Source: a virus
Length of the DNA stretch: 64,000 nt
Strand: one strand, 5' to 3'
Virus record (IMG/VR): IMGVR_UViG_3300009502_000036
Coordinates: 14,092-78,091 of that record
The translations under genes and the position numbers were made by a program. Of the stretch, positions 1 through 64,000 are shown piece after piece. Position 1 is the first letter of the stretch, and the number at the start of each line of letters is the position of its first letter. The notes beneath the pieces were generated by a model. The model was not told the origin of the DNA. It made no database searches and saw only the letters and a program-made list of their open reading frames with translations.

Positions 1-278
1 ACGATCTGTCTATATTTTCAATAACAGAGTTAAAAAAAGAATCAAAGGCATATATGATTCTTACAATTAACATATTTTGTAAATATGAATAGTTTTCTTA
101 TTGTAGTAGAAATTTTTCTTGCTGTCTTATTAATAAAAAGAGTATATAGAGATGTTAAAAACTTTCTTATATATTTACAAAAAGAAATTCGAGAGAAAGG
201 AGTAATGACTCTAGGACAGAACGGGAAGAAAATATGGACATTAAAGAAATGGTTTTTAATTTTTAAATTTTTCGAAAA

Positions 279-458
279 ATGAAGATTTCTAGAGTATTTT
301 TGATCATTTTGGCTTTGATTTTGCAGGTCGTGTCTGTAAAGTATAATATCGTATTGTGGTCTCTATTTTATCCTCTTAGTATGTTATCAGGATTTATTAT
401 GGGATTTGTTGTATTTGATGATATGTTTGAAATAATTATTAAAAATAAAATAAAATAA
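279..458 (+). CDS. small hypothetical membrane protein (59 aa, not in ORF track)
   Basis: ATG279 to TAA458 translated by hand; two hydrophobic stretches; overlaps the stop of ORF 85..282. Confidence 0.5.
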   Translation: MKISRVFLIILALILQVVSVKYNIVLWSLFYPLSMLSGFIMGFVVFDDMFEIIIKNKIK

Positions 459-461
459 AAT

Positions 462-731
462 ATGCCTACAGAACTAGAAACAAAAGTAGAATTTCTACTA
501 CAAGAATATAGACTTGCTGGTGAAGCATTATTTGATGTAAATATTGCTGGAACTCCAGAATTAGAAGAAATGTCCGATGAATTGGTAGATTCTATCCGAA
601 GTGCATTTGCAACTGGATATTCATTTGGAGCACTATCTGTTCTTCAGACAACCTTTAAAGGAATAGCAGAAAAAGAACCAGAAACGTTAATACAACCAGT
701 AAAATCAAACATTATAATAGGAAAGTTTTAA
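462..731 (+). CDS. hypothetical protein
   Basis: 89-aa ORF in a tightly packed + strand run. Confidence 0.6.
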   Translation: MPTELETKVEFLLQEYRLAGEALFDVNIAGTPELEEMSDELVDSIRSAFATGYSFGALSVLQTTFKGIAEKEPETLIQPVKSNIIIGKF

Positions 732-941
732 TGAAATTTCTTACTGATTCATTGTATAGAATTGATTTTCCTGAAGAAGATAATAAAACGGACTTCTTTT
801 TCAAACACCGGAAAATTTTTAAGGGAAGATTCAGGCAGTCTTTAATGTATGGAATTCTTGGTAAAATGACTCTTGCATTTTATGTTGCCATATTATTTCC
901 TGGTATTTTTTTAAAGAAATATAAAAAGAAAGACTTTTAAA

Positions 942-1184
942 TTGTGTATTATGAAAACTAATTCAGTTAAAGTTGAAGAATGGGAAATAATGGCTAGGTC
1001 TATTTCTAGAAGGGTTTTACGAGTATTAGACTTAAAAAATATTTCTAAAGAATCTTTAAGCGAAAAACTTGATATTTCAAAAGAAAGAGTTGAAGATATT
1101 CTTAATAGTAAAGAAGATCTTACACTTAAAATGATAGCAAAAATCGCAGATGCACTGAATGTGCGTCTTTTCGATATAATGTAA
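942..1184 (+). CDS. XRE/Cro-like helix-turn-helix protein
   Basis: ISKESLSEKLDISKERVEDILNSKEDLTLKMIAKIADALNV fits the XRE HTH pattern; true start probably ATG951. Confidence 0.8.
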   Translation: MCIMKTNSVKVEEWEIMARSISRRVLRVLDLKNISKESLSEKLDISKERVEDILNSKEDLTLKMIAKIADALNVRLFDIM

Positions 1185-1193
1185 AGGATAATT

Positions 1194-1844
1194 ATGTTAG
1201 TATATCAAGCACCATATCGAGATTGGATAGGTCCATATCAAATAGCAGAAGCACTTTGTTTTTGGGTTCCCAAAACAAAGGATGAACTCGGCAATGAAGA
1301 ATTTCCTGAATGGGTAGATAATTTTGGTGAATGGTTGTCAGAAACACCACTTTTACCCCTTTGTAATTGGATTGAAGAAAATATTAAAAGAATTGTTCAT
1401 GTTCATATTGATAAATATGATACGTGGAATATGGATTCAACTTTAACGCCAATTATTCTTCCGCTATTAAAACAATTAAAGGAATCTCAGCATGGAGCTC
1501 CACATGTTGATGATTGTGATGTTCCGGATAATCTAAAATCATCTGCCGCACCAGAAAAACAGAATGACTGGGATATAGATGATCTTCATTTTGCACGTTG
1601 GGATTGGGTTCTTAACGAAATGATTTGGGCATTTAATGAACTTAATGGTGATTGGGAAAATCAATTTCATACTGGTAATATAGATTTTCAGTTTGAAAAA
1701 GATCCTGAAACTGGACATAATCTTTTAATACATGGGCCGAATCATACTGGAAAATTCGACAGTGACGGTTACACAACTCACCTAAATAGAATTAAAAGAG
1801 GTACTACATTATTTGGTAAATATTTTCAAAATCTTTGGGATTGA
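1194..1844 (+). CDS. conserved hypothetical phage protein
   Basis: 216 aa, Trp/Asp-rich, DTWNMDSTL..IILPLLKQLK motif recalled from large myophages. Confidence 0.6.
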   Translation: MLVYQAPYRDWIGPYQIAEALCFWVPKTKDELGNEEFPEWVDNFGEWLSETPLLPLCNWIEENIKRIVHVHIDKYDTWNMDSTLTPIILPLLKQLKESQHGAPHVDDCDVPDNLKSSAAPEKQNDWDIDDLHFARWDWVLNEMIWAFNELNGDWENQFHTGNIDFQFEKDPETGHNLLIHGPNHTGKFDSDGYTTHLNRIKRGTTLFGKYFQNLWD

Positions 1845-1921
1845 AATAGCAATTTTAGAGGCAATTATTGTAGAAGATCCTGTTGCATCCAGTGACATAG
1901 AAAATGTAATTAAAAAATAAT

Positions 1922-1950
1922 AAAAAGCTATTCTTTGAATAGCTTTTTTT
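1922..1950 (+). terminator. intrinsic terminator hairpin
   Basis: aaaaagctattc-ttt-gaatagcttttt followed by a T run. Confidence 0.7.
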
Positions 1951-1984
1951 GTTTATATTAAATTAATAAACAAAAAAAACAAAT

Positions 1985-2647
1985 ATGAAAAATATACATA
2001 AAGTGGTAGTAGGATCAAGACTTCATGGTCTAGATAATCAAGATTCCGATTACGATTATAGAGGTGTTTTTAAAGTAGATTTAATTGATATTTTATCACC
2101 ATTTAGAAAAACACAAAACACTTCTTGGATAGAAGGCAAGACTGATGACACTAATTACGAGTTAATAAATTTTGTCAAAATGTGTGCAACGGGTAATCCT
2201 TCTGCACTAGAGGTTATCTGGTCTAACAGAATAGTAGAAACTACCGATATTGGTATGGAACTAGTTACAAATAGACAAAAATTTTTAGACGATGAAAAGA
2301 TATATTTTGCTCATCTTGGATATGCAGAAAATCAAATAAAGAAAATGGATCTTTATAATCCAGATCCAAAAAGAACACCAAAGACTATCATTGCCTATAT
2401 TAGATCGTTAAGACAGGGAATAGAATTATTGGATAGTGGAGATTTTAATCCAGTTTATGAATATCCGGACAGAGATTTTCTTTTAGAAATAAAAAATAAT
2501 TTCAATTCTTCTTTAATACCGAAAGTTACTACTTTAATGCACAAAGTAAGACAGGAACTAGAGTGCTTAAAAGCTTTTCGTGGATTTATTCGTAAAGCGG
2601 ATATTGAATGGATAGAAAATTTTATTTTAAATGCTTATTCAAAGTAA
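1985..2647 (+). CDS. DNA pol beta-superfamily nucleotidyltransferase (T4 NrdC.11/YcgL-like, RNA-repair associated)
   Basis: VVGSRLHGLDNQDSDYDYRGVF = GS..G....SDxD motif; GNPSALE motif. Confidence 0.85.
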   Translation: MKNIHKVVVGSRLHGLDNQDSDYDYRGVFKVDLIDILSPFRKTQNTSWIEGKTDDTNYELINFVKMCATGNPSALEVIWSNRIVETTDIGMELVTNRQKFLDDEKIYFAHLGYAENQIKKMDLYNPDPKRTPKTIIAYIRSLRQGIELLDSGDFNPVYEYPDRDFLLEIKNNFNSSLIPKVTTLMHKVRQELECLKAFRGFIRKADIEWIENFILNAYSK

Positions 2648-2826
2648 TATTATGGCAGATAAACATTATAAAAGATTAGATGAGGAACATATCGATGCAA
2701 TAGACTCTGCTATTTTCAATGGTGACATTTTCTTCAATATCGAAAATATTATTGAATTTCGTTATATTATGGCACGTTGGGAAAAAGAACTACATGTCTG
2801 GGAAGAAAGAATAAAGGAATGCGAAA

Positions 2827-3252
2827 ATGATAATTTATAACATTAACGAGGACATTTTCTCTAAATGTGAAGACCTTTATAATAAAGAAGCTCTTACATT
2901 TAACCCGATGATAAAAACTGTATCGGAAATACTAAGAAAAGTTTCAATTGGTTGCCCAGCTTTGGTTGTGAAAGATAGTTTACATTCGAAATCAAAAGCT
3001 ATAAAAATACATACAACAAAACATCTAACATTTAATATGGCTGATAGTGTAGATATTTTTTTTACTATAAAAAATAAAGATATTATGGAATGGGTATACA
3101 ATAATTTTCATTCCGATAAAGAATTGTCACAGTATATTATAACTTTAAATCCAGAAAAGATTCTTGATGATTTATCGCTATATGTAAGTTGTTTTTATAA
3201 AGATGAATGGTATATTCTAGTCCCAAGTGTTTTAGTTAGAATTTATTACTAA
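2827..3252 (+). CDS. paralog family A protein
   Basis: HTTKHLTF ... FYKDEWYILV motifs shared with neighbouring ORFs. Confidence 0.65.
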   Translation: MIIYNINEDIFSKCEDLYNKEALTFNPMIKTVSEILRKVSIGCPALVVKDSLHSKSKAIKIHTTKHLTFNMADSVDIFFTIKNKDIMEWVYNNFHSDKELSQYIITLNPEKILDDLSLYVSCFYKDEWYILVPSVLVRIYY

Positions 3253-3593
3253 CATTTCTTATTTTATTTCATGAAAAAGAAATAATTGAAAAGTTAACAA
3301 ATACTAAAATAACTCTTCAGATAGAATGTACTGATTTTAGAATAAAAAAGCTTAAAGAATTAAGATTTATAATGAAATGATTGAAGAACAAATAAAAGAT
3401 AGAAAATATAAATTTCCCAATCACGATTATGTAGCAGATTGGAATATGAGGAAAAGGCTGACGGAACTTTCAAAAAATCAATTTGTATATGCTTATGAGC
3501 ATGAAAATATGTTAGATTATATTAAAAATATTTCGAATGTTTATGTTCTAGGAGCATATTGATTTCGAGATTTAAATTGTGATTAACTTTTAA

Positions 3594-3926
3594 GTGTTTC
3601 TGCAAAATTATTTAAATAATTCTACAATGAAAATGAAATATAAACTTGGCTATAAAGGAATGTGGGGAAGTGATGTTTATTTTTTAGAGGGTTTTCCATC
3701 TTCTATAGATAAAATTTACGCTATTTATATAAATGACACGAGAGTTTCCGTGATAAATGGCAAAGTAGGCCATGTAGAAGATTCTGATTGTGTTCCTACA
3801 TATTCTAATCATTTTTATATTCAGATAGATGTCTTTGGCGTACTTATCGACATTGATATAAACAAAATTGTTAATGAAATTGATGTTTATGTTAAAACAG
3901 AAGATGTTTCATTTTTAGCCACATGA
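3594..3926 (+). CDS. hypothetical protein
   Basis: 110-aa ORF, ATGA-coupled to the next gene. Confidence 0.5.
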   Translation: MFLQNYLNNSTMKMKYKLGYKGMWGSDVYFLEGFPSSIDKIYAIYINDTRVSVINGKVGHVEDSDCVPTYSNHFYIQIDVFGVLIDIDINKIVNEIDVYVKTEDVSFLAT

Positions 3927-4234
3927 CATACATAGTGAAAAAGGGTACACCCGGAGTAGCATATAATATAATTGAAAGCACTATAGTTATACTTAAAACT
4001 ACTAAAGATTTAACTTTTAACCGTAGATCGGATAGTGATGTTAATGATCATTATTTAGGAGATGTTGGTGGAGAAAGATTGTGGAATGTTATCTTGGACT
4101 GTTATCACTCAGATATGTCTCTTATTAAATCAACAAATTTTGAAAATATAAAAGTACGGGATCTTAATGTATTTGAAGAAGATTTTTGGTTGTTGTTTGT
4201 CCATCGAGATTTAGTGACTTTTACCACAAAATAA
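3923..4234 (+). CDS. paralog family A protein
   Basis: KKGTPGVAY, TTKDLTF, FEEDFWLLFV. Confidence 0.7.
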   Translation: MTYIVKKGTPGVAYNIIESTIVILKTTKDLTFNRRSDSDVNDHYLGDVGGERLWNVILDCYHSDMSLIKSTNFENIKVRDLNVFEEDFWLLFVHRDLVTFTTK

Positions 4235-4260
4235 TTTTTTATAATCAATAGAATAATTTG

Positions 4261-4281
4261 TATATTATATTACGTGAATAA
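4261..4281 (+). promoter_or_regulatory. putative early promoter motif TATATTATA (copies at 4261, 5268, 7427, 9388, 10517, 18568, 24483)
   Basis: TATATTATA recurs in intergenic gaps ahead of gene starts, often preceded by AAAA; three copies are followed shortly by TGAAyAA. Confidence 0.6.
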
Positions 4282-4475
4282 ATTATAGATGGAGAGTATA
4301 GCATGATTGAAGTTTATCAAAAAATAAAAGACATTTTATATAATGCAGTAGAACAGTCAGAGTCAGAATATTATGGGTTTTCTGGTATTCCTGAAGATTC
4401 TCTTTATGATACTCTTAAACAAATTATGGAAGTTGTTAATTCTTATAGAGATAACGAAACATCAAAAAATAATTT

Positions 4476-4757
4476 ATGAATAACTTTTTCATACCAAAAG
4501 GAACCTTTGGTATTGCATATGATACATCGGAAGGGAATTTTGTTGTATTAAGTACGAGTAAAGATTTAAATTTCCTAGAAAGGAGTGATTCTAAAGTAAC
4601 GAGATTAGGTGATCTTTGGTGGGATGTTCTACAAATATTTAGAGGTAATTTCATTACTGGCATGGATAATCAAATTTCAGTAACTGATATATTTGCCTTT
4701 GAAAAAGACGAATGGTTCTTATTTATACACCAAACTAAAATTAAATACGAAGAATGA
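4476..4757 (+). CDS. paralog family A protein
   Basis: PKGTFGIAY, TSKDLNF, FEKDEWFLFI. Confidence 0.7.
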   Translation: MNNFFIPKGTFGIAYDTSEGNFVVLSTSKDLNFLERSDSKVTRLGDLWWDVLQIFRGNFITGMDNQISVTDIFAFEKDEWFLFIHQTKIKYEE

Positions 4758-5011
4758 CTTTTTATTTTACCAGGTTCTCCTATATTAGCTTATAGTATTA
4801 TAGATCAGCGTCTAACTTATACTAAGACTTCTAAACTTTGGCAGTTTGATAAAACATCAGAGGGGAATTTTCCAGGCAACTTCCCGATTTAATGCTTGAT
4901 GTTCATGACTATTTTAAAAGAATAGATTCTAATTATATTAATATAGAATACATATATACTTTTGGTATTAAAGATTGGCTTTTGTTTATTAATAAAAGAG
5001 AACTCAAATGA
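4754..5011 (+). pseudogene. frameshifted paralog family A member
   Basis: Reconstructs to MTF/ILPGSPILAY..TKTSKLWQF../..FGIKDWLLFINKRELK; one extra T in the run near 4759-4763 plus a second shift near 4885. Confidence 0.6.
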
Positions 5012-5251
5012 AACTTTTTGTTATAGAAAAAGGAATTGAAGTACTAGCTTATAAAATAAAATCAGATTTGGTGTATTCTATAACTACGAGTAAAATAAGT
5101 TTTTTTTTGTAAAAAATCGGAGAATTCTATATCAGAAGAATTGCTTCTTATAGCAGAAGGAGTATGCGGACAGGTATTCGCTGATATTTTAGTTTTTGAA
5201 AAGGATGGATGGTTATTGTTTGCAGATAAAGAAGAAGTTCAATATTTTTAA
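5008..5251 (+). pseudogene. frameshifted paralog family A member
   Basis: MKLFVIEKGIEVLAY..TTSKISFF/CKKS..FEKDGWLLFADKEEVQYF; single shift in the T9 run 5100-5108. Confidence 0.7.
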
Positions 5252-5507
5252 TTTACAGCAAAAAGTTTATATTATACTATATGAATAATTTATAAACAGA
5301 AAATACATCATGCAAAGAGAAAACAATGATACAATTTGGGGAGCGTTCGCGCTTTACATAACAAATCAGGAACTAGTGATTACAAAAACAGACATATTGC
5401 AACTGTTTAAATCTAATCCGGACGTCATTAAAAATGAAATTAGAGAAAATTCAGAAGAGTCTCTACTTTTTCCTAAAACTTATGTAATGTGCATAAACTA
5501 AATTATA

Positions 5508-6527
5508 ATGAAAATTGACATTAAAGAATTAGACAGACTACATAAAGAGAAACTTTTAGAAAAGCAAGTTCATCCTATTCTTCCTTTGACTATTTGGAAT
5601 TATAGTCAGACTTGTCAGTATGATAATTTGTGGACATCTACTCTTTTGATGTGTCGTGGACTCGTAACAGACGTAGAAGGAAACGTAATTGCTCGTCCAT
5701 TTAAAAAATTCTTTAATTTAGAAGAAAAGAAACATGTACATACGGAAAATTTTACGATTTGGCACAAAGAAGATGGTTCCTTGGGTATTATATTCTTCTA
5801 CAATGGGGTATGGCACATCTGCTCTCGTGGGTCTTTTACTTCTGATCAAGCTATCAAAGCAAAGGAGATGCTTGAAAAAATCAAAGACAAAGAGAAGTAT
5901 CTTAAAAAAGAACTCACTTACCTGGTAGAAATTATTTATCCAGAAAACAGAATTTGCATAGATTATGGACAAACAGAAAAACTTATTTTACTAGGCGCTG
6001 TAGATATAGAAACTGGCGCAGAAGTTAATCCTACAAAAATTTCTCAATGTATTTTTGAAATACCACAGCAGGAATATTTCACTGACTATTCTCAGATTGC
6101 ATGGCTAGACTGGGAAAATAAAGAAGGTTTTGTTGTTCATTTTGACAACGGTAATAAATGCAAGATTAAATTTGCTAATTATTTAAAAAAGCATAAAATA
6201 ATATGGAATCTCACAAACAAATTGATTCACGAACATCTTGTTAACGGTAACATCGAAGAATTGTTGGATCAAATACCAGATGAATTTTATTCTATCGTCA
6301 AAGAAGAAATTTATGAATTTAATAAAGAATATGCTATCATATTAAGTTCAGCGATGGTTGCTTTTAATGATGCACGAAAGTTAGAAACACGTAAAGAATT
6401 TGCTGCGGAAGCACTTAAATATGAATATCCTCAGGTTCTTTTTGCTATGCTTGATAAAAAGAACTATGAAGGTGTTATTTGGAAAATACTTGAGCCCAAA
6501 GTTTCAATACGTATATTAACGAAATAA
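5508..6527 (+). CDS. rnlA: RNA ligase 1 (T4 RnlA family)
   Basis: CRGLV..ARPFKKFFN, KEDGSLGI (motif I), SRGSF, EGFVV, KIK motifs. Confidence 0.9.
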   Translation: MKIDIKELDRLHKEKLLEKQVHPILPLTIWNYSQTCQYDNLWTSTLLMCRGLVTDVEGNVIARPFKKFFNLEEKKHVHTENFTIWHKEDGSLGIIFFYNGVWHICSRGSFTSDQAIKAKEMLEKIKDKEKYLKKELTYLVEIIYPENRICIDYGQTEKLILLGAVDIETGAEVNPTKISQCIFEIPQQEYFTDYSQIAWLDWENKEGFVVHFDNGNKCKIKFANYLKKHKIIWNLTNKLIHEHLVNGNIEELLDQIPDEFYSIVKEEIYEFNKEYAIILSSAMVAFNDARKLETRKEFAAEALKYEYPQVLFAMLDKKNYEGVIWKILEPKVSIRILTK

Positions 6528-6534
6528 GGTTAAA

Positions 6535-6828
6535 ATGGGATATAGTGTATACAAAGGTACTCGTGGAATAGCATACGACGTTAGAAATGAAATTTTTGTT
6601 AAAATACAAACGAAAAAAGATCATCACTTTCATCATTCTAATTTTGGAATCGAATTTGATGAAATTGTTAGTTGTATGATACGTGAAGTATTTGATAAAA
6701 ATTATGTGAAACTTGAACTCTATTTTCCTGAATACGAAACTGGAAGAGGTTCTATTATACCGTTTAAAAGATCAGATTGGTATTTAATGGTATCTAATTT
6801 TAATGTAATATCTTATGTTGGTAAATAA
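6535..6828 (+). CDS. paralog family A protein
   Basis: YKGTRGIAY, TKKDHHF, FKRSDWYLMV. Confidence 0.7.
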   Translation: MGYSVYKGTRGIAYDVRNEIFVKIQTKKDHHFHHSNFGIEFDEIVSCMIREVFDKNYVKLELYFPEYETGRGSIIPFKRSDWYLMVSNFNVISYVGK

Positions 6829-7114
6829 CGCGACTACCTTTAAAGTTAATAAAGGTGTTTCTGTAATAGTTTTGCAAGAAATAGGTTTAAATGCTATTAA
6901 TGGCACTATATTATCAACTGAGTTTAAAAAAATTCGTACGACTAAGGATTTGATTTTTTTCCCAACAGAAAGAATAGGAAAATCTTCTTGGATAAATTTA
7001 GTTCAATCCTTTAGAGATTCGCTCATAAAAACTGATAAATCATTATATCACTGTTTTCGTAGAGACGGTTGGTTTATTTTTATCAATAAATCAGATATCT
7101 TAGAAATAGTTTAA
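6815..7114 (+). CDS. paralog family A protein
   Basis: VNKGVSVIV, RTTKDLIF, FRRDGWFIFI. Confidence 0.7.
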   Translation: MLVNNATTFKVNKGVSVIVLQEIGLNAINGTILSTEFKKIRTTKDLIFFPTERIGKSSWINLVQSFRDSLIKTDKSLYHCFRRDGWFIFINKSDILEIV

Positions 7115-7130
7115 GCGAAGGAGTTTTTCC

Positions 7131-7418
7131 ATGTTAAAGGTTTGTAAAGGAACTGAATGCGTTGTAATAAATAAATCTTTCTGTTCGGAAAAATATATTA
7201 TTGATGGAATAATAAATGAAAAATTATTTAAATTTATACGAACAACTAAAAATTTAGAATTTAGTGGAGAAGAAGAAAAGCTTTACGACGATTTTCCTAT
7301 TCTTTTTGACAGTTTTGATGAGTTGTTTTATGACTTTGGCACTCCGGATATATATAATTGTTTTGAAAGAGAAGGTTGGTTTGTATTTTTTGAGAATTTT
7401 CCTGTTACATATTGTTAA
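7131..7418 (+). CDS. paralog family A protein
   Basis: VCKGTECVV, RTTKNLEF, FEREGWFVFF. Confidence 0.7.
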   Translation: MLKVCKGTECVVINKSFCSEKYIIDGIINEKLFKFIRTTKNLEFSGEEEKLYDDFPILFDSFDELFYDFGTPDIYNCFEREGWFVFFENFPVTYC

Positions 7419-7479
7419 ATTATTATTATATTATATCATAGGTCTATAAGTGAAAGTAGTTAAATCTAAATAAATTGAA

Positions 7480-9330
7480 ATGAACATCCCTTTCCACTCT
7501 GTCAAACAATTAGAATCACAAATAGTAGTGGCTAGTACAGCATATTATGAAGGCATTGCTATTATGACAGATGAAGAGTTTGACTGCATGATAAAAGCTC
7601 TAAAAGATTGTAATCCTAATTCTTCAATTCTCAAGACCGGTTGGGGATATGTACCTAAAGATAGAATAGTTGAACATATTGGCAGTGAGGTTGGATCACT
7701 AGATAAAATCCAGATAGCTAACTATATAGATAGAAAAACCGTTATAGCTACTCCTAAATACGATGGACTTACTGCAGTAGTATATTTTGAAGATGGTAAA
7801 TATGCTAAAGGTGTAACTAGAGGTGATGGTAAATTAGGACAGGATATTTCCTCTAAATTGAAGTGGATAATTGAGAATACTACTGAGGCTAATCTTGATG
7901 ATATAGTATTTGATGGTACATCAATAAGAGGTGAGGTAGTTGTACCATTGGTATATGAGTCTGATGTATTATCCTTAGGATATTCAAATACAAGAAACTT
8001 TGCTGCAGGAGTTATGAATACTAAGGAGGATGACTATGAGTTACTTCGTTATCTTCACTTTGTTCCATATACTATCAGAGATAGTAAGTTATCCAAATGG
8101 CAATGTTACGAATTTTTTTATGAAAAAAATCTTATAACTCCATGTCAAGTAGGATTAATTGAGAATATATTAGACTCGGAAAGCCTAAGGTTAGTATATA
8201 ATAAATGGAGAGAGATATATCCAATAGATGGAATTGTATTAACAAAAGAATTTTCTGAGGATATTGACAACGACTCATATGCAGTAAAGTTTGAGACAGA
8301 AGAAAAGCCCGCCGTAGTTGATACTGTTGAGTGGAGTACGCGATCAACAGGAGCTGTGATACCTGTGGTTATATTAAAGGAGCCTATCAAGATTCATGGA
8401 GCTAATATCCAGAGGCTTAGTGGATATAATTGGAAATATATCACTGATAATAAAATTGGACATGATGCGGAGATCATTATTACCAGAGCAAATGAAGTAA
8501 TACCTAAAATACTTAACGTCACTAAACCATCCAGTACGGTAGTTTGGCCACATGAGTGTCCTGTATGTGGAAGTCCAACATCAGTACAGAGTGTTCATCT
8601 TATATGTGAAAATCCACTATGCCCATCTGTACAGATTAATCAAGTACATGCATTTTTAACTAGATGTGATATTGATAAGGGTATCGGTCAGACTACATGG
8701 GATAAATACTTTGAACATTTTAGTGTAGGTAATTTCTTTGATTTTGTAAATAGTGTAAGAAACTATGATGGTAATATACAGCACTTGGAATTTCTTGGAG
8801 ATAGTATGTCTAAGAAGGTTGCCCAGGCTATTACAGTTATTGGGAATAAAATCAAGAATATTACTTATGAGGATATACTAGTATCAATGAACATTCCAGG
8901 TCTTGGAACTACACATGCTAAGACTCTTGGTCAATACACTTTCCAAGAATTAAAGGATAAGAGTATAAGTGAGAATAATAATCTTGGAACTAATGTAACA
9001 GTTGGAAGAGAGATATCGAACAAAATAGATGATCTAATAATGTTAGTAGATATTCTCTGGCCCACTAATCCCCCTACTATTACAGTGCCTATTAATATTA
9101 CGGGAATAGAGGTATGTATTACTGGTAAGCTGGAGTATGGTACTAGAGATAAATTTGCAAAAGCAATAGAGTCATATGGATTTATATCTGTTGATGGAGT
9201 GAATAAGAATACCAAATATCTAATCTGCAATTCCACTTCTTCATCCAGTAAATCTAAAACTGCTAGTAAATTAGGAGTACCAGTGATATCTGAACAAGCA
9301 TTTTTAGATCACTTTAATATTGTACTATGA
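7480..9330 (+). CDS. ligA: NAD-dependent DNA ligase
   Basis: AYY..MTDEEFD (domain Ia), KYDG, TRGDG..G.D, RGEV, RNFAAG, DGIV, Cys4 zinc finger CPVCGS..CENPLC, C-terminal BRCT (VCITGKL). Confidence 0.93.
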   Translation: MNIPFHSVKQLESQIVVASTAYYEGIAIMTDEEFDCMIKALKDCNPNSSILKTGWGYVPKDRIVEHIGSEVGSLDKIQIANYIDRKTVIATPKYDGLTAVVYFEDGKYAKGVTRGDGKLGQDISSKLKWIIENTTEANLDDIVFDGTSIRGEVVVPLVYESDVLSLGYSNTRNFAAGVMNTKEDDYELLRYLHFVPYTIRDSKLSKWQCYEFFYEKNLITPCQVGLIENILDSESLRLVYNKWREIYPIDGIVLTKEFSEDIDNDSYAVKFETEEKPAVVDTVEWSTRSTGAVIPVVILKEPIKIHGANIQRLSGYNWKYITDNKIGHDAEIIITRANEVIPKILNVTKPSSTVVWPHECPVCGSPTSVQSVHLICENPLCPSVQINQVHAFLTRCDIDKGIGQTTWDKYFEHFSVGNFFDFVNSVRNYDGNIQHLEFLGDSMSKKVAQAITVIGNKIKNITYEDILVSMNIPGLGTTHAKTLGQYTFQELKDKSISENNNLGTNVTVGREISNKIDDLIMLVDILWPTNPPTITVPINITGIEVCITGKLEYGTRDKFAKAIESYGFISVDGVNKNTKYLICNSTSSSSKSKTASKLGVPVISEQAFLDHFNIVL

Positions 9331-9461
9331 GGAGCTTCTTTCTTGAAATAAGTATCAAAAAATATTTTGTGTTTAGTGGAAAATGATTATATTATAAAGT
9401 CGAGTAATTTAAAAGAAACTTCTTTTCTATTGCTTCATCTTAATAAATTTTAGTTTATAAT

Positions 9462-9800
9462 ATGCAACACATTAAAGAGGGAACATTTGGTATTGCTTAT
9501 TGTTATATTGTAAATCATGTTCACTATGACAAATACGTAAAATTAAATACTTCTATGGATTTATATTTTAATAAAAATGTAACCAAAATAGGAAAGTCTA
9601 TTTGGGCTCACGTTTTTGGTTTATATAAGAGTGATTACATACTACAGAATGTTATAAAAGAAATGTTAGCAAAAATACATCCGCAACCTATAGAGGATTT
9701 TATTACTGTTATTGATAAAGATGGATGGTTATTTTTTTTCCAACAAAAGAAATTATATCAGAAAAAGATATTTTTGAGTTTTAAATTACCGTTTGATTAA
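9462..9800 (+). CDS. paralog family A protein
   Basis: IKEGTFGIAY, TSMDLYF, IDKDGWLFFF. Confidence 0.7.
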   Translation: MQHIKEGTFGIAYCYIVNHVHYDKYVKLNTSMDLYFNKNVTKIGKSIWAHVFGLYKSDYILQNVIKEMLAKIHPQPIEDFITVIDKDGWLFFFQQKKLYQKKIFLSFKLPFD

Positions 9801-9804
9801 AGAA

Positions 9805-10172
9805 ATGTCATATACTATTTTTAAAATACTATCGCGATTGTTTTAAGAATAAAACCCGAAGACTGTTATTTTTGTGTTGGTACTAAAAAATATACACGAA
9901 GATTTCACGATACCAACACAAAAATAACATTTATACATACAACAAAGGAACTAATATTTGAGGAGATGATGAATGCAGATGAGCTTAAACATTTATATTA
10001 TCGTATTAAACACGCGGTTTTACCGAAATCTTCAGAATACGTAAACTCATTTCATGAAAAACAATGGAGTTTTTTTAACAAATTAGATGAAACTGGCAAT
10101 TGGATGCTTATAGTTCCTTCTAATAAAGTCTTTAAAGATTTTTTAAACAAACCATATGCCAGTAGTTTATAA
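9805..10172 (+). pseudogene. frameshifted paralog family A member (track ORF 9966..10172 is its 3' half)
   Basis: MSYTIFK/NTIAIVL..HTTKELIF..ETGNWMLIVPS; one A missing in the A4 run near 9823-9826; parallels 10156..10479. Confidence 0.65.
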
Positions 10173-10479
10173 AAACACACCAGCAATTGTGGTTCACAAA
10201 CCACACATAGATTCAAATTTGTCTATAGAAAGTATTGAATATTGGATAGATGCTAAAATAATAAGCATGTTCACAACAAGGGATATTCATTTTAAAGAAC
10301 AGGTTTTTTATTTACCATTTTATATACGCAATAAGATATGTTATAAAATAGACAGTTCCATCAATATTTCCTACGCATTTCGAAACAAGGGAAAGACTTT
10401 TTTTAAACGTGAAGATGAAAACGGAATTTGGTTTCTTGTTGTTCCTTCAGATTATCAGTTATTGATGAGAATTGAGTAA
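10156..10479 (+). CDS. paralog family A protein
   Basis: VYKNTPAIVV, FTTRDIHF, FFKREDENGIWFLVVPS. Confidence 0.65.
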   Translation: MPVVYKNTPAIVVHKPHIDSNLSIESIEYWIDAKIISMFTTRDIHFKEQVFYLPFYIRNKICYKIDSSINISYAFRNKGKTFFKREDENGIWFLVVPSDYQLLMRIE

Positions 10480-10559
10480 AAAGTTGTGAAAAATTTTTTA
10501 TTTAAGTAAAAATGGTTATATTATACTAGTTGAACAATTAAACAAAACTAGGAGATTAT

Positions 10560-11549
10560 ATGAGAGGACGTACTGCAAAAGCCGCAATTTTAGCAGCAGA
10601 AAAATACACAGAAGTTGGTGCTGCTAAAAGGGAAGTGAAGGTGCAAGCTCCAATTGTTCCAAAGAAAAGAATTAAAGGTCAGAAAGTAGTGATGGATGCA
10701 GAATATTTTGCACGTCTTGATCTAGAAGTTGAAGCACAACAGGAAGCTAGGAGAACTCGTACTGTAGTTGTTCCTAAGGAAGAAGATCCTAAAATAAAAT
10801 TATCAAAACAAATTACAAGTCTTCTTGGAGAACTCGACGAATTTGTAGACGAGGCTTTCGAAAAGAAAAATACTCCCAAATTCAATATCATCGCGTGGTT
10901 AAAAGAAAAAAACTTTGTAGACGATGAACACATTGAAGCTATTAAAAAGACGTATAGCAAACACCGCGCTGAACTTCAGGAAGCATATGATAAAGTATGC
11001 CCTCAGATGGTGGAAGGTTATTCCTTCCTCAATCCTACTCAAAAGAAAAAGATTTTAGATTTCTTTGATACTATTCTTAACGGATGCGATGATTTTCTTA
11101 ACTTGCGTAGAAGGAAGAAAAGTATTGATAGAAAACCTCATTTTGCAAAGCCGTTAAGTGTTCAGAAGCAGGTGAAAACTCTAAAATATATGAAGGAAGC
11201 ACCAGAATTTGGTGTTATTTCTATATCTCCGCAAGATATTGTTGGAGCAAAAACACTTTGGCTATTTAACACTGCATACAAACAACTTAGTTATTACCAA
11301 GCAACTGATTATACAGGATTTAAAGTGAAAGGTTGTTCTCTTCTTAATTGGGATACAAAATCATCGAAAAGAAAATCTCTTAGGAAACCATTAGAAACTC
11401 TTAAAGCTGTTATGGGTGCAAATGGTAAAGAAATTCAGGATATTATGGACAAACTGACTACTAAAAGTGCAAGTGTTAATGGACGAATTAATGATAAGGT
11501 AATTATCCTTAAGGTTGGAAAAGAACTTATAAAAGGTCAACAGGTTTAA
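10560..11549 (+). CDS. conserved hypothetical T4-like phage protein
   Basis: 329 aa; EGYS, IVGAKTLWLFNT, VKG.SL, LRKP, NGRIN motifs recalled from T4-like cyanophage hypotheticals; preceded by the promoter motif. Confidence 0.65.
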   Translation: MRGRTAKAAILAAEKYTEVGAAKREVKVQAPIVPKKRIKGQKVVMDAEYFARLDLEVEAQQEARRTRTVVVPKEEDPKIKLSKQITSLLGELDEFVDEAFEKKNTPKFNIIAWLKEKNFVDDEHIEAIKKTYSKHRAELQEAYDKVCPQMVEGYSFLNPTQKKKILDFFDTILNGCDDFLNLRRRKKSIDRKPHFAKPLSVQKQVKTLKYMKEAPEFGVISISPQDIVGAKTLWLFNTAYKQLSYYQATDYTGFKVKGCSLLNWDTKSSKRKSLRKPLETLKAVMGANGKEIQDIMDKLTTKSASVNGRINDKVIILKVGKELIKGQQV

Positions 11550-11678
11550 TGCAGAAAAGCTTCAGAGAGTGACCCAGATGAATTATTATCTGTTATTTGA
11601 TATAACATATAGCAATGATTTTTAACTCTCTCTTTGAACGTTTTATTTGCTGAATGTAACTATTAACATCACAAAAGA

Positions 11679-11969
11679 ATGAAAGATATATTAGGAAAAG
11701 ATTTAAATGTCGGTGATACCGTAATTATAATAGTACCAAATTATAGGGAATTAGCTAAAGGTATTATTATACGCTTCACAAAGCAGTATGTATTTGTACA
11801 ATATGAGACTCGACGGTATAAAGGTCAAATTTTAGAAATAAAACAAAGGCCTGATCAATTGGTAAAAATTATTGAATATGATGAAAACGTTGAATTGCTC
11901 TTAAAAAGATATGGAACTCCTATGGTAATGCTTACATCGGGAGATAACAAATTGACTACAAAAAATTAA
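11679..11969 (+). CDS. hypothetical protein (possible SH3/KOW-like fold)
   Basis: MKDILGKDLNVGDTV N-terminus common in small phage proteins. Confidence 0.5.
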   Translation: MKDILGKDLNVGDTVIIIVPNYRELAKGIIIRFTKQYVFVQYETRRYKGQILEIKQRPDQLVKIIEYDENVELLLKRYGTPMVMLTSGDNKLTTKN

Positions 11970-11988
11970 TCTTTAAATTAGTTATATT

Positions 11989-12300
11989 ATGAATGAAGCA
12001 AAATTTACACCTGGACCATGGAAATTTCGGCAGCATTCCGTCGATTCACAATATTTTGGCAATATAACAGGAACTTATGGAAAAACTCCCGAAGGATATA
12101 CTTCTATAAGAACAGTTGCGTTGAATTTGAATCATGGAACAGAAGAAGAGAACATGGCAAATGCTAAATTAATAGAAGCAGCTCCTGTTATGTATAATGC
12201 TTTAAAGGATATTAGAGATATTTTTGAATCGCATGGACAAGAAATGTTTAGTAATTCGGTTAGAGAAATAGATAAAGTTTTATTGCAAGCCCGAGGTTAA
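11989..12300 (+). CDS. hypothetical phage protein
   Basis: KFTPGPW...ANAKLIEAAPVMYNAL, a widespread phage motif. Confidence 0.65.
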   Translation: MNEAKFTPGPWKFRQHSVDSQYFGNITGTYGKTPEGYTSIRTVALNLNHGTEEENMANAKLIEAAPVMYNALKDIRDIFESHGQEMFSNSVREIDKVLLQARG

Positions 12301-12604
12301 AAATGATAATAACTACTAACGTCTTTGTTGCAGCGCATGGTCTAATGATCATTTGTTTTGTATTGTTTTTGTGTATTAGAAAATAAGTTTAAAACCAAAT
12401 AAACAATGGAAACGAAATTTACCAAAGGTCCTTGGTCAATAAATCCTGAAATTAGATACTCTATTATATTTGCTATGGTTGCGGGCTCTACAGGATCTAT
12501 AGGACTATTGCAATTTTTAATTTTATTATTTATTGTGAATGCGATTTCTATTATAAGTATTATAATAGGTATTAACACTGACAAAGAAATTTAATTTCTA
12601 TATT

Positions 12605-13174
12605 ATGAGTTATATTAAAATATCGACCGATAAAGTTTTAAATGCTTGTGATAAATATATAGCAGCTTGTGAAGAATCTGTTAAAATGTCACGTGAAATT
12701 TTAATAAAATGGCAAATGAAATGGAGCATTTTTAATTTATTTCCAGCAAATAACGAAACTATTGCGCAACAAAGAGCCGAGAAAAGAGAAAGTTGGTATT
12801 GGGTTCTAAATCATCAAAGTAAATCTTTACACATTATAGATAATGTAAAAATTCTTTGCAAATTATCTGAAAACGGTACTATAATGTTATCAAATGATGC
12901 TGTGGACATTTTAGAACATTTTCTAGATGGATCTGTGGATCTCTTTAAATGTTTTGATAAAGAATCGATAACAGTTGAAGAACTATATAATCGCGCGTAC
13001 GATGAAAAGATAGCAAAACAACGTGATAGAATTAATAAGCTTGAAGAAGCTTTGTTGTCTATAGCAGAAGGTATAGACAATTTTCCTAAAACAAATATAC
13101 TCCCAAGAACAACTCTTATTTATAAGCTTATTCAATGGGATTTTGAAAACGAAAAATGGAAAGATGACGAATGA
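12605..13174 (+). CDS. hypothetical protein
   Basis: 189-aa ORF. Confidence 0.55.
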   Translation: MSYIKISTDKVLNACDKYIAACEESVKMSREILIKWQMKWSIFNLFPANNETIAQQRAEKRESWYWVLNHQSKSLHIIDNVKILCKLSENGTIMLSNDAVDILEHFLDGSVDLFKCFDKESITVEELYNRAYDEKIAKQRDRINKLEEALLSIAEGIDNFPKTNILPRTTLIYKLIQWDFENEKWKDDE

Positions 13175-13551
13175 GAACCTCACTTGAATTTAAATTTGAA
13201 AAAGAATTAGCAAACAATCACTTTAATGTTGAAGTTGGTTCTTTATGGGATTACGATAGATCGTTATGTAATTCATCTTATACAAATAGATTAAAGGTGG
13301 AAAGATTAGAAAAAACAAAGAATACTACACTCGTCTATTTTAAACAAAAAATGCCTTATTTGGCATATGACATATCTTATTTTGATGGAAAAACATTTAA
13401 GCCTCATGTTAAATTAGGTAATGGTGGGTGGGAGTGTTTAGAATGCGGTGATGAAATACAAAGAGCTAGAGATTGGAGAGACGAGTATTGTAATAATTGT
13501 GGAGCAGAAATAGATTGGGAAAAAGTAATTCGCGAGCAAAAAGAAGATTGA
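13171..13551 (+). CDS. hypothetical protein with C-terminal zinc ribbon
   Basis: CLECG...YCNNCGAEIDW. Confidence 0.6.
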   Translation: MRTSLEFKFEKELANNHFNVEVGSLWDYDRSLCNSSYTNRLKVERLEKTKNTTLVYFKQKMPYLAYDISYFDGKTFKPHVKLGNGGWECLECGDEIQRARDWRDEYCNNCGAEIDWEKVIREQKED

Positions 13552-13579
13552 AAGCAAAAAATTTTAAAAATAAAAATAA

Positions 13580-14428
13580 GTGATTTTATTAGATAGTAGT
13601 CAGTTTTTCATAGGGGCATTAATGTCTCAGTCTGTAAATGGTAAAGTAGAAGAGAATATTGTTAGACATATTCTACTAAATTCAATTCGTGAGAAAAGAG
13701 TTAAATTTCATAAAGAATTTGGCGAGTTAGTTTTTTGTATAGACTCCAGACATTATTGGAGAAAAGACGTCTTTTCTCATTACAAATCACATAGAAAAGC
13801 TGGTAGAGACAAGTCAACATTTGATTGGGAAGCAGGGTTTAAAGTTATAGAAATATTAAAAGCAGAACTAAGAGAAACATTTCCTTATAAAATAATAGAA
13901 GTTCATGGTGCAGAAAGTGATGATATTATAGCAACGTTAGTAAAAAACAATTTGCAAGAAAAAAATCTTATTCTTTCTTCAGATAAAGATTTTATACAGC
14001 TGCAAAAATATCCAAACGTTTTTCAATACGATTCTGTTAGAAAAAAATGGTTAAAAGATAAAAATCCTGAATTGTTTTTACGTGAGCATATAATTCGTGG
14101 AGATGCTAGCGATGGAGTTCCAAATATGTTATCTGCAGATGATGCTCTATCTAATCCAGAAAAAAAGCAAAAATCAATATTTAAAAAGAACTTAGATGTT
14201 TGGTTAAAAGATAGCGAAGAAGATTTTTACAATTCTTTATCAAATAAAGAACAATCAAATTATTCTAGAAATAAGATGATGATTGATTTGGATAAGATAC
14301 CTTCAGAAATTACAGAAAAGATACTTCAGGCGTACGCAGAGGAACCTTTGGGAAATAGGAATAAGATCCTTAATTACATGATAAAAAATAGACTGAGAGA
14401 ATTAACAAAAATAATAACTGATTACTAA
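13580..14428 (+). CDS. rnh: T4-type RNase H / 5'-3' exonuclease
   Basis: ILLD, YWRK..YK..RK, ESDDIIA, SSDKDFIQL, GDASDGVPN. Confidence 0.93.
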   Translation: MILLDSSQFFIGALMSQSVNGKVEENIVRHILLNSIREKRVKFHKEFGELVFCIDSRHYWRKDVFSHYKSHRKAGRDKSTFDWEAGFKVIEILKAELRETFPYKIIEVHGAESDDIIATLVKNNLQEKNLILSSDKDFIQLQKYPNVFQYDSVRKKWLKDKNPELFLREHIIRGDASDGVPNMLSADDALSNPEKKQKSIFKKNLDVWLKDSEEDFYNSLSNKEQSNYSRNKMMIDLDKIPSEITEKILQAYAEEPLGNRNKILNYMIKNRLRELTKIITDY

Positions 14429-14568
14429 AATGAAATGGATTAAATCTATATTAGTCGCGGCATCAATGCAATTTTTTTTACATTTTGTAGGAATTTACTT
14501 TTTTTCTATAAACATTCCTCACGTGTTTATTGCTATAGTTATGGTATGTGGAATAATTTTTTCAAACA

Positions 14569-15045
14569 TTGATAGATACATTTTTAAAGATGAATAAAAT
14601 GAAAAGTTTATTGATATTTTTATCACTGTTTATTTTTAATATTGGAATTTGTTTTACTACAGATATTAAAAATAGCGCAGATGCAGGAGATTATGTATGC
14701 CAATTTATCGTTGGCAGAGCATATGAACAGGGTGATGGTGTAAGACAGAACTATGAGGAAGCTTTAAAGTGGTACGAGTTTTCTGCACATCAAGATTATG
14801 CTCCTGCTCAAAATAATCTTGGATCGCTATACGATAGAGGTTTGGGTACAGAAAAAAATTATCAGGAAGCTTTAAAATGGTATAGAAAAGCTGCTGATAA
14901 TGATCAACCAAATGCGCAATATAATTTAGGAAGACTATATGAATATGGTCTTGGTGTAGATATAAATTGGAGAAAAGCTGCTTATTGGTATCAAAGGGCA
15001 AACGATCAGGGTATTCCACTTCTACCACATCAAATTAGAGATTAG
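14569..15045 (+). CDS. secreted Sel1-like repeat protein
   Basis: three AQ.NLG.LY..G.G....A..WY..AA repeats after an N-terminal signal peptide (start probably ATG14599). Confidence 0.9.
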   Translation: MIDTFLKMNKMKSLLIFLSLFIFNIGICFTTDIKNSADAGDYVCQFIVGRAYEQGDGVRQNYEEALKWYEFSAHQDYAPAQNNLGSLYDRGLGTEKNYQEALKWYRKAADNDQPNAQYNLGRLYEYGLGVDINWRKAAYWYQRANDQGIPLLPHQIRD

Positions 15046-15172
15046 TAAAACCATTTATCTTTTAGAGTAATATTCTAATAATTTTATTAGTCTTGACCAC
15101 CCTCTCCTCTCCCTAAAAACAAATCCATCCTCAAAAAAAATTTCCATTTCTAATAAAAGTTACTATATTTTA

Positions 15173-15180
15173 TATAAATA
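15173..15180 (+). promoter_or_regulatory. T4-type late promoter TATAAATA (also 18573, 25530, 25965, 34031, 46545, 53592 on +; 34049-34056 on -)
   Basis: exact gp55 consensus in intergenic gaps ahead of lysis and structural genes; gp33 co-activator is encoded in the window. Confidence 0.75.
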
Positions 15181-15209
15181 GATTTAATTATATAAAGTAA
15201 TAACTTACA

Positions 15210-15734
15210 ATGGCATTAGATAATATTCTAGATAGTTTTGATGCAGGGACTGATTTTGGTTGGTCATTCGCATCTGATGCAGAAGTTAATGCAAAAACTT
15301 CAGAGTTGCAAAATAAACTACAAGAAACGAAAGAATCTTCAGACGATATCAAGACTCTTCAATTAGAGATAAATAAGATAGTAGAGCATCAGCAATCTAT
15401 CGATTCTATTCTTGAATCTAATACTAAGAGAATAGAGAAAAAATTAGATCAAATCCTTACTTTTACCACTGAAAAACTTCATGCTATGATAACGGAGCAG
15501 GGATCTTCGATGGCAGAGTTATCTAGTTTGATATGTTCTTCTGGAAATGATGCATTAGAAGAAAAGTATGATGCGGCGCTTAAAGAAAAAATGAGAAAAA
15601 TAGAACAGTTAATACTTCCATTTTTAAAGGGTCTTACAAAGGATCCTGATAAAGAATATATCCGCTGGGCAAATAGACTACCTTTCCTAGAAGCAAAAGC
15701 AAAAGAATTAATAGCAATAACAAGAGATAAATAA
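15210..15734 (+). CDS. conserved T4-like late coiled-coil protein
   Basis: DFGWSF N-terminus and LILPFLKGL.KDPDKEYIRW.NR C-terminus; preceded by a late promoter. Confidence 0.6.
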   Translation: MALDNILDSFDAGTDFGWSFASDAEVNAKTSELQNKLQETKESSDDIKTLQLEINKIVEHQQSIDSILESNTKRIEKKLDQILTFTTEKLHAMITEQGSSMAELSSLICSSGNDALEEKYDAALKEKMRKIEQLILPFLKGLTKDPDKEYIRWANRLPFLEAKAKELIAITRDK

Positions 15735-15826
15735 ATTGTAAACCGCTTTATCTAGATTCTCTATACTCATAGAGAAAAATCTACAGTGTCGTATAATTCA
15801 TCAAAAAATATAATTTTAAATAAATC

Positions 15827-16006
15827 ATGCCATTATACTACTACAATTGTCAAGATTGTGATTATCACTTTGAAAAAATATTACCAATAATAGAAAGAGA
15901 TGAACCGCTTCATGTTCCATGTCCTAACTGTGAATCAAATCGCATCGTACGTGAAATAGGGGCAACTCCTAATTTTTGGAAATGTGAACTTCCAACAAAA
16001 TCTTAA
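15827..16006 (+). CDS. FmdB-family zinc-ribbon protein (59 aa, not in ORF track)
   Basis: MPLYYYNCQDC...CPNCES translated by hand. Confidence 0.8.
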   Translation: MPLYYYNCQDCDYHFEKILPIIERDEPLHVPCPNCESNRIVREIGATPNFWKCELPTKS

Positions 16007-16015
16007 TAAAATTCC

Positions 16016-16276
16016 ATGCCAACATATCAATACAAATGTACTAAATGTGATTATGATGAAGAGATAAATGTGTTAATTGATGACAGAGATAAAATTACGT
16101 TAGAACCTTGTCCTAATTGTGGAGAAATTTCTGTAGAAAGAATCTTCGGTTCACCTATTATCAATCTAGGTTTTCGTGGTTCTACTATTCAAAGCAAAAC
16201 CTCTGATGCTTGGAAAGATAAACTTAGAGAAATTAAGAAAAAGGCGGGACCTAAAGCAACCGGAATAGAAGTATGA
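16016..16276 (+). CDS. FmdB-family zinc-ribbon protein
   Basis: MPTYQYKCTKC...CPNCG. Confidence 0.85.
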   Translation: MPTYQYKCTKCDYDEEINVLIDDRDKITLEPCPNCGEISVERIFGSPIINLGFRGSTIQSKTSDAWKDKLREIKKKAGPKATGIEV

Positions 16277-16327
16277 AAAGAGAAATTCGTTTTATTTAGA
16301 GAATACAAACATTATAAACCAAATTAC

Positions 16328-18541
16328 ATGAGTAAAGGAAAAAAATTTCTAAGCGACTTAAAATTTGTAACAGACTATAGCAAATGGAGACCCGAATTTA
16401 ACAGATACGAATCATGGGAAGAATCTTGTGAAGCAGTTGTTAATACCCATAGAGTAAAATATGCAAGCAAATTAGATATTCTAAAAGAATACATTAACGA
16501 AGCAGAACAATCTTATAAAGATAAATTAGTATTTGCATCACAGAGAAATTTGCAGTTTAGAGGAGAACAGATTTTTAAGCATAATACTAGACTTTATAAT
16601 TGTGCTGCTGTGTACATGGATAAAACACAAGTATTTTCACAAGTTAGTTATCTTAGTTTATCAGGATGTGGAGTTGGGATTTCTATGCTAAGAAAATGGG
16701 TAGATAAACTTCCAACATTAACCCCAAGAAAAAAAGAAAAAATAAAAAATTTTATAATTCCAGATAGTATAGAGGGTTGGTCAGATGCTTTTGGTATTTT
16801 GGTTAGTTCTTTTTGCTCTAAAAACTCCCACTTTAAAGAGTACGAAGGTTCTATTGTAAGATTTGATTATTCTCAAATAAGACCTAAAGGAGCTATGATA
16901 GCTGGTGGGTTTAAGGCACCAGGACCGGCACCACTTAAACAAGCAATAGAAAGAATAGAATCATTATTAGAAAATGAAATTAAATATGGCGAAACTAAAT
17001 TCCGTTCTATAATATGTTATGATACCTTAATGCATATTGCAGATGCTATTCTTTCTGCTGGTGTTAGACGTTCTGCCTTAAGTATTATTATAGATCCTCA
17101 GGATCTAGAGTTATTAAATGCAAAAACAGGAAACTGGAGAGATACTAATAAACAAAGAGAAAGATCTAACAATTCTGTTGGATTAATTAGAGGTTCTTTT
17201 TCTGAAGAATATTTTACATCTTTAGTAAAGAAAAATAATGGAATGTCTGATATTGGATTTATATTCTTAAATAACGAATATGAAGTTATGAATCCTTGTG
17301 CAGAAATATCATTCACACCTATTTTAGATTTAAAAAGAGAAATTACAGGAGTATCACTTTGTAATTTAAGTGAAATAAATGGAAAAGCATGTAAAACTAA
17401 AGAAAAATTCTTAAAGGCATGCAAATCTGCAGCAATTTTTGGTACTTTACAAGCAGGATATACAGATTTTTCTTATCTTGGATCTATTACAGAAGAGATC
17501 GTAAGAAAAGAAGCATTGATTGGAGTTTCTATTACGGGATGGATGAACACTCCTGACATATTTAATGAAGAGTGGTTGCAGGACGGCATTAATCTTATAG
17601 AGTTGACGAATAGACAATTAGCAGAAATTCTTGAAATTAATCCGGCTGCTCGATTAACGACAGTGAAACCTTCAGGAAATATTTCTGTTTTAATTGGTTG
17701 TTCATCAGGAATTCACCCTGAACATTCTAAGAGATATTTTAGAATAATGCAACTTAATAAAGAGTCTGACACTGCTAAATGGTTAATAGAAAATAATCCT
17801 GATATTATAGAAGAATCTGTTTGGAGTGCAAACAACACCGATTATGTGGTATATTCTCCTGTTGAAAATGAACTTGGCACGATATATAAAGATGTAATGC
17901 GTAATTTAATGCATTTAGAAAAGATTAAATTTGTTCAAGAAAATTGGGTTATGAAAGGACAAATATCAGAAAGATGTATAATGCCGAAAACTCAGAATAA
18001 CGTTTCTTGCACTGTTATTATAGATGATTATGACGAAGTTGCAAAATATGTATTTGATAATCAAAATGTATTTACTGCAGTTAGTTTCCTTTCGGAGTTT
18101 GGTGACAAAGATTATCCACAAGCTCCATTTACATCAGTTCTAAATTCAGAAGAACTTTTAGAAAAATATGGAGACGCTGTCATTTTTGCATCTGGACTTA
18201 TTGTTGATGGATTACATTACTTTGATCAGAATCTATGGGAAGCCTGTTTACATGTTACTTCTAAAGAAAAGAAAGTAGATGGAACACGAACCGAAGTTCT
18301 TCTTAAAAAGGATTGGATAAGGAGGGCAAAACAGTTCTCTAAAAACTATTTTAAAAATGATGTAGAAAAGATGATTTATTGTCTAAAGGACGTGCATTTG
18401 TGGTACAAATGGAATAAAATAGCAAAATCTTTCAAAGAAGTAGATTTTGAGAAAATACTCACAGCACCCACGTTTAATGACGTAAGTGATTATGGTGCAG
18501 TTAGTTGTTCGGGCGGTGCCTGTGAAATAACTAGAATTTGA
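16328..18541 (+). CDS. ribonucleotide reductase catalytic subunit (RTPR/NrdJ-like or T5-type NrdA clade; class uncertain)
   Basis: LYNC, GCGVG, GVRRSA, NPCAEI, CNLSEIN, TVKPSG, C-terminal CSGGACEI; no nrdB adjacent. Confidence 0.88.
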   Translation: MSKGKKFLSDLKFVTDYSKWRPEFNRYESWEESCEAVVNTHRVKYASKLDILKEYINEAEQSYKDKLVFASQRNLQFRGEQIFKHNTRLYNCAAVYMDKTQVFSQVSYLSLSGCGVGISMLRKWVDKLPTLTPRKKEKIKNFIIPDSIEGWSDAFGILVSSFCSKNSHFKEYEGSIVRFDYSQIRPKGAMIAGGFKAPGPAPLKQAIERIESLLENEIKYGETKFRSIICYDTLMHIADAILSAGVRRSALSIIIDPQDLELLNAKTGNWRDTNKQRERSNNSVGLIRGSFSEEYFTSLVKKNNGMSDIGFIFLNNEYEVMNPCAEISFTPILDLKREITGVSLCNLSEINGKACKTKEKFLKACKSAAIFGTLQAGYTDFSYLGSITEEIVRKEALIGVSITGWMNTPDIFNEEWLQDGINLIELTNRQLAEILEINPAARLTTVKPSGNISVLIGCSSGIHPEHSKRYFRIMQLNKESDTAKWLIENNPDIIEESVWSANNTDYVVYSPVENELGTIYKDVMRNLMHLEKIKFVQENWVMKGQISERCIMPKTQNNVSCTVIIDDYDEVAKYVFDNQNVFTAVSFLSEFGDKDYPQAPFTSVLNSEELLEKYGDAVIFASGLIVDGLHYFDQNLWEACLHVTSKEKKVDGTRTEVLLKKDWIRRAKQFSKNYFKNDVEKMIYCLKDVHLWYKWNKIAKSFKEVDFEKILTAPTFNDVSDYGAVSCSGGACEITRI

Positions 18542-18694
18542 TTATTTTTCTTTTGACGTAAAAGTGTTATATTATAAATATAAAGCTACTAAAGATGCTA
18601 GTAGCTTTATATTATTATTTTTGCATCTTAAAAATATGGGACATTCGAGGCAGATCTCGACGTACATATAGTTTTTTTCACTAATTTCGGAAAA

Positions 18695-19297
18695 ATGAAT
18701 GTATCACATATTCGAAAAAAATGGAGTACATATCTCCTAGGCGCATTGACCCTAATAACCTTTATATGGTTTGCGAAAGTAGATTCAGAAGGTAGGGCAG
18801 AAACGCTATTGAAACAGCCTATTAAAACAATAAACCAAGAACAGCTAGGACCTGTTCAATTAAATGCATTACCGGATTCCATAAAGATTAAGGAACCAGA
18901 AAAGAAAAAGCCAGTTAATAAATCAGAATTAAATTGGTTAGCAAAAAATATTTATCATGAAGCGCGTGGACAGTCTATAAAAGGACAGTATGCAGTTGCA
19001 ATAGTAACACTCAATAGAGTCAAATCTGGAAAATTTCCTGAGTCTATAGAGAAAGTTGTAACTCAACCAGGTCAATTTTCATGGTACCATCATAAAACAA
19101 TTAATAAAATTACAGAGAGCGATTCTTTTGAAATAGCAAAAGAAATAGCAAGAAATGTCCTTGAAGAGAATGGTACTCTTTACAAGGAATCTAATAGTGA
19201 ATTAAAAGGAGCACTTTATTTCTGTGAAAAACGTATAAAAACTCCTAAAAATAGAAAGGTTACTGCTAGAATAGGGAGTCATATTTTCTATATATGA
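18695..19297 (+). CDS. SleB/Hydrolase_2 cell-wall hydrolase with N-terminal anchor
   Basis: NIYHEARGQ, VTLNRV...FP, QFSW, IGSHIFY. Confidence 0.9.
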   Translation: MNVSHIRKKWSTYLLGALTLITFIWFAKVDSEGRAETLLKQPIKTINQEQLGPVQLNALPDSIKIKEPEKKKPVNKSELNWLAKNIYHEARGQSIKGQYAVAIVTLNRVKSGKFPESIEKVVTQPGQFSWYHHKTINKITESDSFEIAKEIARNVLEENGTLYKESNSELKGALYFCEKRIKTPKNRKVTARIGSHIFYI

Positions 19298-19320
19298 CAT
19301 AATATTAACAACAAAATTAA

Positions 19321-19545
19321 ATGTTAAAACTAGTTACGCGTGACGAATTTGTTGATGAAATAAATAAAATAATTTTTAACGATGGTTGTTCTGTTATTGA
19401 AGCAATTTGTGAGTATGCAGAATCTAATGATATAGAATATTCCAAATTGGTTCCTTTTATCAATGCAACATTTAAAAATTCAATTATTTTTGAGGCCGAA
19501 CAGAGAAATATGATGAAAAAGCAAAATGGACAATTACCAATCTGA
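19321..19545 (+). CDS. gp33: late-promoter co-activator gp33
   Basis: IEAICEYAESNDIE...EAEQRNMMK; syntenic gp33-gp59-gp32. Confidence 0.8.
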   Translation: MLKLVTRDEFVDEINKIIFNDGCSVIEAICEYAESNDIEYSKLVPFINATFKNSIIFEAEQRNMMKKQNGQLPI

Positions 19546-20215
19546 ACACTCTGAAAAGGGATTGTTCGTTTATGAGATGTATTCTGCTATAAAATTGCAT
19601 TTCACTTCTAATTATGACTTCTTCAAGTACCACGGAAAAACAAAGTCTTCGGTAAAAAATCGAGAAGATATGAATATGTTTATTCAATCAAAAAACTTTA
19701 AATTATCCGTGGGACTTGCAAAGAAGATTAAAACTGAGGATGCGATTATAGAATTTCTTATAGCAAATATATTAAAAAATAATAAAATATGGTTAAACGA
19801 TTTATTAAGTGATGAAGCAGAAGATGAATGGATTAAATGGAAACGAACTCAAAATTCTCTTACATATAATTTTATTACAGATGTGAAGTGGATTTTAAGT
19901 AACAATTTGAAGTTTAATTCCTATCTAGATGCTACTAAAGGAGTACCTCCAATTTTAGAATTTCTTTTGCATGATAAAATCAAGATAGAAACAGTTGTTA
20001 TTATTGATTGGTTAACCGGATTTCTTAAACAGAAAGTTCTTAAAGACAAAAATTTTACTATATTTTCTAATATTATAATAAATATAGAAAAGTATAAACC
20101 TTTATTTTTACATTATCATAATTTTTATGATAGAGATAAATTGAAGTTTAAAAAAATTCTTCTAGAGAAGATAAACATTCAAAAAGAGCAAACAGAAAAT
20201 ATTTTGCCCTTTTAA
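19526..20215 (+). CDS. gp59: helicase loader gp59
   Basis: Y.AIKLHFTSNYDFFKYHGK; position between gp33 and gp32. Confidence 0.85.
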   Translation: MDNYQSEHSEKGLFVYEMYSAIKLHFTSNYDFFKYHGKTKSSVKNREDMNMFIQSKNFKLSVGLAKKIKTEDAIIEFLIANILKNNKIWLNDLLSDEAEDEWIKWKRTQNSLTYNFITDVKWILSNNLKFNSYLDATKGVPPILEFLLHDKIKIETVVIIDWLTGFLKQKVLKDKNFTIFSNIIINIEKYKPLFLHYHNFYDRDKLKFKKILLEKINIQKEQTENILPF

Positions 20216-20239
20216 ACGAAATTTATATAATGAGAATAT

Positions 20240-21163
20240 GTGGATAAAACAACATACAAACACATAGTACATACAAAAATGACGACGACAACATTCGCAG
20301 ATTTAAAAAAATCACGCAAGAGTAATTTCGACGAACTTACAAAAAAAGTCGAACAGTTAATTTCTCCTACAAGAGAATCTTTTTCAGATGATCGATTTTG
20401 GGTACCTACAATTGACAAAGCTGGCAATGGTTACAATGTAATCAGATTTCTTCCTGCAAAGGCTGGAGAAAGTTATCCATGGATTAGTTATTTTGATCAT
20501 GGATTTCAAGGACCAACCGGATTATGGTACATCGAAAAATCTTTAACAACAATTGGTGGACAAGATCCATTGGGTGACTATAATTCCAAACTTTGGAATT
20601 CTGGTGTAGAAGCAAATAAGGAACAAGCTAGAAAACAGAAAAGGCGTCTTCATTATGTTTCTAACATTTACGTTGTTAGTGATTCTGCACATCCAGAAAA
20701 TGAAGGGAAAATTTTCCTATTTCAATATGGCAAAAAGCTTTTCCAGAAGATTAATGAAGCTATGAATCCACAGTATGAAGATGAAACTCCAATTAACCCA
20801 TTTGACTTCTGGGAAGGAGCAAATTTCAAACTAAAAATTCGTAACTATGAAGGCTATCGTAATTATGATAAATCAGAGTTTGATACTACAGGTCCTTTGT
20901 TTGATGATGACAAAAAGTTGGAAAAAATATATAATGATCTTTATAGTTTAAGTGACTTCTTGGATCCTAAAAATTTCAAGACATATGAAGAACTAGAAAA
21001 GAAACTGAATAAAGTTCTATTCTTGGAAGATAATGAACCAAGACAGAAAGCAGAAGTACCTACACCACAAGAAAGCCGTAGGTCTATTAATGACAAAATA
21101 CAAGATGATGACGATGATTCTATTGATACTGACTTCTTTAAGCGATTAGCTCAGGAAGATTAA
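20240..21163 (+). CDS. gp32: single-stranded DNA-binding protein gp32
   Basis: DDRFW, GNGYNVIRFLP, HGFQGPTG.WYIE, NPFDFWEGANFKLKIR, acidic tail; start probably ATG20279. Confidence 0.95.
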   Translation: MDKTTYKHIVHTKMTTTTFADLKKSRKSNFDELTKKVEQLISPTRESFSDDRFWVPTIDKAGNGYNVIRFLPAKAGESYPWISYFDHGFQGPTGLWYIEKSLTTIGGQDPLGDYNSKLWNSGVEANKEQARKQKRRLHYVSNIYVVSDSAHPENEGKIFLFQYGKKLFQKINEAMNPQYEDETPINPFDFWEGANFKLKIRNYEGYRNYDKSEFDTTGPLFDDDKKLEKIYNDLYSLSDFLDPKNFKTYEELEKKLNKVLFLEDNEPRQKAEVPTPQESRRSINDKIQDDDDDSIDTDFFKRLAQED

Positions 21164-21175
21164 TACTTATCATTC

Positions 21176-21203
21176 AAAGGGGTAGAATATTCTATCCCTT
21201 TTT
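21176..21203 (+). terminator. intrinsic terminator after gp32
   Basis: aaaggggtagaa-ta-ttctatcccttt followed by a T run. Confidence 0.65.
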
Positions 21204-21222
21204 ATTATGAAAATATGGAAAA

Positions 21223-22224
21223 ATGTTTAACAAAGAATTTGGTGAGCAAAAAGCACTTCTAAGAGAATTTAACATTCCCGAATGTATTCTTAAAAAATAT
21301 AACGAGCATCATAGATTCTATCATAATCAAAATCATATCAATGATTTGTGGATTAAAGGTAGCAAAATGATTACTAAACATGACATTGGTGTACCGTATG
21401 ATCTAGGATTAGCAATTATTTTTCATGATATTATATATGATCCAAAATCAAAGGATAATGAAAAGAAAAGTGCAGAATTTTTAATGTCTTTTGCTAAGAA
21501 TGACAAATTTCCAACTAGCAGATATGATATTTTTATAAGAGCATATAATGCCATTCTAGATACAGAGAATCACGAACCAAAGACTGAATTGGGTAAAGTT
21601 TTATGTGAAATAGATGTTAGTTCTCTTCATGAAGACTTTGATGTTCTTCTAAAAAATGAGGAACTTATAGCAAAAGAATATCAATATTTACCTTATGAAA
21701 AATACGTAAGTGGAAGAATAAATTTTTTAATTGAGTTCTATAAAAATAACATCGATTTAGGAAAGGTGTTTAATTCTTATATTTCCTTCGTAAAAAATAA
21801 AAAGCCTAATATTGGACTTTATGCAGGTACCTTTAATCCGTTTCATAAAGGGCATCTTAATATTTTAGAGAAGGCGGAGAAAATATTCGATAAGGTTATT
21901 ATTTTATACGGCAATAATACAGCTAAAGATAATTCTATTACTAAAATTGTTCCTAAGTATATAGAAAATAGAGAAATAGTTCATCATAGCGGTTTATTGG
22001 TAGATTATATCAATTCATTACCTTATGATGTTACTCTTATAAGAGGACTAAGAAATACTACAGATTTGCAAGCAGAATTAAATCTTTATAGATTTTTGAA
22101 TGATATGAAACCTGATATTAAAATTATTAATATTTTTTGCGATGCAGAATGCGAACATATTTCTAGTAGTTCTTTAAAGGAAATAGAAAAATTTACGTCT
22201 ATTAAAAATTACATTGTAGAATGA
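21223..22224 (+). CDS. HD-domain phosphohydrolase fused to phosphopantetheine adenylyltransferase (CoaD-like)
   Basis: HRFYHN..H, FHDIIYDP...NE..SA (HD domain); YAGTFNPFHKGH (HxGH), IRGLRN..D...E, ISSS (CoaD). Confidence 0.85.
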   Translation: MFNKEFGEQKALLREFNIPECILKKYNEHHRFYHNQNHINDLWIKGSKMITKHDIGVPYDLGLAIIFHDIIYDPKSKDNEKKSAEFLMSFAKNDKFPTSRYDIFIRAYNAILDTENHEPKTELGKVLCEIDVSSLHEDFDVLLKNEELIAKEYQYLPYEKYVSGRINFLIEFYKNNIDLGKVFNSYISFVKNKKPNIGLYAGTFNPFHKGHLNILEKAEKIFDKVIILYGNNTAKDNSITKIVPKYIENREIVHHSGLLVDYINSLPYDVTLIRGLRNTTDLQAELNLYRFLNDMKPDIKIINIFCDAECEHISSSSLKEIEKFTSIKNYIVE

Positions 22225-23889
22225 AATATAAAACAGATAACATAGTGAAATATATACCGAATCTGCTTCTAAGTTTTTATTGTAGTCACAAATATAGAAA
22301 TATAACATTACTATTAATAAAATTAGACTGGATTTTAGTAAGATGAAATATAATGTTCATACCGTAAATTATGCAATTCATAATGCTTATTTTTGGAGTG
22401 TTTAGTATAGATTTTTATAATTTTTATATCAAATTGTATTATTATTATGCAATTATTTTTAAACATCAGATCAAAAACTTAATTGTTAGATGAACTATAA
22501 CATACATACAGTGTTATGAAAGTTGGAATGGGGGACAATGTTATATGTTTGAAGGTGAGTTTAACTATCAGAAAAATACCATTTACAATAGTATAATAAA
22601 AAATGATTAATACGATTAAATTTCTACACTAGAAAATGAAACATTATAAGACGGGATTAATTTTTAGTAAAAATTTATGTTATTTTGATAAAGAACTTCT
22701 TAGAAATGAAATTTTTTCTAGTGTTCCTATTTGGATTATTTTTAATGGTGTAAGTGTTAGAAGAATGGAATTATTTTTTAATCTTTTAGCTCAATGAAAC
22801 AATATAGAATTAAACAACACAATGTTTTTCTGGGAGGTTGTTATTGGGAAGTTGGTGAATTATTATTACCGTCTGATATCCAACTTACCTTTCCTTTACG
22901 AAAATATTTAAATCTAAAATTTGGTTTAATTTTAATATAATGAAATATAATGTTCGTAGTAAGATGAAATATAATATAGATGCGATTCCGATTTATTTCA
23001 ATTTTCATATTTTTTGTTCAATTTATCCTCGGCATGAATTGGGTTCGATAATAAACAATCTTTCAATTCTATACTTTCTTGTAAATATAACAGATCTACT
23101 TGATAAGACCAAAATAAGATGAAAAAATATAACACAGAAAAAATAAATCGTAATATTACGAGAATATATTCTATAGTATTTCGCGACTCTAATTATTATT
23201 TTATTAAGTTTCAAAATCAATTAATTTACACCAGATACGGTATACCATGTCTATGGTTAGAAGAACTTGAACGTGATCTTTATCAATCTAGATGTTTTAA
23301 TGTAGACTTTTAAAAAATGAAATATAATATTAACACAGTAAATGAAAATTTAAAAGCTAGCATTCTAGTAGATTTTTTCTATTCGGATTTCATGTCTTTC
23401 GCTCATATATTCAAAAATCCAGAATATAAATTACTATTAGAAAAATTTCCCGGGATTTTAGTAAGATGAAATACGATATTAACAATATAAATATATTTCT
23501 AGGAGAGAATTTGCATCCAATTAAAAGTTTTTATTCGAATTTTAGATTTTATATGGATAAATATAGAAATATACCAGAACATGTATTGCTATCAATAAAA
23601 CTAAACCAGATTTTAGTAAGATGAAATACGATATTAACAATATAAATAATAAAATAACGGGTGATTGGTCACCTTATGATTTTGCTTTTGATATTTTAGC
23701 ATTTGAAATTAAAGTTTATTTACAAAATTGGATCATATGACGAATAACTATAACACGAAAAACATAAATTATGAAATTCATAGTAATATCTGTAATAAAA
23801 GGTTTGGAATGCCTTTAATTGGCGATTTTGTATATGAAATATATTTAGCAATAAGTAGTTCGGTATATTTACCATATATAGTTAGATGA
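22221..23889 (+). repeat. tandem array of ~11 ATGA-coupled mini-ORFs (39-64 aa) with a repeated junction sequence
   Basis: starts at 22221, 22343, 22490, 22636, 22794, 22940, 23119, 23317, 23466, 23621, 23737; junction gattttagtaagATGAaata at 22331, 23454, 23609; 40-bp exact repeat 23454-23493 = 23609-23648. Confidence 0.8.
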
Positions 23890-24455
23890 TACATACATTT
23901 ATACCTTATGCGCACCGATCAGAGAATAAAAATCTTGGCGCAGTTTATAATCGATATATGAATATGATTAACGATGACGATTGGGCATGTTTTTTAGATG
24001 CAGATGCAATGTTTACGACATCTGATTATCATGAGCAATTAGAAACTATTACAACTGCTATAGATTCAAAGAATTTAAATGTTGGTCTATTAACTGCAGT
24101 TACGAATAGAATAGGTAATGTTGAACAAATCGTATTTTCTAAAGATTCCGACGATGCTTATAATCATGATTTTTCTTTTCATAGAAAAATAGGAAAAAAT
24201 TTACAGGAAAAAAATAGGTATCTTTTAAAAGAATGCAAAGATCCTATTAGCGGAGTTGTTTTATTATTACCTAAAAGAGTATGGAAACAAACAGAAGGAT
24301 TTATAAATGGATTTTTAAGTGTAGATAATCATATCGACTACGCTATAAGAAGAGCTGGTTTTCGTACTTGTATTATGGAAGGATTATATGTCTATCATTG
24401 GTATAGAAATGATTGGAAAGAAACCAATGGATTAGCTCCTACCGGATATAAATAA
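23886..24455 (+). CDS. glycosyltransferase family 2-like protein
   Basis: NLGAVYN, WACFLDADAMF (DxD), SGVVLL...W...GF..GFL.VDN, YVYHWYR. Confidence 0.75.
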   Translation: MIHTFIPYAHRSENKNLGAVYNRYMNMINDDDWACFLDADAMFTTSDYHEQLETITTAIDSKNLNVGLLTAVTNRIGNVEQIVFSKDSDDAYNHDFSFHRKIGKNLQEKNRYLLKECKDPISGVVLLLPKRVWKQTEGFINGFLSVDNHIDYAIRRAGFRTCIMEGLYVYHWYRNDWKETNGLAPTGYK

Positions 24456-24559
24456 AAAATTTCTTATTCTCAAAAAAGTTTCTATATTATAAACATCAAA
24501 TGAAATAATTTTTACAACAAACAACAAACAACAATAACAAAAACAAAACAAAAAACATT

Positions 24560-24763
24560 ATGAAAAAGATCACAATTATTAGCGCTTTCCTTTCTATCAT
24601 TCTTGCTAGCGCACCATCTTTTGCTGCAGATACGACTGCACCAGTTACAGCAAAAACAGAAGTAGTAACAGCTAAGAAAGCAATGAAAGCTCCTAAAGTT
24701 ACAAAAAAGAAAGTAGTAGCAGCTAAGAAATCAGTGAAGGTTGCAACTCCAACAGTTAAGTAA
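24560..24763 (+). CDS. secreted Lys/Ala-rich small protein
   Basis: Sec signal ending SFA, then a low-complexity basic tail. Confidence 0.75.
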   Translation: MKKITIISAFLSIILASAPSFAADTTAPVTAKTEVVTAKKAMKAPKVTKKKVVAAKKSVKVATPTVK

Positions 24764-24787
24764 TCAATAACAAAAACAAAAAACATT

Positions 24788-25456
24788 ATGAAAAAAATTA
24801 CATTTTTAATAGCATTGTTTGGGATGTTACTTATGTCTACAGTAACATCTTATGCATCTGATTTGGTAACCTCTGGAAGTGTTGGTGTTTATAGTAGATA
24901 TTTTGATCATGGTTATGATCAAAGTAATGGGAAAGCATTTTCTACTCTTTCTGGTACTGTAGCTTACGACGCACTATCTGTAAGTGTTCTTGCAAAACAG
25001 TCTATTTCAGGACAAAGTGGTTATAATGGAATTGAAGGATCTGTTGATTATGCATTAAGCAAAAATGCTTCTTTCGGTGTAAGATCGTATTCTATTGCTG
25101 ATGTAAGAAATGATCAGGATTTGGATGCTCATATCTCACTTACTGATGGTGCATTTACTATTAATGCAGAAAGAAGAATAGCTGGAATTAACACGTCTGG
25201 AACTTATGGAGAACTTGTTATTACAACTCATCCAATTAAGAATATAGATGTTCAGATTGTTTCTGGTGTAGGTAATAAAATTTATACCGCTAGTAATGAT
25301 TTGAAATTCCAACTTGTCAACGAAGCAATAGTTATTAAAACTAATGTTGCTAATGACGTTTCTGTTTTTGGTACCGCGGTTTACAATTCTGCATTGCATC
25401 AGACATTCAAAACAAATGATATTCTTTATGGAGTAGGTCTTTCGGTTAATCTCTAA
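24788..25456 (+). CDS. putative outer-membrane beta-barrel protein
   Basis: signal peptide, alternating amphipathic strands, C-terminal YGVGLSVNL. Confidence 0.65.
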   Translation: MKKITFLIALFGMLLMSTVTSYASDLVTSGSVGVYSRYFDHGYDQSNGKAFSTLSGTVAYDALSVSVLAKQSISGQSGYNGIEGSVDYALSKNASFGVRSYSIADVRNDQDLDAHISLTDGAFTINAERRIAGINTSGTYGELVITTHPIKNIDVQIVSGVGNKIYTASNDLKFQLVNEAIVIKTNVANDVSVFGTAVYNSALHQTFKTNDILYGVGLSVNL

Positions 25457-25476
25457 AAAGAACTTTAGTATATCAA

Positions 25477-25510
25477 AGAAATGGCTCCTAATAGGAGCCA
25501 TTTCTGTTTT
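25477..25510 (+). terminator. intrinsic terminator
   Basis: perfect inverted repeat agaaatggctccta-a-taggagccatttct followed by a T run. Confidence 0.8.
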
Positions 25511-25573
25511 TATTGCAATTATATAATTTTATAAATAGAAATAATATTATATAACAATAAAAAGGAGGATTAT

Positions 25574-25969
25574 ATGCCTACAGATACAGATTTGCTAAGT
25601 GGAATATATTCAGCAATAATTAATTCTTTGTCTATACCATATATAGTTTCTACAAATATTCTCATCTATTTAATTATCAAATTTATAGATTATTTAAATA
25701 AAGAGAAATATGTTCCCGGAATAACAAAAAAGATTATAACTGCTATAGTCGGTCTTAGTATGGGAATTTTATTTCATTTTATAGGAACCACAACGACAGA
25801 AGTTCTTATAACATCTTTCTTAGTTGTTCCCTTTTCTTATAAATATATAATCAAATATATTTTAAAAACATTTGGTGTTTATTATAGAGATTTACCAGGA
25901 AAAACTGAAGAAGAAGACAAAAAGGCAGCAGATGATGCAATGAATAGTGATTCAAATATAAATTTATAA
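25574..25969 (+). CDS. putative holin / membrane protein
   Basis: three hydrophobic segments and a charged C-terminus; late promoter; upstream of the endolysin. Confidence 0.55.
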   Translation: MPTDTDLLSGIYSAIINSLSIPYIVSTNILIYLIIKFIDYLNKEKYVPGITKKIITAIVGLSMGILFHFIGTTTTEVLITSFLVVPFSYKYIIKYILKTFGVYYRDLPGKTEEEDKKAADDAMNSDSNINL

Positions 25970-26100
25970 ATAATTCACGCTTTAATATTTAACTTTGTAA
26001 ATCAATACTATAGACAGTAGCATCATTTTAAACTATTGGTGCTACTGTCTGTTTATTAAGAAAATTACATAATTAATAACAATCCTCATATTTAAAATAA

Positions 26101-26718
26101 ATGGATTTTTTAACAAAAGAAAAACTTGAAAAGATAATTATAGGTAATAGTCATATAGATAATTGGTTTTTAGCACTCATTACTATATTACCAAAATATG
26201 AAATAAACACTATTATTAGAGTAGGAGCATTTTTAGCTCAAACTGCACATGAAAGTGGTAATTATATGATTATAAAGGAAAATTTAAATTATAGAGCTGC
26301 TGCACTTATGACAGTTTTTAGAAAATATTTTCCTACAATAGAAATGGCTACAGCTTATGAACATAAGCCTGAAAAAATTGCTAATAGAGTATATGCTAAT
26401 AGAATAGGAAATGGACCTGAAACTTCTGGTGATGGATTTAAGTTCTGTGGAAGAGGTTTAATTCAATTGACTGGTAAAAGTAACTATACTGCTTTTGCTA
26501 AATGTATAGGAAAGTCGGTAGATGAAACAATACTTTATATGGAAACTCCTACGGGTGCATTGGAGAGTGCATGTTGGTATTGGAAAGAAAATAATCTAAA
26601 TATCTACGCAGATTCTAAGGATATCAAAACAATGTCTATACGAATAAATGGAGGTACTATAGGTCTAGATGATCGTATAGCACGTTACAATAAAGCAATA
26701 CAAATATTGGAGGCTTAA
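26101..26718 (+). CDS. glycoside hydrolase family 19 endolysin
   Basis: FLAQTAHES, ENLNY, GRGLIQLTG, SACWYW, RINGG..GL.DR. Confidence 0.92.
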   Translation: MDFLTKEKLEKIIIGNSHIDNWFLALITILPKYEINTIIRVGAFLAQTAHESGNYMIIKENLNYRAAALMTVFRKYFPTIEMATAYEHKPEKIANRVYANRIGNGPETSGDGFKFCGRGLIQLTGKSNYTAFAKCIGKSVDETILYMETPTGALESACWYWKENNLNIYADSKDIKTMSIRINGGTIGLDDRIARYNKAIQILEA

Positions 26719-26720
26719 TT

Positions 26721-27200
26721 ATGTGGATATTACATTTAATACCAGATTCTTTTTTGAATATAATAGTAAATTTTGTTATTCTTCTTGGAATAGTGATGGT
26801 AATTATATCATTCTTTTTTGAAAATCAACTTCTAAAAATATTACCACCGAATATTGCTATTAACCCTATACAGCAAAAGTTATTTCAAGCATTGAGTGTT
26901 GCTGTTCTATTGACTGGAGTGTATTGGAAAGGTGGATATGGAACAGAAATGAAATGGAGAGCGCGTGTTGCAGAAGTCGAGGCTAAATTGAAAATTGCAG
27001 AAGCGCAAAGTGCAAAAGTGACGGAGAAAATCGTTACAGTTACAAAAGAAAAGATTGTATATATTAACAAACATACGGCATCTGTTTCAACCGAAATATC
27101 TACAAATGAGGATGAAATAAATAAAGGAAGTGTTTTAACACCTTTAGCAGTTAAAATTTATAATGAAGCTGTAAGTGGACCAAACGAGGAACATAAATGA
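26721..27200 (+). CDS. putative i-spanin (Rz-like)
   Basis: N-terminal TM segments then a coiled coil; directly after the endolysin. Confidence 0.65.
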   Translation: MWILHLIPDSFLNIIVNFVILLGIVMVIISFFFENQLLKILPPNIAINPIQQKLFQALSVAVLLTGVYWKGGYGTEMKWRARVAEVEAKLKIAEAQSAKVTEKIVTVTKEKIVYINKHTASVSTEISTNEDEINKGSVLTPLAVKIYNEAVSGPNEEHK

Positions 27201-27454
27201 AAAAAATATATATACTACTGTTATTATTGGTTGGTTGTCAATCTGTGCCTACAAAAAGAAATTTTCCAGAACCACCATCTGATTTGATTGTTTCATCTAA
27301 ATTAATTTTGTTAGATAGTAACACCACAAAAATTTCAGATCTTTTACAGAATGCAAACCAAAACTATGGATCTTATTATATCCTTAAAGCTAAAAATGAT
27401 GCATGGATAGAATGGTATAAACAACAAAAGAATATTTGGAATTCAGTCAAGTAA
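27197..27454 (+). CDS. putative o-spanin (Rz1-like lipoprotein)
   Basis: lipobox LVGC followed by a Pro-rich segment; overlaps the Rz-like gene. Confidence 0.7.
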   Translation: MKKIYILLLLLVGCQSVPTKRNFPEPPSDLIVSSKLILLDSNTTKISDLLQNANQNYGSYYILKAKNDAWIEWYKQQKNIWNSVK

Positions 27455-27625
27455 TTGAAATGCTAAAATTCCAACGGAAGATAATACTAGGAATAGTATT
27501 GTAATAATTCTATTCATTAATATATCTGTTTTAGATAAAACATGGATTTTTAATTCACGCACCCCTTCATCAACTTCATTTAATCTTTTTACTGTTTTCG
27601 TTATAAGATTTTCTACATTTTCCAT
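27443..27625 (-). CDS. small coiled-coil plus C-terminal TM protein
   Basis: same architecture as the two adjacent ORFs. Confidence 0.5.
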   Translation of the reverse strand: MENVENLITKTVKRLNEVDEGVRELKIHVLSKTDILMNRIITILFLVLSSVGILAFQLLD

Positions 27626-27638
27626 AATATAACGTATT

Positions 27639-27845
27639 TTATGGTAAAAATAATCTAGATATGTGTAGTCCTGTTAAAAATATACAAGCACAAAGAACTG
27701 CAGATATAATTTTCATTTGAAACTCCAGAACATCAAATCTTTTTTCAAATCCCCTTTTAAACTTGTCTATGTTTTTTTCTACAATATCCAATTTTTCTTC
27801 CAATTCAGAATATGGAGATTTAATCACTTTTTCAGGTGTTGACAT
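27639..27845 (-). CDS. small coiled-coil plus C-terminal TM protein
   Basis: heptad pattern then a hydrophobic tail. Confidence 0.55.
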   Translation of the reverse strand: MSTPEKVIKSPYSELEEKLDIVEKNIDKFKRGFEKRFDVLEFQMKIISAVLCACIFLTGLHISRLFLP

Positions 27846-27847
27846 TG

Positions 27848-28165
27848 TTATTTTTTAATTATAGTTGATAAAAGACCTACTAATTCTAAGACCACTCCGC
27901 CTAATAAACCCCATATCCAAAATGTAAGAGTATCCCACTTCTTGTCAAAATTAACTTTTGTAGATTCAATATCATCATCTATATCATCTATTCTAGTATC
28001 AACTCTTTTTATTTCTTTGATATCGGAAAGTCTTCTTTCTACACAAAGATCATGTGTTGTAAAATTAGTTAATTTATTTTCTATTTTTTCAATGTCCTTT
28101 TTTACTGACTCATATACTTTTGATATTTGTTCTAGAACCCATGCTTTAGATATCTCTTCGGGCAT
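27848..28165 (-). CDS. coiled-coil plus C-terminal TM protein
   Basis: heptad pattern then FWIWGLLGGVVLELVGLL. Confidence 0.6.
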   Translation of the reverse strand: MPEEISKAWVLEQISKVYESVKKDIEKIENKLTNFTTHDLCVERRLSDIKEIKRVDTRIDDIDDDIESTKVNFDKKWDTLTFWIWGLLGGVVLELVGLLSTIIKK

Positions 28166-28222
28166 TGTGTTTTGTTTTTATGTTATCGTTGTGCATAATA
28201 TTTATTTATGAAAATATCGTTT

Positions 28223-31201
28223 CTAGTGTTGAATTACGGTTGGTAAAAAATCACCTAATCCTCCAGATAAAGCTATTATTCTATACATGTCGTTGTTATT
28301 ATTAACAGCACCAATATTCCCAGACTGTTTTTCATGTACATTTGTATTAGATGGAGCATTTATCACGACATTACCAGCAACATCGTCGGTAGATACAGGT
28401 ACTGTTGCTTTTCTCGCAAATTCTAAAGATTTAGTTTCTGCACTAATAAATGCGCCTTGTTTTACTGGTTTTGGAACTGCAACCAGTGGCTTAACAGATG
28501 GATTAAGTTCAACCGAATTTTGTAAAGTTGATTTAGGTTTACTTAATGCAGTTGAACCTTCGTTGGTATTTAAAAGAGCTAATGCATTAGATTGTCTTTG
28601 CCCTCTAACTTTACCGGAAGATCTTTCGTAATAAATATCAACCGCTGCAGCCGCACCATCTGCAGTTTTTGCTTCTTTTATTTGATCACCCGCTTTCTTT
28701 TCTGTGTTATTTAATTCCCAATCTACAAATGCTAATTGTTCTTTAAAGCTCGATTGTTTAATATCTTTACCCATCACTTTAGCAAACATTTTTTGTCTAT
28801 CAGGGTGCCATTGAGCTATGCCATATGCTTGTCCATCATCACCGACAGAATTGGTTTTCATATCTTTACCACTTTCTGACTGTAAATTTCCAATAATACC
28901 CGCCGCTTGCTCCTTTGTCCAACCTTTGGATTGTAAAAATGACATCCCTTCTTTAGAACTACCTGATTCACCCAAACCTTTTTCTGCGGAGCCACCACCC
29001 ATACCAACCGAAGTACCTCCAGCTTTGCTCATAGATTGTGATGGAGTTAATCCCATCTTTTTCATTATATTACCAAAGAATTCTCCAACACCACCTGTAA
29101 TTTTATTTCCGGTTGTTGCTATAACGTCAGTCTGCCCTTCATAATCGGCTTCTCTCCAAAGTTGAGCATTATCTTTGTCAAAGTTAAATGGATTTAATCT
29201 TTTCATAACCCATCTAATAATCTTATCACCTATTTTTGCTATAGATACTATACCAACTGCCATATTTTTAGGTACAGAAAAAATTCCTTCTACCAAACTA
29301 CTAATATTCTTTTGAAGAATTTCGCTTATATTTATTTTCTTCGATATCGTTTCCGATTTAGTTTTTTTAGGCGAAGTTTTTTCTGATGCCAAAGCTTCAT
29401 TACCAAATATAGAATTCATTATTGATCCTATTGGATCAGATACGATTGATTTTCCTATAGGTCTAGCTAATTTGTTACCAAGTAAGGTTCCACCCATAGA
29501 ACCTAGTATTTTAAATAAGGTACTATATTTTTTAAGAGGTCCTATCGCAGTTGCTCCTAATAATCTTTCGCCGCCGATACCACCTACTATCCCGCCGCCT
29601 ACTGAGCCAATTTCACTAGAGATAGCTTCTTTTACTTTTTCACCTGCTGCAATGTTTGAAGTCGCGTTCCCAATACCAAATGCAGTTTCAACTGCAACTG
29701 GGTGTTTATGAACAGAATCATAAACACCTTTAGCTGATTTTAAAAACGACTTTTTGCTACCAGGTTCTTGTGGTTCTTTTGTTAAATCATCCCACCAATT
29801 TGCCTTAACGGAGGTTCCTACTTTAGGTTCTCTCGGTTTTCCCCACCAAGATCCTATTCCAGAATTTTCTTTCCCAAATACACCAGCTCCTGCTAAATCT
29901 CTAGTTGCGGATATTCCAGATAATCCCCAACTTAAAGGTGATAATCCAACGGCACCAGCCAATCCAGAACTAGCTTCTAATGCAGCACCAGTATAATCTC
30001 CTTCTTTTGCTTTTTGATATGCATAATATGCACCTAAACCTGCACCTAGTAACGGTATAGATTTTCCTAAAGTTTTAAATCCAAGTTTTCCTGCACCTTT
30101 AACCGCAATTTTTGTACCAAGTTCTGGTACAACTTCTTCTCCTGCCTTTGTTAAAAGTTTTGTTCCTATATTAGGAATTGCTTTCTCTGCAACCTTTTCA
30201 GTAACAACTTCTGCAACACTTGTTGATGGAAATACTTTACCTAAAACATTTGATCCTGTAGTTAGCGCTTTTGTTGCACCCTTTGCTAATACTTCTCCAC
30301 CTACTGTTTCTACGCCAGTTGACAATACTTTACCTAAAACATTTGATCCTGTAGTTAGCGCTTTTGTTGCACCCTTTGCTAATACTTCTCCACCTACTGT
30401 TTCTACGCCAGTTGACAATACTTTAGGGACAAAACCGCCCAATGCTTTTGTTGCAAGTTTTCCTGCTCCTATAGTTGCTGCTATTGTACCTAAAACCTCT
30501 GTTGCGGTTATGATTTTATTTAATAACCCATTCGTCTCTCTCCTTTCTACTTTTTCAGAAGATCCTTTACAACAGCAACAACCATCACCATTAGGCGGCG
30601 GCCATTTTTTAGTATAACCTCCACCTAATGGGTTTTTAGGTCCTGCGGGACCTAGTGGCCCGAAAGTCTCACCGCCTGACCCATTTGGACTTTCAGGAGC
30701 TTTATAAGGCGTTCCACTCGAGTCCGCATCTCCAAACTTTCTCTGAAGTAGTTTCCAAATTTGATATGTATTATTAGCAGAATTTGCGGCATCTTTATAA
30801 CTCTGTTTTCTAGCAAAAGTATCTGCTGTTGTTTCTGCTTTTTCTTTTGCTTTACTTTCTGCAACTTTTTTACCCCATGGAGTTTTTGCAAACAGATTAT
30901 CAAGGGTTCCAGATATTCTTCTTTCTAAAAATTTAGTACCCTGTCCAGCAATAAATGACAATACCATTTTTTCTGGACCAATTCCACCATTTTTAGAAAT
31001 CGTATTGGAAGTATGGGTTTGACGAGTTAAGGTTTCAACAGCTCTAGCAGTACGAACAGATGCCTTTGCTGCTATAAGATTAATAGCAACTAATTTATCT
31101 ATGACTACTAACAAATCCCTATCCCCTCTTTTTGATAGCTGAATGTCAGGCATCTTAAGAGGTTTATCGTTTATTGGTTTTTCTGATTTTGGTGTTGCCA
31201 T
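28223..31201 (-). CDS. tape measure / gp29-like protein with a phage tail lysozyme domain
   Basis: 992 aa, Gly/Ala-rich; AAGIIGNLQSESG..AYGIAQW..QLAFVDWEL..E lysozyme motif; follows gp26/gp51. Confidence 0.75.
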   Translation of the reverse strand: MATPKSEKPINDKPLKMPDIQLSKRGDRDLLVVIDKLVAINLIAAKASVRTARAVETLTRQTHTSNTISKNGGIGPEKMVLSFIAGQGTKFLERRISGTLDNLFAKTPWGKKVAESKAKEKAETTADTFARKQSYKDAANSANNTYQIWKLLQRKFGDADSSGTPYKAPESPNGSGGETFGPLGPAGPKNPLGGGYTKKWPPPNGDGCCCCKGSSEKVERRETNGLLNKIITATEVLGTIAATIGAGKLATKALGGFVPKVLSTGVETVGGEVLAKGATKALTTGSNVLGKVLSTGVETVGGEVLAKGATKALTTGSNVLGKVFPSTSVAEVVTEKVAEKAIPNIGTKLLTKAGEEVVPELGTKIAVKGAGKLGFKTLGKSIPLLGAGLGAYYAYQKAKEGDYTGAALEASSGLAGAVGLSPLSWGLSGISATRDLAGAGVFGKENSGIGSWWGKPREPKVGTSVKANWWDDLTKEPQEPGSKKSFLKSAKGVYDSVHKHPVAVETAFGIGNATSNIAAGEKVKEAISSEIGSVGGGIVGGIGGERLLGATAIGPLKKYSTLFKILGSMGGTLLGNKLARPIGKSIVSDPIGSIMNSIFGNEALASEKTSPKKTKSETISKKINISEILQKNISSLVEGIFSVPKNMAVGIVSIAKIGDKIIRWVMKRLNPFNFDKDNAQLWREADYEGQTDVIATTGNKITGGVGEFFGNIMKKMGLTPSQSMSKAGGTSVGMGGGSAEKGLGESGSSKEGMSFLQSKGWTKEQAAGIIGNLQSESGKDMKTNSVGDDGQAYGIAQWHPDRQKMFAKVMGKDIKQSSFKEQLAFVDWELNNTEKKAGDQIKEAKTADGAAAAVDIYYERSSGKVRGQRQSNALALLNTNEGSTALSKPKSTLQNSVELNPSVKPLVAVPKPVKQGAFISAETKSLEFARKATVPVSTDDVAGNVVINAPSNTNVHEKQSGNIGAVNNNNDMYRIIALSGGLGDFLPTVIQH
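30231..30425. repeat. exact 93-bp tandem duplication in the tape measure gene
   Basis: 30231-30323 = 30324-30416, encoding KVLSTGVETVGGEVLAKGATKALTTGSNVLG twice. Confidence 0.9.
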
Positions 31202-31210
31202 CTTTTTAAT

Positions 31211-31384
31211 TTAAGTTTTTTCTTGTTCTCTAATCCAATTCTTTAATTGCTCTACATAAATATCACGTTCCCATGGTATCCAACTTTCAACTTCTGTAAC
31301 ACTCCAATTATAATGTTTCATCAATTGAAAATTTAATGTGTAATAATTAGACAATGAATTATGACCAAGAATTAAGTAAAAAAA
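31211..31384 (-). CDS. gp51: gp51-like baseplate hub assembly protein (not in ORF track; in the -1 frame of gp26)
   Basis: HNSLSNYYTLNFQLMKHYNWSVTEVESWIPWERDIYV matches the cyanophage-type gp51 motif; first ATG is only at 31321. Confidence 0.75.
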   Translation of the reverse strand, partial: FFYLILGHNSLSNYYTLNFQLMKHYNWSVTEVESWIPWERDIYVEQLKNWIREQEKT

Positions 31385-32091
31385 TCTGTTAGCCCTTCTA
31401 AAACTATAGTTTCTTCTACTTTACACTTTCCGCATTTCCATTTAACTTCATAAGATACTTTTGGTAGTGTTTCAAAGAAATATTCTATCTTTTCTAATTG
31501 CGTATGAGTTAAATTATCAACAAATGCAGTTATCTCTTCTTTCTTATAATCCAAACTTGGATATGTTTTATCTGCATCATAAATATAATCTATACAATCT
31601 GCAATTATAGAAAAAGATGTGTTGCTGTTGTAATTACCTAGTTCATTTAATATGGAAAGAGTAGGATATTTCATCACTACACCTATTTCATCTGTTAATT
31701 GAATCTTTTTATCATGACCTTCTGTTTTCACGATATCAACTAGCGATAAATCTACTAAAATTTCCTGAGTATGATCACATGGGTTTCCATCAGAATTTAT
31801 CCCATCAATATGTTTTACGAAAATTGTTATTTTATCACTTATTGACTTTTCTCTAAGACGCAAAAAACAGTATTCTAAATCAAATATAGATATTGCTTCT
31901 ACGTCAATTCCAAACACACAAACTCTAATAATTTCTTTAATAGAGTTTATAATATCATCAGGGTTGCCGCCTTCCAAAGCAATAAGAAGAATTTTTTCTT
32001 CTTTCACTAAAAAGGGTCTGTAAGAAAACTTCTTACCCGTTGACGGTAATATTAATGTAAATTGAGGACTTGCGATTGATGGTAATGCCAT
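31372..32091 (-). CDS. gp26: baseplate hub subunit gp26
   Basis: MALP....LPSTGK...YRPFLVKEEKILL, FDLEY.FL.LR.KS, MKYP, FFETLP, EGL.DFF. Confidence 0.92.
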   Translation of the reverse strand: MALPSIASPQFTLILPSTGKKFSYRPFLVKEEKILLIALEGGNPDDIINSIKEIIRVCVFGIDVEAISIFDLEYCFLRLREKSISDKITIFVKHIDGINSDGNPCDHTQEILVDLSLVDIVKTEGHDKKIQLTDEIGVVMKYPTLSILNELGNYNSNTSFSIIADCIDYIYDADKTYPSLDYKKEEITAFVDNLTHTQLEKIEYFFETLPKVSYEVKWKCGKCKVEETIVLEGLTDFFT

Positions 32092-32120
32092 AATGTTATA
32101 TTTTTATGTTTATGATATAA

Positions 32121-32759
32121 TTATTGTACTTGAATTCTAGTTCCTATATTCCCACCTACTCCTGATGTAGCCTTTAATACTGTAGGGGTAGCCAATCCTT
32201 CTACAAAATTCCATTGAGCATAAGATAGAGTAACGTTAAAATATACTGGAGTTGTATGAGATGCCCAATCCAAATCTATTGCTCCTACGTTTGTTGGCCA
32301 GCATTTTGAAAGTCTTATCGTTGAAGTTAATTGTCGTGCTTCGTTATAAATATAAATTTCTGCATCTACAGTATAATCGGCATAATAACCCACTAAAAAG
32401 GTTGATCCATCTTGACTTGGAATACCGTAATTAATTACTCCATTTTGCCATGCAGCAAAAAGTTTTCTTTCCCAAAGATTACCAGAAGATACGACTTCTA
32501 TTGTCATATCATTCGTTGAATTCTCTGAAGCATGCTTTATCTGAGGTCCATTATAGGAAACAGAATTAGATTGAATTGCTAATTCGGGTAACTGAGACTT
32601 CATTGTATGAACACTAAGATCATCCATTAGTGTTGCTTGATAATTCTTTTGTAGACATTTAGGCATTGTCAAAAATTTAAATTCAAACAATGACGAATCT
32701 GTCAATCCTATCCCAGCAAAGGATCCTCTAAAATTGGAAACAGAAAAATTTAATGGCAT
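32121..32759 (-). CDS. tail-tube initiator gp54-like (gp19 fold)
   Basis: ERKLFAAWQ, YYADY, CWPTNVGAIDLDW, VTLSY; syntenic position. Confidence 0.7.
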   Translation of the reverse strand: MPLNFSVSNFRGSFAGIGLTDSSLFEFKFLTMPKCLQKNYQATLMDDLSVHTMKSQLPELAIQSNSVSYNGPQIKHASENSTNDMTIEVVSSGNLWERKLFAAWQNGVINYGIPSQDGSTFLVGYYADYTVDAEIYIYNEARQLTSTIRLSKCWPTNVGAIDLDWASHTTPVYFNVTLSYAQWNFVEGLATPTVLKATSGVGGNIGTRIQVQ

Positions 32760-32770
32760 ATTTATTTAAT

Positions 32771-33547
32771 TTACTTAATTTTTGCTCTTGAATCTCTCCA
32801 TACCTTTTGCTGGCTAGCCTTCTTAAACTGTGCTACTGGTAAAAATAATGCAATGTCCCATTCAGATGAATAAACATTTATAAAACGACTTTTAACATGT
32901 TCGTATAAATATCTATGAATAGTTGGAGCAACTTCTTTATGTGCAGAAATTCCCTTTGTTATTTTGTAGGAAATTGCTAATTTGGTCTTTTCATCATAAC
33001 GATCATCTGTCGCTAATGTATATAAAGAATCCATTAATTTTGCTCTAAGAATGTAAGGTAAATAATGGAAATTTAAACCGAGAAAACCATCACTATATTG
33101 TTCTATAGGAATAATTGCTGGGAACATGTCATAATAAGGCAATGTTTTAGCATATTTAGGATCATACATGAAGAAATAAAATTCCCCAGGTAATAATTTA
33201 GTGACTAATCTAGTTTTCTCTGAAAGAAGACTAGCAGATGTTACTTGATGCTGTTCTTTAGCAATTCCTCTAAACCAGTCCCTAGCATCTTGTGTTCTAG
33301 CCGGAATATTTCCAGATCTTATACCACGAAGAAGTAGATTATCAAAAACTCTTTCCTGAGTAGTGTAATTCTTTTTACCTGCAAGTTTATTTAATTCTAA
33401 AGTAGTGTTTTTTGTTGCAACTGATCCCGTCTTTCCAGAAGGAAGTATACGAGCCCATTTGTTAATTCGGTGACCTTTCGAATCACCTAAATATCTATAG
33501 AAATAACCATCTTTCGATTTAAGCTCTACACCTTCAAACACAGACAT
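32771..33547 (-). CDS. gp2: DNA end protector protein gp2
   Basis: YDPKYAKTLPYYDMFP, GFLGLNFHYLP..R, W..A..LP..QF. Confidence 0.9.
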   Translation of the reverse strand: MSVFEGVELKSKDGYFYRYLGDSKGHRINKWARILPSGKTGSVATKNTTLELNKLAGKKNYTTQERVFDNLLLRGIRSGNIPARTQDARDWFRGIAKEQHQVTSASLLSEKTRLVTKLLPGEFYFFMYDPKYAKTLPYYDMFPAIIPIEQYSDGFLGLNFHYLPYILRAKLMDSLYTLATDDRYDEKTKLAISYKITKGISAHKEVAPTIHRYLYEHVKSRFINVYSSEWDIALFLPVAQFKKASQQKVWRDSRAKIK

Positions 33548-33562
33548 TATTTTATTTCCCTT

Positions 33563-34015
33563 TTATATTTTCTTAATATTATCTTCTGTTAAAATGAGGA
33601 ATTTCCATCCTCTTGATTCACAATACTTTGTAGCTGCTCTAAACTTGCACTCATTAATAACATATGTTTTTGCCTCAGAAACGTATCGTGTTGTAGGATG
33701 TCCTAGTCGTTTTCTCATTTTCGGTGGCCTCGTTTGAGCTTTGGGCTTTACTTCGACTAAATAAACCTGTTCAATTCCTTCATTTTTTACATGAACCTTA
33801 AAATCAGGGAAATATCTATGTGGTTTCCCATCTACTGGACTAAAATAAGGTATCACAACTTCTTCGCTAGACCATTTAGTAACTCCGGAATGTTCATCCA
33901 ACCAGATCATGGTTTGAGTTTCCCAATTGCTTCTAGAGATGATTAAATCGATATTACCAGCATATTTATCTTTATTTTTTGGTATAAATTTGCGGGGTTT
34001 TGGAAATCTTGCCAT
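33563..34015 (-). CDS. gp4: head completion nuclease gp4
   Basis: N..KY.G, RSNWE, WSSEE..IPY, HRYFPDF, EVKP..QT, F.ILTE. Confidence 0.92.
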   Translation of the reverse strand: MARFPKPRKFIPKNKDKYAGNIDLIISRSNWETQTMIWLDEHSGVTKWSSEEVVIPYFSPVDGKPHRYFPDFKVHVKNEGIEQVYLVEVKPKAQTRPPKMRKRLGHPTTRYVSEAKTYVINECKFRAATKYCESRGWKFLILTEDNIKKI

Positions 34016-34074
34016 TATATTGAAAATTGTTATAAATATACATATATCTATTTATAAGAAAAACGATAACAAAT

Positions 34075-35037
34075 ATGGGCATAATAAATACCGTAGTAGG
34101 TGTAGCAAAAAATATAGGAACAGAAGCTGCTGTTAGTGCAGGTGCTAGTGTTTTATTAACCGGCTCTATATATAATGCATTATCTGGAGTAGGTAAATCT
34201 TCTCCAATTGGTGGTTCTTTACAATTTCCGGCTGATTTAACAAATAGAACAGATATTTCTCAGTATACATATTTTGCTCCACACGAAGACGTTTCGTTTT
34301 ATAATACAATCTCTCCTAGATCTACTCCTTTAGGGCAAATATATTTACCGTTACCAAGGGAGCTTAGTTCTTCTTATCGATCAAATTGGGAAACTATAGA
34401 TGCAGGGGGTGTTGGTGCATTTGCTGCACTTGGTCACGGTGATGTTGGTGCAATTATAGAAAGTCAGATATCTAAATTAGGAGGAGATTCTGCAACTGGA
34501 AAATTTTTAGATCTTGGCTCAAAGAGAGCACTTAATCCTTATAAGTATGTGCAATGGAAAGGACCCGATTTTAGAACATTTAATTTTACATTTGATTTAG
34601 TATCATCTTCAGCAGAAGAAGCAGAAACTCTAAATAAAATTATTTGGTGGTTCAAAAAATATGTACATACACCATCCAAAGCATTAGATGGTGTAATGGT
34701 GCAACCGCCTTTATGGAATATTAAATTTGTAGATGGAAAAGATCAAGTTGCAACAATACAAAATACAAATGGAATAACAGATCCACAAATACCAGGATTA
34801 AACGTGTCAAATGTAGGTAATGTAGGAAATAAATATTTATTTCAACTTAAAGATTGTGCAATAACTTCGTTTGATGTAGATTATACTTCTAAGGGAAGTT
34901 CTTTTCATGGTCCAGATGCAAGTGGTAATGGAAACCATGCGCCAACAAATGTAAAGTTAACAATATCGTTCACAGAAACTGCAATACTTACCCAAGAAGA
35001 TTTTGAAGCGACGTATCCAAATCGCGCAACTAATTAA
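34075..35037 (+). CDS. gp48: baseplate tail-tube cap gp48
   Basis: LQFP.DL, IYLPLP, NPY....GPDFRTFNFTF, VDYT, L...FTE. Confidence 0.8.
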   Translation: MGIINTVVGVAKNIGTEAAVSAGASVLLTGSIYNALSGVGKSSPIGGSLQFPADLTNRTDISQYTYFAPHEDVSFYNTISPRSTPLGQIYLPLPRELSSSYRSNWETIDAGGVGAFAALGHGDVGAIIESQISKLGGDSATGKFLDLGSKRALNPYKYVQWKGPDFRTFNFTFDLVSSSAEEAETLNKIIWWFKKYVHTPSKALDGVMVQPPLWNIKFVDGKDQVATIQNTNGITDPQIPGLNVSNVGNVGNKYLFQLKDCAITSFDVDYTSKGSSFHGPDASGNGNHAPTNVKLTISFTETAILTQEDFEATYPNRATN

Positions 35038-35049
35038 AAAATAATTAAA

Positions 35050-35586
35050 GTGTCAGGAACAAACTATTTTTCATATTTCCCTAATGTAGAATATACCGAT
35101 AATTCTGGGTCTACAAAAATTGTTACCGATATTTTCAAAAGAGTTAAAATGAGAACTCTTTCTACTATAATAAAGACTGCAATATTCTACAAATATACAA
35201 TTCAAGATGGAGAACGTGTAGAAGATATCGCAAATCGTTATTACGGCGATACACAATATTATTGGTTAATTCTTTATGCAAATGATATTATTAATATTTA
35301 CACTCAGTGGCCAAGAAGTAATTCAGAATTTAATAATTACATTATATCTAAATATGAAAGTATAGAAGGTGCATCAGACACTACAAATGAATTGCTAGTT
35401 CATCACTATGAGGATGTAGTTGGAAATTGGATAAATAAATCTGACTGGGATGGTACTCCTTCGTTAAAAAAAACTATATATGATTGGGAATATTCTTTGA
35501 ATGAAAATAAAAGAGAGATCAATATTGTTAAACGAGAATATCTTCCTCAGATAATAAAAGAAATGAATAATCTATTCTCTAAATAA
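35050..35586 (+). CDS. gp53: baseplate wedge gp53
   Basis: YFSYFP, GERVEDIA.RYYG...YWLIL.AN, WP, YDWE..LNE.KR.I. Confidence 0.9.
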   Translation: MSGTNYFSYFPNVEYTDNSGSTKIVTDIFKRVKMRTLSTIIKTAIFYKYTIQDGERVEDIANRYYGDTQYYWLILYANDIINIYTQWPRSNSEFNNYIISKYESIEGASDTTNELLVHHYEDVVGNWINKSDWDGTPSLKKTIYDWEYSLNENKREINIVKREYLPQIIKEMNNLFSK

Positions 35587-37037
35587 TGCAAACACAAGAA
35601 AGTTATAAACCAAGTGCCGTTATTATAGAAAGCATGGACCTCACTAATTTTGATGGTTCAAAGACTATAGATATACGTGATTTTGTAGCAGAGATTAATA
35701 TCTATGAAGATATTTTTCAATGTCAGATTATGGGTGATCTATCTATTCAAGATAGTAAAGAATTGATAGAATTTTTTCCTATAGTTGGTGAAGAGACTAT
35801 AGAGATAAGGTTTAGAGTTCCTACTAGAGATTTACAGAACTCCATTAATTTGAAAAAAATGAGAGTTTATAAAATTGGTGATAGAACAGCAAGTGGAAAA
35901 AACGTCGGAAAAATACAAACATACACTTTATACTTTTTTTCTTCAGAAATTCTTACAAATTTAAACACTAGGGTATCTAGATCATTTAATACAATGACTG
36001 CTAGTAATATAGCAAAAATAGTATTTGATGATTACCTTAAAAGTGATAAAAAATTTGAAATAGAAAACACTGTAGGTACTTTAAAGACTGTGATTCCTAA
36101 TTGGAATCCATTTAAAGTAATAAATTGGTTAGCAAATACGAAGGCAATAAACGCAGAGAAACAATGTGATTTTTTATTTTTTGAATCAACAAATAAAAGT
36201 GAAGGACCCCAATACAATTTGAAGTCAATCTCTACTATGATGAAACAACCTTCATCATTTACGATGGAATTTACTATTCAGAATGTTAATAGTAATGGTA
36301 CAAAAGATACTAGCACTTCTACTAGAAATGTAGAAGAATTTTCATTTGATAATCATGGTAGTGTGTTAAACAATACTTTAAATGGTCAATATAATCAATG
36401 TTGGATTTGCCATGATCCATTAAGAAAGAAGTTTGTAATATCTAAACATTCTCACAGTGAAGATTACTTGGATGCTTCTACTTCTGGAAATTCGTTTTAT
36501 AGTGATAAGGTTAAAAATGATTCTAAACCAATGCAATTTGTAAGAATGCCTGGAGGTATTGATTGTTTTCCTACTAACATTTCATTATCAAAATCACCAG
36601 ATAACGATACAACTAAAAGTGTAGAACAGAAACCTAATAGAGGTGATTTAAAATATATATCTAAACGGGAAAAACCTGACGAGCTTATATCAAATTCATT
36701 GATTGTAGATCAAAGCGCTAGTAGAATATTTAAAATACAACAAATGAATAACTTTAAGTTGTGTATAGATTCTATACCTGGAACAGACGAAATACAATTA
36801 GGTAAAATAATAGAATTCAATAAACCACATATTACATTTGATAGCACCCAAATAAGTAATAAAACGGGTAGATTTAATGATAGGTTTGTTTCAGGAAATT
36901 ATCTGGTATCTAGAATAAGACACCGTATTTATATATTACCAGAAGCAAAAGAAAGATCTTATACGGTGTCAATAGAATTACTTAGAGATAGATTTAATGA
37001 ACAAATATCTCATAAAGAAATAACAGGAGACGCATAG
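35586..37037 (+). CDS. baseplate hub protein (gp27-like)
   Basis: IYEDIF, PIVGEE, IPNWNPF..I.WL, FLFFE, SGNYLVSRIRH; between gp53 and gp5. Confidence 0.7.
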   Translation: MQTQESYKPSAVIIESMDLTNFDGSKTIDIRDFVAEINIYEDIFQCQIMGDLSIQDSKELIEFFPIVGEETIEIRFRVPTRDLQNSINLKKMRVYKIGDRTASGKNVGKIQTYTLYFFSSEILTNLNTRVSRSFNTMTASNIAKIVFDDYLKSDKKFEIENTVGTLKTVIPNWNPFKVINWLANTKAINAEKQCDFLFFESTNKSEGPQYNLKSISTMMKQPSSFTMEFTIQNVNSNGTKDTSTSTRNVEEFSFDNHGSVLNNTLNGQYNQCWICHDPLRKKFVISKHSHSEDYLDASTSGNSFYSDKVKNDSKPMQFVRMPGGIDCFPTNISLSKSPDNDTTKSVEQKPNRGDLKYISKREKPDELISNSLIVDQSASRIFKIQQMNNFKLCIDSIPGTDEIQLGKIIEFNKPHITFDSTQISNKTGRFNDRFVSGNYLVSRIRHRIYILPEAKERSYTVSIELLRDRFNEQISHKEITGDA

Positions 37038-37038
37038 A

Positions 37039-38649
37039 ATGTCAAATACTTTTATGGGAAAGGATGGTTTCTATTGGTGGCAGGGTGTCGTTGAAGATAG
37101 AAATGATCCTTTAATGACTGGTAGATGTCGTGTTCGTATATTAGGAATACATACAGATGATAAATCAGCATCGGGAATAGCAACTTCAGATTTACCTTGG
37201 GCTATGATACTTCTTCCTGTTAATCAAGAAGAAAGAATTGTTCCTCCAAAAGAGGGGTCTTGGGTAATGGGTTTTTTTAGAGATGGAGATCATTGTCAAG
37301 ATCCTGTAATTTTTGGGGTATTACCTGGAATACCAGAAGAAGAAAGTCCAAATCTTAGCAAATCACCAGAAGAACAGAAAGGTTTCTTTGATCCAGCAGG
37401 ACATGGTGGTGCAAATGATGCTCTTATGCATAGACCTATTAATTTAGAAAAAGGGTTTACACATTCTGGAAAGCTTCTTAATAATGAAGTTAAACGGAAT
37501 AGTGAAGAAGAAATGCAGGCTATGTTAAATAATACCTATCCTATGAAATCTAGATTAGGAGAACCGGACACGCATAGATTGGCAAGAAACGAAGATTTAG
37601 ACAAAACTATTCTTAAATGGAAATGCGAAAATAGACTTATTAATATAGTGTCTAATAATTCTCGTGGAGAAGATTCAGGACAAGTACAAAGAACATTTTG
37701 GTCAGAACCCGACCCTATTTTAATATATAATGCAAAATATCCATACAATAAAGTTATGGAATCTGAATCAGGACATATAATTGAAATAGATGATACTTTG
37801 GGTCACGAAAGAATTCATACATTTCACCGTTCAGGAACATTTGATGAAATGCAGCCAAACGGTGATCGTGTTATGAAAACCTTTGGCAATTCTTATAGGA
37901 TAACTTATTTGGATGATCACTATGTTTGTTTTGGTACTAAGCATGAAACTTTTGGTGGAGATAAAGTAGATCAATATCAAAGAGCTAAAGGTGAAATCAT
38001 AGGAGGTAATAAAACGTCTCAATTACATGGGGATGACACTAGAACGGTTGGATTTTCTTCATCTTCTTATATCGGAAAAGGACATTACACAACTGTAGAA
38101 AGTGGAGATGGAAATCATTTAACGGAAGCAGGTAATTATAGAATAACGGTTAACAATGCAGAAAGTGGAGAATTGCACTTAAAGTCAGACTATGATTTAA
38201 ATCTTACGTCTATGAATAAGGTAGAAATTTTAGCCCTTAAAGAAATAAACACGCAAGCATTGGATGCTCAAAGACATACTACAAATAAAGATTTTCAATT
38301 ATTGGCAGGTCAGTCTATGCAAATTGATGCTGGTGCTATCGTACAAATACAATCTCACAATTATTGCACATTTAAAGCTAAAACACAAATAGACATTGCA
38401 GCTCCTAAGACTAATATAGATGCTACACTCGAGTGTAATATATCCGGTGAATCAACTAAAATTGGTGGAACTTCATCTGTAAAAATAGATGGACCTATGG
38501 TTTATATAAATTGTAATAGTGCTATCGCACCAAAAGATCCGGCAATAGCAAATATTCCAAGTACACCAGTAGTACCTGCTACAGGAGCACAACATGCTGC
38601 AAAAGGAAATGCTAATATAACAACTCCTTCAAAATTAGGAACTAAGTAA
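37039..38649 (+). CDS. gp5: baseplate central spike gp5 (no lysozyme domain)
   Basis: WWQGVVEDRNDP..GRCRVRI.G.H, LPWA, GFF.DG, YPYN...ESESGH..E.DDT.G.ERI...HRSGT, C-terminal beta-helix repeats. Confidence 0.92.
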   Translation: MSNTFMGKDGFYWWQGVVEDRNDPLMTGRCRVRILGIHTDDKSASGIATSDLPWAMILLPVNQEERIVPPKEGSWVMGFFRDGDHCQDPVIFGVLPGIPEEESPNLSKSPEEQKGFFDPAGHGGANDALMHRPINLEKGFTHSGKLLNNEVKRNSEEEMQAMLNNTYPMKSRLGEPDTHRLARNEDLDKTILKWKCENRLINIVSNNSRGEDSGQVQRTFWSEPDPILIYNAKYPYNKVMESESGHIIEIDDTLGHERIHTFHRSGTFDEMQPNGDRVMKTFGNSYRITYLDDHYVCFGTKHETFGGDKVDQYQRAKGEIIGGNKTSQLHGDDTRTVGFSSSSYIGKGHYTTVESGDGNHLTEAGNYRITVNNAESGELHLKSDYDLNLTSMNKVEILALKEINTQALDAQRHTTNKDFQLLAGQSMQIDAGAIVQIQSHNYCTFKAKTQIDIAAPKTNIDATLECNISGESTKIGGTSSVKIDGPMVYINCNSAIAPKDPAIANIPSTPVVPATGAQHAAKGNANITTPSKLGTK

Positions 38650-38650
38650 T

Positions 38651-40495
38651 ATGGCAAGCACAACTACAGTAACGGGCGGAAATTCCACACAAAATAAAAT
38701 TAATGCAGATGGTTCTGTAACAACAACAGTTTATGATTCAAATGGTAAAGTTTTATCAAGTTCTATTTCTCCTAATCAATCTAACATTACTTCTACTACA
38801 AAATCAACTATAGAATATGGTTTAGATTATGCAAAAGATACCACTGGAAAGTGGAATGTTTTTGATAATAGCATAATGGTTATATGTCATGTTAATGGCA
38901 TGAACCCAATGGATATTGTTAATGAATGGAAATATTTACATTCTGGCGCAAATAGAACTTGGGCTCAAAATGCTGGTGAACAACATGGAGTTTGGACAGA
39001 AACAAATAAAAATGGAATATTATTAGTACCAATAACGGATATTCCTGATGAACTTAAAAAAATATCAATTGGGATTGTTCAACCAGATTTAGAAAAGACT
39101 GGAAAAATTGTTAGTGAAGATGTAAAACTTGTTAACATTGAAGGTAAAAAAGGTGTTGTTAAAACTACAATACACGAAGATGCAAATGGTAATCAAATTA
39201 CAGTTGTTGTTAATACTGCAGCAGGAACAAAATCAAAATCTCCAGTAAAAAAACCAGACGGTCTTGCTAATTTAATAAATATTATCAATTCAATTGGAAC
39301 TATATCTAGTGTTGTTGCTGGGATAAAAAGTTTTACATCAACTAATAGTGGAAGTAGTGCTTCTTCATCTTCACTGACTTTAATTACAGATTCATCGGGT
39401 CAGTCTTACCTTGTTGATAGTGATTCTATTCCACCAGATTCTTTAAAAAAAATAAATTCTGCAGTAAGTCAATGCAATGATGTTTGTTGTGGCGATTCAT
39501 ATTTTTCATATTCACAACCTCAATACGATCTGGGTTGTAGTCTTACAAATTTTACTAGCAATACTTCACAAGGAAATTCGCTAATTGGATCGTTAAGTAT
39601 GTTTAACAAAGCAGATGGTCCTGCTGAAGTTTTATCTTCTATAGATTGGGCAATTAGTGCACTAGATTATTCAACATTAGAACCTCATGCAGGAGAAGGT
39701 GATAATGGACGTGCTTCTTTTGCAAATTGTATACCAAAAATGCCATCTTTTGCTTCTCTTTTAAGTAAATTAGGTAAAATAGACATACCCAAACTACCAA
39801 CGCTACCTGCTTTGCCTGGTATACCAGATATTGGTAATATATTAGGAGATTTGCTACCTACAATGCCAACTATACCTACGCTTCCAGAAATTGCTAAAAT
39901 GTTAGGATTGGATAATTTAAAATGTCCACCTGATGCATCTGATGTTAGTCGTGATAATGTGTCTATTCTTAAAGCAGCTAATGAATATTCTAAAGCAAAA
40001 TATTTATTTGATAAAACTTCTTCAGGTAATATAGCAATGAATGTTGTTGGTGTATTGATGGCACAACAATGTACAAATGATTCGGGTGGTGGCAGAATAG
40101 ACCCAATAACAGGAAAACCAATATTCGATCAAACGCCTGAAGCAATTAAATCTAGATGCGTTAATAATATGGAAACTCTTAATAATCTTAAAAGTGATAT
40201 AAATAAAGTTCAGATAATAACCAATATAGTAGCAAATGCTAGTGATAATCCTGCTCAGGCACTTGTTAATTATGATTTGCTACAAAAAAATCAATATAAT
40301 TATATGACAGGAACGCCGTATACTCCATCTTCATTACAACTTATAGCAAATGCTATAACACGCGCAAGTGACTCTACCTGTATTTTTGGATCATTTGCCG
40401 ATGATCCATTGCAAGCATTAATAAAATATGACAATTTACAAGCAAAACAAACACAACAAGCAGCACAAGATTTGTTAGATCAACGAAATTATTAA
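38651..40495 (+). CDS. hypothetical virion-associated protein
   Basis: 614 aa with Ser/Thr-rich, Cys-containing and Pro-rich segments; directly after gp5. Confidence 0.6.
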   Translation: MASTTTVTGGNSTQNKINADGSVTTTVYDSNGKVLSSSISPNQSNITSTTKSTIEYGLDYAKDTTGKWNVFDNSIMVICHVNGMNPMDIVNEWKYLHSGANRTWAQNAGEQHGVWTETNKNGILLVPITDIPDELKKISIGIVQPDLEKTGKIVSEDVKLVNIEGKKGVVKTTIHEDANGNQITVVVNTAAGTKSKSPVKKPDGLANLINIINSIGTISSVVAGIKSFTSTNSGSSASSSSLTLITDSSGQSYLVDSDSIPPDSLKKINSAVSQCNDVCCGDSYFSYSQPQYDLGCSLTNFTSNTSQGNSLIGSLSMFNKADGPAEVLSSIDWAISALDYSTLEPHAGEGDNGRASFANCIPKMPSFASLLSKLGKIDIPKLPTLPALPGIPDIGNILGDLLPTMPTIPTLPEIAKMLGLDNLKCPPDASDVSRDNVSILKAANEYSKAKYLFDKTSSGNIAMNVVGVLMAQQCTNDSGGGRIDPITGKPIFDQTPEAIKSRCVNNMETLNNLKSDINKVQIITNIVANASDNPAQALVNYDLLQKNQYNYMTGTPYTPSSLQLIANAITRASDSTCIFGSFADDPLQALIKYDNLQAKQTQQAAQDLLDQRNY

Positions 40496-40505
40496 TTTTT
40501 AAAAC

Positions 40506-40826
40506 ATGATATTAGAAATTCTAAAATTGGGTATAGGTAAAAAGAAAATAGATTCATTAATTTCTTTGTTAGAACACATAGAATATGATTCAGATACAAA
40601 AACTTTAACTATTGATAGTGATATTACTGTAAAAATTAAAGGTGATTATAAATTAGATGTTGATAAACATATTAGAATTAACAGTAATTATTTGGAAAAT
40701 GATAAAGAATTGAACATTCCATATTCCGTTTTTATTAATAGTGATGAAGCAGAATTTAAGAACATTCAACAACAAACAAATGATATATTATTTGATAGTG
40801 GGGATTGTAATTGTGGAAATAATTAA
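40506..40826 (+). CDS. hypothetical protein
   Basis: 106-aa ORF in the late operon. Confidence 0.55.
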   Translation: MILEILKLGIGKKKIDSLISLLEHIEYDSDTKTLTIDSDITVKIKGDYKLDVDKHIRINSNYLENDKELNIPYSVFINSDEAEFKNIQQQTNDILFDSGDCNCGNN

Positions 40827-40838
40827 AATAGTTATACA

Positions 40839-41567
40839 ATGGCTGCAGGATGGGAAGGATCAATAACTAATTGGGGATATGCTACAGGAACAAATCTGGT
40901 GGTTCATAATGGATGTGGTTTAAATGTATCAGATGCACATCCGCAATATCCCACAGAAGCATTCAATTGGCAAAGCGATACTTTTGCTGCTTGGTCAGAA
41001 TTATGTCCAGGACCTCATACAAAAAGATATGCAACATCCTATACAATATCAAGCACTCCAAGTGGTATACCTTTAGCTTTTACTTTTAGTGGGGTCGGTA
41101 CTTCTTCCGTAAAATTGATATCTAGTGCTGGAGAAATATTTCCATGTAGTCTATGGCCTTCTGGTCATCCCGATTCTCATTTATACTTAATTAATTTTGT
41201 CGCAGGATTTGAAGGAGGGTCTCCTGTTATTCCATCTCCTTCTTCATATAAAGCAAAACCAGAGTTTATGGATTTTAATTGTGAGATAACAGCAACATTC
41301 CCAACAAACAGCTGTCCATCTACATTAATTTCTCAGGAATTTATAATAAGTATTAGAACAAATTGGTCAGCTAGAGCTTCAGATTTAATAATCGGCTTTG
41401 ACCAAAACAAATATGTATCTATTGGAGAAAAGGATGGTTTGGGCCCCACTTATTTTCATCCTACTACAGGTGAAATAATGACAGGAGAAGAATGGAAAAA
41501 TTATATATGCTCAACATCTGGTGGAATTTCTCGTTTTCTTTCCGGAACTCCACATAATATGTTTTAA
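40839..41567 (+). CDS. hypothetical protein
   Basis: 242-aa ORF in the late operon. Confidence 0.55.
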   Translation: MAAGWEGSITNWGYATGTNLVVHNGCGLNVSDAHPQYPTEAFNWQSDTFAAWSELCPGPHTKRYATSYTISSTPSGIPLAFTFSGVGTSSVKLISSAGEIFPCSLWPSGHPDSHLYLINFVAGFEGGSPVIPSPSSYKAKPEFMDFNCEITATFPTNSCPSTLISQEFIISIRTNWSARASDLIIGFDQNKYVSIGEKDGLGPTYFHPTTGEIMTGEEWKNYICSTSGGISRFLSGTPHNMF

Positions 41568-41584
41568 CAATTTAAATTTATTAA

Positions 41585-41872
41585 ATGCCACCTGTACATA
41601 GACAAAATGATATTTGCTCCGGACATGGTTGCTTCCCTCCAAGGAAAACAACAACCTGGTCATCGATAACATATGCAAACAATCTACAGATTCATAGACA
41701 GGGAGATTTGTATGGGATTCATTGTTGCGGTACTCCATGCCATCCTGGATCGGGACAAACAGGCAGTTCTACTGTATACGTAGAAAATAAAGCAGCAAGA
41801 CGCATTGGAGATCCTGTTTCTTGCGGCGGAATTGCAGCAGTAGGATCTCCGAATGTAATAGTTGGAGGATGA
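41585..41872 (+). CDS. PAAR spike-tip protein (gp5.4-like)
   Basis: DICSGHGCFPP, GSSTVYVENKAARRIGDPVSCG, GSPNV. Confidence 0.9.
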   Translation: MPPVHRQNDICSGHGCFPPRKTTTWSSITYANNLQIHRQGDLYGIHCCGTPCHPGSGQTGSSTVYVENKAARRIGDPVSCGGIAAVGSPNVIVGG

Positions 41873-41920
41873 TAAACAGAATTATCATAAATATAATAAC
41901 TGTAATAAATAAAAATTGGA

Positions 41921-42316
41921 ATGGCAAGAACAACAGATATTAAGTTTTCAGATTTTGCTATATCATTTATAGCTCATCCAAATACTGGTGATATTAGTCT
42001 CCTAACAAATGAGGAAGCAGTGAAACGTGCTGTGAGAAATCTCGTGTTAACTGGATATAATGAGAGACTTTTTAGTCCAGGTAAAGGATGTGGTGTATAT
42101 CATCTGTTATTCGAATTAATATCAAGCCCAACTGCAAATGGAATCGAAGAACATATTAGAGCTGTATTGCAAAATTGGGAACCAAGAATAATAGTATCGG
42201 ATGTTTTTGTTATACCAGATTATGATGCAGAGGGTTATTCCGTAACAATATCTTTCGAAGTAGTCAATGAAACTATGATGCAATCAATAAATTTCTTTCT
42301 GGAAATGATTAGATAA
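41921..42316 (+). CDS. gp25: baseplate wedge gp25
   Basis: AVKRAVRNLVLT...ER.F.P..G, LLFE, WEPRI. Confidence 0.92.
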   Translation: MARTTDIKFSDFAISFIAHPNTGDISLLTNEEAVKRAVRNLVLTGYNERLFSPGKGCGVYHLLFELISSPTANGIEEHIRAVLQNWEPRIIVSDVFVIPDYDAEGYSVTISFEVVNETMMQSINFFLEMIR

Positions 42317-42324
42317 ACAAATAT

Positions 42325-44442
42325 ATGGCACAAAATTCACTAACAGTATCAGATTTAGATTTTGATAAGATAAAGGCTAATTTGAAAGATTTTATGAGAT
42401 CTCAAGCTCAATTTAAAGATTATGATTTTGATGGCTCTTCTCTTTCTATACTTATAGATCTCCTTGCTTATAATACACATTATAATGCATATTATGCAAA
42501 TATGATTGCTAATGAAATGTTTTTAGACACTGCAGTGTTTAGAGAATCTGTTGTTTCTAAAGCAAAAATGTTGGGATATACACCTAAATCTAGAATTGCA
42601 TCTGAAGTATATGTTAATATTTATGCATACATGCCTATAACTGGCCCTACTGCACCTAATTCTATTCAATTAGACGCTTATGCTCAATTTAAATCTTCCA
42701 CATCTAATAAAGAATATACATTTATTACATTGGAAGATCATATATTAGAATATTTTCCGTCTTTAAATACTAGCGCATCGTGGTGTTATAAAAAAAATAC
42801 TGTTAAGATTGTAGAAGGAACACATTTAACGTATTCTTATGAGGTTCAAGTAAGCTCAATTTGGGAAACTGCTAATCCAGATACAGAACATTATATTATT
42901 CCATCAGGAAATATAGATATTTCTGCACTTGTTGTGTGTGTTCAAAATTCTGCTTCGGTATTTACAAAAACTACCTTTAGACCTGCTGGAGAATTACAAA
43001 CAATAACAGGAACGTCACCGGTATATTGGCTTCATGAAATAGAAAATACTCAATATGAAATAAAATTTGGTGATGGTGCAAATTTGGGTGTAGATGTTGG
43101 TATAGGCAATATTATAATTATCGATTATGTAGCAACAAATGGACCAGAAGCTAATGGTTGCAGAAAATTTACAGTTGGAACTAATTCTTTAAGTGGAATA
43201 GCAACTTTAGTCACATTGGAACCTGTTCAATATCGTCTTTTAGAATTAACTCAAAACTATTCTTCTGATTTTATATACAATGAAACTGTATATGGTAATA
43301 CATCAAAGACAACAGGGACAGTTGAACAGTGGGATAAAATTAATAAAATTTTAAAACTCGTTTCTGTAAATGGAATATTTGCATTAAATGAAACTGTATC
43401 TGGAATGACGTCTGGCTCTACTGGTATAATTAAAATGTCTTCTATAGAAACATCTAAAAGTTTTGGAGGAACAGAAAGAGAGTCTATAGATTCTATTAAA
43501 AACATTGCCTCTAAATCATACCAGACTCAGGGAAGATGCGTAACAATAGATGATTATGCTACAATAATTAAAAGAGAATACCCAAACATACGCGCTATAA
43601 AAATTTGGGGTGGAGATACGATGGTACCACCTGTTTATGGAAAAGTTTTTATTGCTCTTAGACCTCATGTAGGACAAATATTAAATAATTCAACAAAGGA
43701 ATATATAAGAACTCAAATACTTGGTCCAAGAAGTATCATAACTGTTCAGACTGAAATAGTAGATCCGGATTATATTTTTATAGTTCCTACATGTGAGGTT
43801 AAATACAATCCTTCTCTATCGGCACTCGGTTCAGGAAGTATAGTTACTTTATCTGTAACTAAAATTGTAAATTATGCAGAAACGTATCTAAACGATTTCT
43901 CTTCTCCTTTTTATTCTACAAATCTTAGTTCTATTATAAATTCGGCAGATGCTTCTATAGTTAGTAACATTTTAAAAATAAAATTAAAAAAATTCTTTGA
44001 TCCTACACTAAACGTTATAACTACAGATACTACTTTAGATTATAATAATGCAATATCAAAGACTTCTGTAGGTGAAGTAGCTTATGATGTAATAACTAGC
44101 TCAACCTTTACTTATGCCGGTATTTCTGGCTGTGAACTTAGTGTATCTCCAAGCAATTATTCTATACTTCAGGTAGTTAAGAAAACCAATGGAATAAAAG
44201 CTGTAGTGTGTGGTGGAGACAATGTTGGTACTGTAGATTATACAAATGGAAAGATTAGAATAACTAATTTTTTAACCTCTGCAACTACAGTCGCAAATGT
44301 AGAATATCCTGATATTAAAGGTCGTATAGAAATATTCATAACACCTGAACAAAACGATATTTTTTCTCATGAACATCAAATTTTAGATATACAGAATTCA
44401 GATATATCTGTTTCTACTGTAGATGTAAGAACTCTATTATAA
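42325..44442 (+). CDS. gp6: baseplate wedge gp6
   Basis: LDFD.IK.NLK, DYDFDGS.LS.L.DLLAYNTHYNA, FGDG, Q.RCVT..DY, WGG....PP.YGKVFI. Confidence 0.93.
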   Translation: MAQNSLTVSDLDFDKIKANLKDFMRSQAQFKDYDFDGSSLSILIDLLAYNTHYNAYYANMIANEMFLDTAVFRESVVSKAKMLGYTPKSRIASEVYVNIYAYMPITGPTAPNSIQLDAYAQFKSSTSNKEYTFITLEDHILEYFPSLNTSASWCYKKNTVKIVEGTHLTYSYEVQVSSIWETANPDTEHYIIPSGNIDISALVVCVQNSASVFTKTTFRPAGELQTITGTSPVYWLHEIENTQYEIKFGDGANLGVDVGIGNIIIIDYVATNGPEANGCRKFTVGTNSLSGIATLVTLEPVQYRLLELTQNYSSDFIYNETVYGNTSKTTGTVEQWDKINKILKLVSVNGIFALNETVSGMTSGSTGIIKMSSIETSKSFGGTERESIDSIKNIASKSYQTQGRCVTIDDYATIIKREYPNIRAIKIWGGDTMVPPVYGKVFIALRPHVGQILNNSTKEYIRTQILGPRSIITVQTEIVDPDYIFIVPTCEVKYNPSLSALGSGSIVTLSVTKIVNYAETYLNDFSSPFYSTNLSSIINSADASIVSNILKIKLKKFFDPTLNVITTDTTLDYNNAISKTSVGEVAYDVITSSTFTYAGISGCELSVSPSNYSILQVVKKTNGIKAVVCGGDNVGTVDYTNGKIRITNFLTSATTVANVEYPDIKGRIEIFITPEQNDIFSHEHQILDIQNSDISVSTVDVRTLL

Positions 44443-44457
44443 TAATCATATACACAA

Positions 44458-46536
44458 ATGCCATCTTTTAGAGACTATTCATTAAACTTTAAATACGATA
44501 AGACTTCTGATTTTATAGAGTCTCAATTGCCTGCATTTGTTAAAATGGAAGGTGCAGATTTTGTAGAATTTATAAAATCATATTATAGATTTTTAGAAAG
44601 CAAAATCGTAGAAGTTGTTATTTCTTCCGATAATGTTCTTATTGGTAATCTTGCAGTTGGTGATATTGTTTCTTCTGTAAATTGTATTATATGTGAAGAT
44701 GGCATAACTTACCTTGGTGATGGAAATGAAAACGCTGTTTGGCCGTTGATGGAACTCGACGGATATAGAAAAAATTTAATACAAATTACAAATTTTAATG
44801 GAAATTTTATACCGGGTGAAGGAGTCATTGGAAAATATGCAAATGGAGAGTTAACAGGTGCTACTGCTAATGTTATAGTCTGGGACGAGTCCACGTCAAC
44901 TTTGCAGTTAGAAAATATAGAACATGAATTTTTATATGGAAATTTAATATATGGAAATTTAAGTCATGCTAATGGAGAAATTTTAGTAGAAGATTCTGTA
45001 ATTAGACCTATTAGTGTATATGGAACTTCTCTCGGATCTATAGATTTGGATAATGTAAGTGTAAGTACTGAAGTATTACCAAGAAAAAAGATTATAATTA
45101 ATCATCTTAGTGGATCTATAGAAAGACTCAACGAAACTAAAGATTTTGGAGAATTGTTTAGTAAAACTATATTTGAATCTTTAAAGAATCCTACTTATAA
45201 CATAGAAAATATACAACATGATACTATAGATACTGTAACTGTTATAACAAATGATTCTCATAGTTTTATTATTGGTGATAAAATAACAATAAAGAACTCG
45301 GCAAATGATTCCATCTATGAGGGTAGTTATTTAATTTCAAATGTAATAGATGATACTACATTTCGATTTATATTGCCATATTTTGAAGTCGGTAATACTC
45401 AACCATCATTACCATTATACTTTTCTATAGAAAAAGAAACATCTTCTACTATTTTATCTAAAATTTTTAATTTTACAGAAGTAGAAACTCCTATTAATGC
45501 AATGAACAATATGTTCAATTATGGAGATATAGACTATTCTTTTAATAATCAATTGTTTCTTGGAGTAGATTATTATTCTATGATGGCAAATGAAATAATG
45601 TCAGAATGGCCTAAAGTACTCGTTTCTCCTACAGAAGAAACTGTTAAAGCTGTTATTGGAAGAAATATAAAGGATTTTTATTATTCAAAAGGAACTGAAG
45701 ATTCTATTAAATTCTTATTTAGAATAATATATGGAAAAGAAGCACAAGTATTTTTGCCTGCAGATAGATTATTTTCATGTAATGATGGAAGATGGTCAAT
45801 AAACTACTCCATTAAAGTCAACACTGATTTGTCTGATGAGGTTTTGTTATCAAATAATAGAATAATTCATAATACTGCTAATACTGGTTATTATGCCTTT
45901 GTTGAGTCTACTAAAGAAGAAAGTGCAATTTTAGATATAACAGTAATTGGATCAGATAATCTTGATTTTGATCTATATGAAATAGTTACATCTAATATTG
46001 GTGCTACAGCAACTGTATCTAGTTGGGATAACATAACAAATAAATTGTCTATAAAACCTTTAACTGGAAGTATTCATATAAATGATACTATAACAGGTTC
46101 TAATAGTTCATGCAATGCAAATGTAACATCAAAATCTGGTATAACATCTTTAATATTATCTAATGCATTTGGCGATTTTGTGTTTGGAGAGAGTATAGTA
46201 GGTTCTACTTTATCCGGTGCAGAATTTACTTGCGACATAGTAGAATCTATGATTCAGATAGAATCTTATGCTAGTAATAGAGGTTTATTAAACGGCGGAA
46301 TTCAAGCGCCTATACCGACTGGATATGATACATGGGATGATCCTAATTTAGCGTCTCAAGCTTTAGATGTTGCAAATTCTAATGTTACAGATAGAATACA
46401 GGATGGTGATTATTGGCAGTTATTTTCTTATGTTATTAGAACTAATCTAAGTTCTACTGAATTTGAAAGTGCAAAATCTAATATTCAAAAACTTGTACAT
46501 CCAGCTGGATTCAAATTATTTTTAGAACCATTATAA
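44458..46536 (+). CDS. gp7: baseplate wedge gp7-like protein
   Basis: QLPAFV..F.EF.K.YY.FLE, KDFY.SKGT..S.KFLFR..YG, IQDGDYWQ.FSYVI, HPAGF. Confidence 0.8.
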   Translation: MPSFRDYSLNFKYDKTSDFIESQLPAFVKMEGADFVEFIKSYYRFLESKIVEVVISSDNVLIGNLAVGDIVSSVNCIICEDGITYLGDGNENAVWPLMELDGYRKNLIQITNFNGNFIPGEGVIGKYANGELTGATANVIVWDESTSTLQLENIEHEFLYGNLIYGNLSHANGEILVEDSVIRPISVYGTSLGSIDLDNVSVSTEVLPRKKIIINHLSGSIERLNETKDFGELFSKTIFESLKNPTYNIENIQHDTIDTVTVITNDSHSFIIGDKITIKNSANDSIYEGSYLISNVIDDTTFRFILPYFEVGNTQPSLPLYFSIEKETSSTILSKIFNFTEVETPINAMNNMFNYGDIDYSFNNQLFLGVDYYSMMANEIMSEWPKVLVSPTEETVKAVIGRNIKDFYYSKGTEDSIKFLFRIIYGKEAQVFLPADRLFSCNDGRWSINYSIKVNTDLSDEVLLSNNRIIHNTANTGYYAFVESTKEESAILDITVIGSDNLDFDLYEIVTSNIGATATVSSWDNITNKLSIKPLTGSIHINDTITGSNSSCNANVTSKSGITSLILSNAFGDFVFGESIVGSTLSGAEFTCDIVESMIQIESYASNRGLLNGGIQAPIPTGYDTWDDPNLASQALDVANSNVTDRIQDGDYWQLFSYVIRTNLSSTEFESAKSNIQKLVHPAGFKLFLEPL

Positions 46537-46584
46537 TTTATTTCTATAAATAGAATTAGATATTAACATTAAAATACCAAAAGA

Positions 46585-48768
46585 TTGGCAAATAAGAAAA
46601 TAACAGAACTACAGAGACTCTATCCATACGAGATGACATCATCTGATTGGATGATTATCGTAAATGGTTCGGGTTCTGGTTTAGAAACTAAGAAAGTTTC
46701 TGTAGGTGATCTATTTAATGGTAGCACTTTAACTAGTAATGTTTCTTTTGGAAATACTGCTCTATTTGTAGATACATTAAATAAGAGAATTTCTATTAAT
46801 GGAATGCCTTATTTAACAAATAAATTTAGTGTTTATGGTGATTCTTTCATTGATGGTAATATTTTTGCTACAGGAAAGATAACTGTACAAGGTGACTTAG
46901 AAATTGGAAATACAGATACCGATAAAGTTACATTCAATGCGGATATATCATCTAGTCTCATTCCTCTTACATCAAATACTTATAATTTTGGTACTACAAC
47001 AAAATATTGGAATGATTTATTCATAAAAGATGTTTACGTAAAAAGAGATATAGATGTAATTCGTAATGGTATTTTTCATTCTAATGTTTCTATTACAGGA
47101 AATACAACAATAGGTAAAACTCTTGATGTAGGTCAGACTTTAGATGTTACTGGTAATACAATTTTGTGGTCAGATCTTGCTGTAAATGGAGGTGACATGA
47201 CCACAAATCAGACAACCTTCAATATATTAAATAATACGGCAACCACCATAAATGCGTTTGGGGCTGCAACTACTCTTAATATTGGTTCTTCAAATGGTAC
47301 TGCTACATTTAAAAATATTGCATCATTTAGTAAAGATGTTACTATTACAGGAAATTTAAATGTTTTGGGAGCAGCATCGATAGATTATCTCTATGCAACA
47401 GGAAGATCAACATTTACTTTAAGAAAAGATGAGGTCGTCGCTGGATCTGGTAGTATTATTATACATTCAGGTTCAGGTTTAGGACAAGACAGAACTTTTC
47501 AATGGGATAATACAAATAATAGATGGAGTTTAGATAATAACACCTATGTTTCTGGTACTTTTATTTGTACAGGAAATATTACTACAAGTGGAGATCTTGC
47601 TGTAAATGGAGGTGACATGACCACAAATCAGACAACCTTCAATATATTAAATAATACGGCAACCACCATAAATGCGTTTGGGGCTGCAACTACTCTTAAC
47701 ATAGGAGTTTCTGGTGGTAATGCCACATTTAATAGCAATTTAATTGTGACTGGAGATCTAACAGTAAATGGAACTACCACAACAATAAATGCTACTACTT
47801 TAGTAGTAACGGATAAAAATATAGAGATAGGTAAAGTTACTACCCCTACAAATATTACAGCGAATGGTGGTGGAATAACTTTACATGGAGCTACTGATAA
47901 AACAATTATTTGGGATAGTGCTAATAGTAATTGGTCATCAAGTGAAGATTGGAATCTCCTTAGCAGTAAAGTATTTAAAATAAATAATGTTTCTGTATTA
48001 AGTTCTACTACACTTGGTTCTACCATAACGGGTTCATCCTTAACTTCGGTTGGTACAATTACAAGCGGTACCTGGTCTGGTAATTTTGGAGCAGTTAGTG
48101 GATCTAACTTAACTTCATTAACTGCTGGTAATTTGAGTGGCACGATTCCATCAGGAGTATTAGGTAATTCCACTGTTTATATCGGTACCACAGCAGTTCT
48201 CTTAAATAGAATTTCAGGGGCACTTGCATTAACAGGAATTACTAGTATTGATGGTAACGCTGCAACCGCAACTACATCTACTAATCAATCTGGTGGTACT
48301 GTATCAGCTACTACTGGTTCTTTCTCAGGAGTTGTTACCCATAGTATATCTACAGGAACTGCACCGTTTTCAATTACTTCTACTACAGTAAATACTAATC
48401 TTAATGCAGATTTACTTGATGGTCAACATGGAAGTTATTTTGCACCTATAGCAGCACCAGATTTTACTGGTAATCATATAGGAATACCGAGTGGTGCAAC
48501 TTCGGCAAGACCAACTGGTGCAACTGGATATTTTAGATTTAATACTGATCTAATTTCATTTGAAGGATATAATGGTACTTCTTGGGGTAGTGTTGGAGGT
48601 GGTGCAACTGGTGGTGGTACAGATCACGTATTTGTAGAAAATGACATACACGTTACAACATCATATACAATAACAAGCGGGAAAAATGCACATAGTGCTG
48701 GCCCTATAACTATAGACAGTGGTGCTGTTGTTACTATTCCAACAGGCTCAGTCTGGATAATTTCTTAA
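46585..48768 (+). CDS. tail fibre protein
   Basis: ANKKITEL N-terminus, GDL.VNG repeats, NLNADLLDG, RFNT....FEGYNG..W; late promoter at 46545. Confidence 0.8.
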   Translation: MANKKITELQRLYPYEMTSSDWMIIVNGSGSGLETKKVSVGDLFNGSTLTSNVSFGNTALFVDTLNKRISINGMPYLTNKFSVYGDSFIDGNIFATGKITVQGDLEIGNTDTDKVTFNADISSSLIPLTSNTYNFGTTTKYWNDLFIKDVYVKRDIDVIRNGIFHSNVSITGNTTIGKTLDVGQTLDVTGNTILWSDLAVNGGDMTTNQTTFNILNNTATTINAFGAATTLNIGSSNGTATFKNIASFSKDVTITGNLNVLGAASIDYLYATGRSTFTLRKDEVVAGSGSIIIHSGSGLGQDRTFQWDNTNNRWSLDNNTYVSGTFICTGNITTSGDLAVNGGDMTTNQTTFNILNNTATTINAFGAATTLNIGVSGGNATFNSNLIVTGDLTVNGTTTTINATTLVVTDKNIEIGKVTTPTNITANGGGITLHGATDKTIIWDSANSNWSSSEDWNLLSSKVFKINNVSVLSSTTLGSTITGSSLTSVGTITSGTWSGNFGAVSGSNLTSLTAGNLSGTIPSGVLGNSTVYIGTTAVLLNRISGALALTGITSIDGNAATATTSTNQSGGTVSATTGSFSGVVTHSISTGTAPFSITSTTVNTNLNADLLDGQHGSYFAPIAAPDFTGNHIGIPSGATSARPTGATGYFRFNTDLISFEGYNGTSWGSVGGGATGGGTDHVFVENDIHVTTSYTITSGKNAHSAGPITIDSGAVVTIPTGSVWIIS
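47172..47699. repeat. 108-bp exact direct repeat within the tail fibre gene
   Basis: 47172-47279 = 47592-47699, 420 bp apart. Confidence 0.9.
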
Positions 48769-48778
48769 CGATAAAATA

Positions 48779-49279
48779 ATGGCTACTCAAATAGATGGAA
48801 GTTTAGGAATTAATAAAGTTAATCCAACAGCATTACCAGGTATTATGCCTGCTGGAAGTGTGTTGTAGGTTGTGAGTGCTACTTATAGTACTATTGAAAA
48901 TACATCATCAGTAACATTTTCTAATACTGGAATAACAGCAACTATTACACCTAATAGTATAACAAGTAAAATCTTAGTGTTAGTTAGTATTAACGGTTGT
49001 GGAAAATATACTACAAATACAGCTGGTGCATTAAGAATTATAAGAAACTCAGTTCCAATAATAAATATAGATAGCATGATAGGATACACAAACAATACAA
49101 ATACTGTAGATGGATCAAGTTCCGCAACAATACTTGATTCACCAAGCACAACAAGTTCTATTACATATACAGTACAAAAAGCATCAAGTTCCAATAGCAA
49201 TTATTTTTATATAAACGATTACTATAATACAATAGGTCCCACAACTTCAACTATAACCTTGATGAAAATAGCAGGATAA
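48779..49279 (+). pseudogene. tail-fibre-associated gene interrupted by an in-frame TAG
   Basis: ATG48779 reads MATQIDGSLG...PAGSVL*VVSATYS with TAG at 48866-48868 where the usual motif is GSVLQVV; in frame with track ORF 48872..49279. Confidence 0.75.
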
Positions 49280-49298
49280 CAACAAAACAAATACTAAA

Positions 49299-49682
49299 AT
49301 GAAACCAACAATTATAACAGCAATACAGGCACTAATTCCTAATGTGTCTATAGCAATGTCGTCTGATGTTACATATGATACGGGATGGGATTTCCCACAT
49401 GCTAAGTCTGTATTTACAGACTCAGATAACAACCCAGTGGTTATCTGTTGGGAGCAGTATACAGTTGCTCCATTAACACAAGAACAAGTTAATGCAGAAA
49501 TCAACAGACTGCAGAGTGAGTATGATAACACAGAGTATCAAAGACTTCGTGCATTAGAATACCCTGATATGTATCTATATTTAGATGCTGTAGTCAAGGG
49601 AGATTTAGTTCAACAGCAACTCTACATTGATCAATGTCTTGCTGTCAAGGCAAAGTATCCTAAACCAACAGGAGTGGTATGA
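49299..49682 (+). CDS. fibre-associated/assembly protein
   Basis: EYQRLRALEYP...LDA...C.AVKAKYPKP, common after phage fibre genes. Confidence 0.65.
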   Translation: MKPTIITAIQALIPNVSIAMSSDVTYDTGWDFPHAKSVFTDSDNNPVVICWEQYTVAPLTQEQVNAEINRLQSEYDNTEYQRLRALEYPDMYLYLDAVVKGDLVQQQLYIDQCLAVKAKYPKPTGVV

Positions 49683-50275
49683 GTGGATCAGTGAATTTAG
49701 TTAGTTCAGGTGGTGGTAGTGTAGCTATCATCCCTCCAAATACAGCTTCGGATTACACGCTGACAGCTCCAGCAAGTACAGGCGTTATAGCACAAGTATT
49801 AGTTGGTGAAGTCAAAGCCTTTATTACAGGCACAGTACCAACAGGATACTTGGAATGTGATGGTGCATCAGTAAGCACAACCACTTATGCGGGACTATAT
49901 GCCATTATTGGTTACACCTATGGTGGTTCCGGTGCATCCTTTACCCTTCCAGACTTCAGAGGCAAATTCCTTCGTGGATGGGCACATGGTTCTGCTAATG
50001 ACCCTGATGCAGCCAGTCGTACAAATAGAGGCGATGGGACAACGGGTGATCATGTTGGTACGTTGCAGGGGAATCAATATGTCTCGCATACTCACGCGCC
50101 GACGATTGGTCGGAACGGATCATCAGGAGGAAGTAACGTCGTCTGCGTAGTTACCACTACGGGAGTCTATGTGGCACCTGCGTATGGGGACACTGGCGGC
50201 ATAGCAATTGTTGCGTCAGGCGGCAACGAAACCCGCCCAATCAACATCAACGTCATGTACATAATCAAATACTAA
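49679..50275 (+). CDS. tail collar domain fibre protein
   Basis: PTGYLECDG, Y..LYAIIG.TYG, F.LPDFRG.FLRG, SHTH, ETRP.N....YIIKY. Confidence 0.9.
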   Translation: MSGSVNLVSSGGGSVAIIPPNTASDYTLTAPASTGVIAQVLVGEVKAFITGTVPTGYLECDGASVSTTTYAGLYAIIGYTYGGSGASFTLPDFRGKFLRGWAHGSANDPDAASRTNRGDGTTGDHVGTLQGNQYVSHTHAPTIGRNGSSGGSNVVCVVTTTGVYVAPAYGDTGGIAIVASGGNETRPININVMYIIKY

Positions 50276-50276
50276 A

Positions 50277-50609
50277 ATGAAAATATATAGTTACACAAAC
50301 ACTGGTGAATATATATATTCACAAGACGCATCTCTTGACCCTCTTGAATTAGAGTTAAATGGTAAGGAAATATACCTACTTCCTGCATTTGCAACTTTTG
50401 AAGTTCCACCTGAACCACAGGAAGGCAAGTTAATTTTGTGGGCAGGTAAATGGGAGCTAATTGATATACCTAAACCTATTATTCAAGAAGAACCTATTGT
50501 TCCACCATTATCAAAAGAAGAGCAAGATGCTATTGATTTAGAGGTTCTTATCCAGGATAAAATAAGACAACAGGCTATTGAAGCACTTAAAGCAGAAGGG
50601 AAGATATAA
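50277..50609 (+). CDS. tail fibre assembly-like protein
   Basis: YSY...GEY, DPLE, LLPA.AT...PP, W...W; follows the collar gene. Confidence 0.65.
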   Translation: MKIYSYTNTGEYIYSQDASLDPLELELNGKEIYLLPAFATFEVPPEPQEGKLILWAGKWELIDIPKPIIQEEPIVPPLSKEEQDAIDLEVLIQDKIRQQAIEALKAEGKI

Positions 50610-51836
50610 ATGAGCATAGTAATAGATCCAAATAAAGGTTTAACCATACCTGTACTCACGACCACGCAGAAGAATGCGATTGTGAGTCCGAACACGGGAG
50701 CTATGCTATATGATAGTTCTTTAGGTAGAGTTGAAGTCTATAATACAAGTACTTGGAAATTAGTAGGTATTGATTTCATAGAATCTTACTTCTTCAGATC
50801 AACAAGAATGACGGGTGGTAACAATCCTGCTGTTGGGCAGTATACTGGTTCATCTACGGTAGCGGAATGTAGAAGTGTTAATATTCCTGCTATGCAGTTG
50901 AGAGTTAATTCAAGTTCTTTGATTTCACCTACAACCTTAGTAAAAGATTTAAATACCGCTGGAAATTGGGATTCTGCTACTTATGCAACTGCGGCAAATC
51001 GCGCCGGAAAAGACTTTTATCTCTATGCTTGCCTGCCTACATCGAGCGTCGTGCCTGATTTTATACTGAGTGCAAATACAACTTATCCATCCGCGATACC
51101 GTCTGGAGCAACACCTTCTGCAACAAACACTCGTAAGGTTGGTGGATTCCATTGCCTTTGTGTAGCAGTTGGAACTATATCTGGGCATGACCTGACAGGA
51201 TATTTGGCAGGTGATATTCTTCCAAGGTCTTGTTGGGATTTACAACATAAACCAATTAGTTCTGTTGAGGGTATGGTTTATGGAAAACATGGGCAGTGGG
51301 TTGACATCTACTTACCTTCGGTTACAGGAGGCGAACTCGTTTCTGTAAATGGTGGAACTATTGCTGATGGCGCAAGTGCAACAGCTTTTCATGCTTATAA
51401 GTTCGATCAATGGTTTGGTAGAATTGGTAAGAAATCTATAGCTTCTCTTGAGTTTGTTGCTGCATCTATTGGAGCAAATCAAAGTACAAACATTGCAGGT
51501 TTGGCTGACCCCGGAACTACAGGAGGCCATACAGATACTGCTGGTCGTAGGATGATTAGCAACATAGGTTGTGAGGATATGTGCGGTGTTTTGTGGCAAT
51601 GGGGAAGAGAACAAGGCGCAATTGCAGGAGCGACCGCATGGGCTAATGCTTATGATGCCAATGATTCAGGCGTAGGTGGACAACATTACAACGCACCAAC
51701 GCGCCCTTATTTCGGCGGTAATTGGAGTAACGGTGGGATTTGCGGTTCGCGTGGTTCTCTATGGGCTGGTGGCGCTCTGAATCTGAGTTCTGATTGTGCG
51801 AGTCGGGGTTGCACGGAGCCAGCATATTTTGATTAA
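50610..51836 (+). CDS. DGR target protein, Mtd-like receptor-binding protein with C-terminal CLec-type variable region
   Basis: GGFHCLC, WVDIYL, GCEDMCGVLWQW, GGNW...GSR; 3' end matches the downstream TR. Confidence 0.9.
   Translation: MSIVIDPNKGLTIPVLTTTQKNAIVSPNTGAMLYDSSLGRVEVYNTSTWKLVGIDFIESYFFRSTRMTGGNNPAVGQYTGSSTVAECRSVNIPAMQLRVNSSSLISPTTLVKDLNTAGNWDSATYATAANRAGKDFYLYACLPTSSVVPDFILSANTTYPSAIPSGATPSATNTRKVGGFHCLCVAVGTISGHDLTGYLAGDILPRSCWDLQHKPISSVEGMVYGKHGQWVDIYLPSVTGGELVSVNGGTIADGASATAFHAYKFDQWFGRIGKKSIASLEFVAASIGANQSTNIAGLADPGTTGGHTDTAGRRMISNIGCEDMCGVLWQWGREQGAIAGATAWANAYDANDSGVGGQHYNAPTRPYFGGNWSNGGICGSRGSLWAGGALNLSSDCASRGCTEPAYFD
51699..51817 (+). repeat. DGR variable region (VR)
   Basis: 119-nt gapless match to 51876-51994; 22 mismatches, 21 of them at TR adenines. 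Confidence 0.95.
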
Positions 51837-51841
51837 TAAGT

Positions 51842-51859
51842 TTAACCAATGACGGTTAA
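51842..51859. other. candidate DGR target-recognition hairpin downstream of VR
   Basis: ttaacc-aatgac-ggttaa, 6-bp stem about 25 nt after the VR. Confidence 0.45.
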
Positions 51860-51875
51860 TGAGATAAGAAGTATT

Positions 51876-51994
51876 ACGCGCCCTAAATTCAGCAGTAATT
51901 GGAATAACAGTGTGATTTGCAGTTCGCGTAGTTCTAAATGGAATAATGACACTCTGAATCTGAATTCTAATAATGCGAGTCAGGGTTGCACGGA
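51876..51994 (+). ncRNA. DGR template region (TR)
   Basis: AAT/AAC-rich copy of the VR lying between target gene and RT. Confidence 0.95.
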
Positions 51995-52119
51995 TACAGG
52001 CGGTGAGTCAAATAGTCTGGCTGACTTCTTATCTTTGTCACATACGTAAAGTATTGGCAAAACACACAACGACTAACTGTTTCGGGTTAGTAGTGTAACC
52101 GAAAGTCCGAAATAGTATT

Positions 52120-53217
52120 ATGAAAAGACATGGCAATTTATGGGAAAAGATTACATCGCTTGATAATCTTCATGAGGCTTATATTCAAGCAAGAAAAGGT
52201 AAAAGATGGCAAACTAAAATAAAGACTTTTGAAAAAGATGTAGATGGTAATTTATTAGAATTACAAAAGTCTTTAATAAATAAAACATACGCAACTTCAG
52301 AATATAGAGTAAAACGCATATACGAACCAAAGGAACGTGATATTTATATATTGCCTTTTTATCCAGATAGAATTGTTCAACATGCTCTTTTAAAAATTGT
52401 TATTCCGATATGGGACGGGTTAATGATTCATGATTCGTATGCTTGTAGAGAAGGTAAGGGTATGCACCAAGCAAGTAGAAAGGTGATGTTACATATTAAT
52501 AAATACGATTATTGTTTAAAATGTGATATTAGGAAATTCTATCCAAGTATTGTGCATGATATACTGATGAACATTGTACGAAAAAAGATTAAGTGTGAAT
52601 ATACGTTATGGTTAATAGAGGATATTGTTAGATCGTTTCCGGGTGGAAAGAATACCCCGATAGGAAATTATACAAGTCAATGGTTAGGTAATCTGACGAT
52701 GAATGAGTTAGACCAATGGCTAAAACACACTAAGAGAAGGAAAGCATATATAAGATATTGTGATGACTTTGTTTTATTTGATAATGACAAAGCTGAGTTA
52801 CACAAACTAAAAAACGATATTGAGGTATTTTTAAAAAATGAGTTAGAACTAACATTTTCTAAATGGTCAATATTTCCAGTAACACAAGGACTTGATTATT
52901 TGGGGTATCGTCATTTTAAGACAAAGGTTTTATTAAGAAAATCAACAGCTCGAAGAGTAAAGAAAAGAATTTCGTCATTACAAAGTAACTTTGATAAAAA
53001 TAAAATAAATATAGAACAGTTTCGTTCTTCGATAGCAAGTACAGAGGGTTGGTTACGATGGTCAAATAGTTACAACTTGAGTAATTCATTAAAAATAAAA
53101 GAAATAAAGGAGAAACATGATTGGATTTCCAAGAACAATAGGAACAAAACACGATGTAGAAGTCTTGTTGCAGATACTTCCAGTAGAAACAAAGAGTTAT
53201 CTTTCATCTTTAATTGA
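52120..53217 (+). CDS. DGR reverse transcriptase
   Basis: EPKER.I, DRIVQHA, S.ACR.GKG.H, LKCDIRKFYPSI, PIGNYTSQ (DGR SQ signature), YIRYCDDF, DYLGY. Confidence 0.96.
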   Translation: MKRHGNLWEKITSLDNLHEAYIQARKGKRWQTKIKTFEKDVDGNLLELQKSLINKTYATSEYRVKRIYEPKERDIYILPFYPDRIVQHALLKIVIPIWDGLMIHDSYACREGKGMHQASRKVMLHINKYDYCLKCDIRKFYPSIVHDILMNIVRKKIKCEYTLWLIEDIVRSFPGGKNTPIGNYTSQWLGNLTMNELDQWLKHTKRRKAYIRYCDDFVLFDNDKAELHKLKNDIEVFLKNELELTFSKWSIFPVTQGLDYLGYRHFKTKVLLRKSTARRVKKRISSLQSNFDKNKINIEQFRSSIASTEGWLRWSNSYNLSNSLKIKEIKEKHDWISKNNRNKTRCRSLVADTSSRNKELSFIFN

Positions 53218-53404
53218 TGAGATTCCACAGTGGTATGAAGTTGAATTAGTTGGAGAAGGTGTTACTGACGACACTCATAAAGTAATTGAGAATAAAGGTA
53301 TTGATGACGTTATTACTTTTACTCAATACGAATTACGAGATAATCCTAATGCAAAATTATTTCAACTTGGATTTACAGTAGATGAAGTAAAGAATATAAT
53401 TTAA
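53117..53404 (+). CDS. small conserved phage protein overlapping the RT 3' end
   Basis: MIGFP...TK.D...QYEL..NPNAKLF.LGFTV.EV; does not resemble the Avd four-helix bundle. Confidence 0.65.
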   Translation: MIGFPRTIGTKHDVEVLLQILPVETKSYLSSLIDEIPQWYEVELVGEGVTDDTHKVIENKGIDDVITFTQYELRDNPNAKLFQLGFTVDEVKNII

Positions 53405-53542
53405 AAACTAACATTATTAATTTAAAATAAATACATAAAATGGATTTTCGACAATAACCCTATTAGAAATAGGATAGTCACATATGGACTTATCATTATT
53501 AAGTAAGATATAAATACCATCTACTATAATAAAGTATATCGT

Positions 53543-53580
53543 AAACAAAAATATCCTATAAAAGTAGGATATTTTTGTTT
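53543..53580. terminator. bidirectional terminator closing the fibre/DGR unit
   Basis: perfect 16-bp stem aaacaaaaatatccta-taaaag-taggatatttttgttt. Confidence 0.8.
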
Positions 53581-53636
53581 ATAGAATTTCTTATAAATAC
53601 ATTTATAGTTTATACCAACATATTAATACGTACCAA

Positions 53637-56600
53637 ATGTCACGTACATTCGATGTAGCTCCATTTTTTGATGATTATCTTACCCCTAATTCTGGTGGTT
53701 TAGCTAAGAATTATTATAAAGTATTATTTAGACCTGGTCGTGCACTTCAAGCACGTGAGTTGACTACTGCACAAACAATTCTTCAGAATCAATTGGGATC
53801 TTTTGGAAAATTCTTTTTTCCAGAAGGTGCATCTATATATGGTGCAAATAAATTCTTATATACGCCTCTTGATTATGTTATTGTTAAGAGTACTTTAACA
53901 GACACTACAGTTCTTCCAAAAAATCCAACTGGTGATGGTTTTCTTAACTTTAAGGTTGGTGATGTTATTAAAGGAGCTACCTCTGGAATAACAGCTGTTA
54001 TTCAGTTTGTTTCTCCTGCAGAAGCTGGAACGGATCCTGATATGATATTTGTTAAGTATTTAACTGCAAATACGGATATAGTTACCTCTGTTACAACGAG
54101 CACATTTTTGCATAGTGAATCTCTTACTCACGCAAATTCTTCTGTTGAAATTGCAGTAACTTCCGACGTTGATTTCTCTTATGGTCATGGTATTTCTGTT
54201 AATTCTGGAATAATTTTCACAAAGGAACTTTTTATTCAAACAACAGATCAGTCATTGTTATTTGATAAATTTTCTACAACATCTAATTCTAGAGTTGGTT
54301 ATGTTGTTACAGATAAAATAATTAGTTCTTTAGATGATGTTTCACTTAAAGATAATGCTCAAGGATATCCAAACTATTCTGCGGATGGCGCAGATAGACA
54401 TCAAATTAGTCTACAATTATGTAGTTTAGGTTATGATAATGATTGGGTGGCAAATGAAGTTGTAGAATGGACTTCTGGTGTTAGATATCATAAAAATAGA
54501 AAAACTAAATTACCCGGATCTTCAGAAGTCTTTGTTTGTATTCAATCCCATGTATCAACTCTAGGATCTTCAAGCAATAGACCCGTATCTAATTCTGATA
54601 GTGAATATTGGGTACAAGCAATAAATTTCATAGAAATTTGTCGTATAAAAAATGGTGGATGGATAACAGCAACATTGGCTGCGCCTGATGCTAACATAGG
54701 GTTTTCCAAAAGTACGTATGATACTCTTTTAAAATTAATTGAAAAACGAGATTCTCTTATTCATGGAGATTTTACAATTAAACCATTTGGCTTAAAAATA
54801 AAAGATAACGATACTTCTGGTATTAATATTACAAATAATTTAGTAGAATCTAACTCTAATATATACATCGAACAAACAGTTGCAAACACCTCTCAACTCT
54901 TACTATCAGTTGATTTTGGTCACGCATTTAAGGATGGTCATGAAGTAATTACTCAAACTCCTGAATTTTTTGTGCTAGATAAACCAAGAACTGCTAAACA
55001 TGTTAAAAAATCTTCTGATTATTCACCAGAAATAAATTATGGCAACTACATGTTGCTCCAAAACGTAAATGGTTACTTTGATATACAAAGACATGAAACT
55101 GTAAGTTTCTATAATGCAAACACTCATGTTGCTGGATGGTCAAACACCTCTCATGAGATTGGTACTGCTAAAATTAGATATTTCGATATTAATTCAGGTC
55201 GCAAGACGGAAACTGCAAACACTGCAAGTCCTCATTACCCAACTTATCGTGCGTACTTGTATAATTTTAAAGGAATAAAACCAGGAGAAGCTAGAGCTAT
55301 AAAGGGTGCTTATGGACACGCAGATACAAAGGTTAGTGTAACAACTCTTACAAGTCTTGCAGGCGGAAATATTAACGTTGCTACTGCAAATGTATATGGA
55401 GAAATGTTTGAAACTGGTTTGGAAAATAAAAGTGTTTTTCAATTAAATCCAAATTATGTTCAATTTTTATATCCAACTAATACTTCAGGTGTACCAATTT
55501 ATTATACATATAAAGATTTTGATGCGAAATTTGTTAGAGTATCGAAGACATTGGGGGGTATTTCTACAAATGTCTTTGAACTGAGATCTGCAAACACGAA
55601 TGCACTTTTTACAGAAGCAGATTTTGGTTCAGAATTGGGTAATGGTCTTGTTAATCCCATGAATGAAGTTGATCTTGCAGAAGCAAATTATACTTTGTTT
55701 AATATGAGTTCCATGAATGTTGAAATTTTTTCATGTGGATCTGAAATTAACGTTACACATGGAAATATTATTCCAGAAGACGCTATAGCCGGAGAAAGCA
55801 ATTGCGATTATAAATGGACATCAGACCCTACTCCTAAATTTTCTGTTTATTTTGCAACTTCTAATGTTAGTGTTACAACAATACCTGATATTAAGCTTCG
55901 TGTAAAAATGGGAATACTTGATGCAGTGTCAGATAAAAAGGTTTATAATCCTTGTATAACAACAAAACTACTTTCTACAGAAACATCTACACATCAAGGA
56001 TATAATTCTAAAGAAATATCATTATTTGAACCAGATGTTTATTCATTAGATGCTGTTTATATGGCGGGAACTGGTAATACTTCTCCAGCATTCCCTACTA
56101 TAGAACTTGACATGTTTTCTGGAACATTTCTTGGAGGAGAGACTTTTTATGAAGTAAATTCTCTTACTGGTATAGCTACAGGTGTAACTGGTAAACTAAT
56201 AGCAAATATACCTTCTAGTAATACGTGGACATTTATTCCAAAAGGATCTATCAATGGAATGTATACTATAAGTGCAAACAATTTTGTTATTGGAGATACT
56301 TCTGGTTCTGGTGCTAGAATACCAGAAAGTCCTATCATAAACGCTGGGTTTATGGATATTACAGGAAGATATGAATTAGACAATGGACAAAGAGATAATT
56401 ATTACGATTGGGCAAAAATAAAATTGCTTAAGGGTAAAACTGCGCCAACAGCACCTATTTTAATAGTATATAGTAAGTTTGATACCCAGTATGGAGTTGA
56501 TAATGAAAAAACTTTCTATTCTATAAATTCTTATGGATTTTTTGCAGGAGATGAATGGGTTGGTTGGTATGTTGCTGGAAAAGATCGTCTCAAATATTCT

Positions 56601-59600
56601 CAATTACCTCTATATAGTTCTTCTAAATTGGGTAATATTAGACTTAGAGATGCTATAGACTTTAGACCTGCAAGACATGCAAACACTACTGTGACTATTT
56701 CTGGGAATTTATCAAATGGACTTTTCAGTGACATTTCTAATTTAAATAATAACTGGTTAGATAATTCTATTAAAGTAGTTAATCCATCTCCTAGAATATA
56801 CGATACCTTTAAAATAGACTATAATTATTTCTTAGATAAAAAGGCATCTGTTACTCTAAATAAAAACTATGATTTTGAAATTATAGAAGGACAGCCGGGT
56901 TCTATTGCAGATCCTGTGCTTACAGACAATTCTCTTCTTTTATGGAAACTTTATTTTCCACCATACTTAGATTCCATAGATCTGATAGAGAAAACGTTTA
57001 TAGACAATAGAGTTTATCAAATGAAAGACATTGGTGCTATTGATACACGTCTCACTGCTTTAGAAAAAATCGTTAAATTGAATGTTGATGAATTGAAAGC
57101 GATGTCGTTTCACGAGCCATCTACAAGTGCTCTTTATTTGGGATTGGAAAGATTTAAAAATGGAATACTATTAGATACATTTACTGGACATAGTGTTGGT
57201 GATGTTCAAGATCCTGATTATAAATGTTCTATAGAACCTGATGCACAGACTCTTCGTGCTCCGTTTGAATCTCAAGTTATAGATATGGATGTTATATTTA
57301 CCAGTTCAGGGGTTACTTATCATCCTATAAACTCTAGAACATTCGTAAATGATAAAGGACAAACAGTTACAACTAATGATGGTATAGTTACACTTAACTA
57401 TCAGCATGTATCTTATTTAGAACAGAGGAATTTTACGTCTTCTATGAGTGTTAATCCATATAACGTAACAAAATTTGTTGGTAAATTAACACTAGATCCT
57501 GAATCAGATAATTGGATGGACACTCAAGTTCAACCTACTGTTGAAATTAATTTGACAGGAGATGCAGATGCATGGAATGCTTTAACTTCATCTGTTAATT
57601 CAAGACTTGTTGTAACTTTAGATAGAACCCCATTATTTAGTATTGGAAGTCATGTAACATCAAATTCTGGCGGTGGCGGTACAGTTTCTGCAATAGAAGA
57701 TGGTAATAATATTGTATTAATAGATTATGAAGGTTCTTTTTATATAGGTTCAACTTTAGTTGGAATAAAGAATGATGGTTCTGGTTTTTCTGCTCTTGTA
57801 AATGATACGTGGGAAAGAGGTGGTGCTCCTGGATTTGGAACACAATTCGGAGATTGGCAAACACAATGGACCGGTGTTAATTCAACAACAGATATATCTG
57901 CGACAGGTACATCTAGAACTGTTGTTGATAATCAAACTAATAGAACAACATATGCTGCAACTGGTCAAATTGTTGTTGAAAGTAATGCAGTTGCAAGAAA
58001 CCAATCTGGAACTATAACAACTGATAGAACTACAACTAATACAACAAATATTCAGTCAAATAGTGGAACAAATACTGTTTTAGGTAATAGTGTTTTAACA
58101 CAGGACATGGGTGAAAAAGTAGTTGATGTTTCTATAATACCATATATTCGTACAAAAGATGTTTTATTTGATGCTGTTGGATTAAAACCAAATACTAGAC
58201 TTTACCCATTCTTTAATGGCATTTCTGTTAGTCAATATTGTTCACCTAGAACTTTAAGTGGAGGCATATGGATTTTAGATTCATATAATTCTCCATTAAT
58301 ATCAGATTCTACTGGCAAAATTAACGGAATATTCAAAATTCCTGGAGGCGTTTTTGCGACAGGAGAAAGAACGTTTAGATTAATTGATGATTCTTCTAAC
58401 GATCTTACAAGTGCAACTACAAATGCAGAAGCTGGTTATGTTGCTTCTGGTTTACAACAAACAAAGGTAGACCAAATAATCTCTACGCGAGTGCCTACAA
58501 TAGAACGTAGAGATGTTTCTGTAGAAAGAAAAGTCACAACTTCATCTACAGACGTATCTACATCTACTTCTTGGAATACTTTACCTGCATTGCCGGATGT
58601 TTCTACTACAATAGAACCGCAACCTATACCTGCGCCTGTTCCTGTAACGAACATATACAATACTATTCAACAAATACCTGCACCTGCGCCTGTAGTCCCT
58701 ACACCTGCACCTTGTTCTGGTAAAGGTTGTTCTAGTGGTGGAGCTGACCCTCTAGCTCAGACTTTTTTTATTAATCTTAATGAAGATCCTACAGGAGTAT
58801 TTATAACTGCTATAGATGTTTATGTTGCTATAAAGGCATTTACAAATACTTTACCTTTAGTATTAGATGTAAGAACAACTGTTAATGGATATCCATCACA
58901 ATATACTGTACCCGGAACAAGTACTTGGTATTCACACACGGATCTAATTAGCAGTGCATCTCATGACGGTGCTAATACTCTTACAATAAATACTGTCGTA
59001 GAACATAAAATGTTAGATAACCAATATATAACATTGCTCAACGACACTAACTATAATGGAACTTATCCTATAAGACTAAAAACTGTTAGTGGGGTAACAA
59101 GTAGAACTTCGTTTGAAATAACTGTTCCTTTTGCTAATGTTAATAATATACAGCCTGTAGGTTTAAATTTTTCTAAAATTAACATTGCAACGTTAAATAA
59201 TAATTGGGTACCTACAAAATTTGTTTTTGAATGCCCTATTTATTTAGCTGGAGGAGAATATTCATTTGTTGTTAGATCAACTACAGAAGAATATGAAATT
59301 TACTTATCAACAATGGGTAAAAATTCTCTCAGAGATAGTCAAATTGTAACAAAACAACCTGCCATAGGTTCTATGTTTAGATCACAGAACTCTAGTACCT
59401 GGACTCCAGATCAAGAATCTGACCTTGCTTTTAATATTTGGAGAGCAAGTTTTGATACATCTAACATAGGAGATATTGTTTTTACACAAAATGATTTGTC
59501 ATTAGATAATTTAGTAGGTGTCGGTGGCACTTTTTCTAGTAATTTTAACGTAAAATATAATTTACTTAACCTTCAGACTGCAAGTCTTAATATACAAAAA

Positions 59601-60452
59601 ACAAAGATAGAATGGTATTCTAAAATGACTGATTTAGTTGGTGGTTTAGAATCTGATTGGGCAAAAACAGTACCTAACGCTGATTTTGAAACAACTAAAA
59701 CAAAAGTTGTTTATAAAGGTTCATCTTCAATTCAAGTTAGAGCAATGATGAATACTGGAAGCGATATGGTATCTCCGGTCGTTGATCTTCTTAATCAAAG
59801 AGCTATTCTCGTAGAAAATATAATTAACAATAATTTAGAACGAGAGTATGAGGCAGATGGAGGATGTTCACAAGCTAAATATATTTCTAGATCTGTTATT
59901 TTAGATGAGGGAATGGATGCAGTAGATATATCTGTTCACATCGATGCATCAAAAACTAGATTTGAAAACAGCATTTCAGATATAAGATGTTATGGAAAAA
60001 TATTAGCTTCTGGAGATGAAAAGTCATTTCATGATAGATTTTGGTATCCATTAAATCTTCAAGTAGATCCAGGTTATTCTACCGCATCAAATGATTATAA
60101 AAAATATGACTATAAATTCCCAAAGAATATTTGGTTTGTTAATGAGGGTGGAAATGTTTCTGTTCATTATACTGGAGATGGAGTTCTTTATAATTTTTCT
60201 GCTATAGATTACGAAGAATCTCAAATGTCTACTTTTTTAGATGCTTTTTCTGTTCCTTTAGAACATTTACACTATGATGATCAAACAGAAACTATGACAT
60301 ATACATATTATGATGGAGTTGCTTATCCAAGTCAGTCTAAAGTTACAACATACAATTCGTTTAAGCAATACTCTATAAAAATTGTGATGTTGAGTGACAA
60401 TAAATCTATGATCCCATTGATTAAGGGTTATAAAGCACTTGCTTTAACATAA
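53637..60452 (+). CDS. large virion structural protein (DUF4815/VrlC-like of T4-like cyanophages)
   Basis: PFFDD, YKVLFRPG.ALQARELT..Q.ILQNQ, GADR, DNGQRDNYY, RFKNG...D.F, DPLAQTF, GS.F.SQN.STW...Q..DL.F. Confidence 0.85.
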   Translation: MSRTFDVAPFFDDYLTPNSGGLAKNYYKVLFRPGRALQARELTTAQTILQNQLGSFGKFFFPEGASIYGANKFLYTPLDYVIVKSTLTDTTVLPKNPTGDGFLNFKVGDVIKGATSGITAVIQFVSPAEAGTDPDMIFVKYLTANTDIVTSVTTSTFLHSESLTHANSSVEIAVTSDVDFSYGHGISVNSGIIFTKELFIQTTDQSLLFDKFSTTSNSRVGYVVTDKIISSLDDVSLKDNAQGYPNYSADGADRHQISLQLCSLGYDNDWVANEVVEWTSGVRYHKNRKTKLPGSSEVFVCIQSHVSTLGSSSNRPVSNSDSEYWVQAINFIEICRIKNGGWITATLAAPDANIGFSKSTYDTLLKLIEKRDSLIHGDFTIKPFGLKIKDNDTSGINITNNLVESNSNIYIEQTVANTSQLLLSVDFGHAFKDGHEVITQTPEFFVLDKPRTAKHVKKSSDYSPEINYGNYMLLQNVNGYFDIQRHETVSFYNANTHVAGWSNTSHEIGTAKIRYFDINSGRKTETANTASPHYPTYRAYLYNFKGIKPGEARAIKGAYGHADTKVSVTTLTSLAGGNINVATANVYGEMFETGLENKSVFQLNPNYVQFLYPTNTSGVPIYYTYKDFDAKFVRVSKTLGGISTNVFELRSANTNALFTEADFGSELGNGLVNPMNEVDLAEANYTLFNMSSMNVEIFSCGSEINVTHGNIIPEDAIAGESNCDYKWTSDPTPKFSVYFATSNVSVTTIPDIKLRVKMGILDAVSDKKVYNPCITTKLLSTETSTHQGYNSKEISLFEPDVYSLDAVYMAGTGNTSPAFPTIELDMFSGTFLGGETFYEVNSLTGIATGVTGKLIANIPSSNTWTFIPKGSINGMYTISANNFVIGDTSGSGARIPESPIINAGFMDITGRYELDNGQRDNYYDWAKIKLLKGKTAPTAPILIVYSKFDTQYGVDNEKTFYSINSYGFFAGDEWVGWYVAGKDRLKYSQLPLYSSSKLGNIRLRDAIDFRPARHANTTVTISGNLSNGLFSDISNLNNNWLDNSIKVVNPSPRIYDTFKIDYNYFLDKKASVTLNKNYDFEIIEGQPGSIADPVLTDNSLLLWKLYFPPYLDSIDLIEKTFIDNRVYQMKDIGAIDTRLTALEKIVKLNVDELKAMSFHEPSTSALYLGLERFKNGILLDTFTGHSVGDVQDPDYKCSIEPDAQTLRAPFESQVIDMDVIFTSSGVTYHPINSRTFVNDKGQTVTTNDGIVTLNYQHVSYLEQRNFTSSMSVNPYNVTKFVGKLTLDPESDNWMDTQVQPTVEINLTGDADAWNALTSSVNSRLVVTLDRTPLFSIGSHVTSNSGGGGTVSAIEDGNNIVLIDYEGSFYIGSTLVGIKNDGSGFSALVNDTWERGGAPGFGTQFGDWQTQWTGVNSTTDISATGTSRTVVDNQTNRTTYAATGQIVVESNAVARNQSGTITTDRTTTNTTNIQSNSGTNTVLGNSVLTQDMGEKVVDVSIIPYIRTKDVLFDAVGLKPNTRLYPFFNGISVSQYCSPRTLSGGIWILDSYNSPLISDSTGKINGIFKIPGGVFATGERTFRLIDDSSNDLTSATTNAEAGYVASGLQQTKVDQIISTRVPTIERRDVSVERKVTTSSTDVSTSTSWNTLPALPDVSTTIEPQPIPAPVPVTNIYNTIQQIPAPAPVVPTPAPCSGKGCSSGGADPLAQTFFINLNEDPTGVFITAIDVYVAIKAFTNTLPLVLDVRTTVNGYPSQYTVPGTSTWYSHTDLISSASHDGANTLTINTVVEHKMLDNQYITLLNDTNYNGTYPIRLKTVSGVTSRTSFEITVPFANVNNIQPVGLNFSKINIATLNNNWVPTKFVFECPIYLAGGEYSFVVRSTTEEYEIYLSTMGKNSLRDSQIVTKQPAIGSMFRSQNSSTWTPDQESDLAFNIWRASFDTSNIGDIVFTQNDLSLDNLVGVGGTFSSNFNVKYNLLNLQTASLNIQKTKIEWYSKMTDLVGGLESDWAKTVPNADFETTKTKVVYKGSSSIQVRAMMNTGSDMVSPVVDLLNQRAILVENIINNNLEREYEADGGCSQAKYISRSVILDEGMDAVDISVHIDASKTRFENSISDIRCYGKILASGDEKSFHDRFWYPLNLQVDPGYSTASNDYKKYDYKFPKNIWFVNEGGNVSVHYTGDGVLYNFSAIDYEESQMSTFLDAFSVPLEHLHYDDQTETMTYTYYDGVAYPSQSKVTTYNSFKQYSIKIVMLSDNKSMIPLIKGYKALALT

Positions 60453-60458
60453 AATACA

Positions 60459-60668
60459 ATGGATAACGTAAGAATAGAAGGTTATAATGCAGTTAAGAAT
60501 ATGTATTCTAAGGGACTTTTAAGTACAGATTCTGATAAACTTGCTGCATATAGAATACAAAGAAATCTTAAAAAGACAGAATCTGATAGAATATCTGCAT
60601 TAGAGTCTGAAGTCAAAGAGATTAAAGCATTGCTAATAAAATTGATAGAGAATAATGGCAACAAATGA
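60459..60668 (+). CDS. small coiled-coil protein
   Basis: RISALESEVKEIKALLIKL; typical follower of the DUF4815 gene. Confidence 0.6.
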   Translation: MDNVRIEGYNAVKNMYSKGLLSTDSDKLAAYRIQRNLKKTESDRISALESEVKEIKALLIKLIENNGNK

Positions 60669-61002
60669 TTCTTATATACCAGCAGAATATCACACTGGCA
60701 TTGTTAGGGGTGATTACTTTCGTGAAAGTTTTTCATTTACTGTAGATGGGTTTGACTTGGATATTACTAGCGCAACAGTAAAAATCCAATTAAAAAATTC
60801 CATTAACGAAAATAAAGGACAATGGACAGTTGGGAATGGATTGTCAATAGAAAATAATGTTTTACTTTGGGAAATATTAGAAGAAGAAACATCTATGTTA
60901 ATCCCATCAGTTTATAAATATGATATTGAAATAATTATTAATGGGAAAAAGAAGACATATGTGAGAGGAAATTTTAATGTAGAAAAATATATAACTATAT
61001 GA
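60655..61002 (+). CDS. Ig-like (BppU N-terminal-like) structural protein
   Basis: RGD.F, YKYDIEI, TYVRGNF.V. Confidence 0.55.
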   Translation: MATNDSYIPAEYHTGIVRGDYFRESFSFTVDGFDLDITSATVKIQLKNSINENKGQWTVGNGLSIENNVLLWEILEEETSMLIPSVYKYDIEIIINGKKKTYVRGNFNVEKYITI

Positions 61003-61769
61003 GCAATCCTAATCAAATAGATAGCAGATCGAATCAAATTGTTCAAATTGATATTTCAGATAAAATTGTTATAGTAACCCCTGAAAATGTCATTTCTAGT
61101 TTGGGTTATGTACCAGAGAATGCTAATAATAAAATAGAAGTATGGTCTTCGCAAAGTAACAATATAAACTATCCAGCCGAAAAGTTAGTAAAGGATTCTC
61201 TTGATCTAAAATTAGACTCTTCTGCATATAATGCAGAAGACATTTTGTCTAAATTAAAAACTGTAGATGGTCCATCGAGTGGTCTGGATGCAGATCTTTT
61301 AGATAGCAGATCAGGAACATTTTATTTAGATTGGGATAATGCTACAAATAAACCCGGACCTAACATAGAAGTAATTTTATCTGGAGATGTTTCGGGTACT
61401 TCTAATGTTACTTTAACTAACTTAGAGAATGGTGTTATTTCTATAGTAACATCAGTTGCAGATGATTCTCATAATCATACTATAGAAAATGTTGATGGAT
61501 TACAAACATCTTTAAATTTTATATCAGAAGAACTATCTTCTCATATAGGAAATAACAACAATCCTCATGAAACAACAGCTTCTCAGGTAGGTCTTGGTAA
61601 CGTTGACAATACACCAGATTCAACGAAATCTGTATTGTCTGCAAATACCGCTTTACACGTTTCATATAGTGGTCTTATAGGAATTCCTATAATATGGAAT
61701 CAAGATACAACTGGAACTGCAAATAATGCTACACATTTAAATGGACAACAATCATCTTTCTATTATCCA
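60999..61769 (+). pseudogene. tail fibre gene truncated by the IS21 insertion
   Basis: VDGPSSGLDADLLD, LSGDVSG, VADDSHNH, NPH..TA.QVGLGNVDN; the frame runs into the IS left end and stops at 61811. Confidence 0.8.
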
Positions 61770-61929
61770 GTGAATAATCTGCATCAAAGTGTACCAGGGA
61801 TTCTGGCCTAAAGTGTACCAGTAAATCTGGAGCAATGTGTACCACTTGTTCTGGTGCAAAGTGTACCACCCAAGAAGGACGGATTTGTAACATTGCCTGA
61901 GGTATCTTCGGTAAAAAACCGGAGACCAA

Positions 61930-63495
61930 ATGGCAAACAATCCATTAAGCATGTTACAAATTCGGCGTATTTTACAACTGCTGTCCGACGGTAGATCATG
62001 CCGTCAAATTCATCGTGAGTGCGGCGTTCATCGCAACACCGTCAAGGGCTATGTGGCCCGTTTTGAGCAAACAGGCAAAAGTTATGCTGAACTCGGAGCT
62101 CTCCTGGACAGTGAGCTTAGCGCTGTGGTTTATGCCCCTCGATCCAGCCTTACAACGGACGAACGTCTGCAGTATCTGGAAACAAAGTTTGAGCATTATC
62201 GCCAACAACTGAAACGGACAGGCGTCACTAAACTGCTTTTATGGGAAGAGTACCTGCAGGAACAGCCTGGAGGGTACCGGTATGCTCAATTCAGTCTACA
62301 TCTCAAGAACTATCTCGCAGCCCAGCCACAAGCAACAATGCCGCAGTCGCATGCTCCTGGTGAGCGCCTTGAGATTGATTTTGCCGGTAAACTGCTTCAA
62401 TATTTTGATCGAGCGAGTAACGAGTTGATAAATTGTCCGGTGCTGGTCTGTACCCTACCGTTCAGCAGCATGAGTTATGTGGAGCCCTTGGCGTCAAGCC
62501 GCCAGGAGCATCTTATCCCGGCACTGAACCGTGCCCTTGAGTACTTCGGAGGAATCCCCAAAATCATTCTGAGCGATAATATGGCGCAGGTGGTTGTAAG
62601 AAGTTGCCGCTACGAGCCCGTGTTTACGCAGCTTATCGAACAGTGGGCGCTTCATTATCACACGACCATGAAAGCCACCCGGGTCTCTCATCCCAAGGAT
62701 AAACCCTCCGTTGAAAAAACGGTACACCTCTCTTATCAGCAGATCTACGCCCGGCAACGCAACGAGACTGCGACCAGTCTGTCTGCCCTCAAATACCGTA
62801 CACACCAATTACTCGAAGAGTTCAATGACCGGCTGATGTCGCAGTACGGACTCAGCCGACGGCAGCGGTTTGAGCAAGAAGAAAAAGCATCGTTACAGGC
62901 TTTGCCCGATACAGCATTCCAATTGAAACATGAAGCTATGGCAACCGTGAAGAAGAGCTATCACGTTATTCTTGGTGAAGACTGGCATCAGTACAGTGTC
63001 CCGTATCAGTATATCGGAAAGCGGGTTAAGCTGATCTATGATGAATCGGTTGTTGAGGTCTTTCTGGACTTCCAGCGGATTGCACTTCATCAGCGAAGCA
63101 CCTTGCGCAATGGTTATACGACAAAGCCGGAGCATATGCCGGAAGCGCACCGCCGCTACAGGCTCCACCAGGGATGGTCACCCGATGACTTTATCTGGAA
63201 GGCTGCTGCCATCGGAGCCCATACCGAAAACGTCATGCAACGCATGCTCGCATCGAGATCGTTCATTGAACAAACCTATGATGCCTGCCTTGGAGTCCTC
63301 CGGCTGAAGGAGCGCTACGGTGCTGACCGGCTGGAAGCTGCCTGCGGGATCGCCTTGCCGCATCCGACTGTTGGCTACCGGATGCTGAAAAATATGCTTG
63401 AAAACAACCGTGATAAACTTCCAGCATTCGAGCCTGGCAAGTTGCTGCGCTTGCCGACTCATGACAATATCAGAGGCAGAGAAGCCTATCATTAA
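61930..63495 (+). CDS. istA: IS21 transposase
   Basis: N-terminal HTH, PGE.LEIDFAG, FGG.P.....DN, P.DKPSVE (DDE), HQYSVPY. Confidence 0.95.
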   Translation: MANNPLSMLQIRRILQLLSDGRSCRQIHRECGVHRNTVKGYVARFEQTGKSYAELGALLDSELSAVVYAPRSSLTTDERLQYLETKFEHYRQQLKRTGVTKLLLWEEYLQEQPGGYRYAQFSLHLKNYLAAQPQATMPQSHAPGERLEIDFAGKLLQYFDRASNELINCPVLVCTLPFSSMSYVEPLASSRQEHLIPALNRALEYFGGIPKIILSDNMAQVVVRSCRYEPVFTQLIEQWALHYHTTMKATRVSHPKDKPSVEKTVHLSYQQIYARQRNETATSLSALKYRTHQLLEEFNDRLMSQYGLSRRQRFEQEEKASLQALPDTAFQLKHEAMATVKKSYHVILGEDWHQYSVPYQYIGKRVKLIYDESVVEVFLDFQRIALHQRSTLRNGYTTKPEHMPEAHRRYRLHQGWSPDDFIWKAAAIGAHTENVMQRMLASRSFIEQTYDACLGVLRLKERYGADRLEAACGIALPHPTVGYRMLKNMLENNRDKLPAFEPGKLLRLPTHDNIRGREAYH

Positions 63496-63513
63496 CCCTT
63501 AACCACCGAACCA

Positions 63514-64000
63514 ATGAACACTCAACAGACGCTTGATCAACTCCGCTCCTTGAAGCTTCATGGCATGGCCAAAGCCTATGAGGTAGCCAGATCTCTTCCT
63601 GTTCACGATCAGGTAAGCGGCGATCCGCTAATCGCCCAACTGGTAGAATCGGAGTGCCACTACAGAAAAGAACAGACCACCAAACGCTACCTACAGCAAA
63701 GCAGGCTGCGCTATCCGGCACATCTTGAACAGGTTCACTGTAACGCCCAACGCAACCTTTCCCGAGAGCAGCTTATGAGTCTTGCGGATGGCGGTTTTAT
63801 TGACAGGGCTGAAAACGTCCTGATTACCGGCTACACCGGATGCGGGAAAAGCTATCTGGCATGCGCTCTTGCCCGGCAGGCCTGTTCTCTGGGATACCGA
63901 ACCCTTTACTTTGGCTTTAATCGCTTCATTGAACAAATCCTCCAGGCAAAACTTGATGGCACCTTTGTCAAACTGCTCGATCAGATCGCACGAACCCGGC
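63514..64000 (+). CDS. istB: IS21 helper AAA+ ATPase (partial)
   Basis: ATG63514 MNTQQTLDQLRSLKLHGM...NVLITGYTGCGKSYLACAL (Walker A); runs off the window. Confidence 0.93.
   Translation, partial: MNTQQTLDQLRSLKLHGMAKAYEVARSLPVHDQVSGDPLIAQLVESECHYRKEQTTKRYLQQSRLRYPAHLEQVHCNAQRNLSREQLMSLADGGFIDRAENVLITGYTGCGKSYLACALARQACSLGYRTLYFGFNRFIEQILQAKLDGTFVKLLDQIARTR

Follow-up and report, generated by a model that had tools for sequence, protein, structure and literature searches.

Why would one phage carry a dozen related small genes, several of them broken by frameshifts? The question arises in IMG/VR record IMGVR_UViG_3300009502_000036, a 78-kb record of an AT-rich (genome GC content, 29%) T4-like freshwater myovirus of lake origin, from which we analyzed a window of 64,000 nucleotides (record positions 14,092 to 78,091). 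An initial annotation, made from the letters of the window, had proposed eleven paralogs that present variable surfaces on a beta-rich scaffold, built by duplication for roles such as host takeover or antidefense.

Locus and family membership

All eleven proposed open reading frames (ORFs) or ORF remnants were found where they had been placed, and the three motifs said to be shared aligned in 11/11 copies, with T, F, and W invariant. A common hidden Markov model (HMM) joins them into a single family, intact copies being recovered by leave-one-out HMM at E values of 1e-15 to 2e-5. Profiles built from the other copies gave 1.2e-15 to 2.7e-8 for every intact copy except that at 10156, which was missed at default filters and needed a profile of 21 sequences, with filters off, to reach 2.2e-5. 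Broken copies were scored by reading through, with X placed at the breaks. All eleven thus belong, and the count rises by one through a twelfth copy, found by HMM 2.3 kb upstream of the window. ORF 3594-3926 and other interleaved small ORFs gave no HMM hit and were rejected as members.

The features are as follows (LOO, leave-one-out E value; RT, E value on reading through with X).

2827..3252, + strand: copy 1, long form, 141 aa; N-terminal extension of ~36 aa before the domain; T8 run at 3056; LOO 5.6e-11
3923..4234, + strand: copy 2, 103 aa, intact; ATGA overlap between its start and the stop codon of the ORF before it; LOO 6.5e-14
4261..4269, + strand: promoter-like motif TATATTATA in the spacer ahead of unit 4303/4476/4754/5008; motif repeated at 5268, 7427, 9388, and 10517
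4476..4757, + strand: copy 3, 93 aa, intact; modeled member; LOO 4.6e-13
4754..5011, + strand: copy 4, broken; two frameshifts, located in the T5 run (4759-4763) right after the ATG and near 4870-4885; probably a pseudogene; RT 3.3e-6
5008..5251, + strand: copy 5, broken; +1 frameshift within the T9 run at 5100-5108; RT 8.5e-10
6535..6828, + strand: copy 6, 97 aa, intact; preceded by the Rnl1-type RNA ligase gene (5508-6527); LOO 2.7e-8
6815..7114, + strand: copy 7, 99 aa, intact; 14-nt overlap with copy 6; LOO 1.9e-10
7131..7418, + strand: copy 8, 95 aa, intact; LOO 2.8e-9
9462..9800, + strand: copy 9, 112 aa; domain intact through the W motif; tail past the T8 run (9732-9739) out of frame relative to the T9 allele P0036
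9805..10172, + strand: copy 10, broken here where the A run at 9823-9826 has lost one base; RT 5.3e-4
10156..10479, + strand: copy 11, 107 aa, intact; the most divergent intact copy and sister of copy 10; 2.2e-5 against the other 21 sequences
L001:11748-12266, upstream of the window: twelfth copy, 172 aa; HMM E value 1.3e-15

The family genes, 12 in the record and 11 of them inside the window, have as neighbors genes for an RlaP nucleotidyltransferase, an Rnl1-type RNA ligase, an NAD-dependent DNA ligase, and Macro, R2K ATP-grasp, and radical SAM proteins; the RlaP, Rnl1, Macro, R2K ATP-grasp, and radical SAM genes are of conflict type. Most copies lie within multigene units headed by the motif TATATTATA, which is promoter-like and of nonlate type. 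This motif matches the + strand of the record 12 times; 11 of the matches precede + strand genes within spacers, and the structural module has none. The T4-type late promoter motif TATAAATA was absent from the + strand within 1-13000, and no late motif was found for copy 1; it stands 18 nt upstream of the ATG of the twelfth copy, so family members may differ in timing class. A scan for sigma-70 sites was uninformative (65 sites versus 69.8 expected). No signal peptide or membrane segment was evident by eye in the family proteins, which are therefore probably cytoplasmic.

Predicted fold

AlphaFold models of two members were confident (pLDDT, 84; about 90 within the domain; for copy 3, pLDDT 84 and pTM 0.77) and share one layout. 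Each family protein is accordingly predicted as one compact domain, in which a four-stranded beta meander is followed by a variable helical insert and three further strands. In the models, the three conserved motifs occupy three beta-hairpin turns and flanking core residues, and so define the scaffold; they may be purely determinants of the fold. Variability is confined to two parts, the helical insert and the loop joining strands 2 and 3; judging from the topology, both should face away from two or more of the conserved turns, at the opposite pole. The beta-rich scaffold with variable surfaces anticipated by the initial annotation is supported to the extent that two members have the same confidently predicted beta-rich domain with a variable helical insert; the middles hold a predicted helix and are not structureless. 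Long forms are modeled with a low-confidence, low-complexity linker between an N-terminal motif and the domain.

Comparisons with solved structures gave no clear match to either model. Foldseek returned nothing at an E value of ≤0.001 from PDB or BFVD, and a feature search of the ESM Atlas gave no usable match, the Atlas's own models being poor. The best rows were PH-like, of the herpesvirus gB domain II type (5cxf_A, Z 5.1 over 71 aa at 3.0 Å and Z 4.5 over 79 aa at 3.4 Å), and stood little above the next ones. SH3-like matches from VIA-align were 9ovi_B (Z 4.2 over 60 aa at 3.5 Å) and 3h41_A (Z 4.0) for model 1 and Z 3.5 to 3.7 for model 2, all below the tool's guide value of Z 8, under which its own guidance allows that a match may mean merely a common arrangement. 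Like bacterial SH3-like barrels of the SH3b/GW type, the family has a conserved Gly-Trp in a hairpin and a beta core of ~60 residues that superposes on theirs (Z 3.5 to 4.2; root mean square deviation, 3.0 to 3.8 Å; below the tool's noise level). It differs from them in having seven strands, a helical insert of 15 to 50 residues, and no sequence-profile match (for the SH3b or GW profiles of Pfam, a single member of 22 touches SH3b_P2 at E 0.021, under cutoff), and it has no cell wall context, signal peptide, or lysin fusion.

Relatives and age

The family had not been recognized from the letters. Neither Pfam nor the PDB sequences (best E value, 0.19) yielded a housekeeping domain. With 22 members as queries, Pfam gave nothing above cutoff, no family was matched by more than one member, and there was no match to RNA- or DNA-binding families or to models covering some of the known antidefense families, a group that includes Acr, Tad, Gad, and Ocr. 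PHROGs gave a best E value of 0.002 with no family recurring, and PADLOC gave no match. GenBank phages were without a match to the region (megablast) or to the foreign homolog P0012 (tblastn), and single-protein queries returned no related loci from viral, metagenome, or genome collections. An exhaustive search of 1.84 billion representative proteins found only 13 matching foreign clusters, all unnamed, and a word-based homolog search using the family profile gave no further ones. The foreign homologs, too, seem to be present in multiples, with 2 to 3 copies per contig, as judged from clusters whose longest contigs are equal in size.

On the tree, the window paralogs interleave with foreign homologs (8 label changes), so the duplications are old and not a recent diversification. 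Copy 1 clusters with foreign P0012 (95/90) and copy 7 with foreign P0016 (96/84). Copies 2 and 3 (40% identical) form the only window-specific pair, and copies 10 and 11 pair by BLASTP (1e-8). Paralog subfamilies are kept between diverged phages at 25 to 40% identity with T, F, and W invariant, and the population variants of an intact copy are separated by just 0 to 4 residues, which do not cluster in the middles. Construction by duplication therefore stands, and recent diversification does not; the middles called hypervariable reflect old divergence, with no rapid or ongoing hypervariation seen. Judged from sequence, the family is genuine, old, phage specific, multigene, and previously undescribed.

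Frameshifts and lake alleles

The frameshifts reported in copies 4, 5, and 10 are real, as the X7 contigs, from an independent lake sample and a different study year, are identical to the window across all break sites (4228-4967, 0 differences, for copy 4; 4946-7466 for copy 5; 9168-9832 for part of copy 10). X5 covers only 2827-4952, and X1 and X2 are tiny pieces only; X7, which spans every site, thus provides the independent confirmation of every frameshift.

Break sites lie mostly in A/T runs. Within family ORFs, such runs comprise T9 at 5100, which is the sole A/T run of at least 9 in the 78-kb record, T8 at 9732 and 3056, T7 at 10070, 6954, and 10398, and A7 at 6926. Runs of at least 7 occur at 2.04 per kb in the family versus 0.63 per kb in the rest of the record (3.2 times; Poisson P, 0.007), an excess of T runs that may simply reflect motifs rich in Phe (FF, FFF) at a genome GC content of 29%.

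For copy 10, one intact and two differently broken alleles coexist in lake populations. The intact 122-aa allele, P0053, has one A more at the 9823 run (merely 4 A long in the window) and was counted on 55 contigs; P0054/P0055 were on 56, and the third allele, P0052, broken at the T7 run at 10070 by one T fewer, was on 21. Copy 9 had been listed without a frameshift mark, but its C-terminal tail is frameshifted relative to the commoner population allele: the T8 allele P0003 is on 49 contigs and the T9 allele P0036 on 72, and the tail of P0036 corresponds to the −1 frame of the window. P0037 (2 contigs) joins the substitutions of P0036 to the T8 tail and hints that the tract change recurred. 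No intact allele of copy 5 was found in the population search.

Two features of contingency loci are accordingly present: homopolymers of at least 6 bases within family ORFs, and ±1 tract-length variants in the population (runs at 9732, 10070, and 9823), the latter deduced from protein alleles and seen as strain differences among assemblies. Broken alleles are equally expected from relaxed selection on redundant genes.

Discussion

The reading we prefer, and to which we give about an even chance, is that the family consists of conditionally dispensable host-interaction binders whose single members are switched by slippage in A/T runs. Copies would behave as conditionally dispensable accessory genes, with subfamilies retained across diverged phages while individual copies now coexist in intact and frameshifted form in lakes, mostly at A/T homopolymers. 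Each paralog would bind a different host or phage target, and polymerase slippage would turn single members off and possibly back on, perhaps adaptively. We infer a role of the binders in host takeover or counterdefense from the RNA repair, macro domain, and ATP-grasp neighbors together with the coexistence of intact and broken alleles.

Known systems offer partial parallels. In the hyperplastic regions of T4-like phages (PMC2839356, PMC4122927), accessory genes are likewise small, without named function, and strain variable; they cluster amid the conserved core genes, forming short units that each follow a repeated promoter-like motif. They are typically unrelated ORFans, whereas here there are twelve paralogs of a single family, which is absent from cultured phages and in which each subfamily is old. 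Gomez, Barrick and Waters (2025, bioRxiv 10.1101/2025.10.21.683753) described homopolymer contingency loci in agt of T2 and rIIA of T4. Those loci share with ours A/T homopolymers in ORFs of T4-type phages (9 A in agt, 9 T in copy 5) and ±1 frameshift alleles, and they too are accessory genes, whose loss can pay under some host defenses. Our evidence differs in being allele coexistence in natural lake assemblies, not mutation and reversion rates, and in involving several paralogs of one family.

The chief competitor, somewhat unlikely in our judgment, is that the family is redundant and under relaxed selection, its folded members being near-neutral passengers of a hyperplastic region and the frameshifts one-way decay at the most mutable AT-rich sites. 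It would account for 3/12 copies being broken and a fourth having an altered tail, for one of the two frameshifts of copy 4 not being in a long run, for the failure to find an intact copy 5, and for T runs, which Phe codons naturally yield. Conservation of the subfamilies between diverged phages, invariant residues included, argues against it, since long purifying selection on each is required; so do the few residues separating population variants of intact copies and the intact allele of copy 10, counted as the commonest single allele (the two broken ones sum to 77 contigs). That the frameshifts are assembly or sequencing errors in copies that are truly intact we find scarcely credible: homopolymers do hold most breaks, yet X7 reproduces the window exactly, each allele recurs on 21 to 72 contigs of varied origin and goes together with substitutions specific to its strain, and long genes of the record are open (e.g., a 2,271-aa ORF).

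Two other functions would fit parts of the data. Small nucleic acid-binding barrels (SH3-, Sm-, or OB-like) could serve the adjacent RNA repair and ligase genes, for instance as tRNA or RNA end-binding specificity factors; we think this improbable, despite the interleaving of copies with the nucleotidyltransferase and both ligase genes and the weak likeness to SH3-like barrels. Structural scores lie under the tool's stated noise level, no nucleic acid-binding Pfam family matched, and the calculated pI (4.3 to 9.7) and net charge (−12 to +5) range so widely that no shared polyanion-binding surface is evident. There is a similarly slim chance that at least the long forms (copy 1, the twelfth copy, and foreign P0012, P0013, P0017, P0018, and P0021) are packaged in the virion and injected alongside the DNA in the manner of T4 internal proteins (IPI to IPIII), likewise a T4-type phage's diverse set of small proteins. 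Near their N termini the long forms have in common a short motif, [IL]-x-[ED]-x-F/I, and a low-complexity linker separates it from the variable body; motif and linker together could act as targeting or tether peptide. The late-type motif precedes the twelfth copy. T4 internal proteins are known to share only an N-terminal capsid-targeting peptide, ending in (L/I)-x-E, whereas this family shares its whole domain and most members are without such a peptide: the extension occurs in only 2/12 copies of the phage, the other 10 begin at strand 1, 4/7 long forms have (I/L)-x-E somewhere in residues 1 to 30 and the other three lack it, and copy 1 has no late motif.

Returning to switched binders, a bolder version, which we regard as rather unlikely, would make the domain a new fold serving as modular binder scaffold in an uncultured freshwater T4-like clade, and the 12-member repertoire, toggled by A/T-tract slippage, a natural contingency-gene family, likened to the phase-variable surface-protein families of bacteria and aimed at takeover or counterdefense.

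If the members do bind host or defense proteins, they would offer a scaffold that is compact, folds well, and has surfaces diversified by nature, as well as twelve ready-made, related probes for studying the biology of a freshwater host not yet in culture. Drawn from several lake studies, the allele data would be field evidence for homopolymer slips that toggle accessory genes, so far known from laboratory T-even phages only, and if that evidence holds, the bet-hedging idea becomes testable in nature. Should the family instead be redundant cargo, it would still be a clear-cut example of birth-and-death evolution within the hyperplastic region of a phage.

The initial annotation proposed a family of eleven paralogous ORFs sharing three motifs, and profile searches recovered a single family comprising the following copies (named by ORF start; L001 denotes whole-record numbering):

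2827, 3923, 4476, 6535, 6815, 7131, 9462 and 10156: intact copies (n = 8)
4754: frameshifted copy; two shifts, in the T5 run directly after the ATG and near 4870-4885
5008: frameshifted copy; break in a T9 run
9805: frameshifted copy; break in the A run at 9823-9826
L001 11748-12266: twelfth copy, long form, 172 amino acids (aa), upstream of the window

The eight intact ORFs aligned over their full length, with all three motifs present and T, F and W residues invariant. An HMM built from them and searched against every stop-to-stop segment in the entire record identified the twelfth copy (E = 1.3e-15) and fragments of the three broken copies, with no further members under E = 0.8. Leave-one-out profiles recovered the twelfth copy and every intact window copy but one (E = 1e-15 to 3e-8); that outlier, 10156, required a 21-sequence profile (E = 2.2e-5), paired with 9805 by BLASTP (1e-8), and is by sequence clearly its sister. 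With X placed at the breaks, the broken copies scored E = 8.5e-10 (5008), 3.3e-6 (4754) and 5.3e-4 (9805). Calculated pI ranged from 4.3 to 9.7 among members.

The record (78,091 bp, of which the window is bases 14092-78091; 38% complete [CheckV]) was assigned to a T4-like myovirus on the strength of PHROG hits in the baseplate (wedge and hub), tail-protein, tape-measure, ribonucleotide reductase and Rnl1-type RNA ligase families. Its baseplate wedge was ~34% identical to those of the nearest cultured phages (Caulobacter Cr30, Pelagibacter HTVC008M and Methylophilales Melnitz), and the family region was near-identical in freshwater/lake metagenomes of three or more studies (2016 to 2020). GC content was 29 to 31% across most of the window, climbing to 38 to 43% at 48000-52000 around a tail-protein gene (50610-51836). 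At the contig end (61930-64000), GC content reached 52% and a 521-aa transposase (phrog_1157) was present, which points either to a phage-borne IS element or to chimerism of the contig terminus. A tandem short-period repeat at L001 5965-6270 encoded a Gly-Tyr/Ser/Asp-rich peptide in one frame (ORF 6002-6229, GYGSGYGDG...); its remaining frames and opposite strand were also open throughout.

The scaffold had been described as beta-rich, and two AlphaFold models agreed in predicting a matching strand order with a helical insert. Copy 4476 (AlphaFold2, eight-row alignment; pLDDT 84, pTM 0.77) was modelled with strands at residues 3-6, 11-16, 21-26 and 31-34, a helix at 47-58, and strands at 72-77, 80-85 and 90-92. 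The long twelfth copy (26-row alignment; domain pLDDT ~90) had the same element order, an insert richer in helices, and low confidence at residues 1-50. Placed on the first model, KGT.G(I/V)A spanned the turn of strands 1-2 and strand 2, T(T/S)KDL.F the turn of strands 3-4 and strand 4, and F.(K/R)DGW.(L/I)F the hairpin of strands 5-6, so the motifs would be hairpin turns bearing core aromatic residues. Length varied in the 2-3 loop (0 to 15 extra residues) and the helical insert. Since the meander sets turns 1-2 and 3-4 at one edge and the 2-3 loop and strand 4 exit at the other, its topology suggests one conserved and one variable pole.

No significant or recurrent match to the family was found in Pfam, PHROGs, PADLOC or PDB sequences, and Foldseek of the models against PDB and BFVD returned nothing at E ≤ 0.001. 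An exhaustive structural pass with VIA-align (48,161 chains) gave top scores to HCMV gB domain II (PH-like; Z 5.1 and 4.5), followed by scattered SH3-like barrels (Z 2.2 to 4.2), all under the tool's usual background (Z 7 to 8). The predicted fold may be new or a heavily decorated small barrel.

Run without filters against 1.84 billion representative proteins, HMMER (E ≤ 0.001) matched 22 clusters, nine from the phage itself and 13 foreign (P0010 to P0022; 89 to 261 aa), all unnamed, from Logan, ENA or NCBI assemblies, and with no fusion to known domains. Longest contigs were of equal size for P0018 and P0011 (220,918 bp), P0013, P0017 and P0028 (93,702 bp), P0016 and P0027 (22,712 bp), P0010, P0015 and P0020 (11,217 bp), and P0023 and P0014 (7,871 bp), which suggests that several foreign members occupy common contigs. 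On a maximum-likelihood tree, the window label needed eight changes and a single window clade appeared in 0% of bootstrap trees; pairs crossed genomes (2827 with P0012, 95/90; 6815 with P0016, 96/84; 9462 with P0010/P0011, 84/90), and only 3923-4476 was window specific. This branching indicates that the family expanded before these phages diverged, each paralogue being retained since. The middles had been called hypervariable, but present-day populations did not bear this out: 90%-cluster variants of intact copies were 0 to 4 residues off the window sequences, with no concentration in the insert. The "unalignable" middles instead reflect age.

Contigs from X7, a sequencing run of a different lake sample not flagged as a possible source of the record, spanned 4228-4967, 4946-7466 and 9168-9832 with zero differences or gaps, so the breaks in 4754, 5008 and 9805 are not errors of a single assembly and the frameshifts first reported stand. 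Gene 9805 had three alleles: intact (122 aa; P0053, 55 contigs, longest 154,232 bp), broken in the A run as in the window (P0054/P0055, 47 and 9 contigs), and open in the A run but interrupted in the T7 run at 10070 (P0052, 21 contigs). For gene 9462, the window allele (T8, aberrant tail; P0003) occurred on 49 contigs and a T9 allele (P0036) on 72; the tail of the latter, FFFPTKEIISEKDIFEF, matches the window's -1 frame exactly and brings back the family's W..F.P ending. P0037, on 2 contigs only, carried the T8 tail together with P0036's three substitutions, which hints at recurrent slippage or recombination. No intact allele of 5008 was found among population variants. Variant P0051 (one ENA contig, 1,128 bp; window 5105-5190) matched 5008 up to the DGW motif and continued in sequence absent from the entire 78-kb record; recombination or deletion may have produced it.

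Family copies were interleaved with three of the following genes, and the other three lay just upstream of the window:

1985-2647: RlaP-type nucleotidyltransferase (interleaved)
5508-6527: Rnl1-type RNA ligase (interleaved)
7480-9330: NAD-dependent DNA ligase (interleaved)
L001 8966-9709: R2K ATP-grasp (just upstream of the window)
L001 9970-10977: radical SAM (just upstream of the window)
L001 12253-12759: macro domain (just upstream of the window)

As a group, these genes resemble a toolkit for RNA repair and conflict. Phages use tRNA repair by RNA ligases, along with macro domains, to counter host nucleases and ADP-ribosylation, and the neighbourhood is therefore suggestive, though no proof, of conflict functions. 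Spacers before non-structural genes carried a recurrent motif:

4261, 5268, 7427, 9388, 10517, 18568 and 24483, + strand: TATATTATA
L001 3913, 4741, 9725 and 12840, + strand: TATATTATA

Such spacers held 11 of the 12 + strand matches in the record, and the structural module none; AAAAA.GTT often preceded the motif. TATATTATA is probably a promoter class separate from the T4-type late motif TATAAATA, which was frequent ahead of structural genes and absent from the + strand of window 1-13000. One TATAAATA (L001 11722-11729) lay 18 nt upstream of the twelfth copy's ATG; the window's copies had none. Gene starts often overlapped the preceding stop, and few had a Shine-Dalgarno-like sequence.

In the family, A/T runs of at least 7 reached 2.04 per kb, versus 0.63 elsewhere (8 observed versus 2.8 expected; Poisson P = 0.007), and runs of at least 8 at 0.77 versus 0.11 per kb (P = 0.019); copy 5008 holds the record's only run of 9. 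Phe-Phe codons and the AT-rich genome may account for much of this excess. The family, the fold predicted for it, its age and its allele structure are established by these analyses. Tract-slippage switching has been shown for T2 agt and T4 rIIA (10.1101/2025.10.21.683753), and slippage as an added layer switching members of this family is plausible but unproven. The main rival is that these are redundant genes in plain decay. Null alleles are common now, and each paralogue has been long retained; together these weigh towards accessory genes of conditional use rather than junk. As such accessory genes, the copies would, by a best guess in which we place about even confidence, encode diversified binders acting in host takeover or counter-defence.

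What the first reader, a model, noticed from the sequence alone, without database searches (positions are those of the whole stretch)
22221..23889. Cassette-like chain of ~11 translationally coupled micro-genes with a repeated junction sequence
Seen: 1.67 kb that looks mostly intergenic in the ORF track is tiled by ORFs at about 150-bp period. Units are 22221-22346 (41 aa), 22343-22493 (frameshifted), 22490-~22610 (broken), 22636-22797 (53), 22794-22940 (48), 22940-23122 (60), 23119-23313 (64), 23317-23469 (50), 23466-23624 (52), 23621-23740 (39) and 23737-23889 (50). Most begin MKY(N/D/K) or MKxY and five end in (L/I)VR. Most are joined by ATGA stop/start overlaps. The junction gattttagtaagATGAaata recurs at 22331, 23454 and 23609, and the last two share 40 identical bp. 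A 24-bp mini-unit at 22940-22963 looks like a deletion scar between junctions. Interiors are aromatic-rich and highly divergent, although units 1, 8 and 9 share FY..LL..K...ILVR. The chain is coupled to HD-CoaD upstream and the glycosyltransferase downstream. Inference: a recombining peptide-cassette array whose conserved junctions serve as both translational couplers and crossover points, giving an expandable library of small proteins. I know of no described system that matches.
Basis: partly seen in the sequence, partly recalled or inferred. Interest (0 to 1): 0.82.

Follow-up and report, generated by a model that had tools for sequence, protein, structure and literature searches.

The report
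Tandem orphan micro-gene family in phage
An uncultured freshwater T4-like phage carries a row of eleven head-to-tail copies of one tiny (about 50 amino acid) gene family found nowhere else; the row is real and clearly coding, but it is a lineage-specific gene-family expansion of a kind seen before in large phages, and shows no sign of active shuffling.

Summary
Window 22221-23889 is tiled on the + strand by eleven units of 120-195 bp. Nine are intact ORFs of 39-64 aa, two are broken, and one carries a 24-bp remnant. ATG-ORFs of 35 aa or more cover 90% of the stretch, against 8% in shuffles. Nine of twelve junctions are ATGA overlaps, including those to the HD/CoaD-like gene upstream and the glycosyltransferase-like gene downstream.

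The units are diverged paralogues. They share an N-terminus MKYN(I/V)x(T/N)(V/I)N, and five share a C-terminus (I/L)(L/I)VR. The N-terminal motif is held at peptide level (pN/pS about 0.4).

The family is an orphan. Profile searches of 1.8 and 5.8 billion proteins return only the window's own units. No copy lies elsewhere in the 78-kb record, and none lies in the relatives' loci I could fetch (80 gp32 loci, 41 loci of the upstream gene).

Unitigs of four lake metagenomes from three studies (2016-2020) reproduce the array without one difference, so ongoing shuffling is not seen.

My best reading is a lineage-specific tandem expansion of small accessory genes in a hyperplastic region of a T4-like phage. 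It grew by unequal recombination and was homogenised locally at one 40-bp junction pair. Function is unknown, probably host-directed. This scan has noted similar arrays in other phages before.

The parts
21176..21201 (+). Terminator-like hairpin after gp32 (gp32 ends at 21163); only about 20 nt separate it from the start of the HD/CoaD-like gene
   Evidence: 11-pair stem followed by a T run; sequence read
21223..22224 (+). HD-domain / CoaD-like nucleotidyltransferase fusion (333 aa), first gene of the chain; its stop overlaps the U1 start (ATGA)
   Evidence: Pfam PF01467, E 7e-12; NCBIfam coaD model 93.9 bits, under its cut-off of 103.3; 1366 homologues, the best 52% identical
22221..22346 (+). 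U1, intact, 41 aa, MKYK... ...WILVR
22343..22493 (+). U2, broken. The head MKYNVHTVN... stops at 22403-22405. The tail is in the +1 frame (ORF 22371-22493, ends NLIVR). The break fits one extra T in the T5 run 22387-22391
   Evidence: the same sequence stands in unitigs of 3 studies; no intact form among 5.8 billion proteins
22490..22635 (+). U3, decayed. Nine-codon head MNYNIHTVL, then a stop; another frame stays open for 38 codons to 22610; a 25-nt spacer follows and the family C-terminus is missing
22636..22797 (+). U4, intact, 53 aa, divergent member (MKHYK...)
   Evidence: 38.8 bits to the family profile; exact protein on 110 contigs
22794..22940 (+). U5, intact, 48 aa (MKQYR... ...GLILI)
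   Evidence: the DNA at its end is homologous to the end of U1 (family D2)
22940..22963 (+). 24-bp remnant of a unit: first 16 nt of a U2-like start plus the last 8 nt of a junction, in frame with U6
   Evidence: (D2, D4)
22964..23122 (+). U6, intact; 52 aa from this ATG, or 60 aa from 22940 (MKYNID... ...KTKIR)
23119..23313 (+). U7, intact, 64 aa, the longest and most divergent member (MKKYNTEKIN...)
   Evidence: 58 bits; exact protein on 94 contigs
23317..23469 (+). U8, intact, 50 aa (MKYNINTVN... ...GILVR)
   Evidence: 71.6 bits
23466..23624 (+). U9, intact, 52 aa (MKYDINNIN... ...QILVR)
   Evidence: 72.3 bits; its interior is homologous to U8 and U1
23621..23740 (+). U10, intact, 39 aa; its first 28 nt are identical to those of U9
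   Evidence: its interior is homologous to U11 (z 4.7)
23737..23889 (+). U11, intact, 50 aa (MTNNYNTKNIN... ...PYIVR); its stop overlaps the start of the next gene
23454..23493 (+). 40-bp junction repeat, copy 1 (end of U8 / start of U9); it ends in TATAAATA
   Evidence: (a 40-nt unitig at raised depth)
23609..23648 (+). 40-bp junction repeat, copy 2 (end of U9 / start of U10); identity stops abruptly at 23648
23886..24455 (+). Small GT2-like glycosyltransferase candidate (189 aa), last gene of the chain
   Evidence: Pfam PF13641 at 22.8 bits and PF00535 at 17.6 bits, both under their cut-offs; no NCBIfam match

Best explanation
The stretch is a lineage-specific tandem array of one orphan family of very small protein genes, about 40-64 aa each. 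It lies in the accessory ('hyperplastic') region downstream of gp32 of an uncultured freshwater T4-like myovirus.

Shown:
- The frames are kept open far beyond chance.
- The units are homologous. The shared N-terminal nonapeptide is constrained as a peptide.
- They form one uninterrupted chain of stop/start overlaps with the HD/CoaD-like gene and the GT-like gene.
- The family occurs nowhere else that could be searched.
- Two units have decayed, and one is reduced to a 24-bp remnant.

Inferred:
- The array grew by repeated tandem duplication and unequal homologous recombination in register, which any head-to-tail family permits. The interiors then diverged quickly.
- One recent short conversion or crossover made the U8/U9 and U9/U10 junctions identical over 40 nt.
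- The units are expressed as part of one transcript from the HD/CoaD-like gene to the GT-like gene. Ribosomes would reinitiate at each ATGA, in a phage that has almost no Shine-Dalgarno sequences.
- The products are dispensable accessory proteins that act on the host or its defences, diversified by an arms race.

The array is stable over at least four years in the lakes sampled. It is a product of past recombination, not a shuffling device.
For: - Coding signal: 10 ORFs and 90% cover, against 1 ORF and 8% in 1000 shuffles. G+C falls from codon position 1 to 3 (0.29 / 0.235 / 0.18), as in coding DNA though weakly.
- Family: the alignments give the consensus MKYxIxxIN ... ILVR. The profile finds all the units in the record and nothing else there. 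Among 528 ATG-ORFs of the window, both end motifs occur only in the array.
- Homologous interiors in sub-groups: U10-U11 z 4.7, U1-U9 z 3.8, U8-U9 z 3.8, U2-U10 z 3.0.
- Peptide-level constraint on the N-terminus: pS 0.76, pN 0.31 over codons 2-9.
- Recent local event: 40/40 identity with an abrupt edge between units whose interiors are unrelated.
- Orphan status: only self hits and single-residue variants among 5.8 billion and 1.84 billion proteins. No Pfam or PHROG match. No junction or N-terminal DNA pattern in viral or metagenome contigs. No unit in 80 gp32 loci of relatives or in 41 loci with a homologue of the upstream gene.
- Accessory region: what follows gp32 differs entirely in phage Melnitz and in the metagenomic relatives.
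- Stability: 0 differences in unitigs of 4 runs from 3 studies.
- Shine-Dalgarno sequences are mostly absent upstream of the phage's long genes.
- Precedent for the mechanism in T4: tandem amplification of a small counter-defence gene by recombination at short homologies (PMC9391042).
Against: - No divergent relative with the family could be fetched, so unit gain and loss between genomes was never seen directly.
- Exact-protein counts are uneven: U10 on 88 contigs, U9 on 44, U6 on 50, U8 on 3. The longest contig (154 kb, a slightly different strain by its gp32) is not on record for U6, U8 or U9. This could mean real differences between strains, or only inconsistent gene calling and assembly breaks at the 40-bp repeat.
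- Expression is untested.
- The composition is close to mutational equilibrium, and AlphaFold2 and ESM models are of low confidence (pLDDT 62 and 41). A fold, and hence a protein function, is not established.
- The C-terminal motif shows no peptide-level signal (pN/pS 0.94 on 5 codons). The core of three junctions is identical at the DNA level, which fits conversion or a nucleotide-level constraint equally well.
Confidence: 0.65

Rival explanations
1. Addressed effector set, working like the T-even internal proteins. The shared N-terminal nonapeptide (and perhaps the ILVR end) would be a common address or docking tag on otherwise different small proteins. It could direct packaging into the head for injection, or binding to one common partner. 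Each body would be aimed at a different host defence.
For: - The N-terminus is conserved as a peptide while synonymous sites are nearly saturated.
- The motif is exclusive to the array.
- The interiors of most pairs are unrelated.
- The units are mostly basic (net charge +1 to +5 in 9 of 10).
Against: - No consistent (L/I)-x-E prohead-protease site follows the motif. This rests on the sequences and on my own recollection of the T4 cleavage rule.
- The units are far smaller than known internal proteins.
- They sit in an early/middle-looking operon with enzymes.
- No head or protease genes were examined.
- The conserved C-terminus has no counterpart in internal proteins.
Confidence: 0.13
2. Decaying 'ORFanage'. 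The array would be the remains of a past amplification that is now neutral or nearly so. The open frames would persist only because the decay is young, and the units would have no present function.
For: - Two of eleven units are broken, and one is reduced to 24 bp.
- The frameshift in U2 stands in unitigs of three studies.
- G+C at codon positions 1 and 2 is far below that of the long genes: 0.29 / 0.235 against 0.42 / 0.37.
- There are no homologues anywhere.
- Models are of low confidence.
- Spontaneous loss of such regions is documented in a cyanophage (PMC4503421, title and abstract only).
Against: - Interiors that no longer align are nevertheless open in 9 of 11 units, in DNA where about one random codon in ten is a stop.
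- N-terminal pN/pS is 0.41.
- Nine ATGA overlaps are retained.
Confidence: 0.12
3. One reading: an actively recombining cassette array. The conserved junctions would be crossover points that keep generating new unit numbers and orders, and so an expandable peptide library.
For: - The 20-mer junction stands three times, with one 40-bp identical pair.
- There is a unit remnant.
- Exact-protein contig counts are uneven, falling from U10 to U9 to U8. Clean crossovers in the shared start region would produce that order.
- Loose ends in run X3 at 22680 and 23641 could belong to a variant array.
- PeSL-flanked ORFans in T4-type phages do excise as mini-circles (PMC2839356).
Against: - Order and sequence are identical in 4 runs, 3 studies and 4 years.
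- All 9 runs that hold the stretch hold 96-100% of its words.
- No well-supported joint was found.
- There are no copies elsewhere in the record.
- Only three junctions are near-identical. The rest are 65-80% alike, which is poor substrate for homologous recombination.
- The remnant is an internal deletion, not a junction-to-junction crossover.
Confidence: 0.08
4. Precursor peptides of a ribosomally made, modified product (RiPP- or glycocin-like). Conserved flanks would frame variable cores, and the neighbouring nucleotidyltransferase and glycosyltransferase would do the tailoring.
For: The layout is conserved end, variable middle, conserved end, and the units are translationally chained to two transferase-type enzymes.
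Against: - The conserved leader is only 9 residues long.
- There are few cysteines (0-2 per unit).
- No protease, transporter or known maturase was seen in the flanking genes examined.
- The GT-like match is under Pfam's cut-off.
- Homologues of the upstream enzyme elsewhere have no such peptides or GT beside them.
Confidence: 0.02

Closest known systems
Hyperplastic regions of T4-type phages, where ORFan genes are shuffled at conserved PeSL cassettes (Arbiol et al. 2010, PMC2839356; Comeau et al. 2014, PMC4122927)
   Same: Both concern a T4-like myovirus and an accessory region between core replication genes. Both involve small genes without homologues, flanked by short conserved sequences that can serve as sites of homologous exchange, with insertion, deletion and replacement of single ORFs.
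   Different: A PeSL is non-coding: a sigma-70-type early promoter plus a terminator stem-loop between genes. Here there is no intergenic space. The conserved block is the coding end of one unit plus the coding start of the next across an ATGA overlap. The genes are also paralogues of each other, not unrelated ORFans. No promoter or terminator enrichment was found in the array.
Polymorphic internal-protein (Ip) loci of T-even phages (Repoila et al. 1994 as cited in PMC12373910; PMC3012670)
   Same: Both are sets of small, basic, otherwise dissimilar proteins of a T4-like phage that share a short conserved N-terminal sequence. They are encoded side by side in a variable hotspot, and for the Ip proteins the function is counter-defence.
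   Different: The motif is different and no consistent prohead-protease site follows it. The units are half the size or less. A conserved C-terminus is also present. The genes are chained with enzymes, not head genes. Packaging is untested.
Segmental ('accordion') amplification of small counter-defence genes: T4 dmd-tifA (Srikant, Guegler and Laub 2022, PMC9391042)
   Same: Both are head-to-tail tandem copies of a small accessory gene in a T4-type genome, made by recombination at short homologies.
   Different: The T4 amplifications are young and identical, arose under laboratory selection and are unstable. This array is old (the interiors mostly no longer align), is stable in nature over years, and each copy is a different protein.
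Tandem arrays of small hypervariable paralogues noted earlier by this scan in other large phages (e1-121287, e1-227035, e1-181578, e1-121465, e1-6073840, e1-3285843; AI notes, unchecked here)
   Same: All are rows of 8-27 diverged copies of one orphan 50-80-aa protein, tightly packed on one strand, restricted to one phage lineage and of unknown function.
   Different: This family is unrelated in sequence. Its units are the smallest of these (39-64 aa), both termini are conserved, and nearly every junction is a 4-nt overlap.

Membership tests
PeSL-flanked ORFan cassettes of T4-type phages | A composite non-coding element (sigma-70-like early promoter plus terminator stem-loop) between the ORFs | tested here: not met
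   Units overlap by 4 nt or are 1-25 nt apart. Promoter-like sites number 64 against 57.5 +/- 8 in shuffles. The only hairpin in the array is a weak 6-pair stem inside U10.
PeSL-flanked ORFan cassettes of T4-type phages | Short conserved sequence on both sides of each small ORF, in a hyperplastic region of a T4-like genome | tested here: met
   Junction families D1-D4. gp59 and gp32 lie just upstream. The content after gp32 differs in relatives.
PeSL-flanked ORFan cassettes of T4-type phages | Insertion, deletion or replacement of single cassettes between close relatives; mini-circles | tested here: inconclusive
   Four runs show one fixed array. Exact-protein contig counts are uneven. Mini-circles need the bench.
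T-even internal proteins (Ip) | A shared N-terminal leader of about 10 residues on otherwise unrelated proteins | tested here: met
   An analogous feature only. MKYN(I/V)x(T/N)(V/I)N is shared, with pN/pS 0.41. It is not the T4 leader sequence.
T-even internal proteins (Ip) | A prohead-protease cleavage site (L/I-x-E, from my own knowledge of T4) at the end of the leader | tested here: not met
   Read: only U9 has L-G-E near the motif. The other units have none, or other residues.
T-even internal proteins (Ip) | Packaged in the head and injected | not testable with these tools
   Needs virion proteomics.
Segmental (accordion) amplification | Head-to-tail copies in one orientation and in register | tested here: met
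Segmental (accordion) amplification | Near-identical copies, and copy number varying within populations | tested here: not met
   Mean column identity is 25-29%. Only one 40-nt stretch is identical. There is no copy-number variant in 4 runs, and the U9-interior unitig has about the depth of its flanks.
RiPP / glycocin precursor arrays | A leader long enough for recognition, a Cys/Ser/Thr-rich core, and a maturase, protease and exporter next door | tested here: not met
   The shared head is 9 residues. Each unit has 0-2 Cys. The neighbours are a CoaD-like nucleotidyltransferase and a sub-threshold GT2 match.

The most novel reading that the evidence does not exclude
The nine intact units are a set of commonly addressed micro-effectors. 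One fixed N-terminal nonapeptide, and perhaps the ILVR tail, would deliver or dock about 30-50-residue variable bodies, as the capsid-targeting leader does for the T-even internal proteins. The same conserved coding junction would serve at once as translational restart site and as the homology used to add or drop units. That would be a coding-sequence counterpart of the PeSL cassette.
Probability: 0.12. Interest if true: 0.65.

Novelty: new member of a known kind. Interest (0 to 1): 0.36.

Why it matters
Large phages devote a noticeable share of their genomes to fast-evolving small genes of unknown function, and most are thought to act on host defences. This array is a clean natural example. 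It has eleven units at several stages (intact, frameshifted, reduced to a remnant) within 1.7 kb. Its terminal motif is under peptide-level constraint, and its bodies have diverged beyond recognition. It could serve as a model for how microprotein families arise, diversify and decay, and for termination-reinitiation in a phage almost without Shine-Dalgarno sequences. Its practical value is limited, because the phage is uncultured, its host is unknown and no relative with the family is available.

Tried and rejected
Searches and look-ups that led nowhere:
The 154-kb and 130-kb contigs that carry most of the units could not be fetched, so strains could not be compared.
- Junction 20-mer, a U7 35-mer and a degenerate N-terminal pattern in viral contigs: no match.
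- The same degenerate pattern, and the HD/CoaD-like protein, in metagenome contigs: nothing.
- Genome contigs failed twice, then gave two irrelevant bacterial loci.
- Rfam on 21000-25000: no family.
- Pfam and PHROGs on the units: nothing below E 0.004.
- ESM Atlas: no usable hit.
- The 270-aa profile hit P0015 is an unrelated repeat protein.
- No intact U2 in the protein collection.
- No RNA holder was listed among the sequencing runs.

Weak or unusable results:
- AlphaFold2 of U9 with the ten paralogues as its alignment gave three helices at pLDDT 62.5 and pTM 0.30. That is too weak to use, so no fold search was run.
- The joint 23348 to 23764 in run X3 has only 21 letters on its shorter side and is not counted. 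Read through, it would give a stop after about 12 codons.
- Short 33-nt matches of high-depth foreign contigs at 22548-22580 look like chance.

Ideas considered and rejected:
- Membrane peptides. The best 19-residue hydropathy is at most 1.5.
- A Shine-Dalgarno role for AGTAAG. It abuts the ATG, and the phage mostly lacks Shine-Dalgarno sequences.
- A recoded stop or one long polyprotein. Each ATGA steps the frame by -1, so reading TGA through runs into stops.
- An integron-like array. No inverted-repeat symmetry was reported at the junctions. A recombinase was not looked for.
- TATAAATA, the T4 late-promoter consensus, ends both 40-bp repeats. It is not enriched in the window (23 found, 17.5 expected).
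Full report
**Where the window lies.** The window is bases 14092-78091 of a 78-kb IMG/VR virus record, estimated 38% complete. Its G+C is about 30%, falling to 24% across the finding. The gp32 gene at 20240-21163 is 65-69% identical in DNA to those of Methylophilales phage Melnitz, Pelagibacter phages and T4-like cyanophages. A gp59-like gene precedes it, and baseplate and tail genes follow further on. Nine public runs, labelled freshwater or lake water metagenome, from three studies (2016-2020) hold the stretch. This is therefore an uncultured freshwater T4-like (Kyanoviridae-like) myovirus.

**The observation.**
- On the + strand of 22221-23889, ten ATG-ORFs of 35 aa or more cover 90% of the bases, and seven have stop/start junctions.
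- In 1000 dinucleotide-preserving shuffles the means were 1.0 ORF and 8% cover, and cover never exceeded 40%. The minus strand has 3 ORFs and 27% cover.
- Nine of the twelve junctions are ATGA overlaps, including those with the upstream HD/CoaD-like gene and the downstream GT-like gene. One junction is TAATG, and two are spacers of 3 and 25 nt.
- The 20-mer junction recurs at 22331, 23454 and 23609. The last two copies are identical over 40 nt.

**The units are one family.**
- Alignments give the consensus MKYxIxxIN ... Y.N..L ... ILVR.
- A profile of nine units finds every unit in the record at 39-72 bits, the broken U2 at 13.5 bits, and nothing elsewhere in the 78 kb.
- Among 528 ATG-ORF candidates in the window, both end motifs occur only in the array.
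- With the ends cut off, some interiors are still significantly alike: U10-U11 z 4.7, U1-U9 z 3.8, U8-U9 z 3.8, and the U2 tail with U10 z 3.0. Most pairs are not alike.
- So there are at least two sub-groups, {U1, U8, U9} and {U2, U10, U11}. U3-U7 are tied to the family only by their ends and the profile.
- In codons 2-9, synonymous sites are nearly saturated (pS 0.76) while replacements are held down (pN 0.31, ratio 0.41). The N-terminal nonapeptide is therefore conserved as a peptide and not merely by recent copying. This rests on few codons and on pairs that are not independent.
- The last five codons give no such signal (ratio 0.94). In U1, U8 and U9 the last 19-20 nt are identical even at silent sites.

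**Traces of history.**
- U9 and U10 are identical from 12 nt before the ATG to 28 nt after it, and then fall at once to random similarity. This is the mark of a short, recent conversion or crossover, not of even divergence.
- The 24 bp at 22940-22963 are the first 16 nt of a U2-like unit joined to the last 8 nt of a junction. A unit has lost its interior by an internal deletion, and the remnant happens to stay in frame with U6.
- U2 is broken by one extra T in a T5 run (22387-22391). U3 keeps only nine head codons, has lost the family's C-terminus and is followed by a spacer.
- These breaks are not errors of one assembly. Unitigs of runs from three studies carry the same letters. Some of those samples may be the source of the record.
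- The end of the HD/CoaD-like gene (…NYIVE, then ATGA) resembles the unit ends at the DNA level (family D4). Its homologues elsewhere also end in …NY(L/I)x, so this may be where the first junction came from. That is conjecture.

**Is it a shuffling device?** The accessible population data say no.
- In four runs, unitigs cover 21000-23483 and 23619-25000 with 0 differences. They break only at the 40-bp repeat, as an assembly with 31-letter words must. The U9-interior unitig has roughly the depth of its flanks.
- All nine holders have 96-100% of the sampled words. Loss of U8 and U9 together would remove about 10%.
- The single joint reported has only 21 letters on one side and is not reliable.
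- One open point remains. Exact-sequence look-ups find the HD/CoaD-like protein on 117 contigs, the GT-like protein on 118, U4 on 110, U11 on 98, U7 on 94, U10 on 88 and U5 on 87. But U6 is on 50, U9 on 44, U8 on 3 and U1 on none. The longest contig (154 kb) belongs to a commoner strain with a slightly different gp32, and it is not on record for U6, U8 or U9.
- Much of this must be artefact. U1 is never called, even in the window's own record. Logan unitigs end inside U8-U10, and start choices differ between pipelines.

**No relatives.**
- Profile searches return only the window's own units and four single-residue variants of U4 (two), U7 and U11. These searches covered 5.8 billion proteins through a word index and 1.84 billion representatives read in full.
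- Pfam, PHROGs, Rfam and the ESM Atlas give nothing.
- None of 80 gp32 loci of relatives (50-64% identical gp32) holds a unit.
- None of 41 viral loci with a homologue of the upstream enzyme (at most 51% identical) has such a chain or a GT beside it.
- The family is therefore confined to this lineage. The region after gp32 is one whose content changes between T4-like phages.

**What the products might be.**
- The units are basic (net charge +1 to +5 in nine of ten). They have no membrane-spanning stretch and at most two cysteines.
- Their excess of F, Y, I, L and N is what 24% G+C codons give. G+C at codon positions 1 and 2 is far below that of the long genes, though the order 1 > 2 > 3 is kept.
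- AlphaFold2 gives three helices for U9 at low confidence.
- The chain begins about 20 nt after a terminator-like hairpin behind gp32. The next strong terminator is at 25477-25505. One transcript over the HD/CoaD-like gene, the array and the GT-like gene is likely but not shown.
- The phage's long genes mostly lack Shine-Dalgarno sequences. Restart at ATGA is then a plausible way to translate such a row. That step is inference.

**Comparison with what is known.** Three described things come close, and none is a family this array belongs to.
- PeSL cassettes of T4-type phages are short conserved sequences that flank ORFans in hyperplastic regions and mediate their gain, loss and excision as mini-circles (PMC2839356, PMC4122927). 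They are non-coding promoter-terminator elements. Here the conserved block is coding and spans a stop/start overlap, so the defining feature is not met.
- The T-even internal proteins are diverse small proteins that share only an N-terminal leader. The leader directs packaging, and each protein blocks a different GmrSD restriction enzyme (PMC12373910, PMC3012670). The layout is analogous. The motif is different, however, no consistent protease site follows it, the units are much smaller, and packaging is untested.
- T4 readily makes tandem amplifications of a small counter-defence gene by recombination at short homologies (PMC9391042). Those copies are young and identical; these are old and all different.
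- This scan has noted at least six comparable rows of orphan small paralogues in other large phages (AI notes, not checked here). The kind recurs.

**Verdict.** I file it as a new member of a known kind, namely a lineage-specific tandem expansion of small accessory genes in a T4-like phage. Its termini are unusually tidy and its stop/start chain is nearly complete. Interest is moderate to low (0.36). The most novel reading still open is an addressed micro-effector set whose coding junction doubles as recombination substrate. I give that about 12%.

Noticed in passing
window 2827-10479: A second paralogue family lies in the same phage. At least eight ORFs of 93-141 aa share the motifs KGTxG, TTKDLxF and FxRDxWF around variable middles (alignment A4, mean column identity 28%). 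No PHROG matches. The phage thus carries two separate expansions of orphan small genes.
   Followed up: partly
window 23486-23493 and 23641-23648: Both 40-bp junction repeats end in TATAAATA, the T4 late-promoter consensus. Other copies sit 30-45 nt upstream of gene starts (for example 34031, 46545, 53592, 25530). The motif is not enriched overall (23 found, 17.5 expected). Internal late starts that feed U10, U11 and the GT-like gene are conceivable.
   Followed up: partly
window 21160-21222: The terminator-like hairpin after gp32 (21176-21201) overlaps a promoter-like pair of hexamers (TTAATA, 17 nt, TAGAAT) and leaves only about 20 nt before the HD/CoaD-like start. This may be a composite terminator/promoter reminiscent of a PeSL at the head of the chain.
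   Followed up: no
window 21223-22224: The HD-domain plus CoaD-like nucleotidyltransferase fusion belongs to a large, unnamed family: 1366 proteins at E <= 1e-10, including Bacteroidota genomes and huge phages. The CoaD model scores 93.9 bits, just under its cut-off. Its substrate is unknown.
   Followed up: partly
window 24788-25456: The 222-aa exported, beta-barrel-like protein downstream has at least seven sequence variants within one 90% cluster. These include 210-aa forms on 42 contigs, and the window's own form is on only 4 contigs. It varies far more between strains than the array does.
   Followed up: no
window 22548-22580: In all four runs a 33-nt piece inside U3 matches, with 3 mismatches, contigs of much higher depth (40-75x) that run on into G+C-richer, unrelated sequence. 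This is probably chance similarity to an abundant organism.
   Followed up: no
window 22409-22440 (run X9): In one run the unitigs stop at 22408 and resume at 22441, inside the broken unit U2. The cause may be low depth or a variant there; the pieces were not shown.
   Followed up: no
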